Below are positions 1 to 64,000 of a DNA stretch of 64,000 bases, piece after piece. Position 1 is the stretch's first letter; the number at the start of each line of letters is the position of its first letter. The stretch covers positions 444 to 64,443 of the forward strand of contig CANRXB010000012.1 of the NCBI GenBank assembly GCA_947643715.1. The letters run 5' to 3'. A model generated the notes under the pieces. That model had not been told where the DNA came from and ran no database searches. It worked only from the letters and a program-made list of their open reading frames with translations. The stretch is from an uncultured bacterium. Its GTDB lineage: Bacteria > Bacillota > Clostridia > Oscillospirales > Oscillospiraceae. A program made the position numbers and the translations under genes.

Positions 1-273
1 GTGGTGCTGGGCGTCATCGCCTTCATGTTCTCCACCATCGGCGGGCTGCTGGTGGGCAAGCTGATGTACGTGCTGTCCGGCGGCAAGATCAACCCGCTGA
101 TCGGCTCCGCGGGCGTGTCCGCCGTGCCTATGGCGGCTCGTGTGTCCCAGCAGGTGGGCCAGGAGGCCAATCCCTCCAACTTCCTGCTCATGCACGCCAT
201 GGGCCCCAACGTGGCGGGCGTCATCGGCTCCGCCATCGCGGCCGGCTTCCTCATCGCCGTGTTCGGCGGCTGA
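1..273 (+). CDS. Na+-translocating decarboxylase beta subunit (OadB/GcdB/MmdB family), 3' part
   Basis: C-terminal motifs [19 protein letters not shown] and [16 protein letters not shown]; 5' end lies outside the window. Confidence 0.9.
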
Positions 274-293
274 TCCGGCCCCTTCCAAGCAAG

Positions 294-325
294 AAGATCC
301 CGCTTCCGATCGGAAGCGGGATCTT
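294..325. terminator. Bidirectional intrinsic terminator
   Basis: Perfect 32-bp palindrome AAGATCCCGCTTCCGA/TCGGAAGCGGGATCTT between convergent genes. Confidence 0.8.
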
Positions 326-880
326 TCATATCCTTTCATACTTCGCTCTGCCCTGCCGGAACAGATCGTTCCCTTGGCTGTCGATCGCCACGGTGAGCGG
401 CAGGTCCTTCACCGTCATGCGCTTCACTGACTCGCAGCCCAGATCGTCGAACGCGATGATCTCCGCCGCCTCGATGCACCGGGCGATCAGCGCCCCGGCG
501 CCGCCGACCGCCGCGAAGTAGCAGGCCCCATTGCGCACGATCGCGTCCACCACCGCCTGGTCCCGCTCCCCCTTGCCGATCATGGCGGACAGCCCCAGGT
601 CCAGCAGCCGGGGCGTGAAACCGTCCATCCGGCCCGCCGTGGTCGGGCCGCAGGCCCCCACCGCCATCCCCTGCTGCCCAGGGGTAGGCCCGGCATAATA
701 GACGATCGAACCCTTCAGCTCGAACGGTAAGGGCTCGCCCCGGTCCAGCAGCTCGAACAGCCTCTTATGGGCCGCGTCCCGGGCAGTATAGATCGTCCCG
801 GACAGCAGCACCCGCTCCCCCGCTCTCAGCTCTGAAAAGCGTGTCCCAGATTCGGCCGTATCCAGCATCACCGCGCTCAT
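326..880 (-). CDS. Fe-S hydro-lyase beta subunit (class I fumarate hydratase / tartrate dehydratase beta)
   Basis: LSGTIYTARDAAHKRL, YYAGPTP, GPTTAGRMD, MIGKG motifs. Confidence 0.9.
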   Translation of the reverse strand: MSAVMLDTAESGTRFSELRAGERVLLSGTIYTARDAAHKRLFELLDRGEPLPFELKGSIVYYAGPTPGQQGMAVGACGPTTAGRMDGFTPRLLDLGLSAMIGKGERDQAVVDAIVRNGACYFAAVGGAGALIARCIEAAEIIAFDDLGCESVKRMTVKDLPLTVAIDSQGNDLFRQGRAKYERI

Positions 881-1509
881 CCCAAGCCTCCCCGTTCCCG
901 GAGCAGCTTGGCGGTCTCGTCCAGCTCACCCAGGCAGTCCGACCCACGGCTGAGGAGCTGCACCTGCGCCAGCAGGCCGTCCATCCCCCGGCGGAGCTGC
1001 TCGTACTGGCCCAGCACCCCGTCCAGCCATTCCTCCGTCTCCTTCCGGATGCGGTCCGATTCCTCCTGGGCCTGGCTCAGCGTGTCCTGGGCCTTCCGGT
1101 GGGCATCCAGCTCCACGGTGGCCACACGGTCTTTCAATTGGGCGTAGCTGGACGCCATCGGTTCCAGCTTGCCCACCTGGGCCTGGAGCCGCCCCAGCTC
1201 CTGCTTGGCCACCACCAGCTTGGACTCGGTCTGGGACAGCTCGCCCCGCAGACGGGACAGCGTCCGGGTGGATTCCTCCAGGCAGGCCCGGGCCTTGGCC
1301 TCCTCCGCCGCAGCGCTCCCTTTGGCGCTTTCCGCGCCGGACAGTGCGGCTTCCAGCTCTGCGCTGCGTCCCTCGGCCTGCTCCAACCGCTCCTGGAGCT
1401 GCGCCAGCTCCTGCCGGTGGGCAGCGGCGGTCTGCTCGATGTACTCCTGCACGTCTTGACGGTTGAACCCCCCCAGCGCACTGCGGAATTTCTGAATCAC
1501 GGCATCCAT
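877..1509 (-). CDS. DivIVA-domain coiled-coil protein
   Basis: N-terminal FRSALGGFNRQDVQEYI resembles the DivIVA motif, followed by a long E/Q/A/L-rich coiled coil. Confidence 0.7.
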   Translation of the reverse strand: MDAVIQKFRSALGGFNRQDVQEYIEQTAAAHRQELAQLQERLEQAEGRSAELEAALSGAESAKGSAAAEEAKARACLEESTRTLSRLRGELSQTESKLVVAKQELGRLQAQVGKLEPMASSYAQLKDRVATVELDAHRKAQDTLSQAQEESDRIRKETEEWLDGVLGQYEQLRRGMDGLLAQVQLLSRGSDCLGELDETAKLLRERGGLG

Positions 1510-1686
1510 CCGCTCTCCCTCTTTCTATCGAAATATAAGTCCTCCATCATTTTACCACAGACCAGAGCCGCTGACAATCTTTTTATCCCAGTTCGTTCCA
1601 GCCCCCATCTTTGCGGTGATGGTATATATGGCATCTTTTCCTTTCCTGCCGCCAAAGCCGGGGCCGGTGAGCTTCCGGATCGTGCG

Positions 1687-1715
1687 TTGACGTCCGTGAC
1701 CGGCCGTGATAGAAT
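1687..1715 (+). promoter_or_regulatory. sigA-type promoter
   Basis: TTGACG-N17-TAGAAT upstream of the GrpB gene. Confidence 0.6.
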
Positions 1716-1752
1716 GACCATGATGGACATCGATCTGTGAGGGAGTGCAGAA

Positions 1753-2319
1753 ATGGGGAAAGAACTATCCGAGATGTCTTTGGAAGAATTGTGGGAGCTG
1801 TTCCCCATATCCCTTGTCCCCCATGACGACAGATGGGAACGAAACTATGATGAGATCGAGGCCCTTCTGAAAAGCGTGTCGTCCGGATATCCGATCGAGC
1901 GGATCAGCCACATCGGGAGCACGGCCATCGCCGGGATATGGGCGAAGGACATCGTAGACGTGCTTGTGGAAGTATCCAGGGATTCGGATATCGAGGACAC
2001 CGCGAAAGCGATCGAATCGAGCGGATCCATTCGGATGTCGGCAGGCGCGGACCGGATATCGTTCAACCGCGGATATACGAAAGACGGATTTGCTGAAAAA
2101 GTCTTTCACATACACCTTCGTTATCTTGGAGACAATGACGAACTGTATTTTAGGGACCTCCTGAACGAGCGCCCGGAAATAGCCAAGGAATATGAGGCGC
2201 TGAAATTACGATCGTGGAAGCGATTCGAGCACGACAGGGATGCTTACACCGAGGCAAAGACGCAGTTCATCCGAAAATGGACCTCTGAAGCAAAAAGAGC
2301 CTACCCAGGGCGGTACTGA
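1753..2319 (+). CDS. GrpB/UPF0157 family protein
   Basis: ISHIGSTAIAGIWAKDIVD, HIHLR, ELYFRDLL and AKEYEALK motifs. Confidence 0.85.
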   Translation: MGKELSEMSLEELWELFPISLVPHDDRWERNYDEIEALLKSVSSGYPIERISHIGSTAIAGIWAKDIVDVLVEVSRDSDIEDTAKAIESSGSIRMSAGADRISFNRGYTKDGFAEKVFHIHLRYLGDNDELYFRDLLNERPEIAKEYEALKLRSWKRFEHDRDAYTEAKTQFIRKWTSEAKRAYPGRY

Positions 2320-2485
2320 CGATCCCCAAACCATCGGATGAAGGGATATCTTGAGCGTCGGCAAAACGAACGGTAAAAGGAAGGCACATGGCTGGACTTT
2401 ACGGCGCGATCCCTTTATACTATGGCCAAGATCTGGCAGCAGGCATCACGCGGGGATGCGGCCGTGAGGAACAGGAGTTGGAACG

Positions 2486-4828
2486 ATGCGATACAGTCTA
2501 TGTGACGGCTGGGAGTTCGTCCCATGTTGGAGCGAGAGCTTCCTAGCCGGTGAAGGGACGGCCAGTCCCGTCCGTCTGCCCCACACCTGCAAGGAACTTC
2601 CCCTACACTGCGTCGATCCCCAGGATTACCAGATGCTGTGCGGCTACCGGCGGCGGCTGGACATGCCTCCTGGGCTCAAGGACAAACGGTCGTTCCTCCA
2701 GCTAGACGGCGCGGCCCATACTGCCACGGTATACGTCAACGGCGTGCAGGCCGCGGTCCACCGCTGTGGATACACCGCTTTCCGGGTGGAGCTCACCGGA
2801 CTGCTGACGCCGGACGGACCGGATCTCATCGCCGTCAAGCTGGATACCAGCGAGGACCCGGCCATCCCGCCCTTCGGCTCCATGGTGGACTATCTGACGT
2901 ATGGCGGGCTGTACCGCGAGGCTTGGCTGGACGTGCGGGAGTACGGCTATATCACGGACATCTATGTCACCACCCCCACTCTCACCACGGCAGAGGTGAG
3001 GGTATCCACCGACGGGGCCCCCGCCGGTGCAAGCACGGAGGTCACGATCCTGGACCGCACCGGGACGGCGGTATGGACCGGAGGACCGGGGAGCGTCAGC
3101 CTGCCCGACGCCGAGCCCTGGGACCTGGAACGCCCCACGCTGTACCGCTGCGCCGTCCGTCTCCTCTCCCCGGACGGCGCTGAGCTGGACCGGCAGGAGA
3201 CGCCGTTTGGCTTCCGCACGGCCCGGTTCGAGGCGGACGGCTTCTACCTCAACGGGAAAAAGACCTTCCTGCGGGGGCTGAACCGCCACCAGAGCTGGCC
3301 CTACGTGGGCTATGCCGCGCCGGAGTCCCTCCAGCGGGAGGACGCCCGTATCTTGAAGGAGGAGCTGGGCTGCAATGCCGTGCGTACCAGCCACTATCCC
3401 CAGAGCCCGCATTTCCTGGACGAGTGCGACCGGCTCGGGCTGGCGGTGTTCACGGAGCTCCCCGGCTGGCAGCACATCGGGGACGCGGCCTGGAAGGACC
3501 AAGCCTACGAAGATCTTCGGGAGACGATCCTCCAATACCGGAACCATCCCTCCATCGTGCTGTGGGGCGTGCGCATCAACGAGAGTCCCGACGACGACGC
3601 GTTCTACAGCCGTACCAACGCCATCGCCCACGAGCTGGACCCCAGCCGTCAGACCTCCGGCGTGCGGCATCGGACAAAAAGCAGTCTGCTGGAGGATGTG
3701 TACGCTTACAACGACTTCTCCCACGACGGGACGGCCCCCGGCGTGAAGCCCAAAGCGGCAGTCACCCCGGACATGGACAAGGCCCTCCTCGTCTCAGAGT
3801 GCAACGGCCATATGTTCCCCACCAAATCCTTCGACCCCTGGGAGAAGCGGCAGGAGCAGGCCCTGCGCCACGTTCGGGTGCAGGACGCCGCCATCGAAGA
3901 GCACGCCGGCTGCTATGGATGGTGCATGTTCGATTACCCCACCCATGGGGACTTCGGCTCCGGCGACCGGATCTGCTATCACGGGGTGCTGGACGCTTTT
4001 CGCAACCCCAAGCTGGCTGCGGCGGCCTACGCCAGCCAAGGGGACGGGGCCCCCGTGTTGGCCGTGGGCTCCTCCATGGACATTGGCGACTACCCCGGCG
4101 GGCATCTGGGGCAGGTCTACGTGTTCTCTAACGCCGACCGGGTGTCGCTGTACAAAAACGGCGCGTTCGTCGCCGACCTGCACCGCGGACCGTGGCACGC
4201 CCTGCCCCATCCTCCCTTCACAGTGGACGACACCATCGGACAGTTGTTGGAGACCCAGGAGGGGATCTCCCCTGGAAAGGCGCGCCTGCTGCGGGAGTGC
4301 CTGCTGGCCATGGAGAAGCACGGCCTAACGGATCTCCCCTTGGGCCACCGGTTGAAAATACTTTGGTGTAAGGCCCGGTGCGGCCTGAGCTCCCAGGCTT
4401 TGATGGACCTGTACGGCAGATATGTGGCCAACTGGGGCAGTGAAGCCACCGTCTGGCGCTTCGATGCCATCCGGGACGGGCATACCGCAGCCAGCGTCAC
4501 CTGCCGGCCCTCCTCCGCCCTCCATCTGGAGGTGCGCCCCAGCCACACCTGCCTCACCGAAACGGCGAGCTACGACATGGCCGCCGTCCGGGTGCGCATC
4601 CTGGACGGGAACGGGAACCAGGCCCCTTATGCCCAACTTCCGATCACCTTCACCATGTCCGGGGCGGCGGAGCTCGTAGGGCCCGCCACCGTCACCGCCG
4701 AGGGCGGCATGTGCGGCGCCTATGTCCGCACCCTCGGCAGGGCCGGGACCGCCTCGCTCACCGTCCACACAGACCAGACGCAGGACGTCGTCCTGCGCTT
4801 CACCATCGAACTCGGGCCGGGACCGTGA
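2486..4828 (+). CDS. Glycoside hydrolase family 2 (beta-galactosidase/beta-glucuronidase-like), no signal peptide
   Basis: LRGLNRHQ, NAVRTSHYP, RNHPSIVLWGVRINES (acid/base NE), LVSECNGH. Confidence 0.9.
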   Translation: MRYSLCDGWEFVPCWSESFLAGEGTASPVRLPHTCKELPLHCVDPQDYQMLCGYRRRLDMPPGLKDKRSFLQLDGAAHTATVYVNGVQAAVHRCGYTAFRVELTGLLTPDGPDLIAVKLDTSEDPAIPPFGSMVDYLTYGGLYREAWLDVREYGYITDIYVTTPTLTTAEVRVSTDGAPAGASTEVTILDRTGTAVWTGGPGSVSLPDAEPWDLERPTLYRCAVRLLSPDGAELDRQETPFGFRTARFEADGFYLNGKKTFLRGLNRHQSWPYVGYAAPESLQREDARILKEELGCNAVRTSHYPQSPHFLDECDRLGLAVFTELPGWQHIGDAAWKDQAYEDLRETILQYRNHPSIVLWGVRINESPDDDAFYSRTNAIAHELDPSRQTSGVRHRTKSSLLEDVYAYNDFSHDGTAPGVKPKAAVTPDMDKALLVSECNGHMFPTKSFDPWEKRQEQALRHVRVQDAAIEEHAGCYGWCMFDYPTHGDFGSGDRICYHGVLDAFRNPKLAAAAYASQGDGAPVLAVGSSMDIGDYPGGHLGQVYVFSNADRVSLYKNGAFVADLHRGPWHALPHPPFTVDDTIGQLLETQEGISPGKARLLRECLLAMEKHGLTDLPLGHRLKILWCKARCGLSSQALMDLYGRYVANWGSEATVWRFDAIRDGHTAASVTCRPSSALHLEVRPSHTCLTETASYDMAAVRVRILDGNGNQAPYAQLPITFTMSGAAELVGPATVTAEGGMCGAYVRTLGRAGTASLTVHTDQTQDVVLRFTIELGPGP

Positions 4829-4932
4829 TGGGACTGACCCCGCCTCTATGACCGGCGGGCCGGGGCGATCCAGACGCCGAGGACGGCAAAAGCATCGCAT
4901 CTCCACGACCAACGATCGGAGGGACACATGAT

Positions 4933-5601
4933 ATGACACGATCAGAAGCGATCGAGGCCCGGCACAGCGTCCGGCAGTACCTCGAGGGGCCGCTGACGCC
5001 GGACGAGCTGGCCGGCCTGCGCTCAGAGATCGACGCCTGCAACCGGGAAAGCGGGCTCCACATCCAATTGGCGATCGACGAACCCAAAGCCTTCTCCGGC
5101 TCCATGGCCCGCTACGGCAAGTTCAGCGGCGTGACCAACTATCTCACCTTGGTGGGGAAGGCAGGGCCAGATCTCCAGGAAAAGTGCGGCTATTGGGGCG
5201 AACGGCTGGTGCTGAAGGCCCAGATGCTGGGGCTGAACACCTGTTGGGTGGCGCTGACGTTCAACAAGGTGAGATCCGCCTATGTCCTCGACGACGGAGA
5301 GAAGCTGGCCGCCGTCATCGCCTTGGGCCACGGCGCGACCCAGGGCGTCCCCCATGTGTCCAAGCCCATGGACGAGGTATCGAAGGTGGACGGCCCCATG
5401 CCCGATTGGTTCCGCGCGGGGATGGACGCCGTCCTGTTGGCCCCCACGGCGGTGAACCAGCAGAAGTTCCTGTTCACGCTGGAGGAGGACGGCAGGGTGT
5501 CCGCCCAGCCGGGCCACGCTTTCTATGCCAAAATGGATCTGGGCATCGCAAAGTACCACTTCGAGCTGGGCGCAGGGAAAGGAAGCTTCCAATGGAAATG
5601 A
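4933..5601 (+). CDS. Nitroreductase family protein
   Basis: AIEARHSVRQY FMN-binding start; second domain with LLAPTAVNQQKF and DLGIAKYHFE. Confidence 0.85.
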   Translation: MTRSEAIEARHSVRQYLEGPLTPDELAGLRSEIDACNRESGLHIQLAIDEPKAFSGSMARYGKFSGVTNYLTLVGKAGPDLQEKCGYWGERLVLKAQMLGLNTCWVALTFNKVRSAYVLDDGEKLAAVIALGHGATQGVPHVSKPMDEVSKVDGPMPDWFRAGMDAVLLAPTAVNQQKFLFTLEEDGRVSAQPGHAFYAKMDLGIAKYHFELGAGKGSFQWK

Positions 5602-5615
5602 AGGGAAGGATGGGC

Positions 5616-6227
5616 ATGAGGATCGGATCTGGAAAAATGGAGTGGCTCAGGGAGCCCGAACATCACTCGATCCAGGACGGACGGATCGAGATCACCACTG
5701 CGCCAGGCACCGACCTGTGGCAGCGGACCTATTATCACTTCCGCAACGACAACGCCCCTGTGCTCCAGATGGAGACGGAGGAAAAGTTCTTCTCCTTCGT
5801 GGTGAGGACAGATTTCACCGACGCGCACCACCGTTTCGATCAGTGCGGCATCGTGATGTACCTGGACAGCGAGAACTGGCTCAAAGGGTCCGTGGAGTAC
5901 GAGAACGAGGAGTTCCAGCACTTGGGCAGCGTCGTGACCAACCACGGCTGGTCGGATTGGGCCACTACCGCTGTCCCGGCCCAGATCAAGACCATGTGGT
6001 ATCGGTTCAGCCGCCGGGAGGACGACTACTGCATCGAATGTTCTCAGGACGGGCTCCACTTCACCCAGATGCGGGTGTGCCATATGTGGGAGGGCGGGGG
6101 CAAGATCAGGTTCGGCGTCTACGCCTGCAGCCCGGAGGACTCGTCCTTCACGGCGGTCTTTTCCCACATGGAGCTCTCCGAATGCAAATGGCCGGCCCAC
6201 GACGGACAAGCGCCCGACGAGGGATGA
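5616..6227 (+). CDS. DUF1349 (concanavalin-like) protein
   Basis: TAPGTDLWQRTYYHFRNDNAP and FDQCGIV motifs; start set at ATG 5616 after a GGAAGGA RBS (alternative 5598). Confidence 0.75.
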   Translation: MRIGSGKMEWLREPEHHSIQDGRIEITTAPGTDLWQRTYYHFRNDNAPVLQMETEEKFFSFVVRTDFTDAHHRFDQCGIVMYLDSENWLKGSVEYENEEFQHLGSVVTNHGWSDWATTAVPAQIKTMWYRFSRREDDYCIECSQDGLHFTQMRVCHMWEGGGKIRFGVYACSPEDSSFTAVFSHMELSECKWPAHDGQAPDEG

Positions 6228-6288
6228 GCGGACCCACACCGCCGGATCCGATCCGGTGGAACTACTTAGGATGAAGGAGCGATGAGCT

Positions 6289-7575
6289 ATGTCACAGCCT
6301 GTCACATTCGCAGTGTGCGGCTGCGGGGCCCGCGGCTTGGAAGCCTATGCCCCCTATCAGGACCGCCACCCGGAGGAGATGAAGATCGTCGCCGGGGCGG
6401 ACATCCGCCCGGAGCGGCTGGCCATGCTGCGGCAGCGATATCATGTCCCCGAGGATCGATGCTTCGCCTCCGATCAGGAGCTGCTGGCCTGTCCCCGTCT
6501 GGCCGACGCGATGATCGTGGCCACACAGGACCGCCAGCATGTCCCTACCGCCCTGGCCGCTCTGGACAAGGGCTATCATGTGCTGCTGGAAAAGCCGATC
6601 TCCCCCAGCCTGGAGGAGTGCCGCGCCCTGCAAGCCAAGGCCCATGAGACCGGACGGGCGGTGGTGGTATGCCATGTGCTGCGCTACACCCGATTCTATT
6701 CCACACTGGAATCCCTCCTCCGCCGGGGCGCGATCGGCAAGATCGAGACCATCGACGCAGTGGAGCACGTGGCTTATTGGCATCAGGCCCACAGCTTCGT
6801 CCGGGGCAATTGGCGCAGGTCCGACGAGACGAGCCCCATGATCCTGGCCAAGAGCTGCCATGACATGGACATCCTGCGTTGGCTGGCCGGAGAGCCATGC
6901 CTCAAGGTGCAGAGCTTCGGGTCCCTGGACTTCTTCCGGGCCGACCGGGCGCCGGAGGGAGCGGCCCTGCGCTGTCTGGACGGCTGCCGGTGCAAGGACG
7001 ATTGCCCTTACGACGCAGAAAAGATCTACATCACCGATCCTGCCACCGGCGTCCACGGGAAAGGGAAAGAGTGGCCATGCGGGGTACTTGCCAACGACCC
7101 CACGGAGGAAAAGATCCGGGAGGCCCTGCGGACCGGACCGTACGGCCGCTGTGTGTTCCATTGTGACAACGATGTGGTGGATCACCAGACGGTCGCGCTG
7201 GAATTCTCCAACGATATCCATGCTACGTTCACTATGACCGCCTTCACCCAGACCTGCCACCGCACCATCAAAGTGACCGGCACCTTGGGCGAGGTGGAGG
7301 GGGATATGGCCGAGAACGTCCTCCATCTGCGCCCCTTCGGCCGGCCGGAGCAGATCGTCGACCTTCGGGGAGAGAGCGGCGAGTCGTCCGGACACGGCGG
7401 CGGCGACGGTGGGCTGATGAAGAGCTTCTGCCGCCTCATCGCCGGCGGCGATCCTCAAGGCTCGATCCAAGGACTGACCAGTGTGGACGCCTCGGTGGAG
7501 AGCCACGTCATGGCCTTGGCCGCTGAGTCCTCCCGCCTGGCGGGCGGCGCGACGATCGCCCTGGCCGACTTTTGA
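6289..7575 (+). CDS. Gfo/Idh/MocA family NAD(P)-dependent oxidoreductase
   Basis: GCGARG Rossmann motif, HVLLEKPIS, ILAKSCHDMD. Confidence 0.9.
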   Translation: MSQPVTFAVCGCGARGLEAYAPYQDRHPEEMKIVAGADIRPERLAMLRQRYHVPEDRCFASDQELLACPRLADAMIVATQDRQHVPTALAALDKGYHVLLEKPISPSLEECRALQAKAHETGRAVVVCHVLRYTRFYSTLESLLRRGAIGKIETIDAVEHVAYWHQAHSFVRGNWRRSDETSPMILAKSCHDMDILRWLAGEPCLKVQSFGSLDFFRADRAPEGAALRCLDGCRCKDDCPYDAEKIYITDPATGVHGKGKEWPCGVLANDPTEEKIREALRTGPYGRCVFHCDNDVVDHQTVALEFSNDIHATFTMTAFTQTCHRTIKVTGTLGEVEGDMAENVLHLRPFGRPEQIVDLRGESGESSGHGGGDGGLMKSFCRLIAGGDPQGSIQGLTSVDASVESHVMALAAESSRLAGGATIALADF

Positions 7576-7592
7576 GATCAGGCGCCATAGAC

Positions 7593-7628
7593 AAGACCGC
7601 CTTGCCGACGAAGCAAGGCGGTCTTTTT
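7593..7628 (+). terminator. Intrinsic terminator
   Basis: Stem AAGACCGCCTTGC/GCAAGGCGGTCTT followed by a T run. Confidence 0.75.
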
Positions 7629-7676
7629 CTCAACAGACGGTCGTGGCCCTGTGCTACTGTGGTCAGGACGCGCAGC

Positions 7677-8276
7677 TCAGTCCTTCCGGCGAGCTTCGAT
7701 CGCCTCCAGCGCGTCAGCCAGCGCTGTGAAGCTGTCCCGGCCCTTTTCAGCGAAAGCGAGGAACCCGGCGCTCCCGGAAACAGGCTTCCACAAACCCATC
7801 AGCTTCGCATATGCGAGCGCGTCGCCGTCGGTGTCCGACAGGCCCATACAACAAAGGCTGAGGGAATCCCTAACGGCGCTCTGGCCATCGATCTGATAGC
7901 ATCCGACGCCGAAGCCAAAGCCGCCCTCCGCCAGTGAACCCACGACGACGCAGCCATGATACCCGAGCTGGCCGACCTCGTCTTTTTTCAAAACGCCCAT
8001 GTCGATCAGATCCTCGAGCAGAGAATCATACTCCTCCTGCGTCATCTTACTGGGATCGTACTTCTCTGCCAGCTCCGCCAGGTCGCTGTCCGTCAGCTTT
8101 TTCCGAGGCGCGGCAGCCTCGACCTCAGCCGCAGGATCGGCAGCCTTCTGCGCCGCCCGCTCCTTCATCTGCGCAATGAACTCATCGCCCCAGCGCATCG
8201 TGACCTTACATCCCGGGACATACCCGGTATAGCCGCTCCCGGGCGTATAGGTCACCTTCATGTCTCTGATATCCAT
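7677..8276 (-). CDS. Hypothetical protein (199 aa)
   Basis: RBS AAGGAG upstream; protein-like composition; no family recognised. Confidence 0.65.
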   Translation of the reverse strand: MDIRDMKVTYTPGSGYTGYVPGCKVTMRWGDEFIAQMKERAAQKAADPAAEVEAAAPRKKLTDSDLAELAEKYDPSKMTQEEYDSLLEDLIDMGVLKKDEVGQLGYHGCVVVGSLAEGGFGFGVGCYQIDGQSAVRDSLSLCCMGLSDTDGDALAYAKLMGLWKPVSGSAGFLAFAEKGRDSFTALADALEAIEARRKD

Positions 8277-8344
8277 CTTCGGGCTCCTTCTTTCTTAAAA
8301 CTAAAGTGGGACCACCGGCGCATGACAGCAGTCTTTCCGGATAT

Positions 8345-8950
8345 CTATATCATCTCCAAGCTGTCCCTCGCCTTCAAAACGTATCTGGCGATGCGATAAG
8401 CGGCATATCCGATCATACATCCCGCCACATTCAATAATACGTCATCGATATCGCAGGTCCTGCCGATGAGATATTGTATCACTTCCACTGAGACAGACGT
8501 CACTGCCGCGATACACAAGACGCTGTACCACTTCTGCCCTTTCCGAAACAGCATCGGAAGGAAGATACCCAGCGGAACGAACACCAGCAGATTGAAGAGC
8601 AGGTTCACCCTGCCGACAAATGCCGCATCCGCTCCCAGCGGCAGATCTCCCGTGAGCTGCGCCCAAAGAGTGCGGAACGGGATCAGATTGTATCGGCCCT
8701 CTCGTAAGATCATCCTGATATTGATGTATCGATAGCCATCTCTGCTTTCCGTCCATAGCACTGCCTCTGGAGCGAGCGACCGGGAGGCTATCCCCACGAT
8801 ATAAGCAGCAAACGCCGTCCTCTTGCATTCCTTGGGAAAGTCGAGCTCACACCTGCGCCGTCTTGCTTGGATCCAACGCACGAGAGCATAACATATGCCG
8901 CCTACGATGGCCCATAATGCCATCGATGATATGTATCTTCTAATGATCAC
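8345..8950 (-). CDS. VanZ family membrane protein
   Basis: NLIPFRT, NLLVFVPLGIFLP, VEVIQY, DIDDVLLNVAG. Confidence 0.85.
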   Translation of the reverse strand: MIIRRYISSMALWAIVGGICYALVRWIQARRRRCELDFPKECKRTAFAAYIVGIASRSLAPEAVLWTESRDGYRYINIRMILREGRYNLIPFRTLWAQLTGDLPLGADAAFVGRVNLLFNLLVFVPLGIFLPMLFRKGQKWYSVLCIAAVTSVSVEVIQYLIGRTCDIDDVLLNVAGCMIGYAAYRIARYVLKARDSLEMI

Positions 8951-9189
8951 TATACATCATCCTTTTCTGGGGTACGCCCTGCACTGTCCATCGCGATCAT
9001 CGTCTCATAGGCATCCCCCCTATCACACCTGTCACCACCATGGAACACACTCGAACGACAGTGCCATCATGCGCCCTATCGAGCCAATGTTACCATTGGC
9101 TCAAATAAATGTCAATGCTATATATTGATTTTTTATGCCAATATGCTACTTTATAGTTGCCTAACACAAGGAAGTGGAAGGGACAGTCG

Positions 9190-9537
9190 ATGAGCGATAC
9201 GAGCCATAGTTTTGAATCTTATTATAAGCGTGCCACCAGCCCGCTCGCGGTGTTGTGGCTTTTGAAGGACCAGACGATGTATGGGTACCAAATCTCTCAA
9301 GAGCTGCAAAAAAGAAGCGATGGCCGCTTCACCATCGCTGTGCTTTATCCTGTCCTGTATCGTTTAGAGGAACAGGGATATATCCGTGTGGAGCGAACAG
9401 AAGTCATGAACAATCGGGCCCGCGGCTATTATTCCATCACTGATGAGGGACGCCGGCATCTCGCGAGATCGTTGGAGGAATACGCGCAGATGCACCAGGC
9501 GTTCATGGCTATCGTGGAGGGAGGTGGATCGTTATGA
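9190..9537 (+). CDS. PadR family transcriptional regulator
   Basis: MYGYQISQEL, LYPVLYRLEEQGYI, RGYYSITDEG; start set at ATG 9190. Confidence 0.9.
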   Translation: MSDTSHSFESYYKRATSPLAVLWLLKDQTMYGYQISQELQKRSDGRFTIAVLYPVLYRLEEQGYIRVERTEVMNNRARGYYSITDEGRRHLARSLEEYAQMHQAFMAIVEGGGSL

Positions 9538-9929
9538 CGGACCCTTTCGCAAGCTACATCAAGCAGGTGGACCGGGCCTTGGACCTGCCGCGGCGCCAAA
9601 AAAAGGAGCTCCTGTGTGGGTTCCAGGCAGAATTGAAGGAGCGGTTCTCTGACATACCCAACGAGAAGACCCTGCTGGCCGACATCGGGCGGCCGGAGGA
9701 AGTGGCGTATACGCTGCTCGAAGCTGTAGACGTCAAAGAACATACGCGTTTCAATTCCATCCGTATCCGCTGGCTCTGCTCCATCATCGCTGTGCTCGCT
9801 CTATTAGCGACTTTGAGCATTGGGTCATTCGCTTACTTCGGTTTGACCCGAATCGATCGTGCAGAAGTGACCATCGTTGAGGATCCCATCCCGACTCAAT
9901 ACTCTTTCCCCACAGACGGCGGAGAATAA
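9534..9929 (+). CDS. PadR-associated single-pass membrane protein (HAAS/DUF1700-like N-terminus)
   Basis: ATGA overlap with padR; soluble N-domain with DIGRPEEVA, then one hydrophobic helix. Confidence 0.7.
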   Translation: MTDPFASYIKQVDRALDLPRRQKKELLCGFQAELKERFSDIPNEKTLLADIGRPEEVAYTLLEAVDVKEHTRFNSIRIRWLCSIIAVLALLATLSIGSFAYFGLTRIDRAEVTIVEDPIPTQYSFPTDGGE

Positions 9930-10050
9930 GAAATCGGAGGCTGCATGACAGGCAGCTTCAAGCGCTCCCTGTTCCCCAAAACTGTTTCTGTCTCGCTGAC
10001 ATGCTCCCCCAACGGGGTCCTGTCCTGATCCCAGCACCATATGCGAACGA

Positions 10051-10090
10051 CGACCAGGGATATCCTTCGGGATATCCCTGGTCGCTTTTT
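10051..10090. terminator. Intrinsic terminator between the convergent padR and ABC operons
   Basis: CGACCAGGGATATCC-TTCG-GGATATCCCTGGTCG plus a T run on the + strand. Confidence 0.8.
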
Positions 10091-10177
10091 GTGTCCTGCC
10101 TCCGGCCCGCCCTCGGCGAGAAAGACACCGCAGGCGGCGGAGCAGGAACGCCGCAGCCGTCCTCCTCCCAACGCGGC

Positions 10178-11209
10178 TCAGCGCTGCCCCTTATCGTAGG
10201 GGATGCCCTCTGCTTTGGGCGCACGAGACTTCTTCGAGGTGAACGCGAGCACCACCAGTGTGATGATATAAGGGAGCATCCGATAGACATGGGCGCTGAT
10301 GCCGATCTCCTTGAGCATACAGATGCCGTCCCCATTGATGTCGATGCTGGTATACGAAGCAGCGATGCACTTGAACAGCCCGAACAGCAGCGCGGCCCCG
10401 GCGATGTTCAGCGGCTTCCAGTTGCCGAAGATCATGACGGCCAGGGCCAGGAAGCCGAACCCCGCCACATCGCCGTTCGACGAGCAGTTCGCGGTGGTCA
10501 ATGCGTAGACGAAGCCGCCCATACCGGCCAGCGCACCGGAGATGGTCGTGCCCGCGTACCGCATCTGATAGACGTTGATCCCCAACGAGTCCGCCGCCTG
10601 GGGGTTCTCGCCGCAGGAGCGCAGCCGCAGGCCGAACTTGGTCCGATAGAGCACGACGGACAGCACGACGAACAGGAGGATACAGATATAGGTCACTAAG
10701 TAGACCTGATGGATGAAGGTCTCTCCCAAAAAGCCCAGATCGTCCGTCCGGCTGAAGCCCAGGTCGGTCTTGCGGAGCATGAACCAGGACGGGGCGTCCC
10801 CCCTGGCCATGTTCAGCACGTTTTGATCGGCGATGATGCGGATGAAGAACAGCACCAGCGCGGGGGCCATCAGGTTCAGCGCCGTACCGCCGATGGTCTG
10901 GTCCGCTTTCAAATTCACCGAGGCGAAAGACAGCAGCAGCGAAAAGACCGCGCCCGCAGCAGCGGCCGCCAGCATGGCCAGCATGGCGAAGCCCTGGAGG
11001 GCCAGCCAGTCCCCGTCTGCCTTGGCCTGGTCGAACACGCCGGCCTCCTGGACCATGTTCACGAACAGCACGCCGATGAACGCACCGAAGATCATGATGC
11101 CCTCCAGCGCCAGATCGATGATGCCGCTGCGCTCCGCGAACACGCCCGCCAGCGCCACGATCATCAGCGGGACCGCATAGATCAGCGTCTGCCGGATCAG
11201 GAACGTCAT
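10178..11209 (-). CDS. Nucleoside/sugar ABC transporter permease (NupC-like)
   Basis: AERSGIIDLALEG, RTKFGLRLRSCGENPQAADSLGI, FGNWKP. Confidence 0.9.
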   Translation of the reverse strand: MTFLIRQTLIYAVPLMIVALAGVFAERSGIIDLALEGIMIFGAFIGVLFVNMVQEAGVFDQAKADGDWLALQGFAMLAMLAAAAAGAVFSLLLSFASVNLKADQTIGGTALNLMAPALVLFFIRIIADQNVLNMARGDAPSWFMLRKTDLGFSRTDDLGFLGETFIHQVYLVTYICILLFVVLSVVLYRTKFGLRLRSCGENPQAADSLGINVYQMRYAGTTISGALAGMGGFVYALTTANCSSNGDVAGFGFLALAVMIFGNWKPLNIAGAALLFGLFKCIAASYTSIDINGDGICMLKEIGISAHVYRMLPYIITLVVLAFTSKKSRAPKAEGIPYDKGQR

Positions 11210-12435
11210 ACGCCCTCGCCTCCCTTCTCAGCCTTCCCCGGCACAGCCGGGCTCGCGCCCAACGAGGCGGCCTTGTGCTTCTTCCTGCCACCGAGCATCA
11301 TCTTGATCGCCAGGGAGAAGGCGCTCAGGTAGACGATGGCGGCGATGATCACATCCGTGATATACTCATTGTAGCCGGTGAGGTTGGTGAGCTGCTGCCC
11401 GGCGATGTTCAGCATGGACATGAAGCAGCCGGTGAAGATGATGGCCACAGGGTCGCTGGCCGCGAGCAGCGCCACCGGGATGCCATTGAAGCCCACGGCG
11501 GGCAGGGATTGGTAGGTGGACCAGAAAAATTCCGTGTTCCCGGACAGGTAGTACAGGGAAGCGGCGGCTCCTGCCAGACCTCCCGCGATGGCCATGGACA
11601 GCACGATGTCGCGCTTGTCGTCGATGCCGGCATACCGGGCGGCATGGCGGTTGCTGCCGCAGCACACCAGCTCATAGCCCATCGTGGTCTTGGTGAGGAA
11701 GATATACATCGCCACCGCCAGCACCACCGCGATACCGATGCCCCAGTTCACCTGGGATCCGGGGAAGATCGCGTCCAAGCCCCACCTGGCCGTCTCCACG
11801 CCGTTGTGGGCGGTCTTATAGATGTAGCCCGTCTTGCCGTTCTCCTCGATGTTGCGCCAGACGCTCCCGTCGAACACCCAGGTGACCAGGTTGGCGGCGA
11901 TCCAGTTGGTCATGATACAGGCCAGCACCTCGTTGATGTTCAGCAGGGCCTTCAACAGCCCAGGGATCGCGCCCCACAGCGCCCCGGCCAGGATGCCGGA
12001 CAGGAACGCCAGCAGCCAGACCAACGGTGCGGGGACGGACGCCGTGGGGATGCTCAGCGAGACGATCAGCGTGGCCGCGGTCCCCATCAGATACTGCCCC
12101 GGCGCGCCGATGTTGAACAGGCCAGTCTTGAACGCCACCGCCACCGAAAGCCCCGTGAGGATCAGCGGCGTGGCCCGGAAGAGCATATTGCCGACGTTGG
12201 CCGGATTGAAGCCGAAGGCGAGGCTGCCCGACGCGTCCCGCCCGGTGCTGAGGATGCCGCCCAGCACCAGCCGGATGCCGTCCCAGGCGGCTCCCGGCCC
12301 CAGGCCGGAGTTGGTCAGGCCCACGACGAGCACGATGACACAGCCGACCAGCAAGCCGATGCCGATGGAGATCAGCGAAGCCGCCACCGTCCTCGCCCCG
12401 TCCCTTTTCATCAGGGACGACCATCTCTCTCTCAT
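11206..12435 (-). CDS. Nucleoside/sugar ABC transporter permease (NupB-like)
   Basis: FKTGLFNIGAPGQY, INEVLACIMTN, GFNGIPVALL. Confidence 0.9.
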   Translation of the reverse strand: MRERWSSLMKRDGARTVAASLISIGIGLLVGCVIVLVVGLTNSGLGPGAAWDGIRLVLGGILSTGRDASGSLAFGFNPANVGNMLFRATPLILTGLSVAVAFKTGLFNIGAPGQYLMGTAATLIVSLSIPTASVPAPLVWLLAFLSGILAGALWGAIPGLLKALLNINEVLACIMTNWIAANLVTWVFDGSVWRNIEENGKTGYIYKTAHNGVETARWGLDAIFPGSQVNWGIGIAVVLAVAMYIFLTKTTMGYELVCCGSNRHAARYAGIDDKRDIVLSMAIAGGLAGAAASLYYLSGNTEFFWSTYQSLPAVGFNGIPVALLAASDPVAIIFTGCFMSMLNIAGQQLTNLTGYNEYITDVIIAAIVYLSAFSLAIKMMLGGRKKHKAASLGASPAVPGKAEKGGEGV

Positions 12436-13973
12436 GCGGGCCGACCTCCCTTCTCCATCCGCTTCGCTCCGGCCATGTACAGGCCGAGCTCTTGGACGTC
12501 CGTCTGTTTCGGGTCGAACTCGCCTACGATCTCGCCCTCATACATCACCAGGATGCGGTCGGACAGGTTCATCACCTCGTCCAGCTCCAAGCTGACCAGG
12601 AGTACCGCCCTGCCCTTGTCCCGCTCCGCCACGAGCTGGCTGTGGATATGCTCGATCGCGCCCACGTCCAGCCCGCGGGTGGGCTGGACCGCCACGACCA
12701 GGGACTTCTCCCGATCCAGCTCCCGGGCGATGATGGCCTTTTGCTGGTTGCCGCCGGACATGGACCGGGCGACGGTCACCGGCCCCTGCCCGGAACGCAC
12801 GTCGTACTGCTCGATCAGCCGCTGGGCGTACTCCCGCGCCGCGCCTTTATCGATGAAGCCGCCATGCTGGAACCGGGGCTCCCTGAACCGCTGGAGGACC
12901 ATGTTCTGCTCCAGCGTGAGGTCCAGCACCAGGCCATGCTTGTGGCGGTCCTCGGGGATATGGCTCATATCGCTGCCCCGCCGGCGGATGGAGGCGTGGG
13001 AGATGTCCTTCCCGCACAGGACCGCCGTGCCGCCGGAGCTTTTTTCCAGGCCCGTCAGCCCATGGATCAGCTCGGTCTGGCCGTTGCCGTCGATACCGGC
13101 GATGCAAAGGATCTCGCCCGCCCGCACATCGAAGCTCACATGGTCCACCGCGTCGCGCTTATGGGCCTTGGACGGGACACAGAAGTCCCGCAGGGACAGC
13201 ACCACCTCGCCGGGAACGGCAGGCGCTTTTTTCACCTCTAGCTGCACGGAACGGCCCACCATCATATCGGACAGGGCCTGTTTGTCCGTATCCTTGGTAT
13301 CCACCGTGCCGATGCACTTGCCCTTGCGCAGCACGGTGACCCGGTCGGACACCGCCATGATCTCGTTGAGCTTGTGGGAGATGAACAGGATGGACTTGCC
13401 CTCCTTCGCGAACTCCTTCATGGTGGCCATCAGCTCGTCGATCTCCTGGGGCGTGAGCACGGCGGTGGGTTCATCGAAGATGAGGATCTCGTTGTCCCGG
13501 TACAGCATCTTGAGGATCTCCACGCGCTGCTGCATCCCCACGGTGATGTCCTCCACCTTGGCGTCCAGATCCACCTTCAGGCCGTAGCGCTGGGACAGGG
13601 CCTCCACCTTGGCCCGAGCCTGCTTTTTTTGCAAAAAGCCCGCCCTGGTGGTCTCCGCACCCAAGATGATGTTGTCCAGCACGGTGAACACGTCGATGAG
13701 CTTGAAATGCTGATGGACCATGCCGATGCCCAGGGCCGTGGCGTCGTTGGGGTCGTCGATCTTCACTTCCCTGCCATCCTTCTTGATCGTTCCTGCCTCC
13801 GGCTGGTACAGGCCGAACAATACGCTCATCAGCGTGGACTTGCCCGCGCCGTTCTCCCCCAGCAGGGCATGGATCTCTCCCCTGCGAAGCTGTAACGTGA
13901 TGTCGTCGTTGGCGATGATGCCGGGGAACTCCTTCGTGATGTGGAGCATCTCGATGACGTTTTCCGCTGCCAT
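12432..13973 (-). CDS. Tandem-domain ABC ATPase (CUT2/NupA-like)
   Basis: GENGAGKS, FDEPTAVLTPQE, SMSGGNQQK, QPTRGLDVGA. Confidence 0.95.
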   Translation of the reverse strand: MAAENVIEMLHITKEFPGIIANDDITLQLRRGEIHALLGENGAGKSTLMSVLFGLYQPEAGTIKKDGREVKIDDPNDATALGIGMVHQHFKLIDVFTVLDNIILGAETTRAGFLQKKQARAKVEALSQRYGLKVDLDAKVEDITVGMQQRVEILKMLYRDNEILIFDEPTAVLTPQEIDELMATMKEFAKEGKSILFISHKLNEIMAVSDRVTVLRKGKCIGTVDTKDTDKQALSDMMVGRSVQLEVKKAPAVPGEVVLSLRDFCVPSKAHKRDAVDHVSFDVRAGEILCIAGIDGNGQTELIHGLTGLEKSSGGTAVLCGKDISHASIRRRGSDMSHIPEDRHKHGLVLDLTLEQNMVLQRFREPRFQHGGFIDKGAAREYAQRLIEQYDVRSGQGPVTVARSMSGGNQQKAIIARELDREKSLVVAVQPTRGLDVGAIEHIHSQLVAERDKGRAVLLVSLELDEVMNLSDRILVMYEGEIVGEFDPKQTDVQELGLYMAGAKRMEKGGRPA

Positions 13974-14080
13974 ATCTCTCCTCCCGCCTCCTCATAGACT
14001 GCAAGACCGAAACTTCGAGTCTTTTCCCCATTATAAAACATCCGGGTGAGGAACACAAGAAATTTACATGATCTGCACAG

Positions 14081-14114
14081 AAAAGGAGAGGGCGCTCACG
14101 CGCCCTCTCCTTTC
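14081..14114 (-). terminator. Hairpin/terminator after the BMP gene
   Basis: AAAGGAGAGGGCG/CGCCCTCTCCTTT stem; a TTGTGT-N17-TATAAT promoter follows on the - strand before the ATPase. Confidence 0.65.
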
Positions 14115-14127
14115 AGGGGAACGGATA

Positions 14128-15324
14128 TCACTCCACGGTCAGAGTCAGGTTGGAATAGCCCTGCTCCAAGTTGCTGTAGTCGGCGTCCACGGACACGGAG
14201 CCGTCCTTGATGCCGGCCAGCATGGTCTCATACTCCTCCACAGAGAAGTTCTTCATGGACCAGGAAGCGGTGGGCAGGCCCACGGCATCCTCCTTCGCGC
14301 CCAGAGAGGTGCTCTCGCCGCCGATGGAGGACCAGCCGTTTCCGAAGTACTTGTCCAGCGCGAAATCGACGGACTGGGCCAGGCCCTTCATGGCGGACGT
14401 GATCACCGTGTCGGAATCGCCGGACTGATCCACGTCCACACCGATCACGAAGCCGTCATTGGCGGAGGCGGCAGCGGCCACAGACTGGAACATGGGGCCG
14501 CCGCAGGCGAACACGACCTCGGTGCCGGCAGTGTACCAACCCTGCATCATGCTCTGCAGCTCCGGAGAGGCGATGTAATTGGAGCCATATTCCCAGCTAT
14601 AACGCATCTCCACGTTGATGCCCATCTCGGCGGCAGCCGCATTGGCGCCCTGGACGAAACCGTAGCCGTAACGGCAGCAGGCAGGGTTTGTGCCACCGCC
14701 GCCGCCGGTGAAGCCCAGCTTGGTGAAGCCTTCCTTGACCACGGCATAACCGGCCAGATAGCCGCACTGCTCCTCCTGGAACAGGATGCCGGCCACGTTC
14801 TGGAGCACGGGACTGTCGTTGGGCAGCGGCACGCCGTCGGCGCCGTACTCAGTGGGCTTCTCCTGCATGACGCCGCCGTCGATGAAGATGAAGTTCACAT
14901 CGGGGTTCTCGATGGCCGCCCTGCGCATGGCGCTTTCCTGCAGGAAGCCGGGGGCCACGATGACCTTGGCTCCGCCCTCGATGGCGGCCTTGTAGGCGTT
15001 GTAGCGGTCGTCGTCGGTGGCCTCGCTTCTGTTGGCGGGCTGATAATACTTATAGGTCTTGCCGTTGTTGTGGGCGTACAGCTTCACGCCGTTCCAGGTG
15101 CCCTCGTTGAAGGACTTGTCCTTCAGGTCGCCCAAGTCGGTGATCATGGCGATCTCGTACTTGCCGTCGGCAGAGGTGGGGTTGTCGTCGATCTTGTTGG
15201 GGTCCGTCTCAGTGGTGGAGGTGGTCCCCCCGCCGCTCTGGCTGGGCTCTGGCTCCTTGGGTGCGCAAGCCGCGAGGCTCAGCACCATGGCCATGGCCAG
15301 CAGCATAGCGAAAAGCTTCTTCAT
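14128..15324 (-). CDS. BMP family ABC substrate-binding lipoprotein (nucleoside-binding type)
   Basis: Lipobox LSLAAC; DKSFNEGTWNG; VIGVDVDQ; TSAMK. Confidence 0.9.
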   Translation of the reverse strand: MKKLFAMLLAMAMVLSLAACAPKEPEPSQSGGGTTSTTETDPNKIDDNPTSADGKYEIAMITDLGDLKDKSFNEGTWNGVKLYAHNNGKTYKYYQPANRSEATDDDRYNAYKAAIEGGAKVIVAPGFLQESAMRRAAIENPDVNFIFIDGGVMQEKPTEYGADGVPLPNDSPVLQNVAGILFQEEQCGYLAGYAVVKEGFTKLGFTGGGGGTNPACCRYGYGFVQGANAAAAEMGINVEMRYSWEYGSNYIASPELQSMMQGWYTAGTEVVFACGGPMFQSVAAAASANDGFVIGVDVDQSGDSDTVITSAMKGLAQSVDFALDKYFGNGWSSIGGESTSLGAKEDAVGLPTASWSMKNFSVEEYETMLAGIKDGSVSVDADYSNLEQGYSNLTLTVE

Positions 15325-15529
15325 GGCAAAACATTCCTTTCTTTTTTCCTATCATCCTTGTCCCGGGCGGCGTCGCCCTCGCTCCTCATCCAAAAACAGC
15401 GGGCCCGACGTCGCTCCCTTCAGCCCGCCTTTGTTTGGACGGGCCCATTATATCGCGTCCGAGTATAAAATAAAAGCGTTTTTTTGCAATGTACACGAAC
15501 TTTTAACAAATACCGACGCGATCCGCCGC

Positions 15530-16195
15530 TCAATACCCCTGGGCCTGCTGCCCCTTCACGAGCTTGACGATGCGGCTGGTCCCCAGGCGGTCCGCCCCCA
15601 ACGCCAGGAAGTCCGCCGCATCCTGCAAGCTGGAGATGCCCCCCGCCGCTTTGATCTTCACATGGCCGGCCACGTTGGCCTTGAACAGCGCCACGTCCTC
15701 ACGGGTGGCTCCGGCGGTGGAGAAGCCGGTGGAGGTCTTGATGTAGTCCGCGCCGCTGTCGGACACGATCCGGCACAGCTCGATCTTCTCCTTGTCCGTG
15801 AGCAGGCAGGTCTCGACGATGACCTTCAACGTCAGCGCGCCGCAGGCGGCCTTGACCGCCTCGATCTCGCCCAGCAGGTCCCTCCAGCGGCCGTCCTTGG
15901 CCCAGCCGATGTCGATCACCATGTCGATCTCCTTCGCGCCGTTGCCGATGGCGTCCTTCGCCTCGAACACCTTCACGGCTGTGGTGGAATAGCCGTTGGG
16001 GAAGCCGATGACGGTACACACCGGGAGCCTGTCCCCCAGATAGCCCGCCGCCTGCGCCACATAGCTGGCGGGGATGCACACGCTGGCGCAGCCATAGGCC
16101 GCGCCGTCGTCACAGATCTGCCGGATCTCATCCCAGGTAGCGGTCTGGGTGAGCAGGGTGTGGTCCACCGCCGCCAAGATGGTCTTATCGTCCAT
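15530..16195 (-). CDS. deoC: Deoxyribose-phosphate aldolase
   Basis: [47 protein letters not shown]; start set at ATG 16195. Confidence 0.95.
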
Positions 16196-16404
16196 TGGTA
16201 TCACCTCGTCAAAATATCGATATCCACATCTTACTATGGACGGGCTGAAAATGCAAGCTCTGCCCGATCTTCGCCTCAGATCCCGCCCCTGCAACCGCCG
16301 GTTGTCAGATCGTATACTGTTTTTGGTTGTCTTGCGTACCTGTCTTTGCTATAATGATCATGTCCAAAAGGCGCCGGACAGTCTTTTTTCGGAGGTATCA
16401 AGAC

Positions 16405-17190
16405 ATGGATCTTCAACAACGCTTGTTCGACCTGCGCCGTCAGGCCGGGCTGTCCCAGGAGGAACTGGCCGGTCTGCTGGGTGTGACCCGGCAGGCCGTG
16501 CAGAAATGGGAGGCGGGGACGTCCCGCCCGGACATGGACAACCTGGTATCGCTGGCGGACTATTTCAACGTCTCCCTGGACCTGCTGGTCTTGGGCAAGC
16601 AGGCCGATCCCTCGCCCGCCCCTACCATCATCAACAACTACTATCCCGAGGACCATAGACATTGGCACTACGAGTACAAGAGCCAACGCACCCTGTTCGG
16701 CCTGCCCCTGGTCCACATCAACCTCGGCTTCCGCGATCACTGGGCCAGAGGGATCCTCGCCATCGGGAACATCGCCACTGGGCTCTTCGCCTTAGGCGGC
16801 GTCTCTGTGGGCCTGTTCGCTTTGGGCGGGGTCAGCCTCGGCCTCCTGCTCGCCTTGGGCGGCGTCTGCCTGGGGTGCGTATCCGCAGGCGGCGTGGCCT
16901 TCGGCCTACTGGCTTGGGGCGGCCTGTCCATCGGAGTCTTGTCGGTGGGCGGCGTCTCCATGGGCATATACGCCGCAGGCGGCGTGGTCGCCGCAGCCAA
17001 AGTGGCTGTGGGGCACGTGGTCACTGCGCCCTTGGCCATCGGCGCCGTCGCAGACGGAGCGACGGTCATCCAGATCCCCTTCGCCGGCCTGAAGGGCGCG
17101 GATCTCGCCGCCGCCTGTTCCGCCATCGAAGCCGCCTGTCAGGGCGCGCCCGGCATCGTCCCATGGCTGCTGGAGGCGTTCCTCATGTGA
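16405..17190 (+). CDS. XRE-family HTH regulator with Gly-rich repetitive hydrophobic C-terminus
   Basis: LRRQAGLSQEELAGLLGVTRQAVQKWEAG HTH; GGAGG RBS before ATG 16405. Confidence 0.85.
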   Translation: MDLQQRLFDLRRQAGLSQEELAGLLGVTRQAVQKWEAGTSRPDMDNLVSLADYFNVSLDLLVLGKQADPSPAPTIINNYYPEDHRHWHYEYKSQRTLFGLPLVHINLGFRDHWARGILAIGNIATGLFALGGVSVGLFALGGVSLGLLLALGGVCLGCVSAGGVAFGLLAWGGLSIGVLSVGGVSMGIYAAGGVVAAAKVAVGHVVTAPLAIGAVADGATVIQIPFAGLKGADLAAACSAIEAACQGAPGIVPWLLEAFLM

Positions 17191-17253
17191 AGCCTCCCCG
17201 GGAACGCGGTCATGGACCGCGCCGGCGCTGTGCGCTCGATATCCGCCACAGAA

Positions 17254-17282
17254 AAAAGATCCGCCCACGGGCGGATCTTTTC
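17254..17282 (+). terminator. Intrinsic terminator
   Basis: AAAAGATCCGCCC/GGGCGGATCTTTT stem flanked by A and T runs. Confidence 0.75.
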
Positions 17283-17318
17283 GTCAGACCGGGAGGGCCG
17301 CGCTGCGGTCCTCTTTTT

Positions 17319-17347
17319 TCATATCCGCCGCCGATCCGCGCATACTA
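17319..17347 (+). promoter_or_regulatory. Forespore sigG-type promoter
   Basis: TCATA-N17-CATACTA directly upstream of the RBS of the YhfW-like gene. Confidence 0.55.
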
Positions 17348-17365
17348 CGGGAAAGAGGTGATCTC

Positions 17366-18685
17366 ATGGTATCCATATGGGAAAAGACCGTACGGCTGCC
17401 CAAATATGAGGCCCTGCACGGCGATGTCCATGCAGACGTGCTGGTGATTGGCGGAGGGCTCGCGGGGCTTTTGTGCGCGTATGAACTGACCCAGGCCGGA
17501 GTGGACTGCGTGCTCGTGGAGGCCGGACGGCTGTGCGGCGGCGTGACGAAAAACACCACCGCCAAGCTCACCGTCCAGCACGGAGCGATCTACCACCGGC
17601 TCCTGAAAGAGTTCGGGCGGGACCGGGCCCGGGCCTACCTGGACGCGAACCTGGCGGCGCTGGACCGCTTCCGCACGCTGTGCCGGGACATCCCCTGCGA
17701 CTTCGAGGAGCGCCCCAACTACGTCTATTCCCTGGACGATCGAAAGGTGCTGGAAAAAGAATCGGCCGCTTTGGATACACTGGGATACCCCGCAGCCCTG
17801 GTCTCCGAGACGCCGCTCCCTTTCCCTGTGGCCGGAGCAGTGCGCTTCGACCGTCAGGCGCAGTTCCACCCGCTGAGGTTCGCCGCCGGGCTGACCAAAG
17901 GCTTGCGCATCTTCGAGGACACCCGGGTACTGGAGGTCGAGACCGGCAAAGCGGTATCGGACCGCGGGACCATCACGGCAGACCATATCGTAGTCGCCAG
18001 CCACTTCCCTTTCCTCAACAAATTCGGCTGCTACTGGCTGAAACAATATCAGAGCCGCTCCTATGTGCTGGCTCTGGAGGGCGGACCGGACGTGAAAGGG
18101 ATGTACGTGGATGAAAACGACACAGGGCTGTCTTTCCGCAACCATGGCGGCCTCCTCCTCCTAGGCGGCTGCGGGCACCGCACAGGCAAGAAGAGCGGCG
18201 GCTGGTCCGGCCTGGAACGAGCTGCGAGCCGCTATTACCCGGACGCCAAGCCCGTATGCCGCTGGGCCGCACAGGACTGCATGACCTTGGACGGCGCGCC
18301 CTATATCGGGCCATACTCTCTCCGCACGCCCCGCCTCTATGTCATCACCGGCTTCAACAAGTGGGGGATGACCTCCTCCATGGTGGCCGCGATGCTGGTG
18401 AAGGACCTGATCCTGGGCCGGCCCTCCCCTTATCGAGAGGTGTTCTCCCCTTCCCGTTCCGTGCTGCGCCTCCAGCTCGCCGTCAATGCCGGGGAGAGCG
18501 CGTTGAACCTGCTCACCCCCACCAAGCCCCGATGCCCCCATATGGGATGCGCCTTGCGATACGACCCTCACGAGCACTCCTGGGACTGCCCCTGCCACGG
18601 CTCCCGCTTCGACGATGACGGCCGGCTCCTGGACGGGCCCGCCACCGGCGCTCTCCCCCATCCGCCCAGACCTCCCCGCACATGA
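17366..18685 (+). CDS. FAD-dependent oxidoreductase with C-terminal Rieske domain (YhfW-like)
   Basis: VIGGGLAG, TGFNKWGMTSS, Rieske ligands CPHMGC and WDCPCHGSRF. Confidence 0.9.
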   Translation: MVSIWEKTVRLPKYEALHGDVHADVLVIGGGLAGLLCAYELTQAGVDCVLVEAGRLCGGVTKNTTAKLTVQHGAIYHRLLKEFGRDRARAYLDANLAALDRFRTLCRDIPCDFEERPNYVYSLDDRKVLEKESAALDTLGYPAALVSETPLPFPVAGAVRFDRQAQFHPLRFAAGLTKGLRIFEDTRVLEVETGKAVSDRGTITADHIVVASHFPFLNKFGCYWLKQYQSRSYVLALEGGPDVKGMYVDENDTGLSFRNHGGLLLLGGCGHRTGKKSGGWSGLERAASRYYPDAKPVCRWAAQDCMTLDGAPYIGPYSLRTPRLYVITGFNKWGMTSSMVAAMLVKDLILGRPSPYREVFSPSRSVLRLQLAVNAGESALNLLTPTKPRCPHMGCALRYDPHEHSWDCPCHGSRFDDDGRLLDGPATGALPHPPRPPRT

Positions 18686-18717
18686 GAGCCGGCCCTGGAA
18701 GATCTCCAGGGCCGCTT

Positions 18718-19428
18718 TCACCAGCCTATCTCATCCAAGATCCCCATGTTGGGATAGCGGTCCTTCAACCTGCTGTCGGGATAGACCTCATCCAGGAAGC
18801 GCGTAACCGTTCCGGAAGCGGGCACCTCCCTGCGCCGCTGGTCCATCCGGCACAGAGCCGCAGCGGACAGCGCCGTGCTGCATACCAGGAACAGCGCCGC
18901 CGCCCGGACGATCCGCCGCCCGGTCCGCCTGGGCACACGATCGATGGCCGCGCACAGCGCAGGGTAGACCGATCGGACCCAAACCAAAGCGGCAGCGCCC
19001 CAGAACAGGCAGAACACCAGGTTGATGCGCCCGTTCAGGTTCAACGGGAGATGCCGGTAATCCCAAAAGCAGGCCCCGAACAGCGCCTCCTGGACCCAGG
19101 AGCATATGTATTCGTAAACGCCGCCCAGCACCGTGCCCACGGCGAAGATCTTGCCTGCGCTCTGGTCGTCCATCCGGTGGAACACCAGCGTGAGCAGCAC
19201 TGCCGCCAAGCCCCAGACCAAGCTGAACGGCCCATAGAGCAGGCTGCTGCGGCTGATGAGCTCCCCCCGCGTGACCAGCCAGAACACCACCTCGATCAGA
19301 TCCCCCACCACGCCCGCGATGAGGAACAGCCAGAACACCCGATAGACGGTGAGCGGTCTGGCGGTCTCCGCCCCTGCCTCCTCGGCCACCCGGCCACCGG
19401 ACGCGGGGAGCACATCTTCTTTCGTCAT
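18718..19428 (-). CDS. Putative ABC permease (CmpB/DUF1113-like membrane protein)
   Basis: LLYGPFSLVWG, EYICSW, WDYRHLPLNLNGRINL; start set at ATG 19428. Confidence 0.8.
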   Translation of the reverse strand: MTKEDVLPASGGRVAEEAGAETARPLTVYRVFWLFLIAGVVGDLIEVVFWLVTRGELISRSSLLYGPFSLVWGLAAVLLTLVFHRMDDQSAGKIFAVGTVLGGVYEYICSWVQEALFGACFWDYRHLPLNLNGRINLVFCLFWGAAALVWVRSVYPALCAAIDRVPRRTGRRIVRAAALFLVCSTALSAAALCRMDQRRREVPASGTVTRFLDEVYPDSRLKDRYPNMGILDEIGW

Positions 19429-19508
19429 CCATACCGCCTCCTTTGCTGTGTCACAGCATACCATGGCGGGGGCATGAAAATACGAAAGGAAATCTAAATT
19501 TTTCTTGA

Positions 19509-19542
19509 AGAAAGCCTGTACCCTCGTGAAAGGGTACAGGCT
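19509..19542 (-). terminator. Terminator of the alaS-HIT operon
   Basis: AGCCTGTACCCT/AGGGTACAGGCT stem followed by TTCTTC on the - strand. Confidence 0.65.
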
Positions 19543-19554
19543 CTCTCGTTCCCA

Positions 19555-19914
19555 TCAGCCCGGAGGCCAGGTCATGTCCCGCCCCGCCAACACATGGAAA
19601 TGGAGGTGTGGGACGGATTGGCCCGCCTGCGCGCCGCAGTTGGACACCACCCGGAAATCGGAGATCCCCTGCTGCTTCGTCACCTTGGCGATGACCTCGA
19701 AGCAGTGGGCCACCACGGCGGAATCGCATTCGCCGATCTCCCCGCAGGAGCCGATATGGGTCTTGGGGATGACCAGGAAATGGACCGGGGCCTGGGGATC
19801 GATGTCGTAGAAAGCATAGCACAGATGGTCCTCATAGACCTTTTTGGATGGGATCTCTCCCTTGACGATCTTGCAGAACAGACAATCCGGGGCATGGTTC
19901 AGCTCATCGGACAT
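19555..19914 (-). CDS. HIT family nucleotide-binding protein
   Basis: CLFCKIV, PQAPVHFLVIPK, QSVPHLHFHVL. Confidence 0.95.
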   Translation of the reverse strand: MSDELNHAPDCLFCKIVKGEIPSKKVYEDHLCYAFYDIDPQAPVHFLVIPKTHIGSCGEIGECDSAVVAHCFEVIAKVTKQQGISDFRVVSNCGAQAGQSVPHLHFHVLAGRDMTWPPG

Positions 19915-19980
19915 GGATAGACCTCCTTATTTGGCGTGACGCTTCGCTTGCTCGCTGCGCGGCGGCTCAGCGCTTCTCGT

Positions 19981-20310
19981 TCATTGGTTCGGCACGACGG
20001 CAAAGAACTCCAGCGGCCCGTCGCTGTCGTTCACGAGGGCGTGGGAGTGCCCCTTGGGGCAGTAGTGGCAGTCTCCCGCCTTCAGCGTCTCCACGCCCCC
20101 GTCATACTCCACCTTGCCCGTACCGGACAGGATATAGATGATCTCGCTGCTGGTCTCGTGGGTGTGATAGCCGATGGAGGATCCGGGCTCCAATCCGCCG
20201 CGCAGGATCTTGCCCAGCTCGTCCACCCGCATCTTGGCACGCAGGGACCCTTCGCCGCCCAAAAAACCGGGGATGACGGTCTCTTCCATGGCCGAAAAAT
20301 CGATCAGCAT
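19981..20310 (-). CDS. Cupin domain protein
   Basis: GYHTHETSSEIIYILSG and CPKGHSH cupin motifs; start set at ATG 20310. Confidence 0.85.
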   Translation of the reverse strand: MLIDFSAMEETVIPGFLGGEGSLRAKMRVDELGKILRGGLEPGSSIGYHTHETSSEIIYILSGTGKVEYDGGVETLKAGDCHYCPKGHSHALVNDSDGPLEFFAVVPNQ

Positions 20311-20323
20311 GGCGTTTCTCCTT

Positions 20324-20503
20324 TCAAACGGGCCGGAACTGGTTGAGGTCCGGGTCATAGGCATATCCTATCCCGGCCAACCCCTCGGTCAGATCCGAAG
20401 CGCCGGCATCCAGGCCGTCGCACAGCGCGTCCAGACTGGGGTACTCGTCCCGTAATTTCGCGTTCACATAGCTGAGCAGGATATAAGGGTCTTGTGGGAG
20501 CAT
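20324..20503 (-). CDS. DUF4250 family small protein (59 aa; below the ORF-track cutoff)
   Basis: Manual translation MLPQDPYILLSYVNAKLRDEYPSLDALC...GYAYDPDLNQFRPV; RBS upstream; fills the alaS-cupin gap. Confidence 0.8.
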   Translation of the reverse strand: MLPQDPYILLSYVNAKLRDEYPSLDALCDGLDAGASDLTEGLAGIGYAYDPDLNQFRPV

Positions 20504-20518
20504 GGCGATCCCCCTTCC

Positions 20519-23185
20519 TCACAGGCCCAGCTTCATGGCCACCACGTTGTCCACCATGGCCAGGGCGTTGTCCAGCATGAGCACGTCCTTGCCGCCGCCC
20601 ATCGCGGTGTCGGGCTTCCCGCCGCCGGAGCCTCCGGCGATGGCGGACACCTGCTTGATGATGTCGCCGGCCTTGATCCCCTTGGCCACCGCCTCCTTGC
20701 CGCAGGCACACAGGAAGGAGATCTTCCCCTCGTTGACACAGGCGAGCACCGCCACCACGGACGGATCCTTCTCCCGGACCAGATCGCCCATCTGACGCAG
20801 GCGGGCGCCGTCCGCCTCCGGTATCGTGGCCGTGAGCACCTTCAAGCCGCCCACCTCATGGGCGCCGAACATGATGCGTTCGGTCTCTCCCGCCGCTTCC
20901 TTCGCCTTGAACCGCTCCACGAGCTGGTGCAGGGTCTTGATCTCCCCCATGACGGCTTCCGCTTTCTCCCGCAGCTCGCCGGGCTTGGCCTTCAGCACCG
21001 CCGCGGCCTGCATCACCCGCTGCTGCACCTCTTCATAGAAGCGCAAGGTCTCCCGTCCGGTGGTGGCCTCGATGCGGCGCACGCCGCTGGCCACGGAGAA
21101 CTCGCTCTTGATGCGGAACGAGCCCGCCATCGCGGTATTGGTCAGATGGGTGCCGCCGCAGAACTCCACAGAATAGCCCTCGCCCATGTCCACCACCCGG
21201 ACCGTATCGCCGTATTTCTCGCCGAACAGGGCGATCGCGCCCCGCTTCCGGGCCTCCTCGATGGGCAGCACGTCGGTGCGCACATCGTAGCCCGACAGGA
21301 TCGCCTCATTGACGATGCGGCCGACCTCGGCCACCTCTTCCGGCGTCATGGCGGAAAAATGCGTGAAGTCGAAACGCAGCCGGTCCGGCTCCACCAGAGA
21401 GCCGGCCTGGTGCACGTGGTCGCCCAACACGGTGCGCAGCGCCTTGTCCAGCAGGTGGGTGGCGGTGTGGGCCCGCATGATGGCCTGGCGGCGGTCCTGA
21501 TCGATCTTGGCCTCCACCTCGTCCCCCAGCTTCAGCACGCCCTGCGTCAGCTTGCCGTAGTGCATATATTTGCCGCCCTTGTTCTTCTGCACATCGGTGA
21601 CCTGGAACACGGCCGCGTCGGGCCCGGCGGCGGAGATGACGCCATGGTCGGCGGTCTGGCCGCCCATCTCCGCGTAGAACGGGGTCTTGTCCAGCACCAC
21701 GATCGCTTCCACGCCGGGCATGAGCTCTTCGGCCTGCTCGCCCTCCACCACCAGCGCCGCCACTTTGGCGCCGGTGACGAGGCCGCTCCCATAGCCCATG
21801 AACTGCGTCTCCGGCACGTCCTTGCCGAACTCCACGCCGGCCCAGCCCAGATCGCCCAGGGCCTCCCGGGCCTTCCGGGCACGCTGGCGCTGCTCGTCCA
21901 TCAGCTTGCGGAACGCCTCCTCGTCCAGCGTCATGCCCTGCTCCTGCACCATCTCCAGGGTGAGGTCGATGGGGAAGCCGTAGGTGTCATAGAGCTTGAA
22001 CGCGTCCGCGCCGGAGAAGGTCTTTTCCCCCTTCTCCTTGTGGCCTAAGAGCATCTCATTAAAAATCTTGATGCCGCCGTCGATGGTCTTGGCGAAGTTC
22101 TCCTCCTCCACCCGGATGACCTTGGTGATATAGTCCTGCCGCTCCCGAAGCTCCGGATAGTGGCCCTCGTTCTCGCCGATCACGGTGTCGCACACCTGGT
22201 ACAAGAACGGCTCATCGACCCCGAGCAACTTGCCGTGGCGGGCGGCCCGGCGCAGCAGGCGGCGCAGCACATAGCCCCGCCCTTCGTTGGACGGCAGCAC
22301 CCCGTCGCAGATCATGAAGGTGGCGGAACGGATATGGTCGGTGATGACCCGCAGGGACACGTCTTTCTCGTGGGTCTGGCCATAATGGGCCTTCGTGATG
22401 TCCGACACCTTGTGCGTGATGTTCATCACGGTGTCCACATCGAACAGGGAATCCACCCCCTGGCAGACACAAGCCAGCCGCTCCAGGCCCATGCCGGTAT
22501 CGATGTTCTTCTGCTTCAGCTCGGTATAGTTGCCCTCTCCGTCATTGTCGAACTGAGAGAACACGTTGTTCCATACCTCGATATACCGATCGCAGTCGCA
22601 CCCCACCGTGCAGCCTGGCTTCCCGCAGCCGTGCTCCGGGCCGCGGTCGTAGTAGATCTCGGAGCAGGGGCCGCAGGGGCCGGAGCCGTGCTCCCAGAAA
22701 TTGTCCGCCTTGCCGAAGCGGAAGATGCGCTCCGGGGCGATGCCGATCTCCTTGTTCCAGATCTCGAACGCCTCGTCGTCGTCCTCATAGATGGAGGGAT
22801 ACAGCCGGTCCGGGTCCAGTCCCACCCACTCCGGAGAGGTCAGGAACTCCCAGGACCAGGCGATGGCCTCCCGCTTGAAGTAGTCGCCGAAGGAGAAATT
22901 GCCCAGCATCTCGAAATAGGTGCCGTGGCGGGCCGTCTTGCCGATGTTCTCGATGTCCCCGGTGCGGATGCACTTTTGGCAGGTACACACCCGGCGGCGG
23001 GGGGGCTCCTGCTCACCGGTGAACCAGGGCTTCATGGGCGCCATGCCGGAGTTGATGAGCAGCAGGGACGCGTCGTTCTGGGGGATCAGGGAAAAGCTGG
23101 GCAGGCGCAGGTGGCCTTTCGTCTCGAAAAACTTCAGGAACATCTCCCGAAGCTCGTTCAGGCCATAGGGTTTGGGGTCGCTCAT
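20519..23185 (-). CDS. alaS: Alanine--tRNA ligase
   Basis: LLINSGMAPMK, FEMLGNFSFGDYFK, IDTGMGLER, HTATHLL, EFCGGTH, GGGKPDTAMGG. Confidence 0.98.
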   Translation of the reverse strand: MSDPKPYGLNELREMFLKFFETKGHLRLPSFSLIPQNDASLLLINSGMAPMKPWFTGEQEPPRRRVCTCQKCIRTGDIENIGKTARHGTYFEMLGNFSFGDYFKREAIAWSWEFLTSPEWVGLDPDRLYPSIYEDDDEAFEIWNKEIGIAPERIFRFGKADNFWEHGSGPCGPCSEIYYDRGPEHGCGKPGCTVGCDCDRYIEVWNNVFSQFDNDGEGNYTELKQKNIDTGMGLERLACVCQGVDSLFDVDTVMNITHKVSDITKAHYGQTHEKDVSLRVITDHIRSATFMICDGVLPSNEGRGYVLRRLLRRAARHGKLLGVDEPFLYQVCDTVIGENEGHYPELRERQDYITKVIRVEEENFAKTIDGGIKIFNEMLLGHKEKGEKTFSGADAFKLYDTYGFPIDLTLEMVQEQGMTLDEEAFRKLMDEQRQRARKAREALGDLGWAGVEFGKDVPETQFMGYGSGLVTGAKVAALVVEGEQAEELMPGVEAIVVLDKTPFYAEMGGQTADHGVISAAGPDAAVFQVTDVQKNKGGKYMHYGKLTQGVLKLGDEVEAKIDQDRRQAIMRAHTATHLLDKALRTVLGDHVHQAGSLVEPDRLRFDFTHFSAMTPEEVAEVGRIVNEAILSGYDVRTDVLPIEEARKRGAIALFGEKYGDTVRVVDMGEGYSVEFCGGTHLTNTAMAGSFRIKSEFSVASGVRRIEATTGRETLRFYEEVQQRVMQAAAVLKAKPGELREKAEAVMGEIKTLHQLVERFKAKEAAGETERIMFGAHEVGGLKVLTATIPEADGARLRQMGDLVREKDPSVVAVLACVNEGKISFLCACGKEAVAKGIKAGDIIKQVSAIAGGSGGGKPDTAMGGGKDVLMLDNALAMVDNVVAMKLGL

Positions 23186-23200
23186 GGGGATTACCTCCAT

Positions 23201-24091
23201 TCATTCTAGATCTTTCAGTCCGTCATACAGTTCCGTGAAGGATCGCTGCCGCTCACACCGGCCGAAGGAGAGCTGCTTGTCCTCGCCGAACTCCAGCAGC
23301 CAGCACTTGGTCAGCTCCTCCACCGTCTGCTCCAGGGCGAGGAAGAACTGCCGGTACGCGAACGCACAGGCCGGCGTGCCCTCCTCGAACTGGCTGAGGA
23401 TCAGCGATTCCGTCACCTGGTCCAACGGGTAGAGCTTCAGGTGCATCAGCTCGTGGACGATGACCTCCTCCAAGTTCTCCTGCTTTGGATCGGCGGCGAG
23501 CATGAGGATCGCCTTTTTGTCGTCGCAGTCCACCTTCAGGTCGCCGGTCTTTCGCCAGTTCGGGTCGCTCACCAGCTCCAGCCGCACGTCCCAGTCGGGC
23601 ACCAGCCGCAGCTTTCCACACCACTTCTCAAAGAGGGCCTGGACGCCCCCCGTGTCCGGGTACACCAGCTCGAATTCCTCGCACACCACCGGCATGTCCA
23701 AAGAGAACTCCAGCCCCGCCTGTCCCAGCTCGGCCCGGAAGAAAGCCTCGTGGACCCGCCGCCAATGGGCCAGGGAACGGTCGCCCTCCCCCTCTCTCCA
23801 GGCATGCCGGGCGGACACCTGGTCGAAGGGCACGGTGTACACCCGTGTCGTGCGGATGACGCACACCGCTTGGTCCCGGCTGTCCAGGATGACGCTGTAT
23901 TCCCCGGCACGGGGCATGGGCTCCTCCCCCATCTCGTACCAGATCCCCGCGCTGGCGGTGGCGGTCTTGATCCCGTTCCGGGTCGATGCCGCCAGCGTAT
24001 CCGGGTCGTCGCCGAAGGACCACGCCTCGTAGTCCTCCCCGGCGTCCGGATCGACGGCCCGATAGGCCGCCCAAAGCTCTTGATGGGTCAT
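23201..24091 (-). CDS. ASCH-domain protein fused to a HEXXH-containing domain
   Basis: N-terminal ASCH (GIKTATAS, HAWREGEGDRSLAHWRRVH); C-terminal EEVIVHELMH; start set at ATG 24091. Confidence 0.8.
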   Translation of the reverse strand: MTHQELWAAYRAVDPDAGEDYEAWSFGDDPDTLAASTRNGIKTATASAGIWYEMGEEPMPRAGEYSVILDSRDQAVCVIRTTRVYTVPFDQVSARHAWREGEGDRSLAHWRRVHEAFFRAELGQAGLEFSLDMPVVCEEFELVYPDTGGVQALFEKWCGKLRLVPDWDVRLELVSDPNWRKTGDLKVDCDDKKAILMLAADPKQENLEEVIVHELMHLKLYPLDQVTESLILSQFEEGTPACAFAYRQFFLALEQTVEELTKCWLLEFGEDKQLSFGRCERQRSFTELYDGLKDLE

Positions 24092-24099
24092 GGGACACC

Positions 24100-24330
24100 T
24101 CCGAAAAAAGAAACGCCCCTGCCGTAAGTCCGGGGATGAAGCAGACGCTCCACGGTACCACCCCGGTTCCCCACATGGCAAGGACACTCGTTCGTCCGAT
24201 AACGGGGACGATCCGCCCCGCTCCTCGCGGGAACGCTCAGGAGCGGCGCGTCCATCGCCTCACGCGAGGGTTCCCACCATCCCCTCTCTCTGGTGCGCGG
24301 CAGTTTGGACTTAGCTCCGTCATCGCGAAC
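24100..24330 (-). ncRNA. T-box riboswitch, alanine-specific
   Basis: On the - strand: AGAGA and GGTGGGA stem I motifs, specifier GCT (24242-24244), T-box GGGTGGTACCGTG (UGGU pairs with tRNA-Ala ACCA), then a terminator with T run. Confidence 0.85.
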
Positions 24331-24332
24331 CT

Positions 24333-24360
24333 ATTCTATCACATTTTCCATCCTTGTCAA
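24333..24360 (-). promoter_or_regulatory. sigA promoter of the T-box/alaS operon
   Basis: TTGACA-N16-TAGAAT with an extended TG. Confidence 0.7.
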
Positions 24361-24372
24361 TACGGAAGCGAG

Positions 24373-24405
24373 AAAAAGCCCCCGCCGGGAGGTGCCGGCG
24401 GGGGC
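24373..24405 (-). terminator. Terminator after the Fe-ADH gene
   Basis: GCCCCCGCCGG/CCGGCGGGGGC stem plus T run on the - strand. Confidence 0.75.
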
Positions 24406-24424
24406 CAGACGGGTCTCGCTGGGA

Positions 24425-25642
24425 TCAGAAGTCCACCTCAGTGTCGTAATAGCAGCACTTGAGCAGCTTCTCCATCTCCTCCACGGAGGGCTGGCGGGGA
24501 TTGGACCCGGTGCAGGCGTCGCCCAAGGCGTTGACGGCGATGTCATGCAGCCGCTCCAGGAACACCTCCTCGGGGACGAAGCCCTGGTCGCAGGGATAGC
24601 TGTCCGGACCGTACTTCCCGATGCAGTGGGGGATGTTCAGGTCGTCGTTCATCTTGCGCAGGTAGGCGATGAGCAGCGCCACCTTCTCCTCCACGCTGTC
24701 GCCGCCCAGCTTCATGAAGTCGGCGATCTCACCGTACCGCTTGGCGGCGGTCTCGTCCTTGGCGTTGAACGCGATGACCTTGGGCAGATACATGGCGTTG
24801 GCCGCGCCATGGATGATGTGCGCGCCATGGTCGGCGAAGGCCGCGCCGGTCTTGTGGGCCATGGAATGGACGATGCCCAGCAGCGCGTTGGAGAACGCCA
24901 TGCCGGCCAGGCACTGGGCGTTGTGCATGGAATCGCGCTTGGCCATGTCGCCATTATAGGAGTCCACCAGATCGTTCTGGATCATCTTGATGGCGTGCAG
25001 GGCCAGGGGATCGGTATAGTCGCAGTTGGCGGTGGACACATATGCCTCGACGGCATGGGTGATGGCGTCCATACCGGTGTGGGCCACCAGCTTCTTGGGC
25101 ATGGTCTCGGCCAGGTCCGGGTCCACGATGGCCACGTCAGGCGTGATCTCGAAATCGGCGATGGGGTACTTGATGCCCTTCTGATAGTCGGTGATGATGG
25201 AGAAAGCGGTCACCTCGGTCGCGGTGCCGGAGGTGGAAGAGATGGCGCAGAAGCGGGCCTTCTTGCGCAGGGCCGGGATGCCGAACACCTTGCACATCTC
25301 CTCGAAGGTGATGTCGGGGTACTCATACTTGATCCACATCGCCTTGGCCGCGTCGATGGGGGAACCGCCGCCCATGGCCACGATCCAGTCGGGCTGGAAC
25401 TTCTGCATGGCCTCGGCGCCCTTCATGACGGTCTCCACAGAGGGGTCGGGCTCGATGCCCTCGAACAGCTCCACCTCCATGCCCGCTTCCTTTAAGTAAG
25501 CGACCGCCCGGTCCAGGAAACCGAACTTCTTCATGGAACCGCCGCCCACGCAGACGATCGCGCGCTTGCCGTCGAAGGACTTCAGCGCCTCCAGCGCTCC
25601 TTTTCCATGGTAAAGATCCCGGGGAAGAGTAAAACGTGCCAT
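24425..25642 (-). CDS. Iron-containing alcohol dehydrogenase (butanol dehydrogenase-like)
   Basis: MARFTLPRDLYHG, MGGGSPIDAAK, STSGTATE, GMDAITHAVEA, GIVHSMAH. Confidence 0.92.
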   Translation of the reverse strand: MARFTLPRDLYHGKGALEALKSFDGKRAIVCVGGGSMKKFGFLDRAVAYLKEAGMEVELFEGIEPDPSVETVMKGAEAMQKFQPDWIVAMGGGSPIDAAKAMWIKYEYPDITFEEMCKVFGIPALRKKARFCAISSTSGTATEVTAFSIITDYQKGIKYPIADFEITPDVAIVDPDLAETMPKKLVAHTGMDAITHAVEAYVSTANCDYTDPLALHAIKMIQNDLVDSYNGDMAKRDSMHNAQCLAGMAFSNALLGIVHSMAHKTGAAFADHGAHIIHGAANAMYLPKVIAFNAKDETAAKRYGEIADFMKLGGDSVEEKVALLIAYLRKMNDDLNIPHCIGKYGPDSYPCDQGFVPEEVFLERLHDIAVNALGDACTGSNPRQPSVEEMEKLLKCCYYDTEVDF

Positions 25643-25684
25643 TTGAATTACCTCCAATTCATTTTGGGCGATCGGCCCAGATCC

Positions 25685-25720
25685 TGTTAACATTTTAACA
25701 TTATTTTCCCCGGATTGCAA
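25685..25720 (-). promoter_or_regulatory. sigA promoter overlapped by a Rex-like operator
   Basis: TTGCAA-N17-TAAAAT on the - strand; palindrome TGTTAA-CATT-TTAACA (25685-25700) covers the -10. Confidence 0.7.
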
Positions 25721-25946
25721 GAGGAGATTTGGCGCGTCCTTTTCAAAAAAGATGCCGCCGGCGGGACGCCTCAAAGGATCCCCTGGAGACCGAAATGCAG
25801 CAGCCAGAGAGTTGGCAAGGACATTAGGGCCTGAACGCTCTTTTGGATGCCAACGGATATGTATGTCCCTCCCCTTTCCGGCCGGCGCTTGGGCGAAGGG
25901 CATCGCGAAAAGACGCCCGGCGGCACCGGGCTCGGACCGGAGCGCG

Positions 25947-26516
25947 TCAGCACTCCATCCGTTTCAGCATGGCCCGCATCTGCGTCACCCCCTGCCGGTG
26001 CTGGGCGACGATCGTCCGCAGGATCGGCACGAGCTCGGTGCAGACGTCGTACTTCAACGCGTTCTCCGCCATACGGACGGCCCCTTGATGGTGGGGGATC
26101 ATCTCCCGCAGGAACACGGCGTTCAGCCGGTTGTTCTCCGGGGCGGCGCCCATCTGCGCGTACATCTCCCGATAGATGAGGTCCATCCGCCGCTGATAGA
26201 GCCGCAGATCCAACACCGGGTTGGTGAGCTGACGGCACGGGCCCAAGGCCGCCTCCAGCCGGTCGATGCTCTGGGTCTGCTGGTCGATCATGCGCTGCGC
26301 CATCCGCTGGATGGACTTGCTGCCTGTGAAGCGCAGGATGTTGTTGGACAATTGGATCGCCGCACGGTGATGGGGCACCATCTGGACGGCGAAATTCTGG
26401 GAGATGCTTTGGCTGAGGCTGGCGGTGGTCATGCCTTGCACCATCTCATCCAGGATGTGATAAAAGCAGCACAGGTAGGTCTTGGTGTCCTCGCTGAGCA
26501 GACAGGTATTTCTCAA
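25947..26516 (-). CDS. DUF305 domain (ferritin-like) protein, probably sporulation-associated
   Basis: Duplicated MVPHHRAAI / MIPHHQGAVRMA motifs; TTG start after a strong RBS. Confidence 0.8.
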   Translation of the reverse strand: MRNTCLLSEDTKTYLCCFYHILDEMVQGMTTASLSQSISQNFAVQMVPHHRAAIQLSNNILRFTGSKSIQRMAQRMIDQQTQSIDRLEAALGPCRQLTNPVLDLRLYQRRMDLIYREMYAQMGAAPENNRLNAVFLREMIPHHQGAVRMAENALKYDVCTELVPILRTIVAQHRQGVTQMRAMLKRMEC

Positions 26517-26536
26517 GGTTCACCCCTCCTTTTCCC

Positions 26537-26564
26537 TATCCTATGAGGGAAAAGGAGGGGATGT
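26537..26564 (-). promoter_or_regulatory. sigK-type promoter
   Basis: AC-N17-CATAGGATA matches AC-N16/18-CATANNNTA. Confidence 0.55.
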
Positions 26565-26586
26565 TCAAAAAAGAAAGCGGGACGGC

Positions 26587-27966
26587 TCACGGCTGGTGTT
26601 TCCCGATGTCGAAGGCGTGGAGCCAGTCCGACCGGACCAGGAAGAGCAGCAGCACCACCGAGCTGAGGCCCCAGGTGAGCGGATAGGCCCAGGAGATGGT
26701 CTGGAACACAGGCATGGCACGGGTCGCAAGGGTGACGTACAGCACCCGGACACAGCACCAGAAGGCCAGCATGGTGGCCATCGGCACGAAGGACTTGCCG
26801 CAGCCCCGCAGCACTCCGGCGGCACAATAGGTGAACGCCAGCAGGAAGAAGAAGGGGGCGACCACCCGCGCGTGGATCGCGCCGAACCCGATGGCCTCCG
26901 GAACGTCCACGAAAAAGCGCAGGGCCGGGGGCGCGGCGAAGAGGAACACCACTCCGATCAGCTCGGCCACGGACACCCCCGCCAGGATGCCGAACACCGC
27001 GCCGCGTTTCGCCCGCTCGTACTGCCGGGCACCCAGGTTCTGGCTGATGAAGGTGGGCAGGGCCATGGACATGCTCATGATGGGCAGGAACACCAGCCCC
27101 TCGATCTTCACATAGGCGCCGTGTCCGGACATGGCGTATTGGCCGAAGGAGTTGATATTGCTCTGTACCACCAGGTTCCCGATGCTGATGACAGCGTTCT
27201 GCACTCCTGCGGGCAGTCCCTGCGGCAAGATCTGGGCGAGGATCTCCGGATAGATGCGCAGCTTGCGGAGATCCAGCCGGGTGTAGTCCTTCATCCGGCA
27301 CATCCGCCACAGGCACATGAGGAAGCTGCATCCCTGGGTGATGACGGTGGCCGCCGCCGCTCCCGCCACGCCCCAGTGGAGCACTGCCACGAAGAGCAGA
27401 TCCAGCGCCATGTTCAGTACGGAGGAGGCCATGAGGTAGTACAGCGGGTGGAGGCTGTCGCCCAACGACTGCATGATGGCCATGCAGATGTTGTAGAGGA
27501 TGACCGTGAACACGCCGCCGAAATAGATGCGGAAATAGGTCAGCGAGTAGGGCAGCACCGAGGCAGGCGTATGGGTCAGCAGCAGCAGCTTCGGCACCAG
27601 CAGCGACCCCACCACCGTCGAGAGCACCGACGCGGCGATCCCGAACAGGAAATCGGTGTGGATGGCCTTCGATACGTTCTCTTCGTCCCCCGCTCCATAG
27701 TACCGGGAGATGATGACGCCGCCGCCCACAGCGATACCGTTGAAGAGACCGATGATGAGGAAGGTGAGGTTGCCGCCGGAGCTGACGGCGGCAAAGGCTT
27801 CGTTCTCGGCGAAATTCCCCAACACCCAGGCGTCGGCCAGGTTGTAGAGCTGCTGGAGGAGCTGGCCGAAGAACATCGGCAGCGCAAAGGAAAGGATGCA
27901 CCGGACCACCGACCCCTGGACCAGCGACGGGCTTTGGGGAGCGGTCCGCTCTTTGATGATAGGCAT
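26587..27966 (-). CDS. MATE family efflux transporter
   Basis: FALPMFFGQLLQQLYNLAD, GDSLHPLYYL, SQNLGARQYERAK; 12 predicted TM segments. Confidence 0.92.
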   Translation of the reverse strand: MPIIKERTAPQSPSLVQGSVVRCILSFALPMFFGQLLQQLYNLADAWVLGNFAENEAFAAVSSGGNLTFLIIGLFNGIAVGGGVIISRYYGAGDEENVSKAIHTDFLFGIAASVLSTVVGSLLVPKLLLLTHTPASVLPYSLTYFRIYFGGVFTVILYNICMAIMQSLGDSLHPLYYLMASSVLNMALDLLFVAVLHWGVAGAAAATVITQGCSFLMCLWRMCRMKDYTRLDLRKLRIYPEILAQILPQGLPAGVQNAVISIGNLVVQSNINSFGQYAMSGHGAYVKIEGLVFLPIMSMSMALPTFISQNLGARQYERAKRGAVFGILAGVSVAELIGVVFLFAAPPALRFFVDVPEAIGFGAIHARVVAPFFFLLAFTYCAAGVLRGCGKSFVPMATMLAFWCCVRVLYVTLATRAMPVFQTISWAYPLTWGLSSVVLLLFLVRSDWLHAFDIGKHQP

Positions 27967-28062
27967 GATAGCCATCCCTCGATCCATATGAAGATATCAA
28001 GGGGAAGTATACCACCAAGGGTAGGGGTCTCGTCAAGAGGCAGGAGGGGAGCGCGCGAAAAA

Positions 28063-28092
28063 TGTCCGTCCCCGGCGGACCGGGGACGGACA
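28063..28092 (-). terminator. Terminator after the FtsX-like permease
   Basis: TGTCCGTCCCCGG/CCGGGGACGGACA stem followed by a T run on the - strand. Confidence 0.75.
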
Positions 28093-28096
28093 GGGT

Positions 28097-30157
28097 TCAG
28101 CGGACGATCTTGTAATAGGTCCTGGCTGTGAGCAGGTACACCGCGGCATACACGGCCAGGAAGGCCAGCAGGGTGCCCCCGGTGCACAGCGCCACCGTGG
28201 ACACATGGCGCACCCCGAACAGGGTGAGCATCTGGGCCACCAGGTTGAAATCGAACAGGATGTGGACGGCGGCCACGGCGATGGGCAGGAAGAACACGAT
28301 GAGCACCTGGCTGCGGATGGAGGACCTGACCTCCCGCTGGCTCAGGCCCACCTTGCGCATGATCTCAAAGCGGCCCTGGTCCTCGTAGCCCTCGGACACC
28401 TGCTTGTAATAGATGATGAGCACTGTGGCCATGAGGAAGAGGATGCCCAGTATGATGCCCAGGAACAGGAAACCGCCTGCCATGGAATAGCCGTCCACCG
28501 CCATCTCGGCCCGGCTGTCCGCCCGCCAATAGGACCAGGAGCCCGTCCCCGCGAAGAAGCTCTCGTCCAGGGACGCCTCGCTCCACGCGTCCATCAGGGC
28601 CAGCTCCTGCTCATCGGTGCAGTCCAGATCCACCAGCAGGACGGCGGCAAGATCGGCGGCGTAGCTCTCCAGCGCGGCCTGCTGCAAGGACCAGAAGCTT
28701 TCCAGCGTGGAGTGGTCCGGCACCACGACGCACAGCGTTTCGTTCATGTCGAAGGTGGTGTCGAAATACTCGACGGCGGGCAGGGTCTGGACGACGGTGA
28801 GGCCCTGAGGCTCCCCCACCTCGTCTCCCCCGCTGATGCGGATGCCCTGGAACGTGAGCTCAGGGCCGAAACCGTCGGGCAGACTGCCGCACACCGCCGC
28901 TTCCCCCGGCTGGAGGACCGGGACCTGCTGCCCGGTGAGGGAGGTATAGCCCTCTGCAGTGAGGAGGTAGACGGCCCGGCGGTCGTTGTTGGGCCCTTCG
29001 CGGCCCACCTCCAACCGGTGGGTCTCCGGATCGGCATAGGCATTGAAGTGCAGGTATCCCGCCGCATCCAGGCTCGTGACGGGAACGCCCTGGCTCTGCG
29101 CGAACCGCTCCACCAGCGCCTTCGCGCCGTCCAGGTCCAGGGCCTGTCCTTGGGCCGGGTCGAACATGACGGTCATGGTCAGGGCGGCGGGGTACTGGGC
29201 GGCGATGATCTCCCCTTGGCCGAGGTAGAGGGCCAGGGTGCCCGAGATCATCACCATCACCATGGTGGACAGGATGCAGATGTTGGACAGCCCCACGGCG
29301 TTGCGCTTCATGCGGTAGAGCATCCCGGACACCCCGATGAAGTGGCCGGTCCGATAATAGAACCGCTTGTTCTTTCGCAGCATCTTCAGCAGCGCGATGC
29401 TCCCGGCGGTGAAGAGGCAGTAGGTGCCGATGATGACCAGGATGACCGCCAGGAAATAGAGGACCACGGCGAACACGGGGTCGGTGGTGGTGACGGCGAT
29501 GAGATAACCCGCGCCCAATGCCGCCGCGCCTATCACGGCCAGCAGCCAGCGGGTCCTGGGCTCGCGCTCGCCCACGCTCCCGCCGCGCAGCAGCTCGATG
29601 GGGTCGGACACCCGCACTTTCAGCAGGTCCAGCACCAGGGCCAGGATCAGTAGGCCCCCGAAGAACACCGCCGTCGTCATCATCGCGGGCAGGGAGACGG
29701 AGGAATGGAACGGGATGTGGAAGCGCAGCAGGGAGGTCAGCGCGACGGTGGCTAGCTTGTGGAGCGCCACGCCGCACAGCAGACCGCCGCCGATGCCGAT
29801 GATGGCAGTATACAGGCTCTCCCAGCACTGGATGAGGGCGATGTTCCCCTTGCCCATGCCCAGGATATTGTACAGGGCCAGTTCCTTTTTCCGCTGCTTC
29901 ATCAAGAAGCTGTTGATATACAGCAGCAGTATGGCGGACAGGATCCCCGCCACGAACATACCGATCTGCATCATCACCATGACATAGGCGAAGCCCCGCA
30001 TCTCCAGCACGCCGGGGTCGGAACACAGGGCGCACATGACATAGAAGGCGGCGATCGATCCGGCCAGAGCCAACAGGTAGGGCAAAAAGAACCGGCGGTT
30101 CTGCTTCATGCCCTGGGCCGCCAGCTTGGGATACAGTCCGTTACGCAAGGCGCTCAC
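28097..30157 (-). CDS. FtsX-like (BceB-type) ABC permease
   Basis: RKKELALYNILGMGK, large extracellular loop, IYYKQVSEGYED, MRKVGL. Confidence 0.9.
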   Translation of the reverse strand: MSALRNGLYPKLAAQGMKQNRRFFLPYLLALAGSIAAFYVMCALCSDPGVLEMRGFAYVMVMMQIGMFVAGILSAILLLYINSFLMKQRKKELALYNILGMGKGNIALIQCWESLYTAIIGIGGGLLCGVALHKLATVALTSLLRFHIPFHSSVSLPAMMTTAVFFGGLLILALVLDLLKVRVSDPIELLRGGSVGEREPRTRWLLAVIGAAALGAGYLIAVTTTDPVFAVVLYFLAVILVIIGTYCLFTAGSIALLKMLRKNKRFYYRTGHFIGVSGMLYRMKRNAVGLSNICILSTMVMVMISGTLALYLGQGEIIAAQYPAALTMTVMFDPAQGQALDLDGAKALVERFAQSQGVPVTSLDAAGYLHFNAYADPETHRLEVGREGPNNDRRAVYLLTAEGYTSLTGQQVPVLQPGEAAVCGSLPDGFGPELTFQGIRISGGDEVGEPQGLTVVQTLPAVEYFDTTFDMNETLCVVVPDHSTLESFWSLQQAALESYAADLAAVLLVDLDCTDEQELALMDAWSEASLDESFFAGTGSWSYWRADSRAEMAVDGYSMAGGFLFLGIILGILFLMATVLIIYYKQVSEGYEDQGRFEIMRKVGLSQREVRSSIRSQVLIVFFLPIAVAAVHILFDFNLVAQMLTLFGVRHVSTVALCTGGTLLAFLAVYAAVYLLTARTYYKIVR

Positions 30158-30908
30158 CCCCGTCGGTCAGGCGGGCAAGGACCTCGGTGATAAGGCGGAA
30201 CATCTGCCCGTCGGTGCGCTCCTCCCGATAGAGCTGATGATACACCCGTCCGTCCCGGATGAACAGCACCCGTCCGGCCCGGCTGGCCGCGGCAGTGGAG
30301 TGGGTGACCATGAGCACGGTCTGGCCCGCCTGGTTGATCCTGGTGAACAGGTCCATGAGGCTGTCCGCGGCCCGGGAATCCAGCGCGCCGGTGGGCTCGT
30401 CGGCCAAAACGATCTGCGGCTGGGTGATAAGGGCGCGGGCCACGGCGCACCGCTGCTTTTGTCCGCCGGACACCTCGTAGGGATATTTGTCCAGCAGCTT
30501 CTCGATGCCCAGGGTCTGCGCCAGAGGGATGAGACGCCGTTCCATCTCCGAGTGCCGCTTCCCCGCCAGGACCAGGGGCAGGAAGATGTTGTCCCGGAGG
30601 CTGAAGGTATCCAGCAGGTTGAAGTCTTGGAACACGAAGCCCAGGTTGTCCCTGCGGAACGCCGCCAGCTCCTTCTCTTTGACGGCGCCCAGCTCCCGCC
30701 CCGCCAGGAGCACCGACCCGGCAGTGGGCCGGTCCAGCGCGGCCAGGATGTTCAGCAGGGTGGTCTTGCCTGAGCCGGATTCGCCCATGATGGCCACGTA
30801 TTCCCCCTGCTCTACGGTGAAGGACACATCGGCCAGGGCCTCCACCTTCTGGCCGCCGAAACGGGTGGAGTACACTTTCTTCACATGACTGACTTCTAGG
30901 ATCGACAT
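30141..30908 (-). CDS. ABC ATP-binding protein (BceA/LolD-type)
   Basis: GESGSGKTT, FVFQDFNLLD, VSGGQKQR, ADEPTGALD. Confidence 0.95.
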   Translation of the reverse strand: MSILEVSHVKKVYSTRFGGQKVEALADVSFTVEQGEYVAIMGESGSGKTTLLNILAALDRPTAGSVLLAGRELGAVKEKELAAFRRDNLGFVFQDFNLLDTFSLRDNIFLPLVLAGKRHSEMERRLIPLAQTLGIEKLLDKYPYEVSGGQKQRCAVARALITQPQIVLADEPTGALDSRAADSLMDLFTRINQAGQTVLMVTHSTAAASRAGRVLFIRDGRVYHQLYREERTDGQMFRLITEVLARLTDGGERLA

Positions 30909-31072
30909 AACGGGATCTCCTCCAAACCTTCAAACTGTATTATCTGTGCTGGTACGGATAGTATACAAAAAAAGGGTTAAGAAGCCAGAGGGGAAAATCG
31001 AAAGATTTCATTAAGGCTGCCGGGGGCGGGGCGCGTCGCTGGAGATCGGAGCAACGGATCGGCTCACCATCC

Positions 31073-31109
31073 AAAAAAACGGAGAGCTGCCTTTATTGGC
31101 AGCTCTCCG
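31073..31109 (-). terminator. Intrinsic terminator with no upstream CDS on its strand
   Basis: CGGAGAGCTGCC/GGCAGCTCTCCG 12-bp stem plus 7 T on the - strand. Confidence 0.8.
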
Positions 31110-31290
31110 CTGAGCCGGGACCTATGTCATCGTTCGATAGGGAGACCGTGCTGCTTCAAGAAGGAGAGTTTGTCCCAATATCCCCGTTGGAACGATATCT
31201 TTCCATTCACGACATGAAAGGATCCGCATCCACGCAGCCCCAGCCGAATCGACCCGGTTTTGTAGAAACTGCCGATGTGATACCTCAGCG
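31108..31290 (-). ncRNA. Candidate structured ncRNA, 6S RNA-like
   Basis: 183 nt closed by CGCTGAG/CTCAGCG; long imperfect hairpin with central bubble; G-U pairs favour the - strand; ends at the orphan terminator. Confidence 0.45.
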
Positions 31291-31337
31291 ATCCGTTGGC
31301 AATACCTTTCTCAAAAGGGACATCGATCCATATGAAC

Positions 31338-31366
31338 TTGCTTTTTCCCGTCTCTTCTGGTATACT
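31338..31366 (+). promoter_or_regulatory. sigA promoter of the GH13 gene
   Basis: TTGCTT-N17-TATACT. Confidence 0.6.
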
Positions 31367-31422
31367 GATGACTCACGGCCTTTCCGGCCATGAAATACAG
31401 CCAGAGAAAGGGAGTGACGCCC

Positions 31423-32733
31423 ATGTGGGCGGAACAAAGCGTTTTTTATCAGATCTATCCCCTGGGTTTTTGCGGGGCCCCCAGAGAAAATGACGGCGTA
31501 CAGGCCAGCCGTATCGGGAAGATCGGCGATTGGGCCGGTCATATCCAGAAGCTAGGCGCGGATGCGGTATACTTGTCCCCCATCTTCGAGAGCGACCATC
31601 ACGGCTACGACACCAGAGACTACCGCAAGGTGGACTGCCGCCTGGGCACCAACCAGGAGTTCGCCCAGGTGTGCCAGACCCTCCACGACCACGGGATCAA
31701 GGTGGTGCTGGATGGGGTGTTCAATCATGTGGGACGCGGTTTCTGGGCCTTCCGGGACGTACAGGAGAAAAGATGGGACTCCCCCTACAAGGACTGGTTC
31801 CACATCGATTTCAACGGTGACTCCAACTACGGCGACGGCTTCTGGTACGAGGGCTGGGAAGGCCACTATGAGCTGGTGAAGCTCAACCTGCGCAACCCGG
31901 CCGTGGTGGACCACCTGCTGGAGTGTGTGAAGTCCTGGGTGGACCAGTTCGACATCGACGGGCTGCGGCTGGACGTGGCCTATTGCTTGGACAAGGACTT
32001 CCTGCACCGTCTGCGCGGATATTGTGACGCGCTGAAGCCCGATTTCTTCCTGGTGGGCGAGACTCTCCACGGCGATTACAACCAGTGGGTCAACGACCAG
32101 ATGCTCCACTCCTGCACCAATTACGAGTGCTATAAGGGCCTGTATTCCGCTCTGAACTCCATGAACCTGTTCGAGATCGTCCACAGCCTGAAGCGGCAGT
32201 TCGGCCCGGAGCAGTGGACGCTGTACAAGGGAAAGCATCTGCTGTGCTTCGCCGACAACCACGACGTCACCCGGGCCGCCAGTATCCTCCAGGTCCCCGA
32301 GCACCTGCCCCTGATGTACGGCCTGCTGTTCGGTATGCCCGGCATCCCCTGCGTGTACTACGGCAGCGAGTGGGGCGCTCAGGGCAGCAAGTCCCAAGGG
32401 GACGACGCCCTGCGGCCCAGCTTCGACAAGCCGGAATGGAACGGGCTCACCGACCAGATCGCCGCCATGGCGAAGGCCCACAAGCAGAGCGAAGCTTTGT
32501 GCTGGGGCGATCTCAAGGATCTGCTCCTCACCAACAAGCAGACCGTGTTCCAGCGCCGCAGCGAGCACGAGCGGGTGCTCGTGGCCGTGAACGCCGACAG
32601 CCAGCCCTATTGGGCCCACTTCGACGCCGGGTGCGGGCAGGCGGTGGACCTGCTGACCGGACAGCTCCACGACTTCGGCGGCGGCAGCGAGCTGCCCCCC
32701 TACAGCGTGTCCTTCTGGAAATGTGAGCGCTGA
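31423..32733 (+). CDS. GH13 alpha-amylase family (cyclomaltodextrinase/neopullulanase-like)
   Basis: VLDGVFNHVG, IDGLRLDVA, LVGETLHG, FADNHD; start set at ATG 31423. Confidence 0.92.
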   Translation: MWAEQSVFYQIYPLGFCGAPRENDGVQASRIGKIGDWAGHIQKLGADAVYLSPIFESDHHGYDTRDYRKVDCRLGTNQEFAQVCQTLHDHGIKVVLDGVFNHVGRGFWAFRDVQEKRWDSPYKDWFHIDFNGDSNYGDGFWYEGWEGHYELVKLNLRNPAVVDHLLECVKSWVDQFDIDGLRLDVAYCLDKDFLHRLRGYCDALKPDFFLVGETLHGDYNQWVNDQMLHSCTNYECYKGLYSALNSMNLFEIVHSLKRQFGPEQWTLYKGKHLLCFADNHDVTRAASILQVPEHLPLMYGLLFGMPGIPCVYYGSEWGAQGSKSQGDDALRPSFDKPEWNGLTDQIAAMAKAHKQSEALCWGDLKDLLLTNKQTVFQRRSEHERVLVAVNADSQPYWAHFDAGCGQAVDLLTGQLHDFGGGSELPPYSVSFWKCER

Positions 32734-32786
32734 CCCCAGTCGGGACGCTCTCCCCTCCCCGCGCAGACCGGCCTGGAACGTTTGAG

Positions 32787-32824
32787 GACGCCCCCGGGAG
32801 CGATGCTCCCGGGGGCGTCTTTTA
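32787..32824. terminator. Terminator between convergent GH13 and feo genes
   Basis: GACGCCCCCGGGAGC/GCTCCCGGGGGCGTC stem plus T run. Confidence 0.8.
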
Positions 32825-32995
32825 CTTCTTCGGATGACAGATGTTTTTCGACGGGCAGCTATCGCACCCGCAGCCGCAGCCGGACCTGCCGGACCGTCTG
32901 CCCCGCCGCATGGACCACACGGCTCCGGCCAACGCCGCCGCTACCAGGAACAGCACCAGGATCGTGCCCAGCTCCTCACGCAAAAACTGCATCAT
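32822..32995 (-). CDS. FeoB-associated Cys-rich membrane protein (57 aa; below the ORF-track cutoff)
   Basis: Manual translation MMQFLREELGTILVLFLVAAALAGAVWSMRRGRRSGRSGCGCGCDSCPSKNICHPKK, immediately after feoB. Confidence 0.85.
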   Translation of the reverse strand: MMQFLREELGTILVLFLVAAALAGAVWSMRRGRRSGRSGCGCGCDSCPSKNICHPKK

Positions 32996-32998
32996 GGC

Positions 32999-35380
32999 TC
33001 ATACCCGGGCAGCGCCGGCGCTCCGCTTGGAGGAAGTGCCGGACGGCTTCGCGGCCGGCCGGAACAGCAGGTACAGCATACCGGCCAGCACCGCAACCGC
33101 CGCGACCGTGAACAGATTGAACGCCACCTCTCCGGCGATCAGCCCGCCCAGTTGATAGACGATGAAGGAGATCGCATAGGCAAAGGCACACATGTAGCCG
33201 ATGGCGCGCCATGTCCACCTGCTGTCGTTCATCTCCCGCTTGATCGCGCCCATGGCCGCGAAGCAGGGGGCGCACAGCAGGTTGAAGATCATGAAGGAAT
33301 AGGCGGACAGTCCGGAGAACGTCGCACCGATGTTGGCGATGAAGTCGCCCGGATACAGCACCTTCATCGTGGCCACCACCTCCTCCTTGGCGATGAGGCC
33401 GGTGAGCGTGGCCACGGCCGTCTGCCATGAGCCAAAGCCCAGGGGGATGAAAACGAACGCCACGATCCGGCCCATGCTGGCCAGCAGGGAGTGGTCGTTG
33501 TCGGACACCACGCCGAAGCTGCCGCCCTCGAAGCCGAACCCCTGGAGGAACCACAGGATGACGGTGGACAGCAGGATGACGGTGCCCGCCCGTTTGATAA
33601 AGGACCATCCCCGGTCCCAGGTGGTGCGGAGCACGTTCTTCATGCACGGAGCGTGATAGGCGGGCAGCTCCATGACGAAGGGCGCGGCGTCCCCTGTAAA
33701 GACCCGGAACTTTTTCAGCATGATCCCGGACACTACCACCGCAGCCACGCCGATGAAGTAGGCCGACACCGCCACCCATACGGAGCGGCCGAACAGCGCC
33801 CCGGCGAACATCCCTATGATCGGCATCTTGGCGCTGCACGGGATGAAGCAGGTGGTCATGATGGTCATCTTGCGGTCCCGGTCCTGGTCGATGGTGCGGG
33901 AGGCCATGACCCCGGGCACACCGCAGCCGGTGGCCACCAGCATGGGGATGAAGGACTTGCCGGACAGGCCGAACCGGCGGAACAGCCGGTCCATGATGAA
34001 GGCGACTCGGGACATATAGCCCACGTCCTCCACGATGGCCAGCAGCAGGAACAGCACCAGGAGCTGCGGCACGAAGCCCAGCACGGCTCCCACACCGCCT
34101 ACGATGCCGTCCAGCACCAGAGACCTCACCACCTCATCGCAATGGATGGCCTCCAGGGCGTCCCCAACGACCACAGGCAGGCCGGGGATCCATGTACCAT
34201 AGTCGTTTGGATCCGGCTGCGCCACCGCGAGGGCTTTGGCATAGGCGCCGGCGTCCGCCGCCAGCCGGATGGTCTCGCCCATGTCCTCGTTGTAGAGATA
34301 TGCCTCCGCCTCCCCCGCTCCATACGCGGCGATGATGGCCTGCGCCTCCTCGAAAGCTGCGCACGCCTCGTCCCAGGCGTCGGTATCGGCCGTGAACGGG
34401 AGGAACCAGCCGTCGCCGAACAGGCCGTCGTTGGCCCAGTCGGACGCCCTGGCCCCCACGGATATCCTCCAGGGCCCCATGGCGATGGCGTAGATCAGGA
34501 ACATCACGCCCACGAAGATGGGCAGCGCCAGCACCCGGTCCGTGACCACCTGGTCGATCTTGTCCGAGGCGGTGGCTGAGTTCTTCGCTGCTTTCTTGAC
34601 CACTGCCTTGCCCACCACACCGCCGATGTAATCATACCGCTGGTTCGTGATGATGGACTCGGCGTCGTCGTCCAGCTCGGCCTCGCAGTCGGCGATATGT
34701 CCCTCCAGATGGGCCCTCAGCTCCTCATCGACCGCCAGCTCCTCCAGCACCTTCTCGTCCCGTTCGAACACCTTGATGGCATACCAGCGCAGGTAGCTGC
34801 CGTCCACCCTGCTTTGGATGGACTCCTCGATGTGGGCCAGGGCGTGCTCCACGCTGCCGGTGAACACATGGGGATGCTCCCCCGCCTTGTGGGCCTTGAC
34901 CTGGGCCATGGCCCGCTCTGCGGCGTCCACCCCGCCCTCGCCCTTCAGCGCGGACATCTCCACCACCTCGCAGCCCAGCGCCTTGCCCAGCTTGGCCAGA
35001 TCGATCTTGTCCCCATTCTTCCGCACCAGATCGATCATGTTCACGGCCACCACCACGGGCAGCCCCAGTTCGATGAGCTGAGTGGTGAGATACAGGTTCC
35101 GCTCGATGTTCGTGCCGTCCACGACGTTGAGTATGGCGTCCGGCCGCTCCTTCACCAGATAGTCCCGGGCCACCACCTCCTCCAGCGTATACGGGGACAG
35201 GGAGTAGATCCCGGGCAGATCTTGGATGATCACATCGTTGTAGCCCTTGAGCTTCCCTTCCTTCTTCTCCACCGTGACGCCGGGCCAGTTCCCCACATAT
35301 TGGTTGGAACCGGTGAGGGCGTTGAACAGCGTGGTCTTGCCGCAGTTCGGATTGCCCGCCAGCGCGATCTTGATATCCAT
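32999..35380 (-). CDS. feoB: Ferrous iron transporter B
   Basis: GNPNCGKT, VGNWPGVTVE, DLPGIYSL, GCGVPG, FIPCSAK. Confidence 0.97.
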   Translation of the reverse strand: MDIKIALAGNPNCGKTTLFNALTGSNQYVGNWPGVTVEKKEGKLKGYNDVIIQDLPGIYSLSPYTLEEVVARDYLVKERPDAILNVVDGTNIERNLYLTTQLIELGLPVVVAVNMIDLVRKNGDKIDLAKLGKALGCEVVEMSALKGEGGVDAAERAMAQVKAHKAGEHPHVFTGSVEHALAHIEESIQSRVDGSYLRWYAIKVFERDEKVLEELAVDEELRAHLEGHIADCEAELDDDAESIITNQRYDYIGGVVGKAVVKKAAKNSATASDKIDQVVTDRVLALPIFVGVMFLIYAIAMGPWRISVGARASDWANDGLFGDGWFLPFTADTDAWDEACAAFEEAQAIIAAYGAGEAEAYLYNEDMGETIRLAADAGAYAKALAVAQPDPNDYGTWIPGLPVVVGDALEAIHCDEVVRSLVLDGIVGGVGAVLGFVPQLLVLFLLLAIVEDVGYMSRVAFIMDRLFRRFGLSGKSFIPMLVATGCGVPGVMASRTIDQDRDRKMTIMTTCFIPCSAKMPIIGMFAGALFGRSVWVAVSAYFIGVAAVVVSGIMLKKFRVFTGDAAPFVMELPAYHAPCMKNVLRTTWDRGWSFIKRAGTVILLSTVILWFLQGFGFEGGSFGVVSDNDHSLLASMGRIVAFVFIPLGFGSWQTAVATLTGLIAKEEVVATMKVLYPGDFIANIGATFSGLSAYSFMIFNLLCAPCFAAMGAIKREMNDSRWTWRAIGYMCAFAYAISFIVYQLGGLIAGEVAFNLFTVAAVAVLAGMLYLLFRPAAKPSGTSSKRSAGAARV

Positions 35381-35441
35381 TGGTCAATCTACCTCTCCTT
35401 CGTCCGATAGGATTAGCATCAGCTAACCCATGGTCAAAATT

Positions 35442-35663
35442 TTAAGCCAATTCGATCGTGGCCGCATCGGCTTTTCGTATGCTCAGCTCGTATCCCCGAA
35501 CCGTGAGCTCCATCGGATCGCCCAGAGGCGCCATCTTCCGGACATAGATCTCCACGCCCTTGGTGATCCCCATATCCATGATGCGGCGCCTCACTGCGCC
35601 TTCGCCATAGAGCCGGGCCACGATGACGCTTTCGCCCACCTTCGCATCCTTGAGTGTCCTCAT
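35442..35663 (-). CDS. feoA: Ferrous iron transport protein A
   Basis: RRRIMDMGITKG, APLGDPMELTVRGYELSIRKADA; start set at ATG 35663. Confidence 0.95.
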   Translation of the reverse strand: MRTLKDAKVGESVIVARLYGEGAVRRRIMDMGITKGVEIYVRKMAPLGDPMELTVRGYELSIRKADAATIELA

Positions 35664-35811
35664 ATCGTCTCCCCCTTTCGGCTTTTCGAGGCCGAGATCC
35701 GCCCCCGTCATCTCGACGATCGCGGCCCCCCGCCAGACAGCGCCATCGCCAACTGCCCCCGCCGCTCAGCAGCGAGAGGTCAAAAGGCGCTGACCCCTTT
35801 TGATCACATGC

Positions 35812-35840
35812 AGTTTACCACAGCTAACCAGCCTTGTCAA
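35812..35840 (-). promoter_or_regulatory. feo promoter with overlapping GTTAGC-type operator
   Basis: TTGACA-N17-TAAACT; GTTAGCTGTGGTAAAC sits in the spacer and -10. Confidence 0.6.
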
Positions 35841-35903
35841 TAGGGGACCGCCACTTCTGCCCCAGCTTTTTGCGCACCGGCCTGCCCCAGAGGTCCGGCG
35901 GCC

Positions 35904-36689
35904 TCAGCCACCGATCCCCCGCCAGACATTGTATACGCAGATGACGATGATCGCCCCCATCAGTCCCATGAACAGCCTCTCCACCAACCTATCGTCCATC
36001 CTTTTGTTCAGTATGCGCCCTACGATGCCGCCCCCTACGCCGCCGCCCACCATCACCAGCAGCACCGGCCAGCGAAAATCGGGCACGGTGTGGGTGAACA
36101 GCGTGGTGAACAGGCTGGCGAGCTGGCTGAACAGGATGATGTACAGGCTGTTCGCCGCCGCGGTCTTCGTCTCCATGCTGAAAAAGAAGTACAGCACCAC
36201 CAGGTTGATGGGACCGCCGCCGATGCCCAAAAAGCTGGACATGACTCCCAGGACCAGACCGATCGCCACACATGCGCCCGGAGCCGCGATCCGATGCGTA
36301 TGGATGCGGCCCTTGTTCACCGTGTATATCAGCGTGCCCAGCGTGATGGCCCCCAGGCAGGCGGCTTGGACCGCGCCCACCACCCCCTGATCTGCGAACA
36401 TGGACCTCAAAAGATCGAAAAGCTGCTTGCCCGCCAAGCCTCCCAGCGCCGCGCCGATGACCAGAGGCGTGCCCGTGCGCACGTCCACCCCGCTGTCGCC
36501 CTTGGTCAAAGCCCGCGTGACGGAATAGCAGCTCATCGACAAGACCGTACAGCCGGACAAAAAGCTGATGGTGGCCACGCTCTCCAGGCTCAGCATGTCC
36601 AGCACCGGTTTGATGACCACGCCGCCGCCGATGCCGCAGATGGCCCCCACCACGCTGGCCAAAAAGCTCACTATGAAAAAGATCGCCAT
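35904..36689 (-). CDS. TauE/SafE (TSUP) family exporter
   Basis: GAICGIGGGVVIKP, LGIGGGPINL, AAANSLYIILFSQ; fully hydrophobic. Confidence 0.88.
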   Translation of the reverse strand: MAIFFIVSFLASVVGAICGIGGGVVIKPVLDMLSLESVATISFLSGCTVLSMSCYSVTRALTKGDSGVDVRTGTPLVIGAALGGLAGKQLFDLLRSMFADQGVVGAVQAACLGAITLGTLIYTVNKGRIHTHRIAAPGACVAIGLVLGVMSSFLGIGGGPINLVVLYFFFSMETKTAAANSLYIILFSQLASLFTTLFTHTVPDFRWPVLLVMVGGGVGGGIVGRILNKRMDDRLVERLFMGLMGAIIVICVYNVWRGIGG

Positions 36690-36717
36690 CGTCCCTTCCC
36701 TCCCATATCCCTCGACC

Positions 36718-36746
36718 TTGACACAAGGTCTCCATACCGATATAAT
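36718..36746 (+). promoter_or_regulatory. Consensus sigA promoter of the ROK regulator
   Basis: TTGACA-N17-TATAAT. Confidence 0.75.
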
Positions 36747-36805
36747 ATATCAAAACCGATCAAAATTCCAGCTCTTTTGGATCGTCCCATGAGAGGCGGT
36801 GCGGT

Positions 36806-38035
36806 ATGCAATTCGAACAGGGCAACAACCTGCCCCGAGTCAGGGTCACCAATCAGTCCGCCATCCTGCGCATGGTTTACCACTTCGGCCCCATCACCCG
36901 GGCAGATATCGCCAAACGGCTGGATCTCACCCTGCCCACCATCACCACGAACATCAACGATATGATGACGGCGGGCGTAGTGCAGGAACTGGACGCACCC
37001 GAGCCTATGGACCACCGTCACGGCCGCCGCAGCCGCCCGCTGGACATCGTGCCCAACGCGCGGCAGTTCATCGGCGTAGAGATGCGCGGCTCGGAGAGCG
37101 CCGCCTGTCTCACCGACTACCGCGGCCAGGTGCTGTGCAGCCGTTCCGTCCCCTCCCCCAGCCGAGATTATGAGGACAACCTGGACCTGACCTGCCGCCT
37201 CATCCGCTCCATGCTGGACGATCGCGGCCTCACCTTCGACGACGTGGACGGCTTGGGCTTCTGCGTCCCCGGCCTGGTGGACACCCGGTCCGGCGTGCTG
37301 AACGTGCGCCCCAGCTATAACTGGTACGACAAGAACCTCCTGCGGGACGTGAAGCGGCGGCTGCGCTTCGATAAGCCCATCACCATCGAGAACAACGCCT
37401 GTGCCCGGGCCTACGGCGCTTCGCTGTTCCAGCGGGAGCTGCTCAACGATGTGCCCACCTTCGCCTATCTCTTCATCCACATGGGCATCGCCTGTCCGCT
37501 GATCCTCAACTCCTCCAGCTCCTTCGGGTCCATCGTGGGCGCCGGGGAGGTCGGGCATATGGTGATGGAGCCCAACGGCCCCCAGTGCACCTGCGGCAAC
37601 CACGGCTGCCTGGAGGCCATCTCCAGCGACCGGGCCATCATCTCCCGCTGTATGGACGCTCTGGCCAGGGGAGGCGCGCCCATCCTGCGCACACTGTGCC
37701 CCAAAGGCGAAGAGCCTTCCATGGCCAACATCCTCCAGGCCCAGCGGGAGGGGGACTCCGACGTCTACCTCATCGTAGAGCGCGCGGTGTACACCCTGGG
37801 GCTGGCCATCGCAAACATCGACAATTTTACCTGCCCTCGCATCATGCTCATCGAGGGAGAGCTGTTCCGTGCCCCCGCCAACCGTCAGCAGCTCCTGGAC
37901 GTGGTGCATCGCAACATCTGCAAAGTCACCCGCACCGATACCGATTTCGTGTTCGTAGAGCCCGATCAGTTCAGCGGGGCCCGGGGCGCCGCCGCAGTCG
38001 CCATCTTCCATGACCTCGGATCGGGAGCGGGATGA
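36806..38035 (+). CDS. ROK family transcriptional regulator
   Basis: N-terminal HTH (ITRADIAKRLDLTLPTIT); ENNACARA; AGEVGHM; CTCGNHGCLE zinc motif. Confidence 0.92.
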   Translation: MQFEQGNNLPRVRVTNQSAILRMVYHFGPITRADIAKRLDLTLPTITTNINDMMTAGVVQELDAPEPMDHRHGRRSRPLDIVPNARQFIGVEMRGSESAACLTDYRGQVLCSRSVPSPSRDYEDNLDLTCRLIRSMLDDRGLTFDDVDGLGFCVPGLVDTRSGVLNVRPSYNWYDKNLLRDVKRRLRFDKPITIENNACARAYGASLFQRELLNDVPTFAYLFIHMGIACPLILNSSSSFGSIVGAGEVGHMVMEPNGPQCTCGNHGCLEAISSDRAIISRCMDALARGGAPILRTLCPKGEEPSMANILQAQREGDSDVYLIVERAVYTLGLAIANIDNFTCPRIMLIEGELFRAPANRQQLLDVVHRNICKVTRTDTDFVFVEPDQFSGARGAAAVAIFHDLGSGAG

Positions 38036-38070
38036 CCGCCTCCCTCATATCGAACGGCCCACTTTACCTG

Positions 38071-38101
38071 AGTGCGCTGCGGCGATGCCGCAGCGCACTT
38101 T
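38071..38101. terminator. Hairpin between convergent ROK and nagA-like genes
   Basis: AGTGCGCTGCGGC/GCCGCAGCGCACT perfect stem. Confidence 0.65.
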
Positions 38102-38107
38102 GTCCTA

Positions 38108-39262
38108 TCACTGCCGTTCCAGGATGTGCCCACGGGTGAACACCATGTCCACACCGCACGCTTCGTCCAGCACCACCAGGTCGGCATCCTTCCCGTCGGC
38201 GATCGAGCCCTTTCGGTCGAACACCCCGATCAGACGGGCAGGGCCCTCCGTCAAGGCGGGCAGCAGCTCCTCCAGCGGCCTGCCGGTGAACGCCAGCAGG
38301 TTCCTCAGCGCCGCGTCCTGGGTCAAAGTGCTCCCCGCCCGCACGCCGGTGGAGGCCAGCTTGGCGTCCCCATCCTCGACCACCACCTCGTTGACGCCCA
38401 AATGATACTTGCCGTCCGGCAGGCCGGCGGCCATGATGGAATCGGTGATGGCCACCACCCGGTCCAATCCCTTCGTCTTGATCAGCAGCCGCACCACGCC
38501 GGGATGGAGATGCCGCCCGTCGCAGATCATCTCACAGTACACATCGGACTCCAGCACCGCTCCCATGATGGCGGGCCGATGCTGGTGGAGCAGGCCCATG
38601 GCGTTGAAGGTGTGGGTGGCCGCAGCGGCCCCGTTTCCGATAGCCTCCATGGCCGTCTCATAGTCCGCGCCGGAATGGCCGATGGCGGTGACGATGCCCA
38701 GCTCCTTCGCCACGGGGATCATCTCGTTCACCCCCTCCACCTCCGGGGACACCGTGAGATAACGGATGCCCCCCTCCGCCCGCTCCTGATAGGAGCGCAG
38801 CAGATCCGAGTCGCCCTTGCGCAGTAGGTGCTCCGGCATAGCTCCCTTATACTCGGTGGCCAGGAAGGGACCCTCCAGATGGATGCCCAGTAGCTCGGCC
38901 GTGGGCTGCTCCCCGGCGTTGTGGACCTTGAACTGATCGATGCACCACTCTGTCTGCTCCACCGTGTCCGTGAGCACGGAACACAGCCACGAGGTGGTGC
39001 CGTTCCCGGCGAAAAAGCGGCCGATCTTCTCCAGGTCCTCCGCCGTGGCGCCGTTCACGTCCACGCCCACCGCGCCGTGGGTATGGACGTCGATGAAGCC
39101 GGGGACCACCCGCTTGCCCTGCACGTCCACCACCTGCGCCCCTTCCGGGACGGGCGCGTCCGCCGGGAGCACCTGGAGCTTGCCCTGGGCCAGCCGGAGC
39201 GTCCCAGGTCCGAACCTGCGGCCGACGTACACCTGGCCGTTGATGATATAGGTATCGTTCAT
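38108..39262 (-). CDS. nagA: N-acetylglucosamine-6-phosphate deacetylase family (NagA-like)
   Basis: PGFIDVHTHG, HLEGPF, IGHS, THTFNAM, ICDGRH, ITDS; start set at ATG 39262. Confidence 0.85.
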   Translation of the reverse strand: MNDTYIINGQVYVGRRFGPGTLRLAQGKLQVLPADAPVPEGAQVVDVQGKRVVPGFIDVHTHGAVGVDVNGATAEDLEKIGRFFAGNGTTSWLCSVLTDTVEQTEWCIDQFKVHNAGEQPTAELLGIHLEGPFLATEYKGAMPEHLLRKGDSDLLRSYQERAEGGIRYLTVSPEVEGVNEMIPVAKELGIVTAIGHSGADYETAMEAIGNGAAAATHTFNAMGLLHQHRPAIMGAVLESDVYCEMICDGRHLHPGVVRLLIKTKGLDRVVAITDSIMAAGLPDGKYHLGVNEVVVEDGDAKLASTGVRAGSTLTQDAALRNLLAFTGRPLEELLPALTEGPARLIGVFDRKGSIADGKDADLVVLDEACGVDMVFTRGHILERQ

Positions 39263-39281
39263 GACTGCACCTCCCGATCGG

Positions 39282-40103
39282 TCAATCCGACAGAGCGGCC
39301 ACGTATTCGGTGACACGCAGCAGCGCGTCCGGATGCGTCTGCATGATGGTGGCCGGGAAATGGGCGGACACCTCGCCATAGGCCGCATGGCGCACCACGG
39401 CCCGGTGCCAGTTTCGGAAACAGCCCAGACGCACCTTGCGTGCGTTGAAGATCTCATTCATGCCGATGGTGACGCACCAGCGGGGCATATCGTCCAGCGC
39501 CCCGTTGAAGTCCCCGATGGCGTTGGCCGTCCGGGTCTCCGGGGTGATGGCCAGCACCCGGGTATGGAGCGCCTTGAACTGCTCGGGCGTCAGCTCGTCC
39601 TGGGCCTCGTTGAAGGCGAGATGGCCGTTGATCCCGATGCCGCCGAAGCAGATGTCCACCCCGCCCAGCTCTTCGATCAGTGCGCTCATGCGCCCCGGAT
39701 CCTTTGGGTCGGGGAACACCCGCTGATCCTCCGGCATGAGCAGCTCCGGCCGGATCTGCGTATACACCGTCCGGTCCATGAATCCCCGGAAGCTGAGGGG
39801 ATGGCTCTTCTCGACCCACTCCTTCTCGTCGGTGAGGTACTCGTCCATATTGAGGAACCACACGTCCTTCAGACAGAGGCCCTTCCGGTTCACCATATCC
39901 ACAAAATAGGGATATTGCCCCACCGGCCCCACCGGGCAGATGAACACCGTGCGTTCACCCAGGGCGTTCTTCCGTTCGATCTCCTCCACCATCTCCCGGG
40001 CGATGGCCTGGAACACGGCGGCGTTGTCCTCCAGCACCTCCAGCGGCAGCTTCGGAGCCGCCAGCAGAGCTTGCCTGTCATAATAATAGTACTCGTGACG
40101 CAT
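39282..40103 (-). CDS. Glucosamine-6-phosphate deaminase-like protein (divergent NagB family)
   Basis: NMDEY and GGIGINGHLAFNE catalytic motifs; phosphate loop atypical (CPVGPVGQ); start set at ATG 40103. Confidence 0.8.
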   Translation of the reverse strand: MRHEYYYYDRQALLAAPKLPLEVLEDNAAVFQAIAREMVEEIERKNALGERTVFICPVGPVGQYPYFVDMVNRKGLCLKDVWFLNMDEYLTDEKEWVEKSHPLSFRGFMDRTVYTQIRPELLMPEDQRVFPDPKDPGRMSALIEELGGVDICFGGIGINGHLAFNEAQDELTPEQFKALHTRVLAITPETRTANAIGDFNGALDDMPRWCVTIGMNEIFNARKVRLGCFRNWHRAVVRHAAYGEVSAHFPATIMQTHPDALLRVTEYVAALSD

Positions 40104-40117
40104 CAAAGATCCTCCTC

Positions 40118-41989
40118 TCAGGCCCCCGCGCCCCCGCGAAAGCCCGTATATTTTTCTGTGACCTCCAGCACCCGGTATTCGTCCAGCCATGCTCGGAGAT
40201 CGGGCCCTTTCTCACAGACGGTCCGGCGGAACTCCTTCCATCTCTCCCACGCCCTCGCCTCGTCCCCCTCGGCCAGCCGGCACAGGGCCCGGGACAGCTT
40301 GAGCACATAGTGCCGGTGGTAGTCCAGCACCTCCCAGAACGGAGTGTCCCAGCCTTTCGCCCCTCGATGTGCGTCCAGTGTGGGCGCGAAGTCCACGCAC
40401 AGCTCCCGGACCGCCTCCATCCGAGCGGCCATGTCCGCGTCCTTCCGCTCCCCCTTGCCGTTCACATAGTCGGTGCTGCTCAAGCTGGACAATCGGGACA
40501 GGTAGTCCGCCACCAGGGGCCAATCCTTCCCATAGGCAGCGGAAAAATACTCGCCCAGCAGCTCGTTCATATCCACGGACCGATCCAAAAGGGTCCGGCC
40601 CATGACATAGTTGGGGAAGAAATTGGGGAGGCCCGCCCGCAGCTCCTGACAGCTCATATAGCCGTCCAACCCCATGGCGTCCAGCCGCTTCACGTCCCCG
40701 CTGATGACCCGCGCCAGCTTCACATAACCCAGGTCGCCATAATGGGCCCGCCCCAAAGGATAATCGTATACGAAGCTGTCCCCGTGGAACAGCTCCTGCC
40801 ACCCCCGGAGAAAGGCCAGGTTCTCCGGCAGGCTGGTGGGCAAGACGATATGGTTGCGCTCATAGGGCGGGATGTCCGGCAGCTTTTCCTCCACGTCATA
40901 TGAGCGTTCGAATGTGCGGCTGATCGGGGCGAACATGAGCACGAAGCGCTCCGGGCGTTCCAGCCGCGCCTGCGCCGGGGGCCACAGCAGCTCCTGGTAC
41001 AGCAAGAACACCACCTTCGTGTCCAGCCCCTCCGCAGTGAGGCGGCGGTCGATCTCATTGAGCAGCTCCACATATTGGTCGGAGGGCGTGGTCACGCGGC
41101 ATCCTTCGCACTCACACATGTTGTTGTACGCATCCGCCAGCCAAACGTGGAGGTAGTCCACATCCGGCTCCTTTCTCGCATAGTCCACCACCAGGGCCGC
41201 GAAAGCGTCCACCGCGTCCCCGTTATGGAAGCACAGGTTGGTGTTGGCGGGCACGCCCTCATGCAGCCCGCGCACTCCCCCCACCTGAGCGGCCATTGGC
41301 CGCTCGGCCTCCGCCAGCGGCCGGGGAGCCGCGTCCCAGGACTGGGCCTCGAAGCCCAATACCTCTCCGGTCCAGCCATGGCCCACCTTGTGGAGCAGCG
41401 ACCCGCGGCGCTCCATCTCCCGTTCCGCCTCCTTCATCCAGGCCAAGGCGTCCTCCGGCGAAAAAGGCTCCGGCTCCCTGAACGGATCGCCCCGGTGCCC
41501 ATACCACCGGGCATAAAAGATGTAAGGCGTTTTGAATTGCAGGAAAAAGCTGTTGTATCCCAGCTTCGGCAGCCAATCGATGAACGCCAGGACATCTTCC
41601 CGGCTGTCCGCCCCTTCGATGCAGACGCCCCGGTGGCGGAAGGACGCCTGATGCTCGCAGCTCACCTTCAGCATCTCCCGGGTGATATGAGGCACGACCT
41701 CATACGCTTTCCCTGGGGCCAGGAACCGGCAGCCCAGACGGCGCAGGCACTCATACGCCCCCAGCAATACCGCCCGTGCGCTGTTCCCCACGATGGCCCC
41801 TCCCGCCCCGTCCAGCTCTATGGAGAACCAGTCGGTGCGGCTGTGCCCGCCGTCAGGACGCACCTCCAGGCGCACGGTAAGATCTCCCGGCACCTCCCCG
41901 AGCATCCGCGTCAGATAGGCTCTCAGTTCGCAAGCGGCAAAGGTCACAGGCTCCGGCGCGCCTGCGGGGCAGACGGTCTCGATGTTCAC
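40118..41989 (-). CDS. DUF4838-type protein (putative TIM-barrel glycoside hydrolase), cytoplasmic
   Basis: FAACELRAYL N-domain, FRHRGVCIEG, NTNLCFHN, HVWLADAYNNMCECEGC; GTG start after GGAGG. Confidence 0.65.
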   Translation of the reverse strand: MNIETVCPAGAPEPVTFAACELRAYLTRMLGEVPGDLTVRLEVRPDGGHSRTDWFSIELDGAGGAIVGNSARAVLLGAYECLRRLGCRFLAPGKAYEVVPHITREMLKVSCEHQASFRHRGVCIEGADSREDVLAFIDWLPKLGYNSFFLQFKTPYIFYARWYGHRGDPFREPEPFSPEDALAWMKEAEREMERRGSLLHKVGHGWTGEVLGFEAQSWDAAPRPLAEAERPMAAQVGGVRGLHEGVPANTNLCFHNGDAVDAFAALVVDYARKEPDVDYLHVWLADAYNNMCECEGCRVTTPSDQYVELLNEIDRRLTAEGLDTKVVFLLYQELLWPPAQARLERPERFVLMFAPISRTFERSYDVEEKLPDIPPYERNHIVLPTSLPENLAFLRGWQELFHGDSFVYDYPLGRAHYGDLGYVKLARVISGDVKRLDAMGLDGYMSCQELRAGLPNFFPNYVMGRTLLDRSVDMNELLGEYFSAAYGKDWPLVADYLSRLSSLSSTDYVNGKGERKDADMAARMEAVRELCVDFAPTLDAHRGAKGWDTPFWEVLDYHRHYVLKLSRALCRLAEGDEARAWERWKEFRRTVCEKGPDLRAWLDEYRVLEVTEKYTGFRGGAGA

Positions 41990-42113
41990 GATCTCTCCTC
42001 CTATCCCTGTAGGCCAAAAGTGTGGAACGACCCTATGGGGCGGACCTGAGTTCCGTCCCATAGGGTCCGTTCCTATGTGTCGATGCTATCCGTTTTCCAT
42101 CCAGGGACAGCCC

Positions 42114-43181
42114 TTACTTCAGGGCCTCCTCCACCACGTCGAACAGGACGAACTGCCCCACGGCCTCCACGGCCTGATCGGCTTCGATGTTGCCGCCTGC
42201 CAGGAAGTCGTTCTGCATCCCCTCGTAATAACCCTTGATCGCGCCGTCCTCGATGCCGGCCTTCAGGTCCTCCAGGTTGAACCAGTGGGCGTCGCCCACC
42301 TGGACGAGCTGGGATTCCAGGCTGGCCTTGGTCTGATCGGCGCAGTACTGGGCCACGGTCTCATAGTTGTCCACCTTGGAACCCCAATCCATCCCTTTGA
42401 ACAGGGCGCGGCAGAAGCGCACCAGCACGTCCCGGTTCTCCTGGGCATACTTGGGCAGGCAGATCCAGCTAGAGATATTGGTGGAACCGTCGGAGAACTC
42501 GATCTCCTTGGCGCCCTCCACCTGCTTGATGATCTCAGAGGAGTAGGGGTTCCAGCACACAGCGGCGTCGATGGTGCGGGACACGGCGGCAGGCACGATA
42601 TTGTCGATGCTCAGGTCCATCAGCTTCACATCGTCACGGGTCAGGCCGGCCACAGTGAGCGCACTGTTCAGCGTGGCCTCGGAAGAGGAGCCGGAATTGA
42701 ACGCGATGGTCTTGCCCTTCAGGTCCTCCACCGTCTCGATGCCGCTGTCGGGCAGGACCACCACCCTGTCGGTGGTATGGACGGAGCTGGGCGCGAAGAT
42801 GACGGCGTTGCCCAAGATGCACAGCCGGTGGGCGCCCTTGCCGATGTAAGCCACATCGATCTTCCCGCTCTCCATGGCCGCGATCTCAGAGGGGCCGTCG
42901 GGGAACTCAGTCAGCTCGATGGTGATGCCTTCCTCAGCGAAGAAGCCCTGCTTGTCGGCGGACAGCACGCCCCAAAGGGAAGCGTAGTTGGGCATATAGG
43001 CGATGCGCAGGGTGATGGGCTCGGGACCGGCCGGCTCCGGATCCTTGGACTCTTGGCCCGTCGGGGCCTGGGCGGTCTGGGTCGGAACCGGATCCTTGGT
43101 GGGCTCGGGGGCATCGCTGGAGCACGCCGCCAGGGACATCACCATGACCAGCGCCAACAGCAGAGCGGTGAGTTTCTTCAT
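42114..43181 (-). CDS. SsuA/TauA/NMT1-like ABC substrate-binding lipoprotein
   Basis: Lipobox MSLAAC; FPDGPSEIAAMESGKIDVAYIG; DLKGKTIAF; IDAAVCWNPY. Confidence 0.85.
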   Translation of the reverse strand: MKKLTALLLALVMVMSLAACSSDAPEPTKDPVPTQTAQAPTGQESKDPEPAGPEPITLRIAYMPNYASLWGVLSADKQGFFAEEGITIELTEFPDGPSEIAAMESGKIDVAYIGKGAHRLCILGNAVIFAPSSVHTTDRVVVLPDSGIETVEDLKGKTIAFNSGSSSEATLNSALTVAGLTRDDVKLMDLSIDNIVPAAVSRTIDAAVCWNPYSSEIIKQVEGAKEIEFSDGSTNISSWICLPKYAQENRDVLVRFCRALFKGMDWGSKVDNYETVAQYCADQTKASLESQLVQVGDAHWFNLEDLKAGIEDGAIKGYYEGMQNDFLAGGNIEADQAVEAVGQFVLFDVVEEALK

Positions 43182-43253
43182 TTCATTTTCCTCCTTAGCT
43201 TTGTTTGGGACTGCCTGTATCTTGATCGCTCGCGAAAGCGGTCAGGCACGAAC

Positions 43254-44042
43254 TCACTTGCGGACCTCCAGGTACTCCTGATAGACCTCGTTCCAGATCT
43301 GGGCCTTGAGCTCCATGAACCGGGGGTCGCTCTTGGTGGCCTGGTCCCGGGGATACGGGATGTCGATGTCCACGATGCGCTTGATCCTTCCTGGCCGGGC
43401 AGACATGATGACCACTCTCTGGGCCAGCAGGACGGCCTCGTCCACGTCATGCGTGATGAAGAAGCAGGTCTTTTGCTCCTGCTCCCACGTCTTGAGCAGT
43501 TCGGTCTGGAGCTGGGCACGGGTCTGCGCGTCCAGCGCGCCGAAGGGCTCGTCCATGAGCAGCACCTCGGGATCGTTGGCATAGGCCCGGGCGATGGCCA
43601 CCCGCTGCTTCATACCGCCGGACAGCTCCTTGGGGAAAGAGTCCTCAAAGTCCTCCAGCCCCACCATCTTGATGTACTTGCGCGCGATCGCTTCACACTC
43701 CGCCTTGGGCAGACGCTTCATCTGGGGCCCGAACATGACGTTTTGGATCACGGTCTGCCACGGGAACAGGGCATACTGCTGGAACACCACGCCCCGCTCC
43801 ACGCCGGTGCCCTTGATGGGCTTCCCATCCAGGCGGCATTCGCCGGAGGTGGCTTCGTGGAGGCCGGCCAGGATGTTCAGCAGGGTGGATTTGCCGCAGC
43901 CGGACGGGCCCACCACACATACGAACTCGTTCTCCCAGATATCCAGATCGACGCCGTTGAGGGCCACGGTGGTGCCATGGTCGCCATGATACTCCTTGAC
44001 GACATGCTCGATCTTGATCTTCACGTCGCGCCCGGCGCTCAT
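43254..44042 (-). CDS. ABC ATP-binding protein (SsuB/TauB-like)
   Basis: GPSGCGKST, VFQQYALFPW, LSGGMKQR, MDEPFGALDAQTR; ATGA-coupled start at 44042. Confidence 0.92.
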   Translation of the reverse strand: MSAGRDVKIKIEHVVKEYHGDHGTTVALNGVDLDIWENEFVCVVGPSGCGKSTLLNILAGLHEATSGECRLDGKPIKGTGVERGVVFQQYALFPWQTVIQNVMFGPQMKRLPKAECEAIARKYIKMVGLEDFEDSFPKELSGGMKQRVAIARAYANDPEVLLMDEPFGALDAQTRAQLQTELLKTWEQEQKTCFFITHDVDEAVLLAQRVVIMSARPGRIKRIVDIDIPYPRDQATKSDPRFMELKAQIWNEVYQEYLEVRK

Positions 44043-44851
44043 GCCTCTTCCCGCTTCTCCTGCCATGAGGTCAGCCTCCTTTCGATGAAGTCCACAAAGA
44101 TGTTGAGCAGCGTACCGATGATGCCGATGAGGATGATGTAGCCCAGCATGGCATTGGTCTCGAAGGTGGTCTGGAGGGTGCGGATGCGCATGCCAAGGCC
44201 GGCCTGAGCGCCGGTGGATTCCGCCGCCAGCAGGGTGGTCAGGGCCGCGCTCAGGCCCAGCCGCACAGCAGTGAGGATGAACGGTACCGTGGCGGGCAGC
44301 GTGATGCGGAAAAAGATGTCCATGTCGTTGGCCCCCAGCACCCGGGCGGCCTTGACCAAGGTATTGTCGATGTTCCGGATGCCGTGGAAGATGGTGATGC
44401 ACATGGTCATGAAGGTGCAGATCCAGATGAGCACCACGGACGGGGTGCGGCCCACGCCCAGCATGATGACCACCAACGGCGCATAGGCCAAGGCAGGGAT
44501 GTTGCGGATGAAATTGATCCAGGGCTCGATGATCTTACGTACCGGGGTATACCACGCCATGAGGAACGCCATGGGCAGCGCGGTCACGAAGCCCAGGCTG
44601 AAGCCCAGCGCCACGGAGATCATACTGCTGGCAAAGTCGCCCAGCAGAGCGTCCCGGTCCAGCATGGTCTTCATGCCGTCGATCACGGCAGGGACGAACG
44701 GGAAGCTGCGTCCCGTCCTCTCCCCTTTGGACAGGCAGAACCAAACGATCAGCGCCACCACCAGCGAGACGAGCAGCCACGACCAGTTGATCAGCTTGCT
44801 GCGTTTCTCCGCTTTGCTCAAAGGTCTTTTCGCTTGCTTCACTTTGCTCAT
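44039..44851 (-). CDS. ABC permease (SsuC/TauC-like)
   Basis: RNIPALAYAPL, LVKAARVLGA (EAA loop), LLAAES. Confidence 0.9.
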   Translation of the reverse strand: MSKVKQAKRPLSKAEKRSKLINWSWLLVSLVVALIVWFCLSKGERTGRSFPFVPAVIDGMKTMLDRDALLGDFASSMISVALGFSLGFVTALPMAFLMAWYTPVRKIIEPWINFIRNIPALAYAPLVVIMLGVGRTPSVVLIWICTFMTMCITIFHGIRNIDNTLVKAARVLGANDMDIFFRITLPATVPFILTAVRLGLSAALTTLLAAESTGAQAGLGMRIRTLQTTFETNAMLGYIILIGIIGTLLNIFVDFIERRLTSWQEKREEA

Positions 44852-44931
44852 ACGACACCTTCCTTTACTCTTTTCTCATTTTCGGCCTCTGGAACGGCCC
44901 GCCTCCCCCGCCGCTGCGCTCTGCGCATCGC

Positions 44932-46428
44932 TCATCCGACGCAGGGATGAGGAGCGCCGCCGGGATCGTTGGCGCCGTCGTAGGGCTGGTCCTTCAGGCA
45001 CAGGTGGACGGCGGAGAGCTTGAAGGTCTTGGGCAGGGCCAGGATATCGGGGTCCGGCCCCACGTACTTCTTCTTCGCGTCCGCCAGCGCCTCCTCGAAG
45101 GTGGCCCGGGTCTTGAGGCCCATCCCCCGGGCGATCCCCGGCTCCTGCGCCCCCACGATGTAGATCGCCGCGGTCTCCATCTCCGCGATGTGCCCGCAGC
45201 TCATCATGGAGAACCCGTGGAAGGGGTGGAACGCGTTGCAGAAGCGGTACTTGCGGATGTACTCCTGGTTGGTGGCGAAGTACTCCCCATACCGGTCCAT
45301 ATCGGGCAGGACGTCCATGTGATCGTGCTGGAACATCTCATACAGCTCCCGCAGGTAGGGCCAGCGCTCGTCGTGGAAGTACCCGTTGCAGATCGACGAG
45401 CAGATGATCACGCAGTTGTCCTTCATCACCCGCTTGTGCCGGATCACCTGGGCGGACAGCGCCTGCATCATCTGGATCGGGTTGGTGCCCATCCCGTCCC
45501 CGTAGTGGAACGCCTGGGGCATCCCGAACACCATCACATCGTACTTCTTCTCCGCCCAGGGCACATACGTCCGCTTGTCCGCCACCTCCCAGCTCACCGG
45601 CATCATCTCCTTGGCATAGCCCGAGAAGATCGCGATCTGCCGGGAATACGTGTCCAGCACCGCGTCGCAGCAGAAGAAGGGATGGCCCATCTTCTCCTCC
45701 ATCCACATCCCGATCTCGTCGAACTTCGTCCGCATCAGGCTGTGGCCGGACACCGGGGTGAAGTCCGCCCGGTGCATCACCTTCGGCACGTGGTGGCTGG
45801 CGATGCTCCGCCAATGGGTGATCCCCGTGGCACAGTGCTTGTAGCCCCCGGAGTACCCCCCATACGGGTTGCCCTGGGTGTGGCCGATCAGGATGGGGAT
45901 GTCGCAGTCGAACACATACTTGTTCATCAGCACCGGGTCCCCCCGGCTGGTAGTCCCCAGGTCCACCATGTGCTCGTAGTCCTCGCTGTCGTGGGAGTCG
46001 ATCTGGCCCGTCCAATAGAACTCGCCGAACAGCTCCTCCCCCAGGATCTGCTTCATCTCGGGCACAGTGGCACGGGGGTGCAGCCCGTTGGAGAACAGCA
46101 GCCGGACGTCCTTCTTCTCCACCCCTGCCGCGTACAGCTCGTCCAGGCACGCCCGAATGGACACCTTCCGGTGGGCCGTGGCCTGGCACCCGCCCTTGAC
46201 GATGTCCGGGATGACGAACACCACGCGCTTGCCCGGTCCTGCCAGCTCCTTCAGCGCGGGCATCCCGATGGGATGACGGATGGACGCCAGGGTAGCATCA
46301 TACAGGCTGTCCCAGTCCTGGGGCAGACAGGGCGGGTCGGGGACCGTCTCCCCAGGGATGAACACGTCGGTGCTGTCGGGCAGCTCGGCGGCCATCAGGC
46401 CGTGGCCGTATTCGAATTCCAGTTTCAT
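44932..46428 (-). CDS. LarA-like nickel-pincer-dependent racemase/epimerase (DUF2088 family)
   Basis: HPIGMPAL, VIPDIVKG, SNGLHPRAT, HDSED, GGYSGGYKH (cofactor-anchoring Lys position). Confidence 0.75.
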   Translation of the reverse strand: MKLEFEYGHGLMAAELPDSTDVFIPGETVPDPPCLPQDWDSLYDATLASIRHPIGMPALKELAGPGKRVVFVIPDIVKGGCQATAHRKVSIRACLDELYAAGVEKKDVRLLFSNGLHPRATVPEMKQILGEELFGEFYWTGQIDSHDSEDYEHMVDLGTTSRGDPVLMNKYVFDCDIPILIGHTQGNPYGGYSGGYKHCATGITHWRSIASHHVPKVMHRADFTPVSGHSLMRTKFDEIGMWMEEKMGHPFFCCDAVLDTYSRQIAIFSGYAKEMMPVSWEVADKRTYVPWAEKKYDVMVFGMPQAFHYGDGMGTNPIQMMQALSAQVIRHKRVMKDNCVIICSSICNGYFHDERWPYLRELYEMFQHDHMDVLPDMDRYGEYFATNQEYIRKYRFCNAFHPFHGFSMMSCGHIAEMETAAIYIVGAQEPGIARGMGLKTRATFEEALADAKKKYVGPDPDILALPKTFKLSAVHLCLKDQPYDGANDPGGAPHPCVG

Positions 46429-46441
46429 ACTATGCCCTCCC

Positions 46442-47278
46442 TCATTCGCCCAGGTACAGCCGGACGATCTCCAGATATTCCTCAGGATAGAAGCCGATCT
46501 CCCCCTGGAACCGGGTCAGGGCGATCAGTCCGCCGTCGATCTCCTCGATGGACGCCAGCATGGCCGCGTTCTCCGCCTTCAAGCCGCCGCCGTACACCAC
46601 GTCCATCCCTCCGGTACGCTCCTTCACGAACCGGGCGATCTTGGTGATATAGTCCTTCCCCGCCGGGGTCTTGCCCGGCCCGATGGACCACACCGGCTCG
46701 TAGCCGATGACGACCTTGCTCTTGTCCACGCCCTCCAGCCCCACGTCCAACTGCGCTCCCAGCACCTGTTCCCACTGGGGCTGCTCCTCGCTGGTCTCGC
46801 CGATACAATACAGCACCGTCAGCCCGGCCTTTTGGGCGCAGCGGATCTCCTGGTTCAGCAGGCGGTCCACTGCGGACGCGTCGGCGGAGCCCGCCTCGGC
46901 CAGGATGCCTTTTTTGTCGTTGCGCTCCTCACAGTGCCCGATCAGGGTGGAGACGCACCCCATGGCCTTCACGATAGAGGCCGGCCGGTTGGTGGTGAAG
47001 GCCCCAAAGTTGCCCCCCACCGCCGTGTCCATGCGGTACACCCCCTGGCTGCCCAGCTTCACCGGGCTGTCCGGCGTCAACGCAGCCGCCGCCCCCAGCA
47101 GATGGGCCTCCGGCAGATACTGGACGAACTCCACCTTTTCAGGGTCGTACCTGCGCAGCCCCTCCTGGGTGCCGTCCACCACCGCCGCGCCCCAGTCTCT
47201 CACGGGGGCCAGCCGGTTCACGCCGCCCAGCTCCACCGGCACGTCGAACCGCTTCAGATTCAAGTAGATATGCTTCAT
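46442..47278 (-). CDS. Triosephosphate isomerase-family protein, divergent
   Basis: NLK, IGHCEER, GYEPVWSIG catalytic motifs; phosphate loops altered (YGGGL, IALTR). Confidence 0.85.
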   Translation of the reverse strand: MKHIYLNLKRFDVPVELGGVNRLAPVRDWGAAVVDGTQEGLRRYDPEKVEFVQYLPEAHLLGAAAALTPDSPVKLGSQGVYRMDTAVGGNFGAFTTNRPASIVKAMGCVSTLIGHCEERNDKKGILAEAGSADASAVDRLLNQEIRCAQKAGLTVLYCIGETSEEQPQWEQVLGAQLDVGLEGVDKSKVVIGYEPVWSIGPGKTPAGKDYITKIARFVKERTGGMDVVYGGGLKAENAAMLASIEEIDGGLIALTRFQGEIGFYPEEYLEIVRLYLGE

Positions 47279-47284
47279 CCCTCT

Positions 47285-48445
47285 TCACCTCAACTGAGCA
47301 TATTCCGGGAGATCGCCTCCCATCAGCGGCAGGGCGTACTCGAAGAAAGCGCCGGCGATCTTGTTCCCGTCCACGATCCATTCCAGCGGGAACTTCTTCT
47401 CCACGTTGGCCACCTTCTCCAGCGGCGCCAGGGACAGGCTGCTGCTGTACTCCGGATCGCGCACCGCGTCGATGGCCACCATGCAGCCGCTCTCCCCCTT
47501 CAGCGCCGCGTTCACCGCATACCGGCCCACCGCATACGCCTCCGCCCGGTCCACCTGGGACACGTAGGGGATGCTGGCCCGGCCCAACAGCCCCGGCTTC
47601 TCCGCCCGGGACTTGAGGCCCAGCCGCTGGACGATCTGGTCCGTGACGTGCTGCGCCGCGCCGCCGGGCACCGTGTGCCCGAAGCCGTCCACTATGCCGG
47701 TGTCCGCCAAGGACTTGCCGTCCAGGCCGCAGATCCCCTCGCTCACCGTCACCAGCAGGCCCTTCCCTTTGGCGTAGGCCCTTTCGATGTCTGCCAGCAT
47801 CCTGTCCTCGTCCACCGGGACCTCCGGCAAATACGTGAGCACCTCGCAGTCCGTCAGCCGCCCCGCCAGCGCGCTGGCGGCGGTGACCCAGCCAGCGTTG
47901 CGGCCCATCAGCTCCAGCACCACCACGTGGATCGGCAGGCCGGAGGCGTCCAGCGCCAGTTCCGCGGCGCTCAGCGCCGCGTACCGGGCGGCAGAGCCGA
48001 AGCCCGGGCAGTGGTCGGTGAGGTCCAGGTCGTTGTCCATGGTCTTGGGGATGCCGATGACCCGGACGTCCAGCCCCTCCTTTTTCGCCAGCTCGCTGAC
48101 CTTGTTGCAGGTGTCCATGGAATCGTTGCCGCCGTTGTAGAAGAAGCAGTCGATCCGGAACTTCCTCAGCGTTTCCAGCACCGTGGGGTAGTCCGCGCCG
48201 GTGAGCTTCCGCCGGCAGGAGCCGATGGCGGAGGCGGGCGTATGCCCCAATCTGGCGATGGTCGCGGCGGGCACGTCCGTCAAATCGATCAGGTCCCCGG
48301 CCAGGATGCCCTCCGCCCCGAAGCGGGCGGCGTAGATCTTGTCCACCTGCCCGGACGCCCTGGCCGCCTCCACCACCCCCTGGAGGGAGCAGTTGATCAC
48401 CGCCGTGGGCCCGCCGCCATGGGCCACCAAGATGTTCTTACCCAT
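47285..48445 (-). CDS. PfkA-family phosphofructokinase, PPi-dependent signature
   Basis: GGGPTAVIN, GGNDS, PKTMDND, ELMGRNAGW; start set at ATG 48445. Confidence 0.88.
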   Translation of the reverse strand: MGKNILVAHGGGPTAVINCSLQGVVEAARASGQVDKIYAARFGAEGILAGDLIDLTDVPAATIARLGHTPASAIGSCRRKLTGADYPTVLETLRKFRIDCFFYNGGNDSMDTCNKVSELAKKEGLDVRVIGIPKTMDNDLDLTDHCPGFGSAARYAALSAAELALDASGLPIHVVVLELMGRNAGWVTAASALAGRLTDCEVLTYLPEVPVDEDRMLADIERAYAKGKGLLVTVSEGICGLDGKSLADTGIVDGFGHTVPGGAAQHVTDQIVQRLGLKSRAEKPGLLGRASIPYVSQVDRAEAYAVGRYAVNAALKGESGCMVAIDAVRDPEYSSSLSLAPLEKVANVEKKFPLEWIVDGNKIAGAFFEYALPLMGGDLPEYAQLR

Positions 48446-48464
48446 ATATGATTTCTCCAATTTT

Positions 48465-48564
48465 CATAATACTTCGTTGCCGGGCGGGAGCTTGAAGGGC
48501 CTGCCTGCGCCCGTCAGCGGATCAAAGTTCTTTTTGCCTACTTTTTCTTGAAAGAAAAAGTAGG
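48465..48564. repeat. REP-like palindromic intergenic element
   Basis: CCTACTTTTTCT-TGAA-AGAAAAAGTAGG hairpin (48537-48564) abutting the aldolase stop, plus a GC-rich CGGGCG/CGCCCG arm pair. Confidence 0.45.
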
Positions 48565-49722
48565 TCAGATCCCCTTCTTGCGGTAGCGCTCCGCCATCTC
48601 GTCCAGGCTGACGCACTCCACCAGCGGGGCCTTGCCCACGGAGTCGAATTCCACGATCAGCGTGCCCACGACCTCCTTCACGCCCCGCTCGATGCACTCC
48701 ACGATCCGGGCCACGTCCTCGTCGGGCACGTTGCCGTACATGACGGTGTCCATGATGGGGGGGAAGAACACCCGGGGGTCGAAGGCGGAGGGGTTGTCCA
48801 CCAGCAGCTTATAGATGCCGCCGATGGATGCGCTCTCCCGCAGGGCCGGGCTGTCCCGGAACAGCTCCCGCAGGTTCCGGGTGACCGCCAGGCGGATGTC
48901 CGTGTCCACGTTGATCTTGCGGATGCCCAGCTTGGACACCTCTTTGAGCTGTTCCTTCTTGATGCCATAGGCGTCGTGGATCTCGCCGCCCAGCGCGTTG
49001 ATCTCCGATACGATGTACTGGGGCACGGTGGACGAGCCGTGGCTCACCAGAGTGCCTTCGATCCCCTGGTGCAGCATACACTCCTTGGTGGCGATCGCGA
49101 TCTCCTTGCGGATCACTGTGTCCTTGCCCTTGTTGGCCCCGTGCTTGGTTCCGTAACTGATCGCCAGCGCGTCCACCCCGGTCTGCCGGAAGAACTCCAC
49201 CGCGTCCATCGGGTCCGTGTACGTGGAGGTAGCGGCGAACACGTGGTCCTCCACCCCCGCCAGCACGCCCAGCTCGCCCTCTACGGTGACCCCACGCTCG
49301 TGGGCGTACTTCACCACCTCCCGGGTCAACTCCACGTTCTCCTTGAAGGGCAGGGACGAGCCGTCGATCATCACGGAGGTGTACCCTCCCGCGATCGCGG
49401 CCACGCAGGAGTCCATGTCCTTCCCGTGGTCCAGGTGGAGGGCCACCGGGATGGGAGAATGCTCGGCGTACTTCTTCACCGCCGCGGCGATGTTCAGCGC
49501 GCCCTTCTTCTTGTCCTCCAGGGTGCCCTGGGCGAAGTCGGTCCGGCCGCCCATGAAGGCGTTGGCCAGGTCCGCCCCCTGCAGGATGGCCGCCGAGCGG
49601 AACATCTCATGCACCTCGATCACTGCCTTCGCCTGGCACACCGCGTTCACGTTGAACGCCCCCTGCGCATAGTTGTGTGCCTCCGCCGCGTCCAAGATCG
49701 CTCTCATCGGAACTAACGCCAT
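48565..49722 (-). CDS. Class II (Zn) ketose-bisphosphate aldolase
   Basis: GAFNVN, LHLDHG, SVMIDGS, EGELG, GTKHG, SHGSS, KINVDTD, FDPR. Confidence 0.92.
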   Translation of the reverse strand: MALVPMRAILDAAEAHNYAQGAFNVNAVCQAKAVIEVHEMFRSAAILQGADLANAFMGGRTDFAQGTLEDKKKGALNIAAAVKKYAEHSPIPVALHLDHGKDMDSCVAAIAGGYTSVMIDGSSLPFKENVELTREVVKYAHERGVTVEGELGVLAGVEDHVFAATSTYTDPMDAVEFFRQTGVDALAISYGTKHGANKGKDTVIRKEIAIATKECMLHQGIEGTLVSHGSSTVPQYIVSEINALGGEIHDAYGIKKEQLKEVSKLGIRKINVDTDIRLAVTRNLRELFRDSPALRESASIGGIYKLLVDNPSAFDPRVFFPPIMDTVMYGNVPDEDVARIVECIERGVKEVVGTLIVEFDSVGKAPLVECVSLDEMAERYRKKGI

Positions 49723-49850
49723 AGGTATCTACTCCCTTTCTTTTCCTCCGGCCCGGACCGCACGGCCCAGATCCTTTCCTTCGATCCCACAACAGATCTC
49801 CTCTGCCGCCATTCGGCGGCAGACAGGGGCGCGCCCCTGTCGCATCGATC

Positions 49851-49896
49851 ATTATTTAATTTATTTAAGAATACTGCAAACCACCGGATCGTGCAA
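49851..49896 (-). promoter_or_regulatory. Promoter of the aldolase-nagA operon with AT-rich operator-like tract
   Basis: TTGCAC-N17-TATTCT followed by TAAATAAATTAAATAAT. Confidence 0.6.
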
Positions 49897-49980
49897 GATG
49901 TAAAATTACCTAGGATCTCCACGTCATTCTTGTGCATAGTACCCGATCGCCATCCGTCGACCCGGCGCCGTGCTCCTCCG

Positions 49981-50808
49981 CTACGGCAGGAAGCCCTCGA
50001 AGATGGAGGCCACCCCCGCCTTGTCCAGCATCTCCATGGTCTGCCGGTCCCTGACCGTCCAGCCCACCTCGTGGACGCCATACAGCGCCCGCATCAGCCG
50101 CAGGCCCACATTGCCCCTGTCCTGCCATTTGTAGGCGATGAAATCCGGGCGGGTGAACGCGGTGGTGAGTAGCTGGGTGAGCATGAACCGCACCGGCAGG
50201 GACAGGCCATGCACCTCGCTGTCCTTGAGGAAGTCCTGGCTGAGCTGGCCCCGGAGGACATGGGGATATCCCTCCTTCAGCCGCAGCAGCACACCTGGAT
50301 GGAACGACTCCAGGCAATAGGTCCCGTTCCAGCCCTCCAGAGCCGCCATCACAGCGTCGGTGAGGGCAGCGGCATTGCCGCGCTCCACCTTCAGCTCGAT
50401 GACCAAAGGCGTCCTCCCCTCGAACAGCGCCAGCACGTCCCGGAACAGCGGTATGGTCTCCTGCGTCCCCAGGAGGGGATGCTCCCTCAGATCGGCTGCG
50501 GTCAGATCCTCGATGCGGACATCCACACCGCACAGCCGTTCCAGATCGCTGTCGTGGACCACCGCCAGCTCTCCGTCCGCCATGAGATGGACGTCCAGTT
50601 CTGCGCCGAAGCCGGACTCGACGGCGCGCCTGAACGCGGTCATCGAGTTCTCCGGCACGCCCAGGGCCATGTCATGGAGCCCCCTGTGTGCGAACCGCAC
50701 CCCCTCCATCGCCTCCCATCCAGGCTGGCCCCGCCTGGGCCGGAGCAGCAGGCACCACGCTCCCAACGCGCCCAAACAGCCCGCGCCCACCTTCACGATC
50801 GTTTTCAT
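49981..50808 (-). CDS. Glycerophosphodiester phosphodiesterase family protein, membrane-anchored
   Basis: N-terminal hydrophobic helix; FAHRGLH, PENSMTAF, ELDVHL, VVHD, IELK. Confidence 0.9.
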   Translation of the reverse strand: MKTIVKVGAGCLGALGAWCLLLRPRRGQPGWEAMEGVRFAHRGLHDMALGVPENSMTAFRRAVESGFGAELDVHLMADGELAVVHDSDLERLCGVDVRIEDLTAADLREHPLLGTQETIPLFRDVLALFEGRTPLVIELKVERGNAAALTDAVMAALEGWNGTYCLESFHPGVLLRLKEGYPHVLRGQLSQDFLKDSEVHGLSLPVRFMLTQLLTTAFTRPDFIAYKWQDRGNVGLRLMRALYGVHEVGWTVRDRQTMEMLDKAGVASIFEGFLP

Positions 50809-50832
50809 CCGCGCATCTCCTTTATCTATCGC

Positions 50833-52176
50833 TCAATCGTCCATGTCCTCGAACGCGTCCAGCCCGTGCTTCATCTCCGCCTTGCTGTCGCCGTGGCGGA
50901 CGAACAGCATGGTGACGAAGCTCATCGTCACGAAGAACGCGGCATAGGGGAACAGCACCTGATAGCCGATCTCCTTCATCAGCGTGCCCGCCAGTACGGG
51001 CGTGACCACCTGGGCCGCCATGGACGCGGTGTAATAATAGCCGGTGAACTTGCCCACGTCGGAGCCCTTGCACATCTCCACCACCATGGGCAGGGAATTG
51101 ACGTTGATGGCGGCCCAGGCCAGGCCCACCAGCGCGAACGCCACATACATGGGCGGTGTGATGGTATGGGCGTTCCAGGTGAGCAGGAAGCCCGAGGCGA
51201 AACAGACCGCCAGCAAGATCACTCCCGCCTGGATGGTCCGCTTCCGGCCGAACCTGGACGCCACGATGCCGATCGGGATATACGATACGATAGCGCCCAC
51301 CGTGGCCACCATGAGGCAGGTATTGGTCCCGCCGATGCCCTCCCCCATCACCTCGGACACGTAGGTGGAGAACCATGTGGTGACGCCGTTGTACCCGATA
51401 TACCACAGTGCGATGGAGGCCAGCAGGAACACCAGGCTCTTTTTCACCGGGCCCGGCAGCACCTCGCTGCCGCTGCCGTCGCTCTCGGCCAGGTTCCACT
51501 CCGGGTGCCTCTTTTCCAAAGCTTGGTTCTCCTCCGCCAGCTTCGGCTCCCGGATGGCGATCAGCAGCACGATCACCGCCACCAGCATGATGCCCCCCAC
51601 GATGAGGAACAGCGGCTGATAATCCACATGCTCCATGCCGCGGGTCTTTTCAGCCGGATAGAGCAGCACGCTCACGCCCAGATAGAGCACGCCGCCCACC
51701 GCGCCCATCAGGTTGATGATGGCGTTGCCCTTGGATCGCAGGGGCTTCGGGGTCACGTCCGGCATGAGGGCCACCGCGGGAGAACGATAGGTGCCCATGG
51801 CGATGAGCAGCAGCCCCAGCACGATGACGAAGGAGACCAGCTTGAAGGGAGCGGCCTGCTCGTGATAGCTGTTGTCCAAAACGGGCAGGACGTTCATCAG
51901 GATCACCGCTCCGGCGGTCCCTGCCAGGATATACGGCGTGCGCCGGCCCAGCTTCGATCTGGTCCTGTCGGACAGGCCGCCAAAAAGCGGCAGCAGGAAC
52001 AGGGCCAATATGTTGTCCGACGCCATGATGACGCCGGTGAAGGACTCGTCCATGTGGAAGGTCCTCTGGAGGATCAGCGGGACCAGATTGTCATACATCT
52101 GCCAAAACGAGCAGATCGACAGGAACGCCAGGCCCACCAGTATCGTGCGTTTGTTGTTCAGCTTCATCTCGTCCAT
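50833..52176 (-). CDS. MFS transporter (GPH/SLC45 glycoside:cation symporter type)
   Basis: LSDRTRSKLGRRTPY, RSPAVALMPD, GKFTGYYYTASM; start set at ATG 52176. Confidence 0.88.
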   Translation of the reverse strand: MDEMKLNNKRTILVGLAFLSICSFWQMYDNLVPLILQRTFHMDESFTGVIMASDNILALFLLPLFGGLSDRTRSKLGRRTPYILAGTAGAVILMNVLPVLDNSYHEQAAPFKLVSFVIVLGLLLIAMGTYRSPAVALMPDVTPKPLRSKGNAIINLMGAVGGVLYLGVSVLLYPAEKTRGMEHVDYQPLFLIVGGIMLVAVIVLLIAIREPKLAEENQALEKRHPEWNLAESDGSGSEVLPGPVKKSLVFLLASIALWYIGYNGVTTWFSTYVSEVMGEGIGGTNTCLMVATVGAIVSYIPIGIVASRFGRKRTIQAGVILLAVCFASGFLLTWNAHTITPPMYVAFALVGLAWAAINVNSLPMVVEMCKGSDVGKFTGYYYTASMAAQVVTPVLAGTLMKEIGYQVLFPYAAFFVTMSFVTMLFVRHGDSKAEMKHGLDAFEDMDD

Positions 52177-52220
52177 GTCCACACCCTCTTTTCTTTATCA
52201 GTCATGCCCGCGCCCGGGCG

Positions 52221-53063
52221 TCAGGGGCCGGTCTCGCCGGCGGCCCCTCCGGCACTTTTTTCCGCCCTCTCCTCCTCCCAGGCCCGGTGGAGCGCGGCGA
52301 TGTCCTCGAACACCCAGGTCGGCTCCACCTCGCTGCTCTCCAGGTCGGCCAGCGTCCCCTCGCCCGACAGGACGAACGCGGTATCGATCCCCGCGTTGAC
52401 GCCGGCCGCGATGTCGGTGTACAGCCTGTCCCCGATCATCACCGTCTTTTCCGGCGCGACGCCTGCCCGTTCCATGGCCAGCCGCGCCATGGCAGGCTGG
52501 GGCTTCCCGATCACGCGCGGCCTGCGCCCCGTCGCCCGGAACAGCATCTCGCACACGCTGCCGCAATCCGGCACCGAACCGTACCACGTCGGACAGACCC
52601 AGTCCGGGTTCGCGGCGATGAAGTCCACGCCCCGGCCCAGCAGGATGCAGGCGTCCTCCAGCTTCTGGAACGTCAGCTCGGTATCGAACCCTATGATCAA
52701 GCATTCCACCGCGTCCTCCCGCCTATCCGTCACGGGTATCCCCGCCGATCGGAGCTGGCCCTTGAAGCTTTCCGTGCCGAAGGCATAGCACAGCCGGTAA
52801 GGCGGGCGGGACTGCAGGTCGGCGATGAGGGCGTCCACCGAAGTGACGAAATGCTCCCGCTCCGCCCGGATGCCCATCACGGCCAGCTTCCGGATATAGT
52901 CGTCCGCCGACTTAGAGGAGTTGTTCGTGAGGAAGCGATAGCGGCCCCCGCCCGCCCGCACCGCACCCAGGAACGGGATCGTCCACGGGAACAGGTCCCG
53001 ATCCAAATAGATGGTGCCGTCCATATCCAGCAGGAACAGCTCCTTTTCTCCCAGCCGCGCCAT
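52221..53063 (-). CDS. HAD-IIA (NagD-like) phosphatase
   Basis: DMDGTIY, LTNNS, IGKPQ, IGDRLYTDI. Confidence 0.92.
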   Translation of the reverse strand: MARLGEKELFLLDMDGTIYLDRDLFPWTIPFLGAVRAGGGRYRFLTNNSSKSADDYIRKLAVMGIRAEREHFVTSVDALIADLQSRPPYRLCYAFGTESFKGQLRSAGIPVTDRREDAVECLIIGFDTELTFQKLEDACILLGRGVDFIAANPDWVCPTWYGSVPDCGSVCEMLFRATGRRPRVIGKPQPAMARLAMERAGVAPEKTVMIGDRLYTDIAAGVNAGIDTAFVLSGEGTLADLESSEVEPTWVFEDIAALHRAWEEERAEKSAGGAAGETGP

Positions 53064-53120
53064 CCGCTCACACCTTTCGGTAAAAGTCCCCTTCTCTTTG
53101 ACGCAAAGAAGGAAAAGATC

Positions 53121-53172
53121 TTTATTTCCATTTATTGAAATTTATTTTAACACACTGCACCCCTTTTGTCCA
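53121..53172 (-). promoter_or_regulatory. Promoter of the HAD-MFS-GDPD operon with phased AATAAA repeats
   Basis: TGGACA-N17-TAAAAT; three AATAAA copies at 10-bp spacing over and downstream of the -10. Confidence 0.6.
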
Positions 53173-53315
53173 TTCGTTTTTGTAAAAATCAACGAAACTT
53201 CGCTCCAGCCTCCACCGCTTCCCATCATTTTCAACATCTCCCCGGCGATGTGCCCTTCCTCGGGCGCACGCGGCCACCGGACGGCATGGAGCGGCGGCTT
53301 CGCCATGGACCGCAC

Positions 53316-53355
53316 AAAAAGGACCGGGGCGAGCCGAACGGCCCGCCCCGGTCCT
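53316..53355 (-). terminator. Minus-strand terminator upstream of sigK
   Basis: AGGACCGGGGCG/CGCCCCGGTCCT stem plus T run on the - strand. Confidence 0.7.
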
Positions 53356-53441
53356 CCCCGCCTCCGACGGTCTGAGCTGTCCGGAGGTTCGAACGACAGC
53401 TCATGACGCGGCCGCCGGCCCATCCGGGCCACTTTTCTAAA

Positions 53442-53469
53442 ATACGGACACGCCGCTTCCGCATACATT
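53442..53469 (+). promoter_or_regulatory. Mother-cell sigE-type promoter of sigK
   Basis: ATA-N17-CATACATT, matching ATA-N16/18-CATACAHT, just upstream of the GGAGG RBS. Confidence 0.7.
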
Positions 53470-53488
53470 TTCGATGGAGGTGGTATCC

Positions 53489-53685
53489 ATGTGGACGGCA
53501 TGGCTGTTATTGACATTGAACGGGTTGTTCTTCACCCTTCGTTTGGCAGGGAACACGGGTTCCTTCCCTCGGGCCCTCACCCGCGAAGAGGAGCAGGACT
53601 GCCTGCAGCGGATGGCGGAGGGCGACTCTGACGCCCGGGACATGCTCATCGAGCACAACCTGCGGCTGGTGGCTCATATCGTTAA
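53489..53685 (+). CDS. sigK: Pro-sigma-K, 5' fragment (codons 1-65) of a split gene
   Basis: Hydrophobic pro-sequence, SFPRAL, LIEHNLRLVAHIV, then a premature stop from element sequence. Confidence 0.92.
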
Positions 53686-55313
53686 AAACTGATAAAGCGG
53701 AAGGAAGCTGTTCGGCGGTCAAAAACGGCCCTCACAGGGCCGCCGCATCTCAAGTGGACGTCCAGATGGATCTCCTCTCTCGTACTGCCCTTTTTCACCA
53801 CGATATGGTCCAATATCGTGGTGACGAGGGAGGGATCGATGCCGTTTTGGAAGGTCAGTTCTCGCTCCAGGACGGCGCGGATCTCCTCCGTCCTGGCGGC
53901 GGTCCCTCTGCTCTTTTCCGCCTCCATCCGAAGCGCCGCCCGCTTTTCTTCCAAGGCTTCGGCCTGCCGGTTGAAGCTGTCGTTGCGCTGCTTGAACTCC
54001 GCCATGGTGACGATGCCTTCGATGCTCATCTCCAGCAGGCGGTCTTTTTTTGCCCGGATCGCAGCCAGGTCCTCCTCGATCCGGCGGATATCCTGGGTAT
54101 AGTCGCGCTCCTCCGGGACGGCCCGGAGAACGCTCATCACCGCGCCGATGATGGCCTGTTTGTCCTGAGCGAGCCTGTCGAAGATCTCGGCCATGATCCG
54201 ATCCAGCTCCTTGGTGCGCAGATGAGGGGCCGTACACCCCGCCCTCCCCCGGCTGCGGTACTCCCGGCATTGCCACGTCTCTGTCGTCCCTTTGGCGCTC
54301 TTGATGGCCTGCCGGTGGAACCGGGTCCCGTGCGCCTCACATACGATCTTACCGCTGTAGGGATATCGGTCATGGAACTGCGCCCCGCTCTGGTGGGACT
54401 TCATCTGCCGGCTCCTCTGTTTGTACAGCGCGTTCGCCCGGTCCCACAGCTCCTCGGACACGATCGCCGGGACGGACGGATCGGGGTACATCACCCACTC
54501 GCTCTCGTCTAGGAATACCTTCCGCTTGCTGCGGTAGTCCACCGTCTGGGACTTGTTGGCGCAGTACCAGCCCTTGTATTTGGGGTTGCACAGGATGTTC
54601 CGGATGGTCAGCACGTTGAAGGCGTTGCCCCTGCGGCTGGTGAAGCCCTCGTCCAGCAGCGTCCGGGAGATGCGCCGTATCCCCATCTGCCGGTTGGCGT
54701 AGAGGTCGAAGATCCGCCGCACCACCTGGGCCTCCTCTTCGTCGATGGTCAGCACACAGTCCTTCTTGTCATACCCCCAGATCCGGTCGTTGCCCAGCAC
54801 ATGCCCGTTCTTGATGGCCTGCCGGAAGCCGAACTTCAGCCGCTCGGACAGCTTGCGCACCTCGTCCTGGGCCACCCCGGCCATGACCACCAGGCGGAAC
54901 TCGCTGTCGCTGTCCAGGGTGTTGATGTTGTCGTTCTGGAACAGCACCCCCACGTCGTGCTCCAGCAGCTCCTGGGTGTACTTGATGCTGTCCAGGGTGG
55001 AGCGGGAAAAGCGGGATATCTCCTTCGTGATGATGAAGTCGAAGCACCCCGCTTTGGCGTCCGCTATCATCCGCAAGAAGCTGTCCCGCTTTTTGGTGCT
55101 GGTTCCGGAGATGCCCTCGTCGATGTATCCCGGCACGAATATCCAGTCGCGCTTGCTCCGGATCAGCTCGGTGTAGTATTGGACCTGGTTCCCCAGGCTG
55201 TTGATCTGCTCGTCCTTGTCGGTGGAGACCCTGGCATAGAAGGTCACCCGCAGAGGAAGCTCGAAAATGGTCCTCCCCTTCCGCAGCTCATTTCGTATCT
55301 CAAGGATATCCAC
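53682..55313 (-). CDS. Large serine recombinase (SpoIVCA-like)
   Basis: FYARVST catalytic motif, KEISRFSR, recombinase domain, Zn-ribbon CEAHG...WQC...C, coiled coil; GTG start after AGGAGG. Confidence 0.95.
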   Translation of the reverse strand: MDILEIRNELRKGRTIFELPLRVTFYARVSTDKDEQINSLGNQVQYYTELIRSKRDWIFVPGYIDEGISGTSTKKRDSFLRMIADAKAGCFDFIITKEISRFSRSTLDSIKYTQELLEHDVGVLFQNDNINTLDSDSEFRLVVMAGVAQDEVRKLSERLKFGFRQAIKNGHVLGNDRIWGYDKKDCVLTIDEEEAQVVRRIFDLYANRQMGIRRISRTLLDEGFTSRRGNAFNVLTIRNILCNPKYKGWYCANKSQTVDYRSKRKVFLDESEWVMYPDPSVPAIVSEELWDRANALYKQRSRQMKSHQSGAQFHDRYPYSGKIVCEAHGTRFHRQAIKSAKGTTETWQCREYRSRGRAGCTAPHLRTKELDRIMAEIFDRLAQDKQAIIGAVMSVLRAVPEERDYTQDIRRIEEDLAAIRAKKDRLLEMSIEGIVTMAEFKQRNDSFNRQAEALEEKRAALRMEAEKSRGTAARTEEIRAVLERELTFQNGIDPSLVTTILDHIVVKKGSTREEIHLDVHLRCGGPVRAVFDRRTASFRFISF

Positions 55314-55482
55314 CCTGCTCCGCCTCCTTCGCCGGGCACACAGGATACCGGAAAAACGCAGGGACATCCATCCCAGAACGCACCAGATCCATCGCGCCCA
55401 GATAGGTGGCCCTCGACAAAAGCCCGCGGGCGTAGAGCGCTTCCAAAAGGACGCCCATCAGCTCCTGCTGCGCACGTTCCAT
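55300..55482 (-). CDS. Small protein (60 aa) overlapping the recombinase start; candidate directionality factor
   Basis: GAGGTG RBS 7 nt upstream; overlaps the recombinase GTG; function is inference. Confidence 0.6.
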   Translation of the reverse strand: MERAQQELMGVLLEALYARGLLSRATYLGAMDLVRSGMDVPAFFRYPVCPAKEAEQGGYP

Positions 55483-55619
55483 GCTGCATCACCTCATCCA
55501 TGGATATGTGGCGGCATGAGGGAAGATTCCAGACGATCCGGGACCGATGTGAGGCGCCTCCCCGTTTCCGGGCGCATCCGACACGGCGCGCATCCCCTCG
55601 CATGACCCGAGAAGAACGA

Positions 55620-55648
55620 TTGCTATTTTAGACAGTTTCTGGTATACT
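55620..55648 (+). promoter_or_regulatory. sigA promoter of the skin cargo operon
   Basis: TTGCTA-N17-TATACT with an extended TG. Confidence 0.65.
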
Positions 55649-55698
55649 ATCATCTCCAGTGTTTATCAGGAATGACGACACGAGAAAGGAGAACGACC

Positions 55699-57756
55699 AT
55701 GGATAAAAGATTTGGACCGCTGTTCACCCCGTGGAAGATCGGAAACTGTGAGATCAAGAACCGGGTGGTGCTCACCTCTATGGGAGGCACGGACCTGCTG
55801 GGCTGGATGGAGAAGAACCATTTCGACCGGGCCGGGGCCCGATTCATCCTGGAGGCGGCCCGAAACGATGTGGGGCTGGTGCTGCCCGGCTGCCAGCCGG
55901 TGTACAACCCCATGTTCGGCCAGTGGCTGCACAAAAACAAGAAGATGTACCGGGATCTGGCCGCCTGGATGCCCGAGTTCCACAAGACCGGGGCCAAGCT
56001 GTTCGTCCAGCTCACCGCGGGCTTCGGCCGCTCCTTCACCATCAGCTCCATGATGGAGATGCTGTACACCAACCCCGCTCTGCGGGCGCTGTCCAGACCC
56101 TTCATGGATCTGGACAAGATCACCGCCACCGCCAGCCCCTCCCCCAACCGCTGGTCGGACAAGGTGCCCTCCCGCGAGATGACGGTGGCGGAGATCCGGG
56201 AGTTCGTGGACGCCTTCGCCCAGACCGCCAAGCTCCTCCAGGACGCCGGGGTGGACGGAGTGGAGGTCCACGCCGTCCACGAGGGCTACCTGCTGGACCA
56301 GTTCACCTTGAAGTATGTCAACAAGCGCACGGATCAGTACGGCGGCTCCTTCGAGAACCGCTACCGCTTCCCGGTGGAGATCGTCCAGGCCATCAAAGCG
56401 GCCTGCGGCCGGGACTTCCCCGTCTCCCTGCGGTACAGCGTGGTGTCCAAGACCAAGGGCTTCCGCCAGGGCGCCCTCCCTGGGGAGGACTTCGTGGAGG
56501 CCGGCCGTGACATGGAGGAATCGGAGCGAGCGGCGAAGTACCTCCAGGACGCGGGGTACGACATGCTCAATTGCGACAACGGCACCTACGACGCCTGGTA
56601 TTGGGCCCATCCGCCCATCTACATGCCGGAGAACTGCAACCTGGCCGACGTGGAGCACATCAAGAAGTTCGTGGACATCCCGGTGGTGTGCGCCGGGCGG
56701 CTGGATCCCCGGACGGCGGCCGAGTCCATCGAGGCGGGCAGACTGGACGGCGCGGGCTTCGCCCGGCAGTTCCTGGCCGACCCGGCCTGGGTCACCAAGC
56801 TGATGGAGGGCCGGGAGGCGGACATCCGTCCTTGCATCCTGTGCCACAACGGCTGCTTCAACATGTCCCACTACGAGGGCGTCCCCAACGACCAGGACCT
56901 GTACGACAGCCTCCACATGGCCCGGTGCGCCGTCAATGCGGAGATGATGCAGTGGGACCGGCACCATATCGACAAAGCCTTCTCCCCCAAGCGGGTACAT
57001 ATCATCGGCGGGGGCCTGGGCGGCATGGAGGCGGCCCGGGTACTGAAGCTCCGGGGCCACGAACCGATCGTCTACGAGAAGAGCGGCCGGCTGGGCGGGG
57101 CGTTCATCGCCGCCGGGGCGGAGTCCTACAAGGGCAAGCTCAGGGACCTGCTGGCCTGGTATGAACGGCAGATGGAGCAATTGGGGATCGAGATCCATCT
57201 CGGCACGGAGATCGGAGATGTGAGCCGGTTCGGGACGGATCAGGTGATCGTGGCCACCGGCGCGGCCCCCATCGTGCTCCGGGGCATCCAAGGCCACGAG
57301 CGGATGATAGAGGCCATCGACTTCCTGCTGGGGAACGAGACCGTGGGCGAGCGGGTGGCCGTCGTGGGCGGCGGGCTCACCGGCTGCGAGATCGCCTACG
57401 AGCTGGCCCTCCAGGGCAAGCATCCCGTCATCATCGAGATGAAGAACGATCTGGTGGCCCAAAAGGGCGTGTGCCTGGCCAACAGCTCCTATCTCCGGGA
57501 GTGGTTCGCCCTGCACGGCGTGCCCATCCACCTGGAGACCACCTTGACCGCTGTCCACGAGGACAAGGTGGTCTGCCGGGACAAGGACGGCAGGACGGTG
57601 GAGATCCCCTGCGACAGCGTCATCAGCTCGGTGGGCTACGTGCCCCGGCCTTTGGCGGGCAAGGGCCGCAACATCCACTTCGTGGGTGACTGCAAGCAGG
57701 TGGGCAACGTCAAGACCGTGATCTGGGGTGCCTACGAGGCGGCCATGAAGATCTGA
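55699..57756 (+). CDS. Old-yellow-enzyme class Fe-S flavoenzyme (enoate reductase / BaiCD-H-like)
   Basis: EVHAVHEGYLLDQF, YGGSFENRYRF, CILCHNGC Fe-S motif, IIGGGLGGMEAA FAD/NAD site; start set at ATG 55699. Confidence 0.9.
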   Translation: MDKRFGPLFTPWKIGNCEIKNRVVLTSMGGTDLLGWMEKNHFDRAGARFILEAARNDVGLVLPGCQPVYNPMFGQWLHKNKKMYRDLAAWMPEFHKTGAKLFVQLTAGFGRSFTISSMMEMLYTNPALRALSRPFMDLDKITATASPSPNRWSDKVPSREMTVAEIREFVDAFAQTAKLLQDAGVDGVEVHAVHEGYLLDQFTLKYVNKRTDQYGGSFENRYRFPVEIVQAIKAACGRDFPVSLRYSVVSKTKGFRQGALPGEDFVEAGRDMEESERAAKYLQDAGYDMLNCDNGTYDAWYWAHPPIYMPENCNLADVEHIKKFVDIPVVCAGRLDPRTAAESIEAGRLDGAGFARQFLADPAWVTKLMEGREADIRPCILCHNGCFNMSHYEGVPNDQDLYDSLHMARCAVNAEMMQWDRHHIDKAFSPKRVHIIGGGLGGMEAARVLKLRGHEPIVYEKSGRLGGAFIAAGAESYKGKLRDLLAWYERQMEQLGIEIHLGTEIGDVSRFGTDQVIVATGAAPIVLRGIQGHERMIEAIDFLLGNETVGERVAVVGGGLTGCEIAYELALQGKHPVIIEMKNDLVAQKGVCLANSSYLREWFALHGVPIHLETTLTAVHEDKVVCRDKDGRTVEIPCDSVISSVGYVPRPLAGKGRNIHFVGDCKQVGNVKTVIWGAYEAAMKI

Positions 57757-57766
57757 GGAGGAAGCC

Positions 57767-59050
57767 ATGAGCGTAAAGATGAAACTGACCGCCGAGCAAC
57801 AGGCCATCCTGGACGGCAGCCAGGGGGAGACGCTGGCCAAGGTGATGGAGACGCTGGTGCGCTATGGCGAGCTGTTCGGGGCGGACTCCATGGCGCCCGT
57901 CACCAGCCAGTACAACCACCTGGTCACCTCCTTCGGGCTGAAGGCCCTGGGGCCGGTGTACGATCTGATGGACAAACTGATCGCGGAGGGCGCGGCGTCC
58001 AAGCAGCCGTTCTCCGCCGACCCCCGGCCGGTGGACAAGAACGTGCCCAGCTCTTTTTTGCAGGACTTCGTGTTCCGGAACTTCATGTACACCAAGCAGG
58101 ACTTTTACGAGGACCAGCTCAGCAAGCTGGGCCTCATGGACCGGGACGCTTTCACCTGCGCCTGCTATCTGGACCAGGTGGGCAACACCCCGAAGGAGGG
58201 GGACGTCCTGTCCTGGTCGGAGTCCTCCGCCGTGGTGTATGCCAACTCGGTGCTGGGGGCCCGGTGCAACCGCAACTCGGGCATCATCGACCTGATGGGC
58301 TCGGTGGTGGGGCACGTGCCCTACTTCGGCCTGCTCACCGACGAGGGGCGCAAGGCCACCTGGATCGTGGAGGTCAAGACCACCAAGAAGCCGGAGGCCC
58401 AGCTCCTGGGCTCCGCCATCGGCATGAAGGTGATGGAGGACGTGCCCTACCTCGTGGGGCTGGACCGGTGGCTGGGGACGCTGGACGACGCGGCCAGGAC
58501 CTACCTCAAGGACTTCGGCGCGGCCACCGCCTCCAACGGCGCGGTGGGCCTGTACCATGTGGAGGGCATCACCCCGGAGGCCGTCCGGCAGGGCCGGGAG
58601 CTGGTGGCGGAGGACGCCCAGGTATATGTGGTGGACGACGCGGAGCTCCAGCGGGTATACGACAGCTACCCTGTGATGTGGAAGGACAAGGGCGCGAGAC
58701 CGAAGCTGTGCTTCATGGGCTGTCCCCACATGAGCCTGGAGCAGCTCACCACCTGGACGGAGCGGGTGGAGCAGGGCCTGAGAGATTCGGGGCGGAAAAA
58801 GGTGGCCATCCCCACCGTGTTCACCGCCGCCCCCGCGGTCATCGAGCAGTTCCAGGCCACGCCCTATGGGGAGCGGCTGAAAAAGACGGGGGTCGTGCTC
58901 AGCTACATCTGCCCGCTGATGTATATGAACAACCCCTTGAGCGGCAAGATGCCCGTCATCACCTCCAGCAACAAGCTGCGCACCTATACCACCGCAAGGT
59001 ACTACACAGACGACGAGATCCTCGTCCAGATCACGAAAGGGGGCGACTGA
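57767..59050 (+). CDS. Aconitase X catalytic subunit (DUF521)
   Basis: FTCACY, WSESSAVVYANSVLGARCNR, GAVGLYHVEGITPE, FMGCPH, ICP, TSSNKLRTY. Confidence 0.88.
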   Translation: MSVKMKLTAEQQAILDGSQGETLAKVMETLVRYGELFGADSMAPVTSQYNHLVTSFGLKALGPVYDLMDKLIAEGAASKQPFSADPRPVDKNVPSSFLQDFVFRNFMYTKQDFYEDQLSKLGLMDRDAFTCACYLDQVGNTPKEGDVLSWSESSAVVYANSVLGARCNRNSGIIDLMGSVVGHVPYFGLLTDEGRKATWIVEVKTTKKPEAQLLGSAIGMKVMEDVPYLVGLDRWLGTLDDAARTYLKDFGAATASNGAVGLYHVEGITPEAVRQGRELVAEDAQVYVVDDAELQRVYDSYPVMWKDKGARPKLCFMGCPHMSLEQLTTWTERVEQGLRDSGRKKVAIPTVFTAAPAVIEQFQATPYGERLKKTGVVLSYICPLMYMNNPLSGKMPVITSSNKLRTYTTARYYTDDEILVQITKGGD

Positions 59051-59051
59051 G

Positions 59052-59501
59052 ATGCGCCAGTTCCAAGGCCGGGTGGTATCTCCCGGCAAGCTCACCGCCA
59101 AGGCTCTGGTGTCCCACGGGGGGCTGAACACCCTGGCCTCCTTCCAGAAGGCCCTGCAGTTCGGAGACAAGAAGGCCACCTGCGGCGACCAGAACAACCC
59201 CGACCTCTACGGCAAGCAGATGGCCGGGAAGGCCCTGTGCCTGCCCCGGACCATCGGCTCCACCACCGGAGGGCTGGTGCTGTACTGCGCCTGTTCCATG
59301 GGGCGCCAGCCGGCGTGCCTGTTGTTCTCCGAGCCCATCGACTCCCTGGCGGCCGCCGGGGCGGTGCTGTCCGACGTCTGGCTGGAGGGGGAACACACCT
59401 CCATGCCGGTGGTGGACAGTCTGGGCGAGGAGTTCCTGGACTTCGTCCAGGACGGCATGACCATCAACGTCCTGTCGGACGGCGTGGTCCAGGTCATCTG
59501 A
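59052..59501 (+). CDS. Aconitase X swivel subunit (DUF126)
   Basis: GRVVSPG, MAGKALCLPRTIGSTTG, AAGAVL, MPVVD. Confidence 0.85.
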   Translation: MRQFQGRVVSPGKLTAKALVSHGGLNTLASFQKALQFGDKKATCGDQNNPDLYGKQMAGKALCLPRTIGSTTGGLVLYCACSMGRQPACLLFSEPIDSLAAAGAVLSDVWLEGEHTSMPVVDSLGEEFLDFVQDGMTINVLSDGVVQVI

Positions 59502-59513
59502 CGGAGGGCGCGC

Positions 59514-60272
59514 ATGACGATCTTATCTCGATTGAACGGCCCGGCCGTGTATGCCGTGTGCGGCGGCATCGTGGCCTTCGTGGCCGTGGTCTGCGTCGTG
59601 TTCATGGTCCGGGCCTGGCGGGCCGGCGTGGCCCTGGGCATGGACAAGACCAAGATGCGCCGGGTGGTCACCGCCAGCATCACCTTCTCCGCCCTGCCCA
59701 GCGTGGGGATCCTCTTGGGGGTCATCGCCCTGTCGGGCAGCCTGGGCACTCCCTGGCCCTGGCTGCGGCTGAGCGTGGTGGGCGCCCTCCACTACGAGAC
59801 GCAGGTGGCCCAGGCCGCCGCCGAGCAGGTGGGCATGAGCAGCCTCTCCGCCGCTGAGATGACGCCTCGGGCCTTCACCACCATCGCCCTGCTCATGAGC
59901 GTATGTATCATGTGGGGGATGCTGCTGTCCGCCCTGTTCAACAAGCGGTATCTCAAGAAGCTGGGCGCAGGCACGGGCTCCGGCGGCGGGGCCGTGGCGG
60001 GCTTCGGCGACAAGGCCATGACCGCCATGTTCATCGGCCTCATCTGCGCCTATGTGGGCAGCTATATCGGCGGCTTCGTGTCCGGGGAAGGGCCGTTCAC
60101 CTTCGCCGGGGACTGGACGCCGCTGGCAGTGGCCGGGGTGTCCGGCCTGACCATGGCCGGGTGCGTCTGGCTGTCGGAGAAAAAGGGCATGGCCTGGCTG
60201 GAGAGCTTCTCCATCGCGGGCAGCATGCTGCTGGGCATGGCCGCGGCGGTGCTGCTGCGGCTGTGGCTGTAG
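59514..60272 (+). CDS. DUF5058 family membrane protein
   Basis: LGTPWPWLRLSVVGALHYE motif; multiple TM helices. Confidence 0.8.
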   Translation: MTILSRLNGPAVYAVCGGIVAFVAVVCVVFMVRAWRAGVALGMDKTKMRRVVTASITFSALPSVGILLGVIALSGSLGTPWPWLRLSVVGALHYETQVAQAAAEQVGMSSLSAAEMTPRAFTTIALLMSVCIMWGMLLSALFNKRYLKKLGAGTGSGGGAVAGFGDKAMTAMFIGLICAYVGSYIGGFVSGEGPFTFAGDWTPLAVAGVSGLTMAGCVWLSEKKGMAWLESFSIAGSMLLGMAAAVLLRLWL

Positions 60273-60287
60273 GAAGGGGGCCATCCA

Positions 60288-60980
60288 ATGAACGAACGAG
60301 ACGGACAGGCGGCATTCGACCGCTATAACGAGCAGACCCACCTCATCGGCCAGGTGGTGAGCGTCGCCACCCTGGTCTTGCTCATCGGCGCTCCCTTCGT
60401 ACTGGGCGCCATCCTGGGCGACATGCCCGACGTCGGGGCGGTCGCCCGGAGCTTCCTCTCCGTGGGCCTGGTGTGGATGGTCAGCGGAGTGGCGGAATAC
60501 CTCATCTATACCCCTATGCTGGGGGCGGGAGGGAGCTATCTGGCCTTCATCACCGGCAACCTCATCAACATGAAGATCCCCTGCGCCATCAGCGCCCGGG
60601 ACATGGTGGGCGCCAAGACGGGGACGGCGGAGAACGAGGTGATCTCCACGCTGTCCATCGCGGCGTCCTCCCTGGTGACCATCCTGGTGCTGGCTTTGGG
60701 CGTGCTGCTGCTGGTCCCGCTCCAGCCCATCCTCCAGAGCGAGGTGCTCCAGCCCGCTTTCGCCAACGTGGTCCCCGCGCTGTTCGGGGCCATGGCATAC
60801 AAGTATTTCCGGGGGAACATGAAGATCGCCGTCACACCGCTGGTGGTCATGAGCCTGCTGTTCATGCTGGTCCCCAGCCTCACCGGGTCCACCAGCTTCA
60901 TGATCGTCCCCAGCGGAGCTATGGCCATCGCCATCACCTGGGTCCTATACCGACATGAAAGGAAGTCGAACGACAAATGA
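60288..60980 (+). CDS. Membrane protein that typically partners DUF5058 (putative transporter subunit)
   Basis: YTPMLGAGGSYLAFITGNLINMKIPCA; TM-rich. Confidence 0.75.
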   Translation: MNERDGQAAFDRYNEQTHLIGQVVSVATLVLLIGAPFVLGAILGDMPDVGAVARSFLSVGLVWMVSGVAEYLIYTPMLGAGGSYLAFITGNLINMKIPCAISARDMVGAKTGTAENEVISTLSIAASSLVTILVLALGVLLLVPLQPILQSEVLQPAFANVVPALFGAMAYKYFRGNMKIAVTPLVVMSLLFMLVPSLTGSTSFMIVPSGAMAIAITWVLYRHERKSNDK

Positions 60981-62557
60981 AGAAAAGACATAAGCGCGCG
61001 CTGGCCATACTGGCCGCAAAAAAGGCGGGGGGATATCTCCTAGACGCGGCGGTGGCCCGGAAAATGCCGCCCAAGCGGGTCGAACGGCCTGAGCCCCCCA
61101 AGCAGTGCCCCTATGCCAAAGCTGCCGCCACCGCTCTGACCGCAGTCGGGGTGGCCGCAGGAGCCGCCCTGGGCGTGGCGCTGGCCCGCACCGCCCTGAC
61201 CCCGAAGAAACGATCCGAATATGTCCCCGCCCCGGACGGCCGGGCCATGGACTATGCCCAGAAGCTGTCCGCCATGGTCCAATGCGACACGACCTCCCAC
61301 GCCGGCGTGGCGGAAACAGAAAAGTTCCTGGCCTTCCACAAGGAGCTGGAGCGGCTGTTCCCCCTGGTCCACCGGGATCTGGAAAAGACCGTCATCGACG
61401 GCAACCTGCTCTTCCGCTGGAAGGGCAGGACGGACGCGGACCCCATCGTCCTCATGAGCCACCAGGACGTGGTGCCCGCCGAGGGAGAATGGCTCCACCC
61501 GCCCTTCTCCGGCGCCATCGTGGATGGCAAGGTGTGGGGCCGGGGCGCTTTCGACACGAAAGCCTCCCTCATGGCCTTCTTCCAGGGCGTGGAGGAGCTG
61601 TTGGCCGAGGGCTATGTGCCTGAGTGCGACGTGTATCTGGCCTCCTCCTGCACCGAGGAGTGGGCGGGAGACGGGGCCCCCAAGCTGGTGGCCGAGCTCC
61701 AGCGCCGGAACGTGCGTCCCTTCCTGGTCATCGACGAGGGCGGCGGCGTGATCACCGACCCCATCGGCGGCGTCAAGGGCAATTTCGCCATGGTGGGCGT
61801 GTTCGAGAAGGGCAAGGCGGACGTGCGCTTCACCGCCCGCAGCTCCGGCGGACACGCCAGCGCCCCAGGCAAGGGCACCCCCATCGCCCGGCTGTCGGCT
61901 TTCGTCAACGAGATGGAGACCAAGCCCCCCTTCCGGAAGAAGCTCCTGCCGGAAGTGAAGGCCATGTTCAGGCGCCTGTCCCCCTACGCCCCCTTCCACC
62001 TGCGGCTGGTGATGGGCAACCTGTGGCTGTTCGGCCCGGTGATGAAGAAGGTCATGCCTGCCGTCTCCGCCCAAGCCGCGGCCATGCTCCAGACCACCAT
62101 CGCCTTCACCATGCAGTCCGGGTCCGACGCCTGCAACGTCTTGCCCCAGCAGGCCAGCGTCAGCGCCAATATGCGTTTCATCCCTCACCAGGGGGAGCGG
62201 GAGAGCCTGGACCTGGTCCGGGAACGGGCGGCGAAATACGGCTTGGAGATGGAGATCATGCACTCCAGCGACTACACCAGGCCCGTGGACATCAAGGGCA
62301 AGGCGTTCCGCCAGGTGGAGCAGGTCATCGAGGCCACCTTCCCCGGACTGCCGGTGTGTCCTTACGTGATGACCGGCGCCACCGACGCCAGCTTCTATCA
62401 GGCCATCTGTGACGATTGCGTCCGCTTCGCCCCGGTCGTGGCCGGGCCGGAGCAGATGAAGGGGATGCACGGCCTGAACGAGACCATGGGCGTGGATTGT
62501 CTGCCCAAAGCGGTCGATTTCTATAAGGACCTGATCCGCGCCCAGGAGAGACGGTGA
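60977..62557 (+). CDS. M20/M25/M40 family metallo-peptidase/amidohydrolase with N-terminal basic extension and TM anchor
   Basis: SHQDVVP, GRGAFDTK, CTEEW, IDEGG, GGHAS, HGLNE. Confidence 0.9.
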   Translation: MKKRHKRALAILAAKKAGGYLLDAAVARKMPPKRVERPEPPKQCPYAKAAATALTAVGVAAGAALGVALARTALTPKKRSEYVPAPDGRAMDYAQKLSAMVQCDTTSHAGVAETEKFLAFHKELERLFPLVHRDLEKTVIDGNLLFRWKGRTDADPIVLMSHQDVVPAEGEWLHPPFSGAIVDGKVWGRGAFDTKASLMAFFQGVEELLAEGYVPECDVYLASSCTEEWAGDGAPKLVAELQRRNVRPFLVIDEGGGVITDPIGGVKGNFAMVGVFEKGKADVRFTARSSGGHASAPGKGTPIARLSAFVNEMETKPPFRKKLLPEVKAMFRRLSPYAPFHLRLVMGNLWLFGPVMKKVMPAVSAQAAAMLQTTIAFTMQSGSDACNVLPQQASVSANMRFIPHQGERESLDLVRERAAKYGLEMEIMHSSDYTRPVDIKGKAFRQVEQVIEATFPGLPVCPYVMTGATDASFYQAICDDCVRFAPVVAGPEQMKGMHGLNETMGVDCLPKAVDFYKDLIRAQERR

Positions 62558-62587
62558 GCGCTCCGGCATAGGTCCGCGCGGACACAA

Positions 62588-62637
62588 GGGCTCATACCAC
62601 GATCGTTCGCAGCCCTAAACGATCGCGGTATGAGCCC
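62588..62637. other. Long hairpin near the right end of element 1
   Basis: 20-bp arms with one mismatch (GGGCTCATACC[A/G]CGATCGTT), 10-nt loop, no U tract. Confidence 0.6.
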
Positions 62638-62734
62638 TAATCTGTGTGGCGTATCAAAGATGGCGCATACGATCCGGTGGTCCCTGAGAGGCCGCTTTCG
62701 ACCAGGAAACATCTTCCCTTTGCTTCACCCGTCT

Positions 62735-62872
62735 AAGAAGTATTATACCCCCAACGGCGACCAGGACGATCTAATCTCTATCGGGACCATCGGCCTGATC
62801 AAAGGCGTGTCCACGTTCAAGGCAGATAAAAACGTGCGGCTCGCCACCTATGCCAGCCGGTGCATCGAGAAT
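62735..62872 (+). CDS. sigK: Sigma-K, middle fragment (46 codons, region 2) of a split gene
   Basis: KKYYTPNGDQDDLISIGTIGLIKGVSTFKADKNVRLATYASRCIEN, then TIHSQ instead of the expected EILM. Confidence 0.92.
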
Positions 62873-62967
62873 ACTATCCACTCGCAACGGCTCAAAAGGC
62901 CCTTGATGTGGGCAATCGTACATACTTTGGCGAAAAATGGCGTACGTTCGGCCACACATCGGACCGC

Positions 62968-63486
62968 ATGAAAATAATGGTCCTCCATACTCCCACGGGC
63001 GTTATCTACGCACCTCTTTACATTCACAGTTTCCAGCTTGTCCAACCTCACACGCTGGTGGAGGCGGAAAAGTTCAACATCCAATACACCGATCCCTCTC
63101 AAATCCACAATACGCCGGACAAGCTCCGCTGGTACAGATACAGCCAGGGTTTGCGGCAAAAGGATGTGGCGAAGTACGCTGGGATAGACCGCACCACATA
63201 CTCCAGCTATGAAGAAATTGGGCGGGACTATTATCCCATTGAAACCATGCGGAAAATTGCGGAGCTGTTCTCCGTCCCTGTCACAAGGCTCCTGGATGAT
63301 TTCAACCTGTTTCTCTATCACGGCCAGGGCCAGCAAATCAGGCAGGCCCGAGCACAGAAAAGCATGACACAAAAAGAGTACGCAAAATACCTTGGCGTCC
63401 CGTTTGGAACCTTGCAGCAATGGGAACAGGAGCAGAAAGCAGTATCCAAAAGCGCTTGGAAAAGTCTAAATGGGTTTAAGGAATAA
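62968..63486 (+). CDS. XRE-family regulator with two HTH domains
   Basis: LRQKDVAKYAGIDRTTYSSYE and MTQKEYAKYLGVPFGTLQQWE; ATG 62968 overlaps the stop of the interrupted sigK frame (ATGA). Confidence 0.8.
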   Translation: MKIMVLHTPTGVIYAPLYIHSFQLVQPHTLVEAEKFNIQYTDPSQIHNTPDKLRWYRYSQGLRQKDVAKYAGIDRTTYSSYEEIGRDYYPIETMRKIAELFSVPVTRLLDDFNLFLYHGQGQQIRQARAQKSMTQKEYAKYLGVPFGTLQQWEQEQKAVSKSAWKSLNGFKE

Positions 63487-63507
63487 TTGTGGCCCTTGTT
63501 TCAAAAA

Positions 63508-63546
63508 GGAAGCCGTCAAATCACTCGTGGATTTGGCGGCTTCCCT
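63508..63546. terminator. Terminator between convergent element genes
   Basis: GGAAGCCGTCAAATC/GATTTGGCGGCTTCC stem with an A run on the left. Confidence 0.7.
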
Positions 63547-63573
63547 TGATGTATTTCAAATTAGCCAGATCAC

Positions 63574-63918
63574 TTAGAATCTCAGCGGTGCTTCATTTGA
63601 GCATAAGATATGCCCATCTTTCTGTGATAAAACTTTTTGATTAGCCACCACCCTTACACACATTAGCAAATCATCAATGTTCTTCGGTCTTGCGGAACAC
63701 CTTTTTGCCAACTTTTTAGCAAGTTGACGTTTCACATCGTCTACACCTCTCGGAACTTCCTGCCGACCTGAACTCACAATATAAGCATCCAAAATTTGAA
63801 GATTTTTCAATAGGAAAGAAACCATTTCATTACCTTCGATATTCTTCAAAGTTTCCTCAATTTGTTCATAAGCCCTTTTTATTACAGTTCCTTTTAGTTC
63901 AATTAAATGGCATTTCAT
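63574..63918 (-). CDS. Hypothetical protein (114 aa), AT-rich
   Basis: Only sizeable ORF in the AT-rich end; no family recognised; start uncertain. Confidence 0.45.
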   Translation of the reverse strand: MKCHLIELKGTVIKRAYEQIEETLKNIEGNEMVSFLLKNLQILDAYIVSSGRQEVPRGVDDVKRQLAKKLAKRCSARPKNIDDLLMCVRVVANQKVLSQKDGHILCSNEAPLRF

Positions 63919-64000
63919 GTTGATTTCATCATAGCAAAGAAAATCACACTTTTTTATCCCTTCCCGAACATTTGGTATAATACCACGATCAACAGTGACA

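Follow-up and report, generated by a model that had tools for sequence, protein, structure and literature searches.

A NagB Paralog with a Rewritten Phosphate Site in a Conserved Operon of Gut Clostridia: A Candidate Glucosamine-6-Sulfate Deaminase

Results

The Locus and Its Genes

The window considered here is the whole stretch of DNA that was analyzed, 64,000 nucleotides from an uncultured bacterium, and within it, one run of genes holds our attention. On the minus strand, the order is aldolase, PPi-PFK-like, TIM-like, LarA-like, permease, ATPase, binding protein, DUF4838, NagB-like and, finally, NagA; the NagA gene is convergent with a NagC-like ROK gene, which is itself divergent from a TauE exporter. 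The genes, and the sites within the one that concerns us most, are these:

48565..49722, minus strand, class II ketose-bisphosphate aldolase (profile matches)
47285..48460, minus strand, PPi-PFK-like kinase (profile matches; phosphate-site changes)
46442..47278, minus strand, TIM-like isomerase (altered phosphate loops)
44932..46428, minus strand, LarA-like nickel-pincer enzyme (904 bits vs. PDB 9q3j, LarA_Bw)
42114..44851, minus strand, NitT/TauT-type ABC importer (SsuA/NMT1-like binding protein at 42114-43181, ATPase, permease at 44039-44851)
40118..41989, minus strand, DUF4838 protein, cytoplasmic, probably a GH185-type 6-sulfo-beta-GlcNAcase (PF16126, 38 bits, above cutoff; residue spacing)
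40111..40117, minus strand, ribosome-binding site GAGGAGG of the NagB-like gene, 7 nt before its ATG (at 40103) and immediately behind the stop codon of DUF4838 (sequence read)
39282..40103, minus strand, predicted NagB-like deaminase gene, 273 aa (translation; TIGR00502, 89 bits; AF2 model; Foldseek)
39915..39938, minus strand, codons C56-Q63 of the shortened loop (CPVGPVGQ), Val58 for Thr41, two residues deleted (alignments)
39837..39851, minus strand, codons N85-Y89 (NMDEY), with the catalytic Asp (Asp72 in E. coli) (alignments)
39606..39641, minus strand, codons G155-E166 (G-I-G-I-N-G-H-L-A-F-N-E), where the counterparts of His143 and Glu148 lie (alignments)
39516..39539, minus strand, codons E189-I196, Arg191 invariant in orthologs and Ile196 at the place of Arg172 of "RFF" (alignments)
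39390..39419, minus strand, codons F229-R238 (F-R-N-W-H-R-A-V-V-R), His233-Arg234 at the Lys208 position (alignments)
38108..39262, minus strand, nagA paralog (GlcNAc-6-X deacetylase), which starts 19 nt past the NagB-like stop codon behind a separate GGGAGG site (TIGR00221, 291 bits, above cutoff)
36806..38035, plus strand, NagC-like ROK regulator
35904..36689, minus strand, TauE/SafE anion exporter

The ATG of the NagB-like gene lies 14 nt past the DUF4838 stop codon (40118-40120). Its frame extends to 40190, yet more than 100 homologs, all of 272-275 aa, start at MRHEYYYY. The motifs that an earlier note had picked out were all found in the translation (CPVGPVGQ at 56-63, NMDEY at 85-89, GHLAFNE at 160-166 and RNWHRA at 230-235), and they are not due to chance, because most of their positions are invariant in 81 orthologs that are 64-100% identical.

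A NagB Fold That Is Not a Canonical NagB

Family models place this protein near NagB, but not within it. Against TIGR00502 (nagB), it scores 89.3 bits, below the cutoff of 236.9, and against the AgaI galactosamine-6-phosphate isomerase model NF007291, it scores 59 bits, below the cutoff of 271; a Pfam search that included PF01182 returned zero matches. The closest solved structures are GlcN-6-P deaminases (E ~1e-16, 21-25% identity by HMMER). An AF2 model built from an alignment of 71 family sequences (A1) has a mean pLDDT of 97, and its best Foldseek matches are 5HJ5, 1NE7 and 1DEA (E 7e-23, TM 0.80, 24% identity), with the 6-phosphogluconolactonases far behind. The predicted structure has the NagB alpha/beta fold, and we conclude that the protein is a NagB-fold protein and not a canonical NagB.

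The Active Site

What becomes of a NagB when the site that holds its phosphate has been rebuilt? We compared A1 with an alignment (A2) of canonical NagBs, 17 in number and drawn from the bacterium's own family, profile against profile, by hhalign, and we cross-checked the result against V. cholerae NagB (numbered as in E. coli), aligned pairwise by HMMER. The catalytic residues are all there: Asp72 corresponds to Asp87, His143 to His161 and Glu148 to Glu166, each of them invariant in the 81 orthologs. The phosphate ligands of E. coli NagB, namely Thr41 and the 42-44 loop, Arg172 and Lys208, are another matter. The loop L-(A/P)-T-G-(S/G)-(S/T)-P has become C-P-V-G-P, with Val58 in place of Thr41 and the residues matching Gly43-Thr44 deleted. 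Arg172, part of an A-N-x-R-F-F motif whose arginine is invariant in canonical NagBs, has become Ile196, and Lys208 falls on His233 when aligned by hhalign or MAFFT and on Arg234 in the pairwise HMMER alignment. As the alignments read, then, none of the three elements of the phosphate site (loop, Arg172 and Lys208) appears to have survived in its original form. The NagB-like protein also carries an insertion of about six residues after NE(A/P), an arginine (Arg230) in place of an invariant glycine three residues before the Lys208 position and another (Arg238) one helical turn later.

This rewriting is not drift. In the 81 orthologs, the invariant positions are C56-P60, G62-Y64, N85-L90, G155, G157, N159-H161 and A163-E166, to which are added R182, E189-R191, N194, I196, F229, W232-R234 and R238; within the G155-E166 motif, the variation at 156, 158 and 162 is conservative. 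The whole of C56-Q63 is invariant save for residue 61 (V in 78 of the 81), and R230 is kept in 80. From this invariance, therefore, we conclude that the rewritten anion site is under strong purifying selection.

The earlier note had held that canonical NagBs carry (L/A)(P/A)TG(G/S)(T/S)P and a later Lys, and this is borne out by the 17 canonical NagBs of the same family, which read L(A/P)TG(S/G)(S/T)P, with T, G, P, the Arg and the later Lys invariant. Its observation that the catalytic motifs are kept and the loop rewritten stands, as does the loss of the Lys, but a cation remains there in the form of His233 or Arg234; the rewriting of the phosphate site is real, although the note had missed a third ligand change, Arg172 to Ile196. 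Its picture of a NagB-fold deaminase with a rebuilt phosphate site also holds. One point needs qualifying. Judging from the alignments, the pocket has not simply been stripped of charge, since the invariant His233, Arg234, Arg238 and Arg191, together with the nearly invariant Arg230, appear to have been kept or gained, and so an anion would still be expected as the C6 substituent. (Which of these cations contact the C6 group is a provisional assignment from the same alignments.) Fewer hydroxyl and backbone donors combined with an Arg/His-rich pocket would seem to suit a monoanionic sulfate over a dianionic phosphate. By sequence, however, a sulfate ester could not be told from a sulfonate.

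One could read the same residues more conservatively. That is, the protein might be a divergent GlcN-6-phosphate deaminase whose phosphate is held by Arg230, His233, Arg234 and Arg238, with the operon serving GlcNAc or GlcNAc-6-P as an additional pathway. The complete retention of the catalytic residues and the presence of cations at or near the Lys208 position speak for this reading; much of what lies outside the active site, to which we now turn, speaks against it, and we consider it improbable.

A Second NagB in the Genome and a Wider Family

The genome (96% complete) already has a canonical nagB on another contig. Its product scores 282.7 bits against TIGR00502 and reads LATGSSP and GEDKAE, and the gene has for neighbors another NagA-like ORF and what is likely a regulator gene. 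Because this canonical nagB-nagA pair exists elsewhere in the genome, the NagB-like protein is a specialized paralog beside a true NagB, and this counts against a second GlcN-6-P deaminase. The arrangement is not peculiar to this genome. Sampling the family (Oscillospiraceae) at one genome per genus, we found a NagB-like match of 76-99 bits in seven genomes, and six of the seven, the source genome included, have a canonical NagB above the cutoff; the seventh genome is only 70% complete.

Relatives of the NagB-like protein are numerous. A word-indexed search gave 5,419 of them, the best 120 of which, at 72-86% identity, belong to gut Oscillospiraceae, Lachnospiraceae and Butyricicoccus, and an exhaustive search gave 143 clusters at E < 1e-30. 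Within A1 (71 sequences, 28-85% identity), P57-x-G59-P60, MDE, GxGxxGHxAFN, Arg182 and Arg238 are nearly invariant. The short P-x-G-P loop is common to relatives down to ~30% identity (64 representatives compared), and the R-x-W-H-R motif is confined to closer ones. Some close relatives are annotated as "glucosamine-6-phosphate isomerase," a database name that favors the phosphate reading.

The gene contexts of distant members are varied: one distant short-loop relative adjoins a MurQ-like SIS protein and NagA, another occurs with ROK genes, an EamA transporter and an Fe-alcohol dehydrogenase and a third with a PfkB kinase and an ABC permease, and a 49%-identical member is found again behind a NitT/TauT-type ABC importer. 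Most of the contigs that carry distant members are too short to inform. Distant relatives in other contexts thus have the short loop too and likewise lack Arg172, which counts against reading our protein as an enzyme of GlcN-6-sulfate, and the MurQ-like, NagA-linked relative hints at a phosphosugar, as a divergent GlcN-6-P deaminase would have it. Because the loop is a family trait found in other gene contexts, the loop alone does not specify the substrate, and the gene neighbors are the stronger clue.

The Operon across Species

How constant are these neighbors? We used the window's proteins as tblastn queries against 80 loci from as many species; the species are gut Clostridia, mostly Oscillospiraceae and Lachnospiraceae. 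Organisms in culture that carry the operon include Intestinimonas aquisgranensis CLA-AA-H199, Blautia acetigignens and Oscillospiraceae bacterium 38-13. Many of the absences in the following counts are due to contig ends:

NagA, 72/80 loci
SsuA-like binding protein, 63/80 loci
TIM-like, 60/80 loci
LarA-like, 58/80 loci
DUF4838, 55/80 loci
PFK, 46/80 loci
aldolase, 44/80 loci
ROK, 41/80 loci
TauE, 38/80 loci
TAL/FSA (close homolog, 85-100% identity), 14/80 loci

The last line is the telling one. None of the 14 TAL/FSA loci has the PFK or the aldolase, no aldolase locus has a TAL, and the TAL occupies the very slot of the PFK and aldolase in the operon; the NagB-like proteins of these TAL clusters are 72-77% identical to the window's protein. 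Two known routes of sulfoquinovose breakdown, sulfo-EMP and sulfo-TAL, differ in just this way, by a kinase and aldolase on the one hand and a transaldolase on the other. By analogy, the alternation suggests a ketose whose C6 group is unusable by ordinary glycolysis and would be sensible only in that case. A GlcN-6-P deaminase would yield fructose-6-P, for which a dedicated PFK, aldolase and TIM-like enzyme, a swappable transaldolase and TauE are all needless, and neither a 6-kinase gene nor PTS genes are present in the operon.

There is also a minimal cluster, consisting of the TIM-like, LarA-like, NagB-like, ROK and TauE genes and lacking NagA, the importer and DUF4838. It lends some color to the thought that the protein is not a deaminase in vivo at all but rather an aldose-ketose isomerase, an epimerase or a ligand-binding protein that works with the TIM-like and LarA-like enzymes. 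Distant relatives that adjoin PfkB kinases or Fe-alcohol dehydrogenases fit this thought, as does the glucose-6-phosphate-isomerase-like (not NagB-like) gene reported near a LarA homolog in Streptococcus plurextorum (PMC12611868). We nevertheless find it very unlikely, given that the full set of NagB deaminase residues is invariant in the 81 orthologs and that NagA, found in 72 of the 80 loci, is encoded by a gene that often overlaps or is tightly spaced with the NagB-like gene; the S. plurextorum swap, moreover, better suits a NagB-like protein that serves as the amino-sugar entry into a shared ketose pathway. Two observations above all are left unexplained by the reading that we prefer, a deaminase of GlcN-6-sulfate: the minimal cluster, with its missing NagA, and the MurQ-linked relative.

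The Neighbors and Sulfur

Sp_0475, from a cytoplasmic cluster of the DUF4838 family, is a GH185 exo-6-sulfo-beta-GlcNAcase with Q174, H227, D309, Y436 and the sulfate-binding R633 (PMC10570127). The window's DUF4838 protein (623 aa) has no signal peptide and an N-terminus that is not hydrophobic, and its Q151/H204/D286/Y410/R606 are spaced 53/82/124/196 as compared with 53/82/127/197 in Sp_0475, which is a match of spacing and not of alignment. With these as candidate catalytic residues, the neighbor is probably a GH185-type 6-sulfo-beta-GlcNAcase, and a likeness of this kind is hard to square with an operon for GlcN-6-P. As a separate matter, DUF4838 clusters in Bacillota are confirmed by the ESM Atlas.

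Two of the enzymes that would act after the deaminase have altered phosphate motifs too, and this again is awkward for the phosphate reading. The TIM-like protein reads SIGPGK, YGGG and GGLIALTR; true TIMs read AIGTGK and YGGS in the first two places and GGLIGGAS opposite the third. Compared with true PPi-PFKs, the PFK-like protein has His for Lys nine residues before the MGR motif and GR for QR, changes that we presume to lie near the site of the fructose-6-P 6-phosphate. The LarA-like/TIM-like pair recurs in unrelated clusters of the same phylum, once with a CUT1 sugar ABC system, PFK, aldolase and TauE and once with a DHDPS-family enzyme and an arylsulfotransferase, company that again points to sulfur.

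If sulfated sugars enter these cells, what removes the sulfate? No formylglycine-type sulfatase motif is present in the four large PF00884 proteins of this 96%-complete genome (one of them has only a doubtful S-x-P-x-R match), nor is there a sulfatase maturase above the cutoff in the genome. We looked at the four PF00884 proteins as possible sulfatases and think this unlikely, with no formylglycine motif at the expected place.

The NagA paralog was less helpful. Loss of its anion ligands might have served as a discriminator, but the FNAM and His-Arg motifs are kept in it, as they are in the canonical copy, and we set the idea aside. NagA enzymes deacetylate GlcNAc-6-sulfate with a Km that is ~7-fold higher than for the phosphate (PMC6016474), which lends the sulfate reading some plausibility; by comparison with the enzymes of that work, the retained His-Arg anion pair is a point for a GlcN-6-P pathway.

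The importer, in its turn, brings a different possibility to mind. The best models and solved structures for its binding protein are of the SsuA/TauA type, one more link to sulfur, although they fall below family cutoffs and the similarity is weak. SsuA-type binding proteins usually take small sulfonates and not sugars, which counts against GlcN-6-sulfate. Perhaps the substrate is some other anionic amino sugar: 6-deoxy-6-sulfo-glucosamine (a sulfonate, the amino analogue of sulfoquinovose), glucosaminuronate or the GalN-6-sulfate epimer. To the sulfonate/taurine-type importer can be added the annotation of TauE as a sulfite/sulfonate exporter and the exchange of PFK and aldolase for transaldolase, which mirrors the sulfo-EMP and sulfo-TAL pathways; the weak match to GalN-6-P isomerase (59 bits) would go with the epimer. 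Against a sulfonate, we know of no natural gut source of N-acetyl-sulfoquinovosamine, and 6-O-sulfo-GlcNAc is abundant in mucin. Against a galacto substrate, transaldolases require the fructose configuration, and the NagB-like proteins of the TAL clusters are, at 72-77% identity, close kin of ours. The sole characterized GH185 enzyme acts on a sulfate ester (PMC10570127), and sulfite inhibits nickel-pincer enzymes (PMC12611868), a poor fit with the release of sulfite beside LarA. We judge another anionic amino sugar unlikely.

Discussion

In this work, we have tried to answer one small question: what does a NagB paralog deaminate when a true NagB is already at hand? The conserved operon points to a non-phosphate anion at C6, most likely a 6-O-sulfate, which has less charge than phosphate. 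Here, the earlier note's proposal of a less-charged C6 group is favored by the operon; its use of the loop as a clue to the substrate needs qualifying, since the loop is common to a wider family. We think it somewhat probable, from the operon context, that the NagB-like protein is a GlcN-6-sulfate deaminase/isomerase that gives fructose-6-sulfate. The substrate, each of the reaction steps and the fate of the sulfate in what follows are things that we infer.

The chain of events might run as follows. The NitT/TauT-type ABC system would bring in 6-sulfo-GlcNAc, either as such or as a small glycoside, and 6-sulfo-GlcNAc would be freed in the cytoplasm by the GH185-like DUF4838 enzyme; the NagA paralog would take off the acetyl group to leave GlcN-6-sulfate. 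The NagB-like protein would then open the ring by way of His161, shuttle the C2 proton by way of Asp87 and hydrolyze the imine, and its products would be fructose-6-sulfate and ammonia. The PPi-PFK and class II aldolase could split the ketose or, in other species, the transaldolase could do so; a C3 sulfate ester would come of either cleavage, with DHAP beside it in the first case and fructose-6-P in the second. The C3 piece would pass to the TIM-like and LarA-like pair for processing, and TauE would export the sulfur anion. As speculation, an enediolate formed by the TIM-like enzyme might lose its sulfate by elimination, and what is left might then be the substrate of the LarA-like enzyme.

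Put together, these steps would make the NagB paralog the committing enzyme of a sulfatase-independent "sulfate-ester glycolysis" of mucin-derived 6-sulfo-GlcNAc in gut Oscillospiraceae and Lachnospiraceae, one in which the sulfate stays on through deacetylation, deamination and C3/C3 cleavage and comes off no earlier than the triose stage, through the TIM-like/LarA-like pair, to be exported by TauE. The orphan LarA_Bw/LarA_Sp subfamily would thereby gain a physiological role. This larger scheme we offer tentatively, and we would sooner bet against it than for it.

How does all of this compare with systems already known? The solved NagBs (E. coli 1DEA/1FS5, V. cholerae 5HJ5 and B. subtilis 2BKV) share with our protein the fold (TM ~0.8), the same Asp, His and Glu and an adjacent NagA; they differ from it in that identity is only 21-25%, and relative to them, the loop is two residues shorter with Val for Thr, Arg172 is Ile and Lys208 has given way to a His-Arg pair. 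A search of the literature on the Arg172 and Lys208 contacts of NagB found nothing relevant.

In sulfoquinovose glycolysis (sulfo-EMP with YihS/YihV/YihT; sulfo-TAL with SftI/SftT), an isomerase makes a 6-sulfo-ketose, which is split, C1-C3 are kept and the remainder leaves by TauE-type export. The resemblance to our 80 loci, at the level of the genes, lies in the swap of kinase and aldolase for transaldolase and in the linkage to TauE. The differences are that the window's enzymes are not homologous to those of sulfoquinovose breakdown, that entry would be by deacetylation and deamination of an amino sugar whose C6 group is probably a sulfate ester and that the back end is TIM-like and LarA-like in place of a sulfolactaldehyde reductase or dehydrogenase.

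Sulfation is generally seen as a shield of colonic mucin, and carbohydrate sulfatases, mainly those of Bacteroidota, Akkermansia and bifidobacteria, are at present credited with its breakdown. The ats2 cluster of Bifidobacterium breve (AtsR2, transporter, sulfatase and maturase) allows the use of GlcNAc-6-sulfate under ROK-family control (PMC9599254). The window's operon shares with it the presumed nutrient and a ROK-family regulator; in B. breve, however, a formylglycine sulfatase acts first, and our genome has neither a sulfatase motif nor a maturase above the cutoff. In our literature search on bacterial routes for GlcNAc-6S, that sulfatase route under a ROK regulator (PMC9599254) was the only one found, and the search found no paper on a GlcN-6-sulfate deaminase, fructose-6-sulfate or glyceraldehyde-3-sulfate.

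If our reading is true, a GlcN-6-sulfate deaminase sits inside a conserved operon in the genomes of 80 species of gut Clostridia, and its carriers, without any sulfatase, could feed on free 6-sulfo-GlcNAc that other microbes have freed; models of mucin cross-feeding and of gut sulfur flux would change with it. The protein would, moreover, show clearly how an enzyme of phosphosugars can be refitted for a sulfosugar when a loop shortens and Arg and His are substituted, and the operon would supply a physiological setting for the LarA_Bw/LarA_Sp subfamily of nickel-pincer enzymes, of which structures were solved in 2025.

Where that subfamily is concerned, LarAH15, a gluconate epimerase, proved no guide to our LarA-like gene (171 bits, far below the cutoff of 740) and was set aside. 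The paper on LarA_Bw (PMC12611868) concludes that the enzyme may have a part in carbohydrate metabolism and uses a phosphorylated sugar for its modeling; a sulfated substrate is not among its proposals, and the NagB-like protein is not analyzed there. Our LarA-like gene is an ortholog of LarA_Bw (PDB 9q3j, Blautia wexlerae; 904 bits), the neighbors of which include a "glucosamine-6-phosphate isomerase" (PMC12611868, 2025), and that neighbor is most likely an ortholog of the NagB-like gene described here.

A back-end pair that keeps different company

Relatives of the LarA-like and TIM-like proteins encoded in the window occur together in other clusters:

L125 (G491:C1:2020500-2040499) and L126, two extracted loci: LarA-like and TIM-like relatives, LarA-like identity 45-47%
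L123 (G153:C56:64000-83999), about 5784-11924: TIM-like and LarA-like (64% identity) pair

In L125 and L126, the companions are a PFK and an aldolase, a CUT1 sugar ABC system along with a TauE exporter, and two regulators of the GntR type. Because neither NagA nor the NagB-like gene is present in these two clusters, the LarA-like/TIM-like pair is a back-end module common to a different front end. In L123, the pair adjoins a DHDPS-family enzyme and a glutaredoxin-like protein, together with an arylsulfotransferase (ASST), which is another tie of the pair to sulfate-ester chemistry.

A minimal arrangement is found in two loci:

L004 and L005 (GCA_948628595.1 and ERZ779626), 7480-13064: TIM-like, LarA-like, NagB-like, ROK regulator and TauE only

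With no NagA, ABC importer, DUF4838, aldolase or transaldolase, this minimal cluster is left unexplained by our preferred pathway model.

Short-loop NagB-like proteins and the rest of the genome

How far does the short-loop family extend beyond clusters of this kind? Distant members occur in three loci:

L087 (ERZ15610165), L098 (SRR11646528) and L099 (JGI 3300055047): short-loop NagB-like proteins, identity 34-41%

One is adjoined by a MurQ/GKRP-like SIS protein and NagA, another has two ROK genes for neighbours along with an EamA transporter and an alcohol dehydrogenase of the Fe type, and the third lies beside a PfkB kinase; the wider family probably acts on several substrates.

The window's own genome (G000) also carries its housekeeping amino-sugar locus, on another contig:

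C22:9509-11361 (L001:371-2223), minus strand: canonical nagB (246 aa, 283 bits) and a second NagA-like ORF (371 aa) directly downstream

A further ORF nearby looks, by eye, like a regulator. Elsewhere in this genome, the Pfam Sulfatase model matches four large proteins (about 700-910 aa; contigs C44, C34, C50 and C28, loci L089-L092), all four of which lack the C/S-x-P/A-x-R formylglycine motif at the expected sulfatase position and are probably other members of the superfamily, not sulfatases.

Phosphate sites in two proteins of the window

46442-47278, minus strand: TIM-like protein, catalytic region retained
47285-48460, minus strand: PPi-PFK-like protein, above the PRK14072 subfamily cut-off

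The phosphate loops of the TIM-like protein read SIGPGK, YGGG and GGLIALTR, and its HMMER alignment with real TIMs ends just ahead of the usual position of the GGAS loop. Compared with true PPi-PFKs (3HNO and 3K2Q), the PPi-PFK-like protein has His for Lys nine residues ahead of the MGR motif and L-G-R-A-S-I-P in place of L-Q-R-A-A-R-H, both of which we take to lie near the site for the 6-phosphate of fructose-6-P.

Follow-up and report, generated by a model that had tools for sequence, protein, structure and literature searches.

Two unrelated serine recombinase elements divide the sigK gene of an uncultured Oscillospiraceae bacterium into three pieces

The window analysed here, a stretch of 64,000 nucleotides, lies on contig C12 of a 93-contig, metagenome-type assembly and holds part of the sporulation sigma factor gene sigK. 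The gene is present as three non-overlapping pieces, of which codons 1-66 and 66-111 are located in the window and codons 112-229 on contig C65. A sequence-only reading of the window had placed regions 3-4 of the sigma factor beyond its end, and the 3′ piece, beginning with EILM, was indeed found on C65. The pieces and the signals preceding them are as follows.

53442..53469, + strand: candidate sigma-E-type promoter of sigK (ATA at 53442-44, 17 nt, CATACATT at 53462-69)
53476-53482: ribosome-binding site GGAGGTG
53489..53685, + strand: sigK fragment 1, with its ATG at 53489; pro-sequence, region 1.2 and start of region 2 (MWTAWLLL...NLRLVAHIVK)
62737..62871, + strand: sigK fragment 2; region 2, with a Pfam Sigma70_r2 match
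Contig C65, 12396..11995, - strand: sigK 3′ piece (EILMYFRSQRK...EYERN, then stop)

Fragment 1 matches the rebuilt SigK with an E value of 3e-42 and is 81-85% identical in nucleotide sequence to the sigK genes of congeners; joined to fragment 2, it gives 111 codons in frame. The three pieces, none of which contains a stop codon or a frameshift, are exactly complementary, and deletion of both elements in silico yields a pro-sigma-K of 229 amino acids that is 94% identical to the intact orthologue of the congener G015 over residues 1-233, with no gaps and no stops. Both elements are thus interruptions of a gene that is otherwise colinear with intact orthologues, and the earlier claim that two separate elements split sigK, with its pieces and junctions, was borne out. 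Against the NCBIfam models, the rebuilt protein scored 264.4 bits for NF004471 (SigK subfamily), above the cut-off of 252, and 255 for TIGR02846 (SigK equivalog), below the cut-off of 298.65; its SigK score exceeds its SigE score (208). An intact sigK elsewhere had been named as an observation that would speak against the split gene; no second, intact copy was found in this assembly, which is 96% complete, and none of its contigs carries fragments 1 and 2, or 2 and 3, in joined form. Spo0A, SpoIVA, SpoIIID, sigE and sigG are all intact in the genome. The layout of the candidate sigK promoter resembles the upstream regions of spoIIID (TCATATC-N14-CATATACAT) and spoIVA (TCATATT-N14-CATAGAAAT) of the same genome, and it fits the published mother-cell promoter consensus ATA/CATA (PMC3789822).

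The first interruption, at the junction AHIVK/KYY (site 1), comprises the following features.

53686..62736: element 1, 9,051 bp, interrupting sigK; phage genes absent; GC 58-69%, host-like
53684..53685: attL1 central dinucleotide AA, the predicted crossover point
53682..55313, - strand: large serine recombinase 1 (543 aa), which starts with GTG and has its stop codon within attL1
55300..55482, - strand: gene for a 60-aa protein, overlapping the start of recombinase 1 by 14 nt; candidate recombination directionality factor (RDF)
55508-55500 and 55495-55489, - strand: CATATCCAT box, a candidate mother-cell -10 element, and ribosome-binding site GAGGTGA, upstream of the 60-aa gene
55672..62557, + strand: cargo operon of six genes (assigned with Pfam), listed in the next six lines
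55672-57756, + strand: OYE/pyridine-nucleotide oxidoreductase
57767-59050, + strand: AcnX
59052-59501, + strand: AcnX swivel
59514-60272, + strand: DUF5058
60288-60980, + strand: membrane protein
60977-62557, + strand: M20 peptidase
62735..62736: attR1 central dinucleotide AA

Element 1 thus contains eight genes by Pfam annotation, namely those for the recombinase and the 60-aa protein and six with metabolic or membrane functions. No phage structural, lysis or replication genes and no transfer genes were found in it, and it is therefore not a skin element of the prophage type. Recombinase 1 is intact, with the domains Resolvase (PF00239), Recombinase (PF07508) and Zn_ribbon_recom (PF13408), the serine motif YARVSTD and a match to the PHROG 95 integrase family (3e-113); these features assign it to the large serine recombinase family, and gene callers predicted the identical 543-aa product in other assemblies. 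The 60-aa gene has counterparts, 33-65% identical, at the equivalent position of at least 57 related loci, and its product has no matches in Pfam, NCBIfam or PHROG. To our knowledge, RDFs share no common family, so that the missing match to known RDFs is weak evidence either way. The CATATCCAT box and the ribosome-binding site are kept across 54 distinct upstream regions, the flanks of which are otherwise unconserved. The box is similar to the candidate promoters of spoIIID and spoIVA in this genome; the -35 part matches only partially, with ATT instead of ATA. The element family that uses site 1 is very large, with at least 578 relatives in species-representative genomes, and among the best 80 relatives of recombinase 1 in such genomes, 71 adjoin a sigK piece at site 1. 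In this element family, the module of recombinase, small partner gene and promoter is conserved and the cargo is freely exchanged. AcnX is missing in 15 congeners, and an 80% identical copy is found in another family.

The second interruption, at the junction CIEN/EILM (site 2), which we take to be the position of skin in Bacillus subtilis, is mostly outside the assembly. The part in the window contains the following features.

62870..62871: attL2 central dinucleotide AA, within GAG AAT (CIEN/EILM)
62872..64000: element 2, left part, cut off by the contig end at window position 64138; GC drops from 55% to 37%
62968..63486, + strand: twin-HTH (XRE-type) regulator, with two Pfam HTH_3 matches and matches to PHROG repressor families
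63577..64000, continuing to 64119, - strand: gene for a 180-aa protein

The ATG of the HTH regulator overlaps the TGA that closes the run-on sigK frame, and the 180-aa gene is preceded in other assemblies by a gene for an AriA-like AAA ATPase (PADLOC AriA, 2e-33). The far end of element 2, on C65, encodes the last 56 amino acids of recombinase 2 and ends at attR2, adjoining the sigK 3′ piece. A second recombinase had been expected downstream, and it is these 56 residues that were found, the rest of the protein lying outside the assembly. They are 86% identical to the C-terminus of a 589-aa recombinase that adjoins the sigK 3′ piece in the congener G021. Recombinases 1 and 2, both large serine recombinases, are only about 24% identical, in agreement with the earlier proposal of two recombinases acting at two att sites. 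The recombinase-2 genes of relatives have sigma-A-like extended -10 boxes and no CATA boxes, and no candidate directionality factor was seen in the assembled part of element 2.

Over its first 573 nt, element 2 shares 96.7% identity with the left end of the site-2 element (45 kb) in G021, whereas the sigK sequence flanking it is only 81-87% identical between the two genomes, which suggests recent horizontal movement of element 2. Overall, the G021 element has almost no counterpart in this bin, and a junction resembling an att site inside element 2 suggests that it is composite. In at least one related genome, L034, the left end of the element is degraded, with the HTH gene gone and the 180-aa gene reduced by half; therefore, some such insertions may be stuck. 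Further searches for the missing sequence found no contig in the genome that overlaps the ends of C12 or C65, and an exact look-up of the 180-aa gene returned only contigs of up to 2.8 kb. This strain's recombinase-2 C-terminus is absent among the 120 best recombinase-2 homologues (the best agreeing at 50 of 56 residues). One sequence, L107, was considered a candidate for the attP junction of a circularised element 2 and was rejected, its outer arm differing from the P arm at attR2.

The att sites of the two elements share a common architecture. In the predicted attP1, 16 of 24 arm positions are symmetric about the central AA, a value not reached in 2,000 shuffles (best 15; 99th percentile 13), and in the predicted attP2 the number is 18 of 24. 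attL2 reads ...TGCATCGAGAA/T-ACTATCC and attR2 reads ...GCAAA/T-GAGATCCTCATG. Both predicted attP sites are thus quasi-palindromes, with a short shared core and imperfect inverted repeats. Element 1, originally given as about 9.05 kb, measures 9,051 bp (53686-62736); its core had been read as TAA, and the centre of symmetry is instead AA. A crossover at the palindromic TA was proposed for site 1 to explain why the recombinase is found at either end of the element, and was rejected, since TA is missing from some attR sites (gtccAAgaag) and the arm symmetry is centred on AA.

How common are these interruptions? Among the congeners, sigK is intact in 12, which provide empty target sites (attB) at both positions, split at site 1 in six and split at site 2 in two, at identical codons throughout. 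The site-1 elements of congeners with both ends on one contig measure 5.2, 7.2 and 36.8 kb, and the one complete site-2 element is that of 45 kb. The survey of relatives called for by the sequence-only reading showed that the double split recurs: it is present in 15 of 50 assessable site-1-split sigK genes of other species, belonging to several genera and including two cultured isolates, Zongyangia hominis NSJ-54 and Intestinimonas aquisgranensis CLA-AA-H199. In Z. hominis NSJ-54, a single contig carries the three sigK pieces together with both recombinases, and excision in silico restores ...CIENEILM.... A chance origin of the two junctions is excluded on these comparative grounds, because the two recur at identical codons across many further genomes. 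All 16 middle fragments examined from doubly split genes are open and of equal length, with a mean pN of 0.18 versus a pS of 0.70; this ratio points to constraint, but the insertions may be recent, independent events, so that it is no proof of selection acting once the gene had been split. The junctions in our window are reproduced by three independent assemblies at 99.2-99.7% identity, which come from mouse-gut samples (ERZ14651025, SRR32497469 and GCA_949742705.1) and one of which (L115) spans attL1 and two of which (L116 and L117) span attR1, fragment 2 and attL2. Synteny gave no support for a link between C12 and C65 and is uninformative in this respect, because the sequences flanking sigK vary among congeners.

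We consider it probable that these two unrelated large serine recombinase elements must both be deleted in the mother cell before pro-sigma-K can be made. The indications that they excise are indirect, consisting of the quasi-palindromic att sites with their AA cores, the intact recombinase 1, the conserved promoter of mother-cell type and the intact core sporulation genes. Under this model, the chromosome bound for the spore would retain both elements. Transcription of sigK fragment 1 in the mother cell would start from the sigma-E-type promoter, and recombinase 1, presumably together with the 60-aa protein, would join attL1 and attR1 at the AA core and release a circle of 9,051 bp. Recombinase 2 would act likewise on attL2 and attR2, and the pro-sigma-K gene of 229 codons would arise only after both deletions, in whichever order these took place.

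Could the gene simply be dead? One explanation is that the double interruption is real but that at least one element is unable to excise, so that sigK is lost, sporulation is incomplete and the intact appearance of the pieces reflects a recent event. This reading draws on the 56 assembled residues of recombinase 2, the composite or rearranged look of element 2 and the degraded left end in L034. Moreover, no intact sigK of this species occurs among 5.8 billion protein clusters, in which the best full-length matches are 92-94% identical, and no joined (excised) form was found in public protein clusters. We nevertheless regard it as unlikely. First, the three pieces carry no stops or frameshifts and the 16 middle fragments are open, with the low pN noted above. 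Second, recombinase 1, its partner gene, both att sites and the core sporulation genes are intact. Third, the same double layout in 15 other species of several genera is hard to square with repeated recent gene death.

A different question is whether the double split was itself selected. The sequence-only reading proposed a purpose-built two-step developmental gate, and this part of it did not hold. Counts in the genus of six genomes with site 1 only, two with site 2 only, one with both and 12 with neither agree with independent occupancy, under which about 1.0 double would be expected, and the excisions would be independent and possible in either order. Because the counts match independent occupancy, two element families that are common and share sigK as their target seem to have produced the double split as a side effect. 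The outcome is an AND condition, which is not necessarily a new regulatory layer. A stronger version holds that double interruption is a common, stable and selected state in gut Oscillospiraceae, an AND gate of two modules of recombinase and directionality factor that respond to different signals, element 1 contributing a sigma-E-type operon and element 2 a module controlled by a repressor. We think this rather unlikely. If it were true, the late mother-cell programme would hinge on two DNA rearrangements, and essential excision would secure the vertical inheritance of the elements, with metabolic and defence cargo aboard.

It is also conceivable, and in our view distinctly improbable, that both are ordinary integrative elements for which sigK is merely a convenient, conserved attB, that they excise for transfer or under stress, and that only cells that have lost both sporulate. 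The sigma-A-like boxes of the recombinase-2 genes in relatives would suit such a view, as would the phage-type repressor and defence-like ATPase of element 2, its signs of recent horizontal transfer and the precedent of C. difficile, in which development controls the RDF alone and the recombinase is expressed constitutively (PMC5025042). It is opposed by the conserved CATA-type box upstream of the operon of the 60-aa gene and recombinase 1, by the lack of transfer, replication or phage genes in element 1 and by the fact that every experimentally studied sigK-intervening element excises in the mother cell (PMC6957869, PMC5025042). That two singly inserted strains were merged through the common 135-nt middle fragment is hardly credible: the assembly is of the metagenome type with 93 contigs, a read pair is longer than the middle fragment and contigs break inside element 2, but in L116 and L117, which stem from a different MAG and a Logan run, one contig at 99.5-99.7% identity runs through attR1, fragment 2 and attL2, no contig of the genome joins neighbouring fragments and cultured Z. 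hominis has the same layout on a single contig.

Among developmental DNA rearrangements in bacteria, the programmed loss of a single element from sigK is a textbook example. Our analysis indicates that one gene can host two such elements with two unrelated recombinases, and that this state recurs among site-1-split species representatives, the two cultured isolates among them being open to direct testing. Such genomes offer a natural system for studying the coordination of two site-specific deletions in one cell and a source of orthogonal pairs of serine integrases and candidate RDFs. If excision occurs as proposed, genes of accessory metabolism, here the AcnX/OYE/M20 operon that congeners lack, can travel on elements that the mother cell discards and the germ line retains.

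The arrangement can be compared with several known systems. Like the skin element of B. subtilis, which is served by SpoIVCA and Skr, the present elements target sigK and have a short shared core with imperfect inverted repeats, and the overlap of the 60-aa gene with recombinase 1 parallels that between skr and the spoIVCA 5′ end (PMC6957869). Skin is, however, a single defective prophage of 48 kb, whereas two elements are present here, of which element 1 lies at codon ~66, is free of phage genes and carries a metabolic operon. skinCd of C. difficile (with the large serine recombinase CD1231 and the RDF CD1234), skinCt and PhiS63 of C. perfringens are likewise sigK-intervening elements of the large serine recombinase type, but they insert near nucleotide 427 of sigK (PMC3442830), which differs from both sites here; site 1 (AHIVK/KYY), which matches neither of the two published positions, is a third sigK target site. 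The sigma-K of C. difficile also lacks the pro-sequence that is kept here. In skinCd, the RDF is under sigma-E/SpoIIID control, which provides the mother-cell specificity, and the recombinase can be constitutive (PMC5025042); by analogy, element 2 could plausibly work in this way, with a constitutive recombinase and a developmental RDF. Element 1 is best compared with gin in gerE of Bacillus cereus ATCC 10987 (PMC5595907), a small, non-prophage element with a recombinase and a small helper that is excised during sporulation, although its target gene and recombinase family are different and it has no metabolic cargo operon. Galperin et al. (2022; bioRxiv 10.1101/2022.02.25.481979) noted of 15 skin elements of 2.6-48 kb that their orientation varies and that a spoIVCA-like gene always at the edge is all that they have in common, which holds here too; the accessible part of that preprint describes single interruptions only (spoIVCB plus spoIIIC) and makes no mention of a three-piece sigK. 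Our literature search likewise found no description of a doubly split sigK. With NCBIfam XisF, both recombinases gave matches (1e-27 and 6e-38) that are below the cut-off and do not place them in this equivalog. The nif and hup elements of heterocyst-forming cyanobacteria (XisA, XisC, XisF) belong to another phylum, another developmental programme and other target genes, yet they too are excised during development in a terminally differentiated cell, as we propose for sigK. In some of these cyanobacterial strains, single genes such as nifD or nifH hold more than one element.

How complete is the sigK gene that these elements divide? In the genome that holds the window (C12:444-64443; 2.63 Mb in 93 contigs, 96% complete), fragment 1 opens with an ATG at 53489 behind a good ribosome-binding site (GGAGGTG, 53476-82), reads MWTAWLLLTLNGLFFTLRLAGNTGSFPRALTREEEQDCLQRMAEGDSDARDMLIEHNLRLVAHIVK and hits a stop after one foreign codon. 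The sigK frame appears again from 62735 as fragment 2, with a Pfam Sigma70_r2 match, and after CIEN it leaves sigK for low-GC DNA. A sequence-only reading of the window had proposed that two elements split sigK and that a 3′ fragment, starting EILM-like, lies beyond the window. A tblastn search of the whole assembly with B. subtilis SigK as the query recovered this third piece on contig C65 (12396..11995, minus strand), where it opens precisely with EILMYFRSQRK and closes with ...EYERN and the stop codon, followed by a terminator hairpin. An intact sigK elsewhere, which would speak against this arrangement, was not found: the search returned no second copy in the 96%-complete assembly, in which the remaining sigma genes found are sigE and sigG (contig C25), one resembling sigF, sigA, and others that are more distantly related.

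When 53686-62736 was deleted and position 62871 was joined to the first base past the AA core on C65, an open 229-codon gene resulted. The rebuilt protein, which retains the pro-sequence, exceeds the NCBIfam SigK subfamily cut-off, scores higher as SigK than as SigE, and is 94% identical over its full length to the uninterrupted sigK product of a congener (G015). The three pieces fit together without overlap or gap, as expected of a true split gene rather than of relics beside a healed copy. No intact sigK of the source species was found among public protein clusters, in which the best matches are 92-94% identical; this lack fits a split germ-line state and is no proof of repair.

An assembly artefact was ruled out, because independent contigs span the same junctions. 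The right end of element 1 (attR1), fragment 2 and the left end of element 2 (attL2) are spanned both by a contig of another MAG (GCA_949742705.1, 99.74% identity) and by a Logan contig (SRR32497469, 99.53%), and a 13.5-kb ENA contig covers fragment 1, attL1 and the recombinase.

The first element, inserted at AHIVK/KYY (site 1), consists of the following features.

53686-62736: element 1, 9,051 bp
Left edge of element 1, minus strand: recombinase 1, a 543-aa large serine recombinase (LSR) with Resolvase, Recombinase and zinc-ribbon domains
55300-55482, directly upstream of recombinase 1: a 60-aa gene, overlapping the GTG start of recombinase 1 by 14 nt
Remainder of element 1, plus strand: an operon encoding an OYE-type flavin oxidoreductase, the two AcnX subunits (large and swivel), DUF5058, a membrane protein and an M20 peptidase

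The stop codon of recombinase 1 sits within the att site. The GC content of the element resembles that of the host, and a Pfam search detected no phage genes in it. Because AcnX is missing from 15 congeners and an 80% identical copy occurs in a genome of another family, we regard the AcnX operon as accessory cargo. The predicted circle junction of element 1 forms a quasi-palindrome around AA, with an arm symmetry of 16/24 (best of 2,000 shuffles, 15). In one congener (G016:C45, L013, 3931-7130), the element at site 1 is 5.2 kb long and encodes a 4Fe-4S membrane protein together with a TlpA-like thioredoxin lipoprotein and a YaaH/SleL-type (spore-cortex) LysM-LysM-GH18 protein, so that part of the cargo is itself linked to sporulation.

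Upstream of fragment 1 we observed ATA-17 nt-CATACATT, which matches the mother-cell promoter consensus (ATA at -35 for sigma-E and a CATA-type -10; PMC3789822) and also the upstream regions of spoIIID (TCATATC-N14-CATATACAT) and spoIVA (TCATATT-N14-CATAGAAAT) in the same genome, where Spo0A, SpoIVA and SpoIIID are intact. The 60-aa gene recurs in at least 57 related loci at 33-65% identity, overlapping the recombinase start in all of them, and its product has the motif ...ESAQRELxSVLL...GLIS..TY..A.DLVHS..DFP.LF.YPVC.... Its upstream region is conserved in three features only: first a hairpin and its T-run (GGCATTTTTT), then, after 13-14 nt, a CATATCCAT(G/A)A box, and finally a ribosome-binding site (GAGGTGAT). 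We read this region as a candidate sigma-E/sigma-K-type promoter, with a -35 GCATTTT that matches kmATAxx at 6/7 positions. The recombinase-2 genes of relatives have sigma-A-like extended -10 boxes rather than the CATA-type box. A constitutive recombinase combined with a developmental recombination directionality factor (RDF), as in the C. difficile model, would be compatible with this; no RDF for recombinase 2 was identified.

Element 2 starts at 62872 with the junction GAG-AA/T in ...CIEN/EILM... (site 2), the position known for the B. subtilis skin. Two of its genes are visible, a repressor-like one with a twin HTH and one of 180 aa, and the contig ends 138 nt beyond the window (64138). At the far side, on C65, the 158 nt directly ahead of the sigK 3′ piece encode 56 residues ending in an in-frame stop at the junction; these share 86% identity with the C-terminal end of the 589-aa LSR that the congener G021 has at this place. 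The C-terminal end of the second recombinase that had been sought was thus located, and the G021 enzyme is only ~24% identical to recombinase 1. For attP2, the prediction gives symmetry at 18/24 arm positions around AA. The remainder of element 2 was not found in the assembly. Its first 573 nt are 96.7% identical to the G021 element, compared with 81-87% for the adjoining sigK DNA, which points to recent horizontal spread. Past CIEN, the sigK frame continues for 32 codons into element 2, where its TGA (62969-71) overlaps the twin-HTH ATG (62968) as ATGA; translation of partial sigK could therefore be coupled to the element 2 regulator. This left end is also present in G021.

Mouse-gut contigs that are 100% identical across the 180-aa gene run on into an AriA-like AAA ATPase (437 aa; PADLOC AriA, 2e-33), with an att-like junction (GAAATATGCACAGAA/AA/TACTATCC...) ~200 nt past it and then a 99.5%-identical copy of the element 2 left arm and HTH gene. 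Among the loci concerned (L107-L114), one Logan contig (L107) is self-closing and circularly permuted with a period of ~2,755 bp, and another contig (L108) ends precisely at the attL2 core. Judged from these contigs, element 2 seems to be composite: the repeated cassette could be a tandem satellite ahead of the recombinase-bearing element, or it could be a small circle (mini-circle). A related doubly split genome (L034, 11797-12120) has a degraded left end of element 2, which lacks the HTH gene and retains no more of the 180-aa gene than its 3′ half, with high-GC metabolic genes behind it; that element may be immobilised and its sigK permanently broken.

In the 21 scanned genomes of the genus that allow sigK to be scored, the gene is intact in 12, split at site 1 only in six, at site 2 only in two, and at both sites in one, the source genome. 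The junction sequences of the congeners match base for base. Site-1 elements with both ends on one contig measure 5.2, 7.2 and 36.8 kb, and the complete site-2 element measures 45 kb. Independence predicts 7/21 x 3/21 x 21 = ~1.0 doubly split genomes, and one was observed. The proposal that the double split forms a dedicated two-step developmental gate lacks specific support; double occupancy in the genus is as frequent as expected of two independent, common sigK-targeting families. The largest elements (G002:C81, L015/L016, 36.8 kb, site 1; G021:C5, L017-L019, 45 kb, site 2) have related recombinase modules and almost wholly different content; the recombination unit appears to have been exchanged between very different cargoes. 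The neighbours of sigK also differ among congeners (L001-L014), and homology extends only from ~35 nt upstream of the start to just past the stop. This confinement to the edges of sigK (~53440; C65) places the locus in a highly rearranged region.

When one genome per prokaryote species was scanned, recombinase 1 proved to have at least 578 relatives, distributed over Oscillibacter, Flintibacter, Pseudoflavonifractor, Intestinimonas, Clostridium leptum, Faecousia, Zongyangia and others. In 71 of the best 80 of these loci, a sigK piece abuts the recombinase 3′ end at site 1, either the 5′ piece (convergent, 28) or the downstream piece (co-directional, 43). The two placements (L025-L104) are interleaved at 75-81% protein identity, and under both the core-proximal att arms hold the same polarity to sigK, with the interior flipped. 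Fifty loci show the middle part of sigK; 35 read on through ...CIENEI/V..., and 15 break after CIEN/K exactly as in the source genome. One of the 15, Zongyangia hominis NSJ-54, shows on a single contig, in this order, the 5′ piece, element 1 (5.3 kb; recombinase, 60-aa gene, thioredoxin-fold and HD-domain cargo), the middle piece, element 2 (3.7 kb; SufC/SufBD-like cargo and a recombinase-2 relative, 49% identity) and the 3′ piece; once joined in silico at the AA cores, the pieces again read IIKKYY and CIENEILM. Another is Intestinimonas aquisgranensis CLA-AA-H199, and with two cultured isolates the double split is directly testable. The source genome has roughly ten more LSR genes (contigs C8, C20, C10, C1, C43 and C47), three of them clustered on C8.

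With three complementary pieces, independent contigs across the junctions and 15 of 50 loci alike, the double split of sigK is correct, robust and recurrent. In the best-supported explanation, for which we infer excision, two independent LSR excisions, both required, would rebuild the gene. The arrangement of the 60-aa gene and recombinase 1 mirrors that of skr-spoIVCA in B. subtilis (PMC6957869), and CD1234 of C. difficile (PMC5025042) is a proposed functional parallel for the 60-aa gene. Published sigK insertion positions comprise one in B. subtilis and one common to skinCd, skinCt and PhiS63, near nucleotide 427 (PMC3442830); site 1, at nucleotide 197, differs from both. Galperin et al., who surveyed 15 skin elements, describe two-piece genes only. 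No account of a three-piece sigK turned up in a full-text literature search. Several elements within one developmental gene are familiar from the nif genes of heterocysts.

Follow-up and report, generated by a model that had tools for sequence, protein, structure and literature searches.

In the window analysed here, a 64-kb stretch of contig C12 (444-64443), the gene sigK was found to be broken by an insertion of 9,051 bp (hereafter element 1), and both breaks fall at the same dinucleotide, AA, in positions 53684-53685 and 62735-62736. The coordinates of the features discussed are collected in Table 1. The 5' fragment of sigK encodes the pro-sequence and continues as far as ...EHNLRLVAHIV and the first two bases of a Lys codon, past which the frame reads K-N-stop in foreign DNA. 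The frame resumes at 62737 with the rest of this Lys codon, followed by (K)KYYTPNGDQDDLISIG...RCIEN. When the two flanks were joined in silico they gave VAHIVKKYYTPNGDQDD, which is in frame and equals the uninterrupted sigK of relatives. Moreover, in nine related genomes the intact gene reads NLRLVAHI(V/I/M)KKYYT(P/Q/A)(N/S)GD(Q/T)DDLISIG, and that of L043, one of the nine, is nearly identical, at the DNA level, to the predicted attB. The join can therefore be considered exact, with no base gained or lost, as is proper to conservative recombination. The first-pass annotation had accepted that its crossover could not stand if sigK were left out of frame; the predicted join keeps the frame and agrees with the relatives. 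As in elements of the skin type, a mother-cell sporulation gene is split here, at 53685/53686 and 62736/62737, in a way that the predicted join would repair.

The same gene is interrupted a second time. After ...RCIEN (62872/62873) the sequence changes to DNA of 44% G+C, which continues to the end of the contig, and the 3' part of sigK (EILMYFR...SRSYVSRIEK...) was located in the same genome, at the end of contig C65 (reverse strand, within the first ~530 bases). The junctions of this second insertion are TGCATCGAGAAT/ACTATCC and TGCATAGCAAAT/GAGATCC. A break after RCIEN is also present in L241 (G202), which comes from the same genome as the close relative L080. Because sigK is split twice, its restoration needs two excisions, and that of element 1 is not enough. 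The three pieces of the gene carry no frameshifts and their joins are exact.

Table 1. Features of element 1 and of the interrupted sigK gene in the window
Feature	Position	Strand	Remarks
sigK 5' fragment	53474..53685	+	ORF and translation; same motif in intact sigK of relatives
attL	53659..53710	+	B arm 53659-53683, crossover AA 53684-53685, P' arm 53686-53710
Recombinase stop codon TAA	53682..53684	-	one core base and two sigK bases
Large serine recombinase gene	53682..55313	-	likely start GTG 55313; open frame to 55367
60-aa ORF, candidate recombination directionality factor	55300..55482	-	overlaps recombinase start by 14 nt
-10-like motif CATATCCAT	55500..55508	-	upstream of small ORF and recombinase
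Cargo, six-gene metabolic operon	55672..62557	+	OYE/Pyr_redox fusion, AcnX large and small subunits, DUF5058, unknown protein, M20 peptidase
attR	62710..62761	+	P arm 62710-62734, crossover AA 62735-62736, B' arm 62737-62761
sigK middle fragment	62737..62872	+	Pfam Sigma70_r2
Second, unrelated insertion in sigK (start)	62873..64000		44% G+C; runs off contig C12

The cargo of element 1 is a metabolic operon in which a Pfam search found no phage families, and in this respect the element resembles the non-prophage gin class rather than a prophage. The gene next to the left junction occupies an open frame of 561 codons (53682-55367, minus strand) whose product contains, in this order, the domains PF00239 Resolvase (E = 7.8e-28), PF07508 Recombinase (6.5e-23) and PF13408 Zn_ribbon_recom (1e-7), which is the order that defines a large serine recombinase. 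The closest solved relative is PDB 3g13, which matches the catalytic domain (7e-42). The alignments of the family start at residue 19 of the long frame, upstream of which 28 relatives show a stop codon, and for these reasons the likely start is the GTG at 55313 and not the first ATG of the long frame. The protein ends in ...ASFRFISF-TAA, with the last 8-9 codons (..ASFRFISF) lying within the P' arm of attL.

A hairpin, GGCCC-TGTGA-GGGCC followed by UUUUU, was observed within the recombinase ORF at 53724-53747 on the minus strand, 39 nt before the stop, and a similar hairpin with a compensatory change occurs in the close relatives L002, L005, L007 and L008. As a terminator it was rejected, the folding energy being unremarkable against shuffled sequences (z = -1.06) and the hairpin being absent from the terminator scan.

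Upstream of the recombinase, 53 of the 73 related loci encode, in the same position, a conserved counterpart of the protein of the 60-aa ORF, and it is to this ORF that the conserved DNA upstream of the recombinase start belongs. From its position and conservation we consider its product a candidate for a directionality factor similar to Skr. Ahead of the RBS of the small ORF, a motif CATA(T/C)nnn was found at a fixed distance in 47 of 48 related upstream regions, compared with 5% of random windows. Promoters recognised by sigma-E and sigma-K have CATA as their -10 core, and the conservation of the motif suggests control by sigma-E/sigma-K. In the 47 of 48 relatives that have it the motif stands 9-18 nt from the RBS, and its position is the same in L057-L135. 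In many relatives it is preceded by a terminator hairpin, the GGCATTTTT tail of which may act as a -35 region.

The left junction of element 1 reads ATCGTT-AA-AAACTGATAAAGCGG and the right junction GCTTCACCCGTCT-AA-GAAGTAT, or CACCCGTCT-AA-GAAGTAT; the junctions ATCGTT-AA and AA-GAAGTAT that had been proposed at first reading are both found in the sequence. The attP predicted for the circle (...CCGTCT-AA-AAACTG...) is an imperfect inverted repeat of ~50 bp, with a 2-bp non-palindromic crossover that it shares with attB (...ATCGTT-AA-GAAGTAT...). When this site is centred on AA, 17 of the 25 positions are complementary (binomial p(>=17/25, p = 0.25) = 7e-6), which is the count given in the first-pass annotation and is reached at the AA centre only, other centres within three bases giving 4 to 11. 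The block of identity common to both junctions is TAA (53683-85 and 62734-36), so that identity alone permits a crossover at either TA or AA, with the same products for either choice. A crossover at TA (53683-84, 62734-35) is nevertheless highly improbable, and we rejected it on symmetry and on the evidence of the family. The symmetry of attP drops from 17 of 25 at AA to 5 of 25 at TA, and in L079, L102 and G183 AA is all that attL and attR share. In addition, TA is palindromic, and a palindromic central dinucleotide would leave a serine integrase without polarity. Among the 27 distinct elements whose two ends could be paired, the rebuilt attP is most symmetrical at AA in 26, with 13-20 of 25 positions complementary. 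The block of identity between attL and attR differs from element to element (TAA, AAGAA, TAAA and others), and AA is the only dinucleotide common to the blocks of all elements. Outward from the core the half-site has the consensus nAA(g/c)GGnT(g)AAGC(a/g)(a/g)AaGGA, equally conserved in coding and non-coding arms. Symmetry and comparison together thus make AA a well supported core, as had been proposed for a serine-recombinase att site.

The inverted repeat at the ends of element 1 extends further than the half-sites, to ~62 bp per arm (53686-53750 and 62670-62734), with 17, 14 and 13 matches in successive bins of 25 bp, and the non-coding right end resembles a degenerate copy of the recombinase 3' end. 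The idea that the P arm derives from the recombinase 3' end, as a relic left by an inversion, was discarded, as it does not hold as a rule in the family, where the symmetry of most relatives ends at ~25 bp.

Two hundred genomes of the same family were searched and one genome per species was scanned, and this recovered many relatives, among them 80 loci with 60-82% identity, all of which belong to Oscillospiraceae and allies. The cultured carriers include Clostridium leptum DSM 753, Oscillibacter sp. 1-3 and PC13, Zongyangia hominis NSJ-54 and Intestinimonas aquisgranensis. At 74 of the 80 loci the element adjoins sigK at this same AA, with which the first Lys codon begins; all 74 have the AA core and a recombinase gene whose 3' end lies within an att arm, its frame continuing without a stop into the core and always in one codon phase. 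Two arrangements were distinguished. Type L (29 elements, the window included) has the recombinase antisense to sigK, with its 3' end in the P' arm and next to the 5' fragment of sigK; in type R (45 elements) recombinase and sigK share a strand, and the recombinase gene ends in the P arm, next to the 3' fragment. The two types do not differ in codon phase relative to the core. Parsimony on a maximum-likelihood recombinase tree requires eight changes of arrangement, and well-supported branches force at least two of them. One possible route by which the arrangement could flip with the polarity of the core kept would be inversion between the terminal inverted repeats.

Taken together, these data make it likely that element 1 is a skin-like, non-prophage element that intervenes in sigK and owes its mobility to a large serine recombinase from a family common in Oscillospiraceae. 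Excision is something we infer from the sequence. The recombinase would bind two half-sites of ~25 bp on either side of the 2-bp AA crossover, the AA that begins the first Lys codon in sigK ...AHI(V/I/M)-KKYY.... By analogy with skinCd (PMC5025042) and with the skin element of B. subtilis (PMC6957869), attL and attR would be joined at AA during sporulation, in the mother cell, by the recombinase and a directionality factor. This would restore the sigK sequence across element 1 with no gain or loss of bases and would free a circle of 9,051 bp carrying attP. The directionality factor is probably the product of the 60-aa ORF, the expression of which is probably timed by the CATA-type promoter element.

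In this scheme the 3' end of the recombinase gene would itself be the P' half-site. Read antisense, GAAGC(A/G)(A/G)AAGGA gives the Ser-Phe-(Arg/Cys)-Phe with which these recombinases end, and since the half-site is conserved equally in coding and non-coding arms, it is the DNA site that dictates the C-terminal peptide and not the reverse. A gene whose 3' end is a half-site must always carry its frame into the crossover, and the DNA on the far side decides where that frame ends. In the integrated state of the window the stop codon TAA is composed of a T that pairs with the core base 53684 and of two A's that pair with the sigK bases 53683 and 53682; on the predicted circle it becomes TAG. The DNA beyond the crossover would thus give TAA (from the GTT codon of sigK) or TAG (from the P arm, ...CT), and the same enzyme would be made in both states. 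The first-pass annotation had reported this change from TAA to TAG with an unaltered protein, and the sequence arithmetic confirms it for the predicted circle. It had gone on to see in it the mark of selection for function before and after excision, and for this we found no support, the frequencies in the family being those of chance.

The selective reading holds that the junction stop is kept so that the integrated element, which needs the recombinase for excision, and the circle, which needs it for re-integration, make the same protein. In its favour are the identity of the predicted protein in both states, the finding that L080, from the same clade, stops in both states with bases different from those of the window, and the difference of only one residue between states in L117 and G111. 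How often such stops occur in the family tells against it. In type L the junction codon consists of T (from the core), the complement of the wobble base in the Val/Ile/Met codon of sigK, and A (the complement of the invariant second-position T), and this make-up gives a stop exactly when the wobble base is a pyrimidine. Integrated type L elements stop at the junction codon in 16 of 29 cases, one codon later in eight and twelve codons later in four, the remaining one not reaching a stop in the sequence examined. Uninterrupted sigK genes of the same family have an antisense stop at the junction codon in 26 of 45 cases, and within one codon in 38 of 45. The proportions at the junction codon of occupied and empty genes, 16/29 and 26/45, are indistinguishable (Fisher p = 1.0), with the proviso that the relatives are linked by descent and the elements are not independent counts. 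Judged by this comparison, the integrated-state stop is what sigK would supply anyway. The circle could be rebuilt for 20 type L elements with both ends known, the window among them, and four have a stop at the junction codon, namely the window (TAG), G111 (TAA), L080 (TGA) and L117 (TGA), which is the proportion to be expected from a random dinucleotide after T (3/16). One of the 20 gains a single residue on the circle, and 15 are extended by an unconserved stretch of 22 to more than 60 residues. The protein is identical in both states in two of the 20 (the window and L080), close to the product 0.55 x 0.19, and differs in the other 18. In type R, where the second base of the core is A, a stop at the junction codon is impossible: the integrated tail is 12 residues longer in 36 of 45 elements and up to 24 longer in others, one having no stop in the sequence examined, while circle tails are 16 to 70 residues longer. 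The tail differs between states in all elements of this mirror arrangement, including those of Clostridium leptum DSM 753 and Oscillibacter sp. 1-3. Moreover, an element excised in the mother cell has no need of a gene borne on the circle. We consequently regard selection on the stop as unlikely. From these comparisons the extreme C-terminus of the recombinase looks unconstrained, and functional elements appear to tolerate very different tails; the survival of the stop is best explained as a by-product of the codon that the host happens to use and of the sequence of the half-site. Within the clade of the window, weak selection specific to the lineage is conceivable, though two data points do not amount to evidence for it: the window, L080 and L065 form a well-supported trio on the recombinase tree, and L080, the only other testable member of the nearest clade, has TGA both integrated and on the circle. 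Had selection held, the stop would have been a neat case of a gene adapted to two DNA contexts; the comparison shows frequencies at the level of chance instead, and the claim should not be carried forward.

It could also be argued that element 1 does not excise at all, and that it is a fixed relic in a permanently broken sigK, with the att geometry a fossil. Two insertions in one gene would fit this, and so would the public contigs, where exact 26-mer scans for the predicted attP and attB junctions in metagenome contigs gave 0 matches each, that is, neither a circle nor an empty site; among IMG/VR contigs the relatives are flanked by sigK and show no terminal overlap, which makes them integrated forms. 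A relic would not be expected, however, to retain an intact recombinase frame with all three domains, a conserved small ORF and promoter motif, and three pieces of sigK that are free of frameshifts and join exactly. In addition, recent mobility is implied by the wide spread of the family and by the variety of its element sizes, with both orientations represented. We therefore hold a relic to be quite improbable and retain the reading of element 1 as an excisable skin-like element. Much the same slight credence is due to the proposal that a recombinase 3' end holding an attP half-site is a regulatory device, by which recombination rewrites the C-terminus in most members of the family. Were it true, the short integrated tails and the circle tails of 22 to more than 60 residues could differ in stability or directionality, comparable to the integration-dependent immunity of mycobacteriophages, and the small clade of the window would have secondarily fixed stops on both substrates, making its enzyme independent of state.

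The skin element of Bacillus subtilis is a 48-kb defective prophage. It also intervenes in sigK and is excised in the mother cell, with SpoIVCA and Skr as recombinase and directionality factor (PMC6957869). There skr overlaps the 5' end of spoIVCA, much as the 60-aa ORF overlaps the start of the element 1 recombinase (PMC6957869); the insertion site and att sequence of B. subtilis are different, and element 1 is known from sequence alone. A parallel may also be drawn with skinCd of Clostridioides difficile, which depends on the recombinase CD1231 and the directionality factor CD1234 and whose excision requires that this small factor be expressed under sporulation control (PMC5025042). Like element 1, it is a large serine recombinase element inside sigK, in which the 3' end of the recombinase gene adjoins the sigK junction and attL and attR are made of imperfect inverted repeats. 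The two differ in the site within sigK, in the shared sequence (a 2-bp core in element 1, a 12-bp motif in skinCd) and in the cargo, which is metabolic in element 1 and prophage-like in skinCd, and it is in element 1 that the recombinase stop straddles the crossover.

In Bacillus cereus ATCC 10987 the element gin interrupts gerE and uses GirC and GirX, and a central AA crossover has been predicted within its inverted repeat (PMC5595907). It has in common with element 1 a non-prophage, gene-intervening character, att sites that are imperfect inverted repeats and the predicted AA at their centre, whereas the target gene and the lineage of the recombinase are different and the sequence shared by the gin junctions is 9-bp long. 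An att site inside an ORF, such that recombination rewrites the 3' end of the gene, is also known from mycobacteriophage BPs, in which attP lies inside the repressor gene and a tyrosine integrase brings about integration-dependent immunity (PMC4557955). The BPs products differ by 33 residues and this difference is the switch, while in the window the predicted products of the integrated and free states are identical. The affected gene in BPs is that of the repressor; in most relatives of element 1 it is the tail of the recombinase that changes, and any use of the change is conjectural.

Element 1 would therefore be an ordinary skin-like element, of a kind already known, and what is new is a member with a cleanly defined att site. 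For a widespread and unstudied family that splits sigK in gut Oscillospiraceae, this site is now defined to the base pair, with an AA core, a half-site of ~25 bp and predicted attB and attP, so that excision assays can be designed directly, also for cultured relatives such as Zongyangia hominis NSJ-54, Oscillibacter sp. PC13 and Clostridium leptum DSM 753. Outside this group, a more distant branch (L015 and L017-L021, ~47-50% identity) has recombinases that end in ...TSVCT(R/E)QYT-TGA beside a different conserved target, TGATCCGGGC.GA.AT.GAGAC..., which suggests a second integration site in another gene.

Follow-up and report, generated by a model that had tools for sequence, protein, structure and literature searches.

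Sequence anatomy of a compact, probably skin-type element that splits sigK at codon 66 and carries a six-gene metabolic operon in a gut Oscillospiraceae genome

In an uncultured gut bacterium of the Oscillospiraceae, a 9,048-bp element splits the sporulation sigma-factor gene sigK at codon 66. We consider this element likely to be a compact skin-type, sigK-intervening integrative element that has captured an operon, allows its expression during growth and is excised in sporulation. The anatomy and boundaries of the element are defined, its precise deletion restores the sigK reading frame, its recombinase module evolves under purifying selection, and the cargo turns over across the family to which it belongs. 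The genome is a metagenome-assembled genome (MAG) of 93 contigs (GCA_947643715.1), and all coordinates are positions in the window, i.e., the whole 64,000-nt stretch of contig CANRXB010000012.1 that was analysed, in which the element occupies approximately 53689-62736.

Searches with tblastn placed the 5' segment of sigK, encoding residues 1-66 (...LVAHIVK), at 53489-53688 on the forward strand, where a ggagg ribosome-binding site precedes the ATG at 53489, and the middle segment, encoding residues 67-111 (KYYTPNG...RCIEN), at 62737-62872 on the same strand; both match the intact SigK of a relative, G015. The rest of the gene, after residue 111, is located on another contig (C65), so sigK consists of three pieces, and the classical sigK site at codon 111 is occupied by a second element of low GC content (44.5%), whose recombinase was not found in the assembly, all contig ends included. 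None of the three pieces contains a stop, and the protein they encode when joined shares 95% identity with the uninterrupted SigK of G015, the joints (...AHIVKKYYTPNG... and ...RCIENEILMYF...) reading exactly as in that genome. The dN/dS between the joined gene and the intact G015 gene is 0.044, a value that mostly reflects the time before insertion. Judged by sequence joining, precise deletion restores an in-frame sigK at both joints, which is the behaviour of a skin-type element; in silico, the rejoined codon-66 site (attB) reads ...CATATCGTTAA on the left of the joint and GAAGTATTAT... on the right. Spo0A, SpoIVA and SpoVAC are present in the host genome, which therefore looks sporulation-competent. 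A sigK gene in three pieces is likely to be mis-annotated as a pseudogene, so the spore-forming capacity of such MAGs would be underestimated. An 859-aa ORF upstream of sigK (50209-52788) belongs to no family and was set aside as probably an antisense artefact of high GC.

The crossover zones, as placed by alignments of the att sites, are at 53683-53688 (attL, GTT/AAAAA) and 62734-62739 (attR, TC/TAAGAAG). The only stretch common to attL and attR in all four genomes compared is the AA of the first Lys codon, and joints anywhere from 53682/62734 to 53688/62740 yield an identical SigK protein. Local alignment revealed a right terminal inverted repeat (62670-62733, forward strand) that is a copy of a recombinase 3' end (..GGP, the stop and EAAFDQETSSLCFTRLRS): over 63 nt, the right end of the element aligns with the left end in reverse complement with a score of 48, as against 20 +/- 3.3 for shuffled sequences, and the repeat is a 96% match to the recombinase 3' end in a related locus, L038. 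The element thus has the short shared core and imperfect inverted repeats of serine-integrase attP architecture, and alignments show att arms like those of its relatives. Directly 3' of the operon lies a very stable hairpin (62568-62654, forward strand; 21-nt arms, 95% complementary, -52.6 kcal/mol, z = -6.4), unique in the genome and among the fetched loci, which is probably a terminator or insulator ahead of the middle piece of sigK. Rfam returned nothing credible across 53000-64000.

The left end harbours the recombinase module. A large serine recombinase (LSR) of 543 aa, with the Pfam domains Resolvase, Recombinase and Zn_ribbon_recom, is encoded at 53682-55313 on the reverse strand, and its last codons and stop cross the att site, within the sigK codons at attL; its start is probably the GTG at 55313 and not the ATG at 55367. 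The protein matches PHROG 95, integrase (E 3e-113), falls far short of the NCBIfam cut-offs for the named families of serine recombinases, and retains a catalytic YARVST motif that is invariant in an alignment with relatives 59-81% identical to it. With a dN/dS of 0.13-0.20, it is under purifying selection, in keeping with the original prediction that the recombinase is protected. A small ORF of 60 aa (55300-55482, reverse strand) overlaps the LSR start, and a matching ORF of 53-70 aa with a conserved protein pattern precedes the recombinase in about 74 of 80 loci, with a dN/dS of about 0.31-0.35 for the 60-aa ORF. The 60-aa protein has no family in Pfam, NCBIfam or PHROG; its AF2 model, built on a 50-sequence alignment, is a two-helix hairpin (pLDDT 76) with no match in the PDB better than E = 2, and neither its sequence nor its fold could be related to known directionality factors. 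We regard this ORF as a candidate for a regulator or a recombination directionality factor. A conserved CATATCCAT box (55500-55508, reverse strand) lies some 22 nt upstream of the ORF, and the consensus of this region over 74 loci is ggcATTTTtt-N13-CATATcCATgaA-N-GAGGTGATG, from which the -35 part of the module promoter has diverged in the host genome. CATA -10 boxes are common to sigma-E and sigma-K promoters (PMC3789822), and the CATATCCAT box is a candidate -10 of this mother-cell (sigma-E/K) type.

The cargo is a cassette of 6.95 kb (55609-62557, forward strand, delimited by blastn against a metagenome contig, L112) comprising a promoter and six genes. It had been predicted from the sequence that the operon lies within the element, that its six genes are tightly coupled behind a sigma-A-type promoter and that phage, ICE and toxin-antitoxin genes are missing, and each of these statements was borne out. 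The operon is wholly contained between the two att junctions, its intergenic gaps are 10, 1, 12, 15 and -4 nt, and a consensus scan identified a sigma-A-like promoter, TTGCTA-17-(TG)TATACT, at 55620-55648 on the forward strand (9/12 matches plus an extended -10 TG); over 500 nt, the scan returned 2 sigma-70-type sites, and shuffled sequences gave an expectation of 0.4. In Pfam and PHROG searches, no phage structural, lysis, replication, conjugation or toxin-antitoxin genes, nor prophage remnants, were detected among the proteins of the element, the sole PHROG phage match being the integrase.

All six genes are on the forward strand. The first encodes an Fe-S flavoenzyme of the enoate reductase / BaiCD / BilR family (55699-57756; Pfam Oxidored_FMN and Pyr_redox_2) with OYE-like FMN and FAD/NAD domains, and its start is probably the ATG at 55699, after AAAGGAG, and not 55672. 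Since its NCBIfam scores are below the cut-offs for BaiCD (343 bits against 825) and for the long form of BilR (335 against 750), it shares the domain architecture only, and we treat it as a family member with no substrate assigned. The large, catalytic subunit of Aconitase X, AcnX (57767-59050; Pfam AcnX), is likewise a family member with no substrate assigned, at 153 bits against an NCBIfam equivalog cut-off of 700, and is followed by the small (swivel) subunit (59052-59501; Pfam AcnX_swivel_put). A DUF5058 membrane protein (59514-60272; Pfam, E 4e-69) precedes a second membrane protein (60288-60980), an ORF of hydrophobic sequence and no family that is kept beside DUF5058 in L112 and five further loci (L135, L137 and L151-153). 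The last gene encodes an M20 metallohydrolase with an N-terminal membrane anchor (60977-62557; Pfam Peptidase_M20 and M20_dimer), which matches the NCBIfam M20 family peptidase below its cut-off.

A single 6,963-nt blastn match at 88.8% identity links the cassette to L112 (63% GC), and the homology stops sharply at 55609 and 62557. In L112, the same six genes occupy an ordinary chromosomal neighbourhood, with a PucR-type regulator and a radical-SAM gene on one side, AKR, LysR and CitMHS on the other, and no recombinase or sigK near them. The L112 flanks are absent from the host genome, so there is no sign that the cassette was relocated within it. The operon is absent from 24 genomes of the same genus, except for a decayed copy in one of them (G021), and from the other elements among the best 80 of 268 recombinase relatives, while its three-gene core is found in ordinary chromosomal context in other families. 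The operon also exists outside sigK elements, a point that the original prediction had proposed to check. On the strength of these sequence comparisons, the cassette is horizontally acquired and of foreign origin. The predicted match in GC content between cargo and host stands in the values themselves (element, 64.3%; cassette, 65.2%; genome, 62.0%; GC3 of the cassette also host-like), but it is not evidence of long residence because the donor was itself high in GC, the nearest copy being in a contig of 63% GC.

The wider element family was represented by 268 stretches in species-representative genomes that encode a relative of the LSR, the best 80 of which were examined. In 74 of these 80, the recombinase adjoins a sigK fragment at codon 66. 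Their lengths run from 3.6 to over 36 kb, and at least 16 elements, 3.6-11.6 kb in length and distributed over many genera, have the same two-gene backbone. The same sigK codon and the same recombinase module are associated with quite different cargo in many genomes, which agrees with the predicted role of the site as a landing pad. Of the 453 pairs whose recombinases are 80-90% identical in DNA, 73% have less than 20% of the adjacent 3 kb in common, and for some pairs at 90-94% identity the shared fraction is 0-26%. Moreover, hosts separated by a SigK dN of 0.2-0.35 carry recombinases at a dN of 0.11-0.14, as close as those of near relatives (SigK dN 0.04), and sigK is uninterrupted in 12 of the 24 same-genus genomes, including that of the closest relative, G015. 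This uncoupling of recombinase from SigK divergence and the intact sigK in half of the genus describe a compact family on the move and indicate that the recombinase module spreads horizontally; the predicted domestication and stability of the element do not fit them. L069, the tree neighbour of the host LSR, has 4.6 kb between its recombinase and sigK. Cultured carriers also appear to exist (Flintibacter muris DSM 110149, Clostridium leptum DSM 753, Intestinibacillus massiliensis and Oscillibacter sp. 1-3).

The placement of the recombinase relative to sigK varies within the family. In the wider set, the recombinase tails of both placements overlap in sequence, and two loci with opposite placements, L038 and L043, have 92% of their cargo in common, so the whole interior was inverted. 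Fixed sigK-side arms with the recombinase alone moving, an arrangement considered for one genome pair, were ruled out by the wider set. The inversion may have proceeded through recombination between the inverted repeats or through integration in either orientation. A broader and more tentative reading is that the codon-66 site in Oscillospiraceae is a cargo-exchange platform, whose backbone captures arbitrary chromosomal operons, flips its interior repeatedly and crosses genera in an SCC- or integron-like manner tied to the germline-soma split of sporulation. Such a platform would impose no cost on the host, as only the disposable mother cell must lose the element. Cargo elsewhere comprises redox, transport, defence or cell-wall genes. 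One backbone with many cargos and repeated orientation switches is a tractable system for studying how serine-recombinase islands that lack transfer genes gain cargo and disperse.

Could the element instead be a reduced prophage or ICE, whose mobility genes were lost in this lineage and whose operon was retained or gained later? The LSR belongs to PHROG 95, recombinases 57-72% identical to it occur on IMG/VR viral contigs, and in G002 the same sigK site holds a 36.8-kb element with a recombinase 59% identical to that of the host and with matches to DarB-like antirestriction, endolysin-like and, weakly, terminase proteins. We nevertheless find this origin unlikely: among curated phage genomes nothing exceeds 40% identity to the LSR, no phage or ICE pseudogene fragments lie between backbone and cassette, where only some 100 nt at the left side and 180 nt at the right remain unassigned, and the compact elements sharing the two-gene backbone in many genera mean that the compact form is itself a propagating type. 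It is also quite improbable that the element is a domesticated, immobile and vertically kept fixture of the host, with the site as a stable long-term home for the operon. The purifying selection on the module, the missing transfer genes and the host-like GC and GC3 of the cassette would agree with such a fixture, whereas the intact sigK of G015 and 11 further same-genus genomes, the restriction of the operon to one of the 80 elements examined, the uncoupled divergence of recombinase and SigK and the turnover of cargo between near-identical recombinases all speak against it, and the 63% GC of the donor-like contig matches the host-like value.

Finally, the insertion may be dead, the host being unable to excise it or to sporulate, in which case sigK would be a pseudogene and the arrangement would have no developmental meaning. 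Non-spore-forming members of the Oscillospiraceae have been described (bioRxiv 10.1101/2022.02.25.481979), the recombinase promoter is diverged in its -35 region, and the recombinase of the second element was not found in the assembly. Against this stand the three open sigK pieces with their 95% identity to the intact orthologue, the intact recombinase and small ORF, the core sporulation genes and the agreement of the att arms with those of relatives, and we consider a dead insertion very improbable.

In the reading that we favour, a skin-type element with a captured operon, the backbone would have four parts, namely, the LSR, the co-transcribed 60-aa gene, the CATA-box promoter and terminal inverted repeats of about 60 nt, with a single six-gene cassette captured between its ends, probably from another high-GC gut Clostridia lineage. 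In growing cells, the split sigK would be inert and the operon transcribed from its own sigma-A-like promoter. The M20 hydrolase would probably free a hydroxy-acid-type substrate carried by the two membrane proteins, after which AcnX would dehydrate it and the Fe-S flavoenzyme would reduce the C=C bond so formed. During sporulation, the LSR and the small protein would recombine attL with attR at the AA core in the mother cell, rejoining codons 66 and 67 in frame; the second element, at codon 111, would also have to leave, and the forespore would retain the element. Several points count against this reading: a backbone of two genes offers no obvious route of cell-to-cell transfer, the -35 part of the module promoter has diverged, the 60-aa protein resembles no known directionality factor, and the recombinase of the second element was not found in this 93-contig MAG. 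If excision is confirmed, the sigK-splitting elements of abundant gut Clostridia are more than relics of prophages: they would carry ordinary metabolic operons from one lineage to another, with a recombinase protected by the need of the host to rebuild sigK.

The closest known systems are the skin element of Bacillus subtilis (SpoIVCA, Skr) and skinCd of Clostridioides difficile (CD1231 with the directionality factor CD1234), which likewise interrupt sigK and restore its frame by precise deletion, and which lead one to expect a small accessory gene. The skin element of B. subtilis, too, bears a vegetatively useful operon (ars). Those elements lie in the CIEN/EIL region, here held by the second element, whereas the insertion described here is at codon 66 (HIVK/KYY), is known from sequence alone, has no phage-like genes and carries a single metabolic operon as its cargo. 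The view in the original prediction that characterised skin elements are prophage remnants is outdated, as the literature already contains small skin elements with variable cargo and intervening elements of a non-phage kind (PMC5595907; bioRxiv 10.1101/2022.02.25.481979). Galperin et al. (2022; bioRxiv 10.1101/2022.02.25.481979) described skin elements of 2.6-48 kb with 2-67 proteins, in which the recombinase is the sole common gene, always at an edge and in variable orientation; their survey, of 15 genomes, gives no description of the Oscillospiraceae codon-66 site, of the conserved 60-aa partner ORF, of long inverted repeats at the termini, of a single backbone on which cargo turns over or of the capture of a catabolic operon. 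The gin element in gerE of Bacillus cereus ATCC 10987 (GirC and GirX) is a non-phage element in a mother-cell sporulation gene and resembles the present one in its serine recombinase with a small directionality factor (a candidate here) and in inverted repeats around an AA core, but it differs in its target gene, its three recombinases and regulator genes, the lack of a metabolic operon and its experimentally shown excision (PMC5595907). Staphylococcal SCC (Ccr, orfX/rlmH) shares the single fixed site, the interchangeable non-phage cargo and the spread without transfer genes of its own; its excision, however, is not tied to cell differentiation, it splits no essential developmental gene, and the LSR is not a Ccr, with NCBIfam scores of 137 (CcrC), 124 (CcrB) and 75 bits against cut-offs of 900, 900 and 700. 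Although it differs in organism and target, and the host LSR scores 97 bits against a cut-off of 375 for XisF, the fdxN element of Anabaena heterocysts offers a parallel in which a serine recombinase, XisF, removes an element from a gene required solely in a terminal cell type.

The window corresponds to positions 444-64443 of contig C12. The host genome (2.63 Mb in 93 contigs, 62% GC) carries sigK in three pieces. A tblastn search with the B. subtilis SigK sequence located two plus-strand fragments, matching residues ~7-69 at 53498-53689 and residues ~59-115 at 62708-62899. The 5' piece begins at ATG 53489, preceded by a ribosome-binding site (RBS), and its frame breaks at 53688 after ...LVAHIVK; the middle piece, also on the plus strand, extends from 62737 (KYYTPNGDQDD...) to 62872 (...RCIEN), where the frame breaks again; and the last piece (EILMYFRS... 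to the stop) was found on contig C65, 150 nt from the contig end. In G015, a genome of the same genus, SigK is uninterrupted and reads ...AHIVKKYYTPNG... and ...RCIENEILMYF...; joining the three pieces yields exactly this reading at both joints, with 95% identity to the G015 protein. All three pieces are open (dN/dS 0.044 versus G015), a selection signal that is largely older than the insertion. The first intervening element occupies ~53689-62736 (9,048 bp).

The second break, at the classical position between CIEN and EIL, is caused by an element of low GC content (44.5%; 62873-64000), which begins with a twin-HTH XRE-type gene (62860-63486), also contains a minus-strand gene and extends past the contig boundary. 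The opposite end of this element lies on C65 at ~12396-12554, within 150 nt of where that contig stops, and no recombinase belonging to it was found in the 93 contigs of the assembly.

The cargo of the first element consists of six plus-strand genes, as tightly coupled as the original prediction had held (gaps of 10, 1, 12, 15 and -4 nt). According to Pfam, the first encodes an Fe-S flavoenzyme (OYE-like FMN plus FAD/NAD), the second and third the large and small subunits of AcnX, and the sixth a membrane-anchored M20 hydrolase; the fourth and fifth encode a DUF5058 protein and a second membrane protein. Matches of the operon enzymes to curated families were all far below the cut-offs, and their substrates are therefore not assignable. 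The expected sigA promoter has a predicted counterpart in a plus-strand sigma-70-type match from a consensus scan, TTGCTA-17-(TG)TATACT at 55620-55648, followed ~40 nt downstream by an AAAGGAG RBS and ATG 55699. Pfam and PHROG searches of the element's proteins returned no phage, conjugation, replication or toxin-antitoxin genes, again as foreseen. Thus, the content of the element and the break in sigK confirm the initial observation.

Between the operon and the middle piece of sigK, a very stable hairpin follows the M20 stop codon (62568-62654; -52.6 kcal/mol, z -6.4); it has no clear U-tract, occurs once in the genome and is absent from L112, the metagenome contig with the nearest chromosomal copy of the operon. 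Long antisense ORFs (e.g. 55666-57840) are frequent in DNA of such high GC content and do not merit annotation. An 859-aa plus-strand ORF within 50209-53063 matches no Pfam family, and on the minus strand a well-supported gene for a HAD-family hydrolase (52221-53063) overlaps it.

At the left edge of the element, a minus-strand gene encodes a large serine recombinase (Resolvase, Recombinase and Zn_ribbon_recom domains; PHROG 95 integrase, E 3e-113) that retains the YARVST catalytic motif. Its start, GTG 55313, was set by alignment with relatives, and its stop codon (53682-53684) falls within sigK codons, so the gene extends across the att site. A 60-aa ORF on the same strand (55300-55482) overlaps the recombinase start. 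A small upstream ORF of this kind is present in ~74 of the 80 loci with the best recombinase relatives (consensus MESAQRELxxVLL...GLIS..TY..A.DLVHS..DFP.LFRYPVCLTKEA), where it is preceded by GAGGTGATG, with CATATCCAT ~22 nt upstream of its start; GGCATTTTT, often the tail of a terminator hairpin, is situated ~13 nt further upstream of CATATCCAT. CATA -10 boxes are a hallmark common to sigma-E and sigma-K promoters (PMC3789822), and the CATA-type box upstream of the small ORF is a hint, not evidence, that the recombinase module might be expressed in the mother cell; in this genome, the module's promoter has a diverged -35 part. Both genes are under purifying selection, with dN/dS values of 0.13-0.20 (recombinase) and ~0.31-0.35 (small ORF), and Spo0A, SpoIVA and SpoVAC are present in the genome. 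The open sigK pieces, the YARVST motif, the intact small ORF and the sporulation genes would be consistent with a working system.

With the intact attB of G015 as reference, an alignment of the attL and attR sequences from this and three related genomes showed that all four have a single stretch in common, the AA of the first Lys codon, a core that would fit the central dinucleotide expected of a serine integrase. The element ends (53660-53750 and 62670-62737) form imperfect inverted repeats over ~63 nt (alignment score 48 versus 20 +/- 3.3 for shuffles, maximum 35). Both here and in the 80 related loci, each end resembles the 3' end of the recombinase gene; the right end of this element resembles the gene tail (GGP*EAAFDQETSSLCFTRLRS), with 96% identity over 26 nt to the recombinase 3' end of L038, one of these loci.

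Occupancy of the site is patchy. Among the 24 same-genus genomes searched, sigK is uninterrupted in 12, including the closest (G015, 95%); the same codon is occupied in six, with elements of 5.2 kb (G016), 7.2 kb (G024) and 36.8 kb (G002) among them, and the classical site in two. Species-representative genomes encode recombinase relatives in 268 stretches, the best 80 of which are 66-83% identical. Of these 80, 74 have a recombinase whose 3' end adjoins a sigK fragment at this codon, either beside the 5' piece and antiparallel, as here (35 loci), or beside the 3' piece and codirectional (39 loci). At least eight of the 80 have a further break at residue 114, like that of the second element. 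Both ends are contained in the fetched DNA at 16 loci, giving sizes of 3.6-11.6 kb.

None of the 80 related elements carries the six-gene operon. They carry diverse cargo, for the most part non-phage, comprising a LysM-GH18 enzyme, a DAO-Rieske oxidoreductase, a hybrid histidine kinase, a hybrid-cluster protein with TspO, an SLH protein, a MatE transporter, an OLD/ABC ATPase, SIR2-TPR proteins and a tyrosine integrase. A Fer4_5 polyferredoxin-like membrane protein (~285 aa) and a thioredoxin/AhpC-like protein (~200 aa) recur at the recombinase-distal end in 7 of 18 small elements (seen in L034, region 2931-4513, and in L038, L043, L052, L062 and L103), constitute the only cargo of the 3.6-kb element of L052, and may represent an ancestral or core accessory module. 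In G002, the 36.8-kb element shows DarB-like, endolysin-like and weak terminase matches. IMG/VR holds a few contigs with 57-72% identical recombinases, and curated phages yielded none above 40% identity.

A metagenome scan revealed 558 relatives of the AcnX large subunit and identified the flavoenzyme-AcnX large-AcnX small trio as a common unit in gut metagenomes; the DUF5058-membrane protein-M20 trio lies 5-8 kb from this core in several contigs, and the full set of six is found in L112 (86-94% protein identity) and in L151-153. The window and L112 share a single DNA block, 55609-62557 (88.8% over 6,963 nt), which starts shortly before the promoter and ends at the M20 stop codon, with no homology beyond. 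In L112, the operon is flanked by PucR-type regulator and radical-SAM genes on one side and by AKR, LysR and CitMHS genes on the other; there is no recombinase or sigK in the neighbourhood examined, and none of the flanking genes was found in the host genome. In other families of the order, AcnX at 72-80% identity has an ordinary chromosomal setting; the operon does exist outside sigK elements. Of the 24 same-genus genomes searched, only G021 has AcnX, in decayed form. All six genes are under constraint (dN/dS 0.12-0.25 versus L112). We conclude that the cargo is a captured foreign cassette. The GC-rich style does resemble that of the host (65.2% versus 62.0%), but L112 has 63%, which makes GC content uninformative on length of residence.

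The G021 copy (C36, 495-9956) has an intact, 88% identical flavoenzyme gene followed by AcnX genes fused by frameshifts and a deletion; it lies outside sigK, and 5 kb upstream of it there is a serine recombinase gene (50% identical), itself preceded by a DpnD/PcfM-like gene. The PucR-type regulator and radical-SAM activase-like genes that precede the operon in L112 (5080-7727) were not captured with the cassette, so that the copy within sigK may lack regulation or depend on control in trans.

Comparison of cargo at the same site reveals extensive differences: recombinase pairs with 90-94% DNA identity share as little as 0-26% of the adjacent 3 kb, and 330 of 453 pairs with 80-90% identity share less than 20%. 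The cargo adjoining the recombinase module is thus replaced quickly, in support of the proposed landing pad, with a persistent module, one site and interchangeable contents. SigK is under far tighter constraint than the recombinase (dN/dS 0.04 versus 0.15). In hosts with a SigK dN of 0.2-0.35 from this one, the recombinase dN is 0.11-0.14, and near relatives with a SigK dN of 0.04 have recombinases no closer than that. Since recombinase divergence does not track SigK divergence, the module has moved between lineages. On the recombinase tree, placement relative to sigK switched at least six times (most parsimoniously 11), and two loci with opposite placements, L038 and L043, have 92% of their cargo in common, the whole interior being inverted. 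Together with the patchy occupancy, these patterns show a family that acts as a compact, mobile integrative element and not as a fixed host organ, and they do not support the domesticated, stable element originally envisaged. The initial interpretation as a whole is partly supported.

Skin elements surveyed by Galperin and colleagues range over 2.6-48 kb and 2-67 proteins, with no shared cargo, variable orientation and a recombinase always at the edge (bioRxiv 10.1101/2022.02.25.481979), and Abe and colleagues showed that gin, which is not of phage type, is an intervening element specific to sporulation, with a small directionality factor and an att site centred on AA (PMC5595907). Given these precedents, the element is a variant of an already known kind. 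It functionally resembles SCC cassettes, although its recombinase is not a Ccr. Our analysis adds a cargo consisting of one complete, recently captured catabolic operon, a different sigK target codon, a conserved partner ORF, long terminal repeats, and comparative evidence for cargo swapping and horizontal spread.
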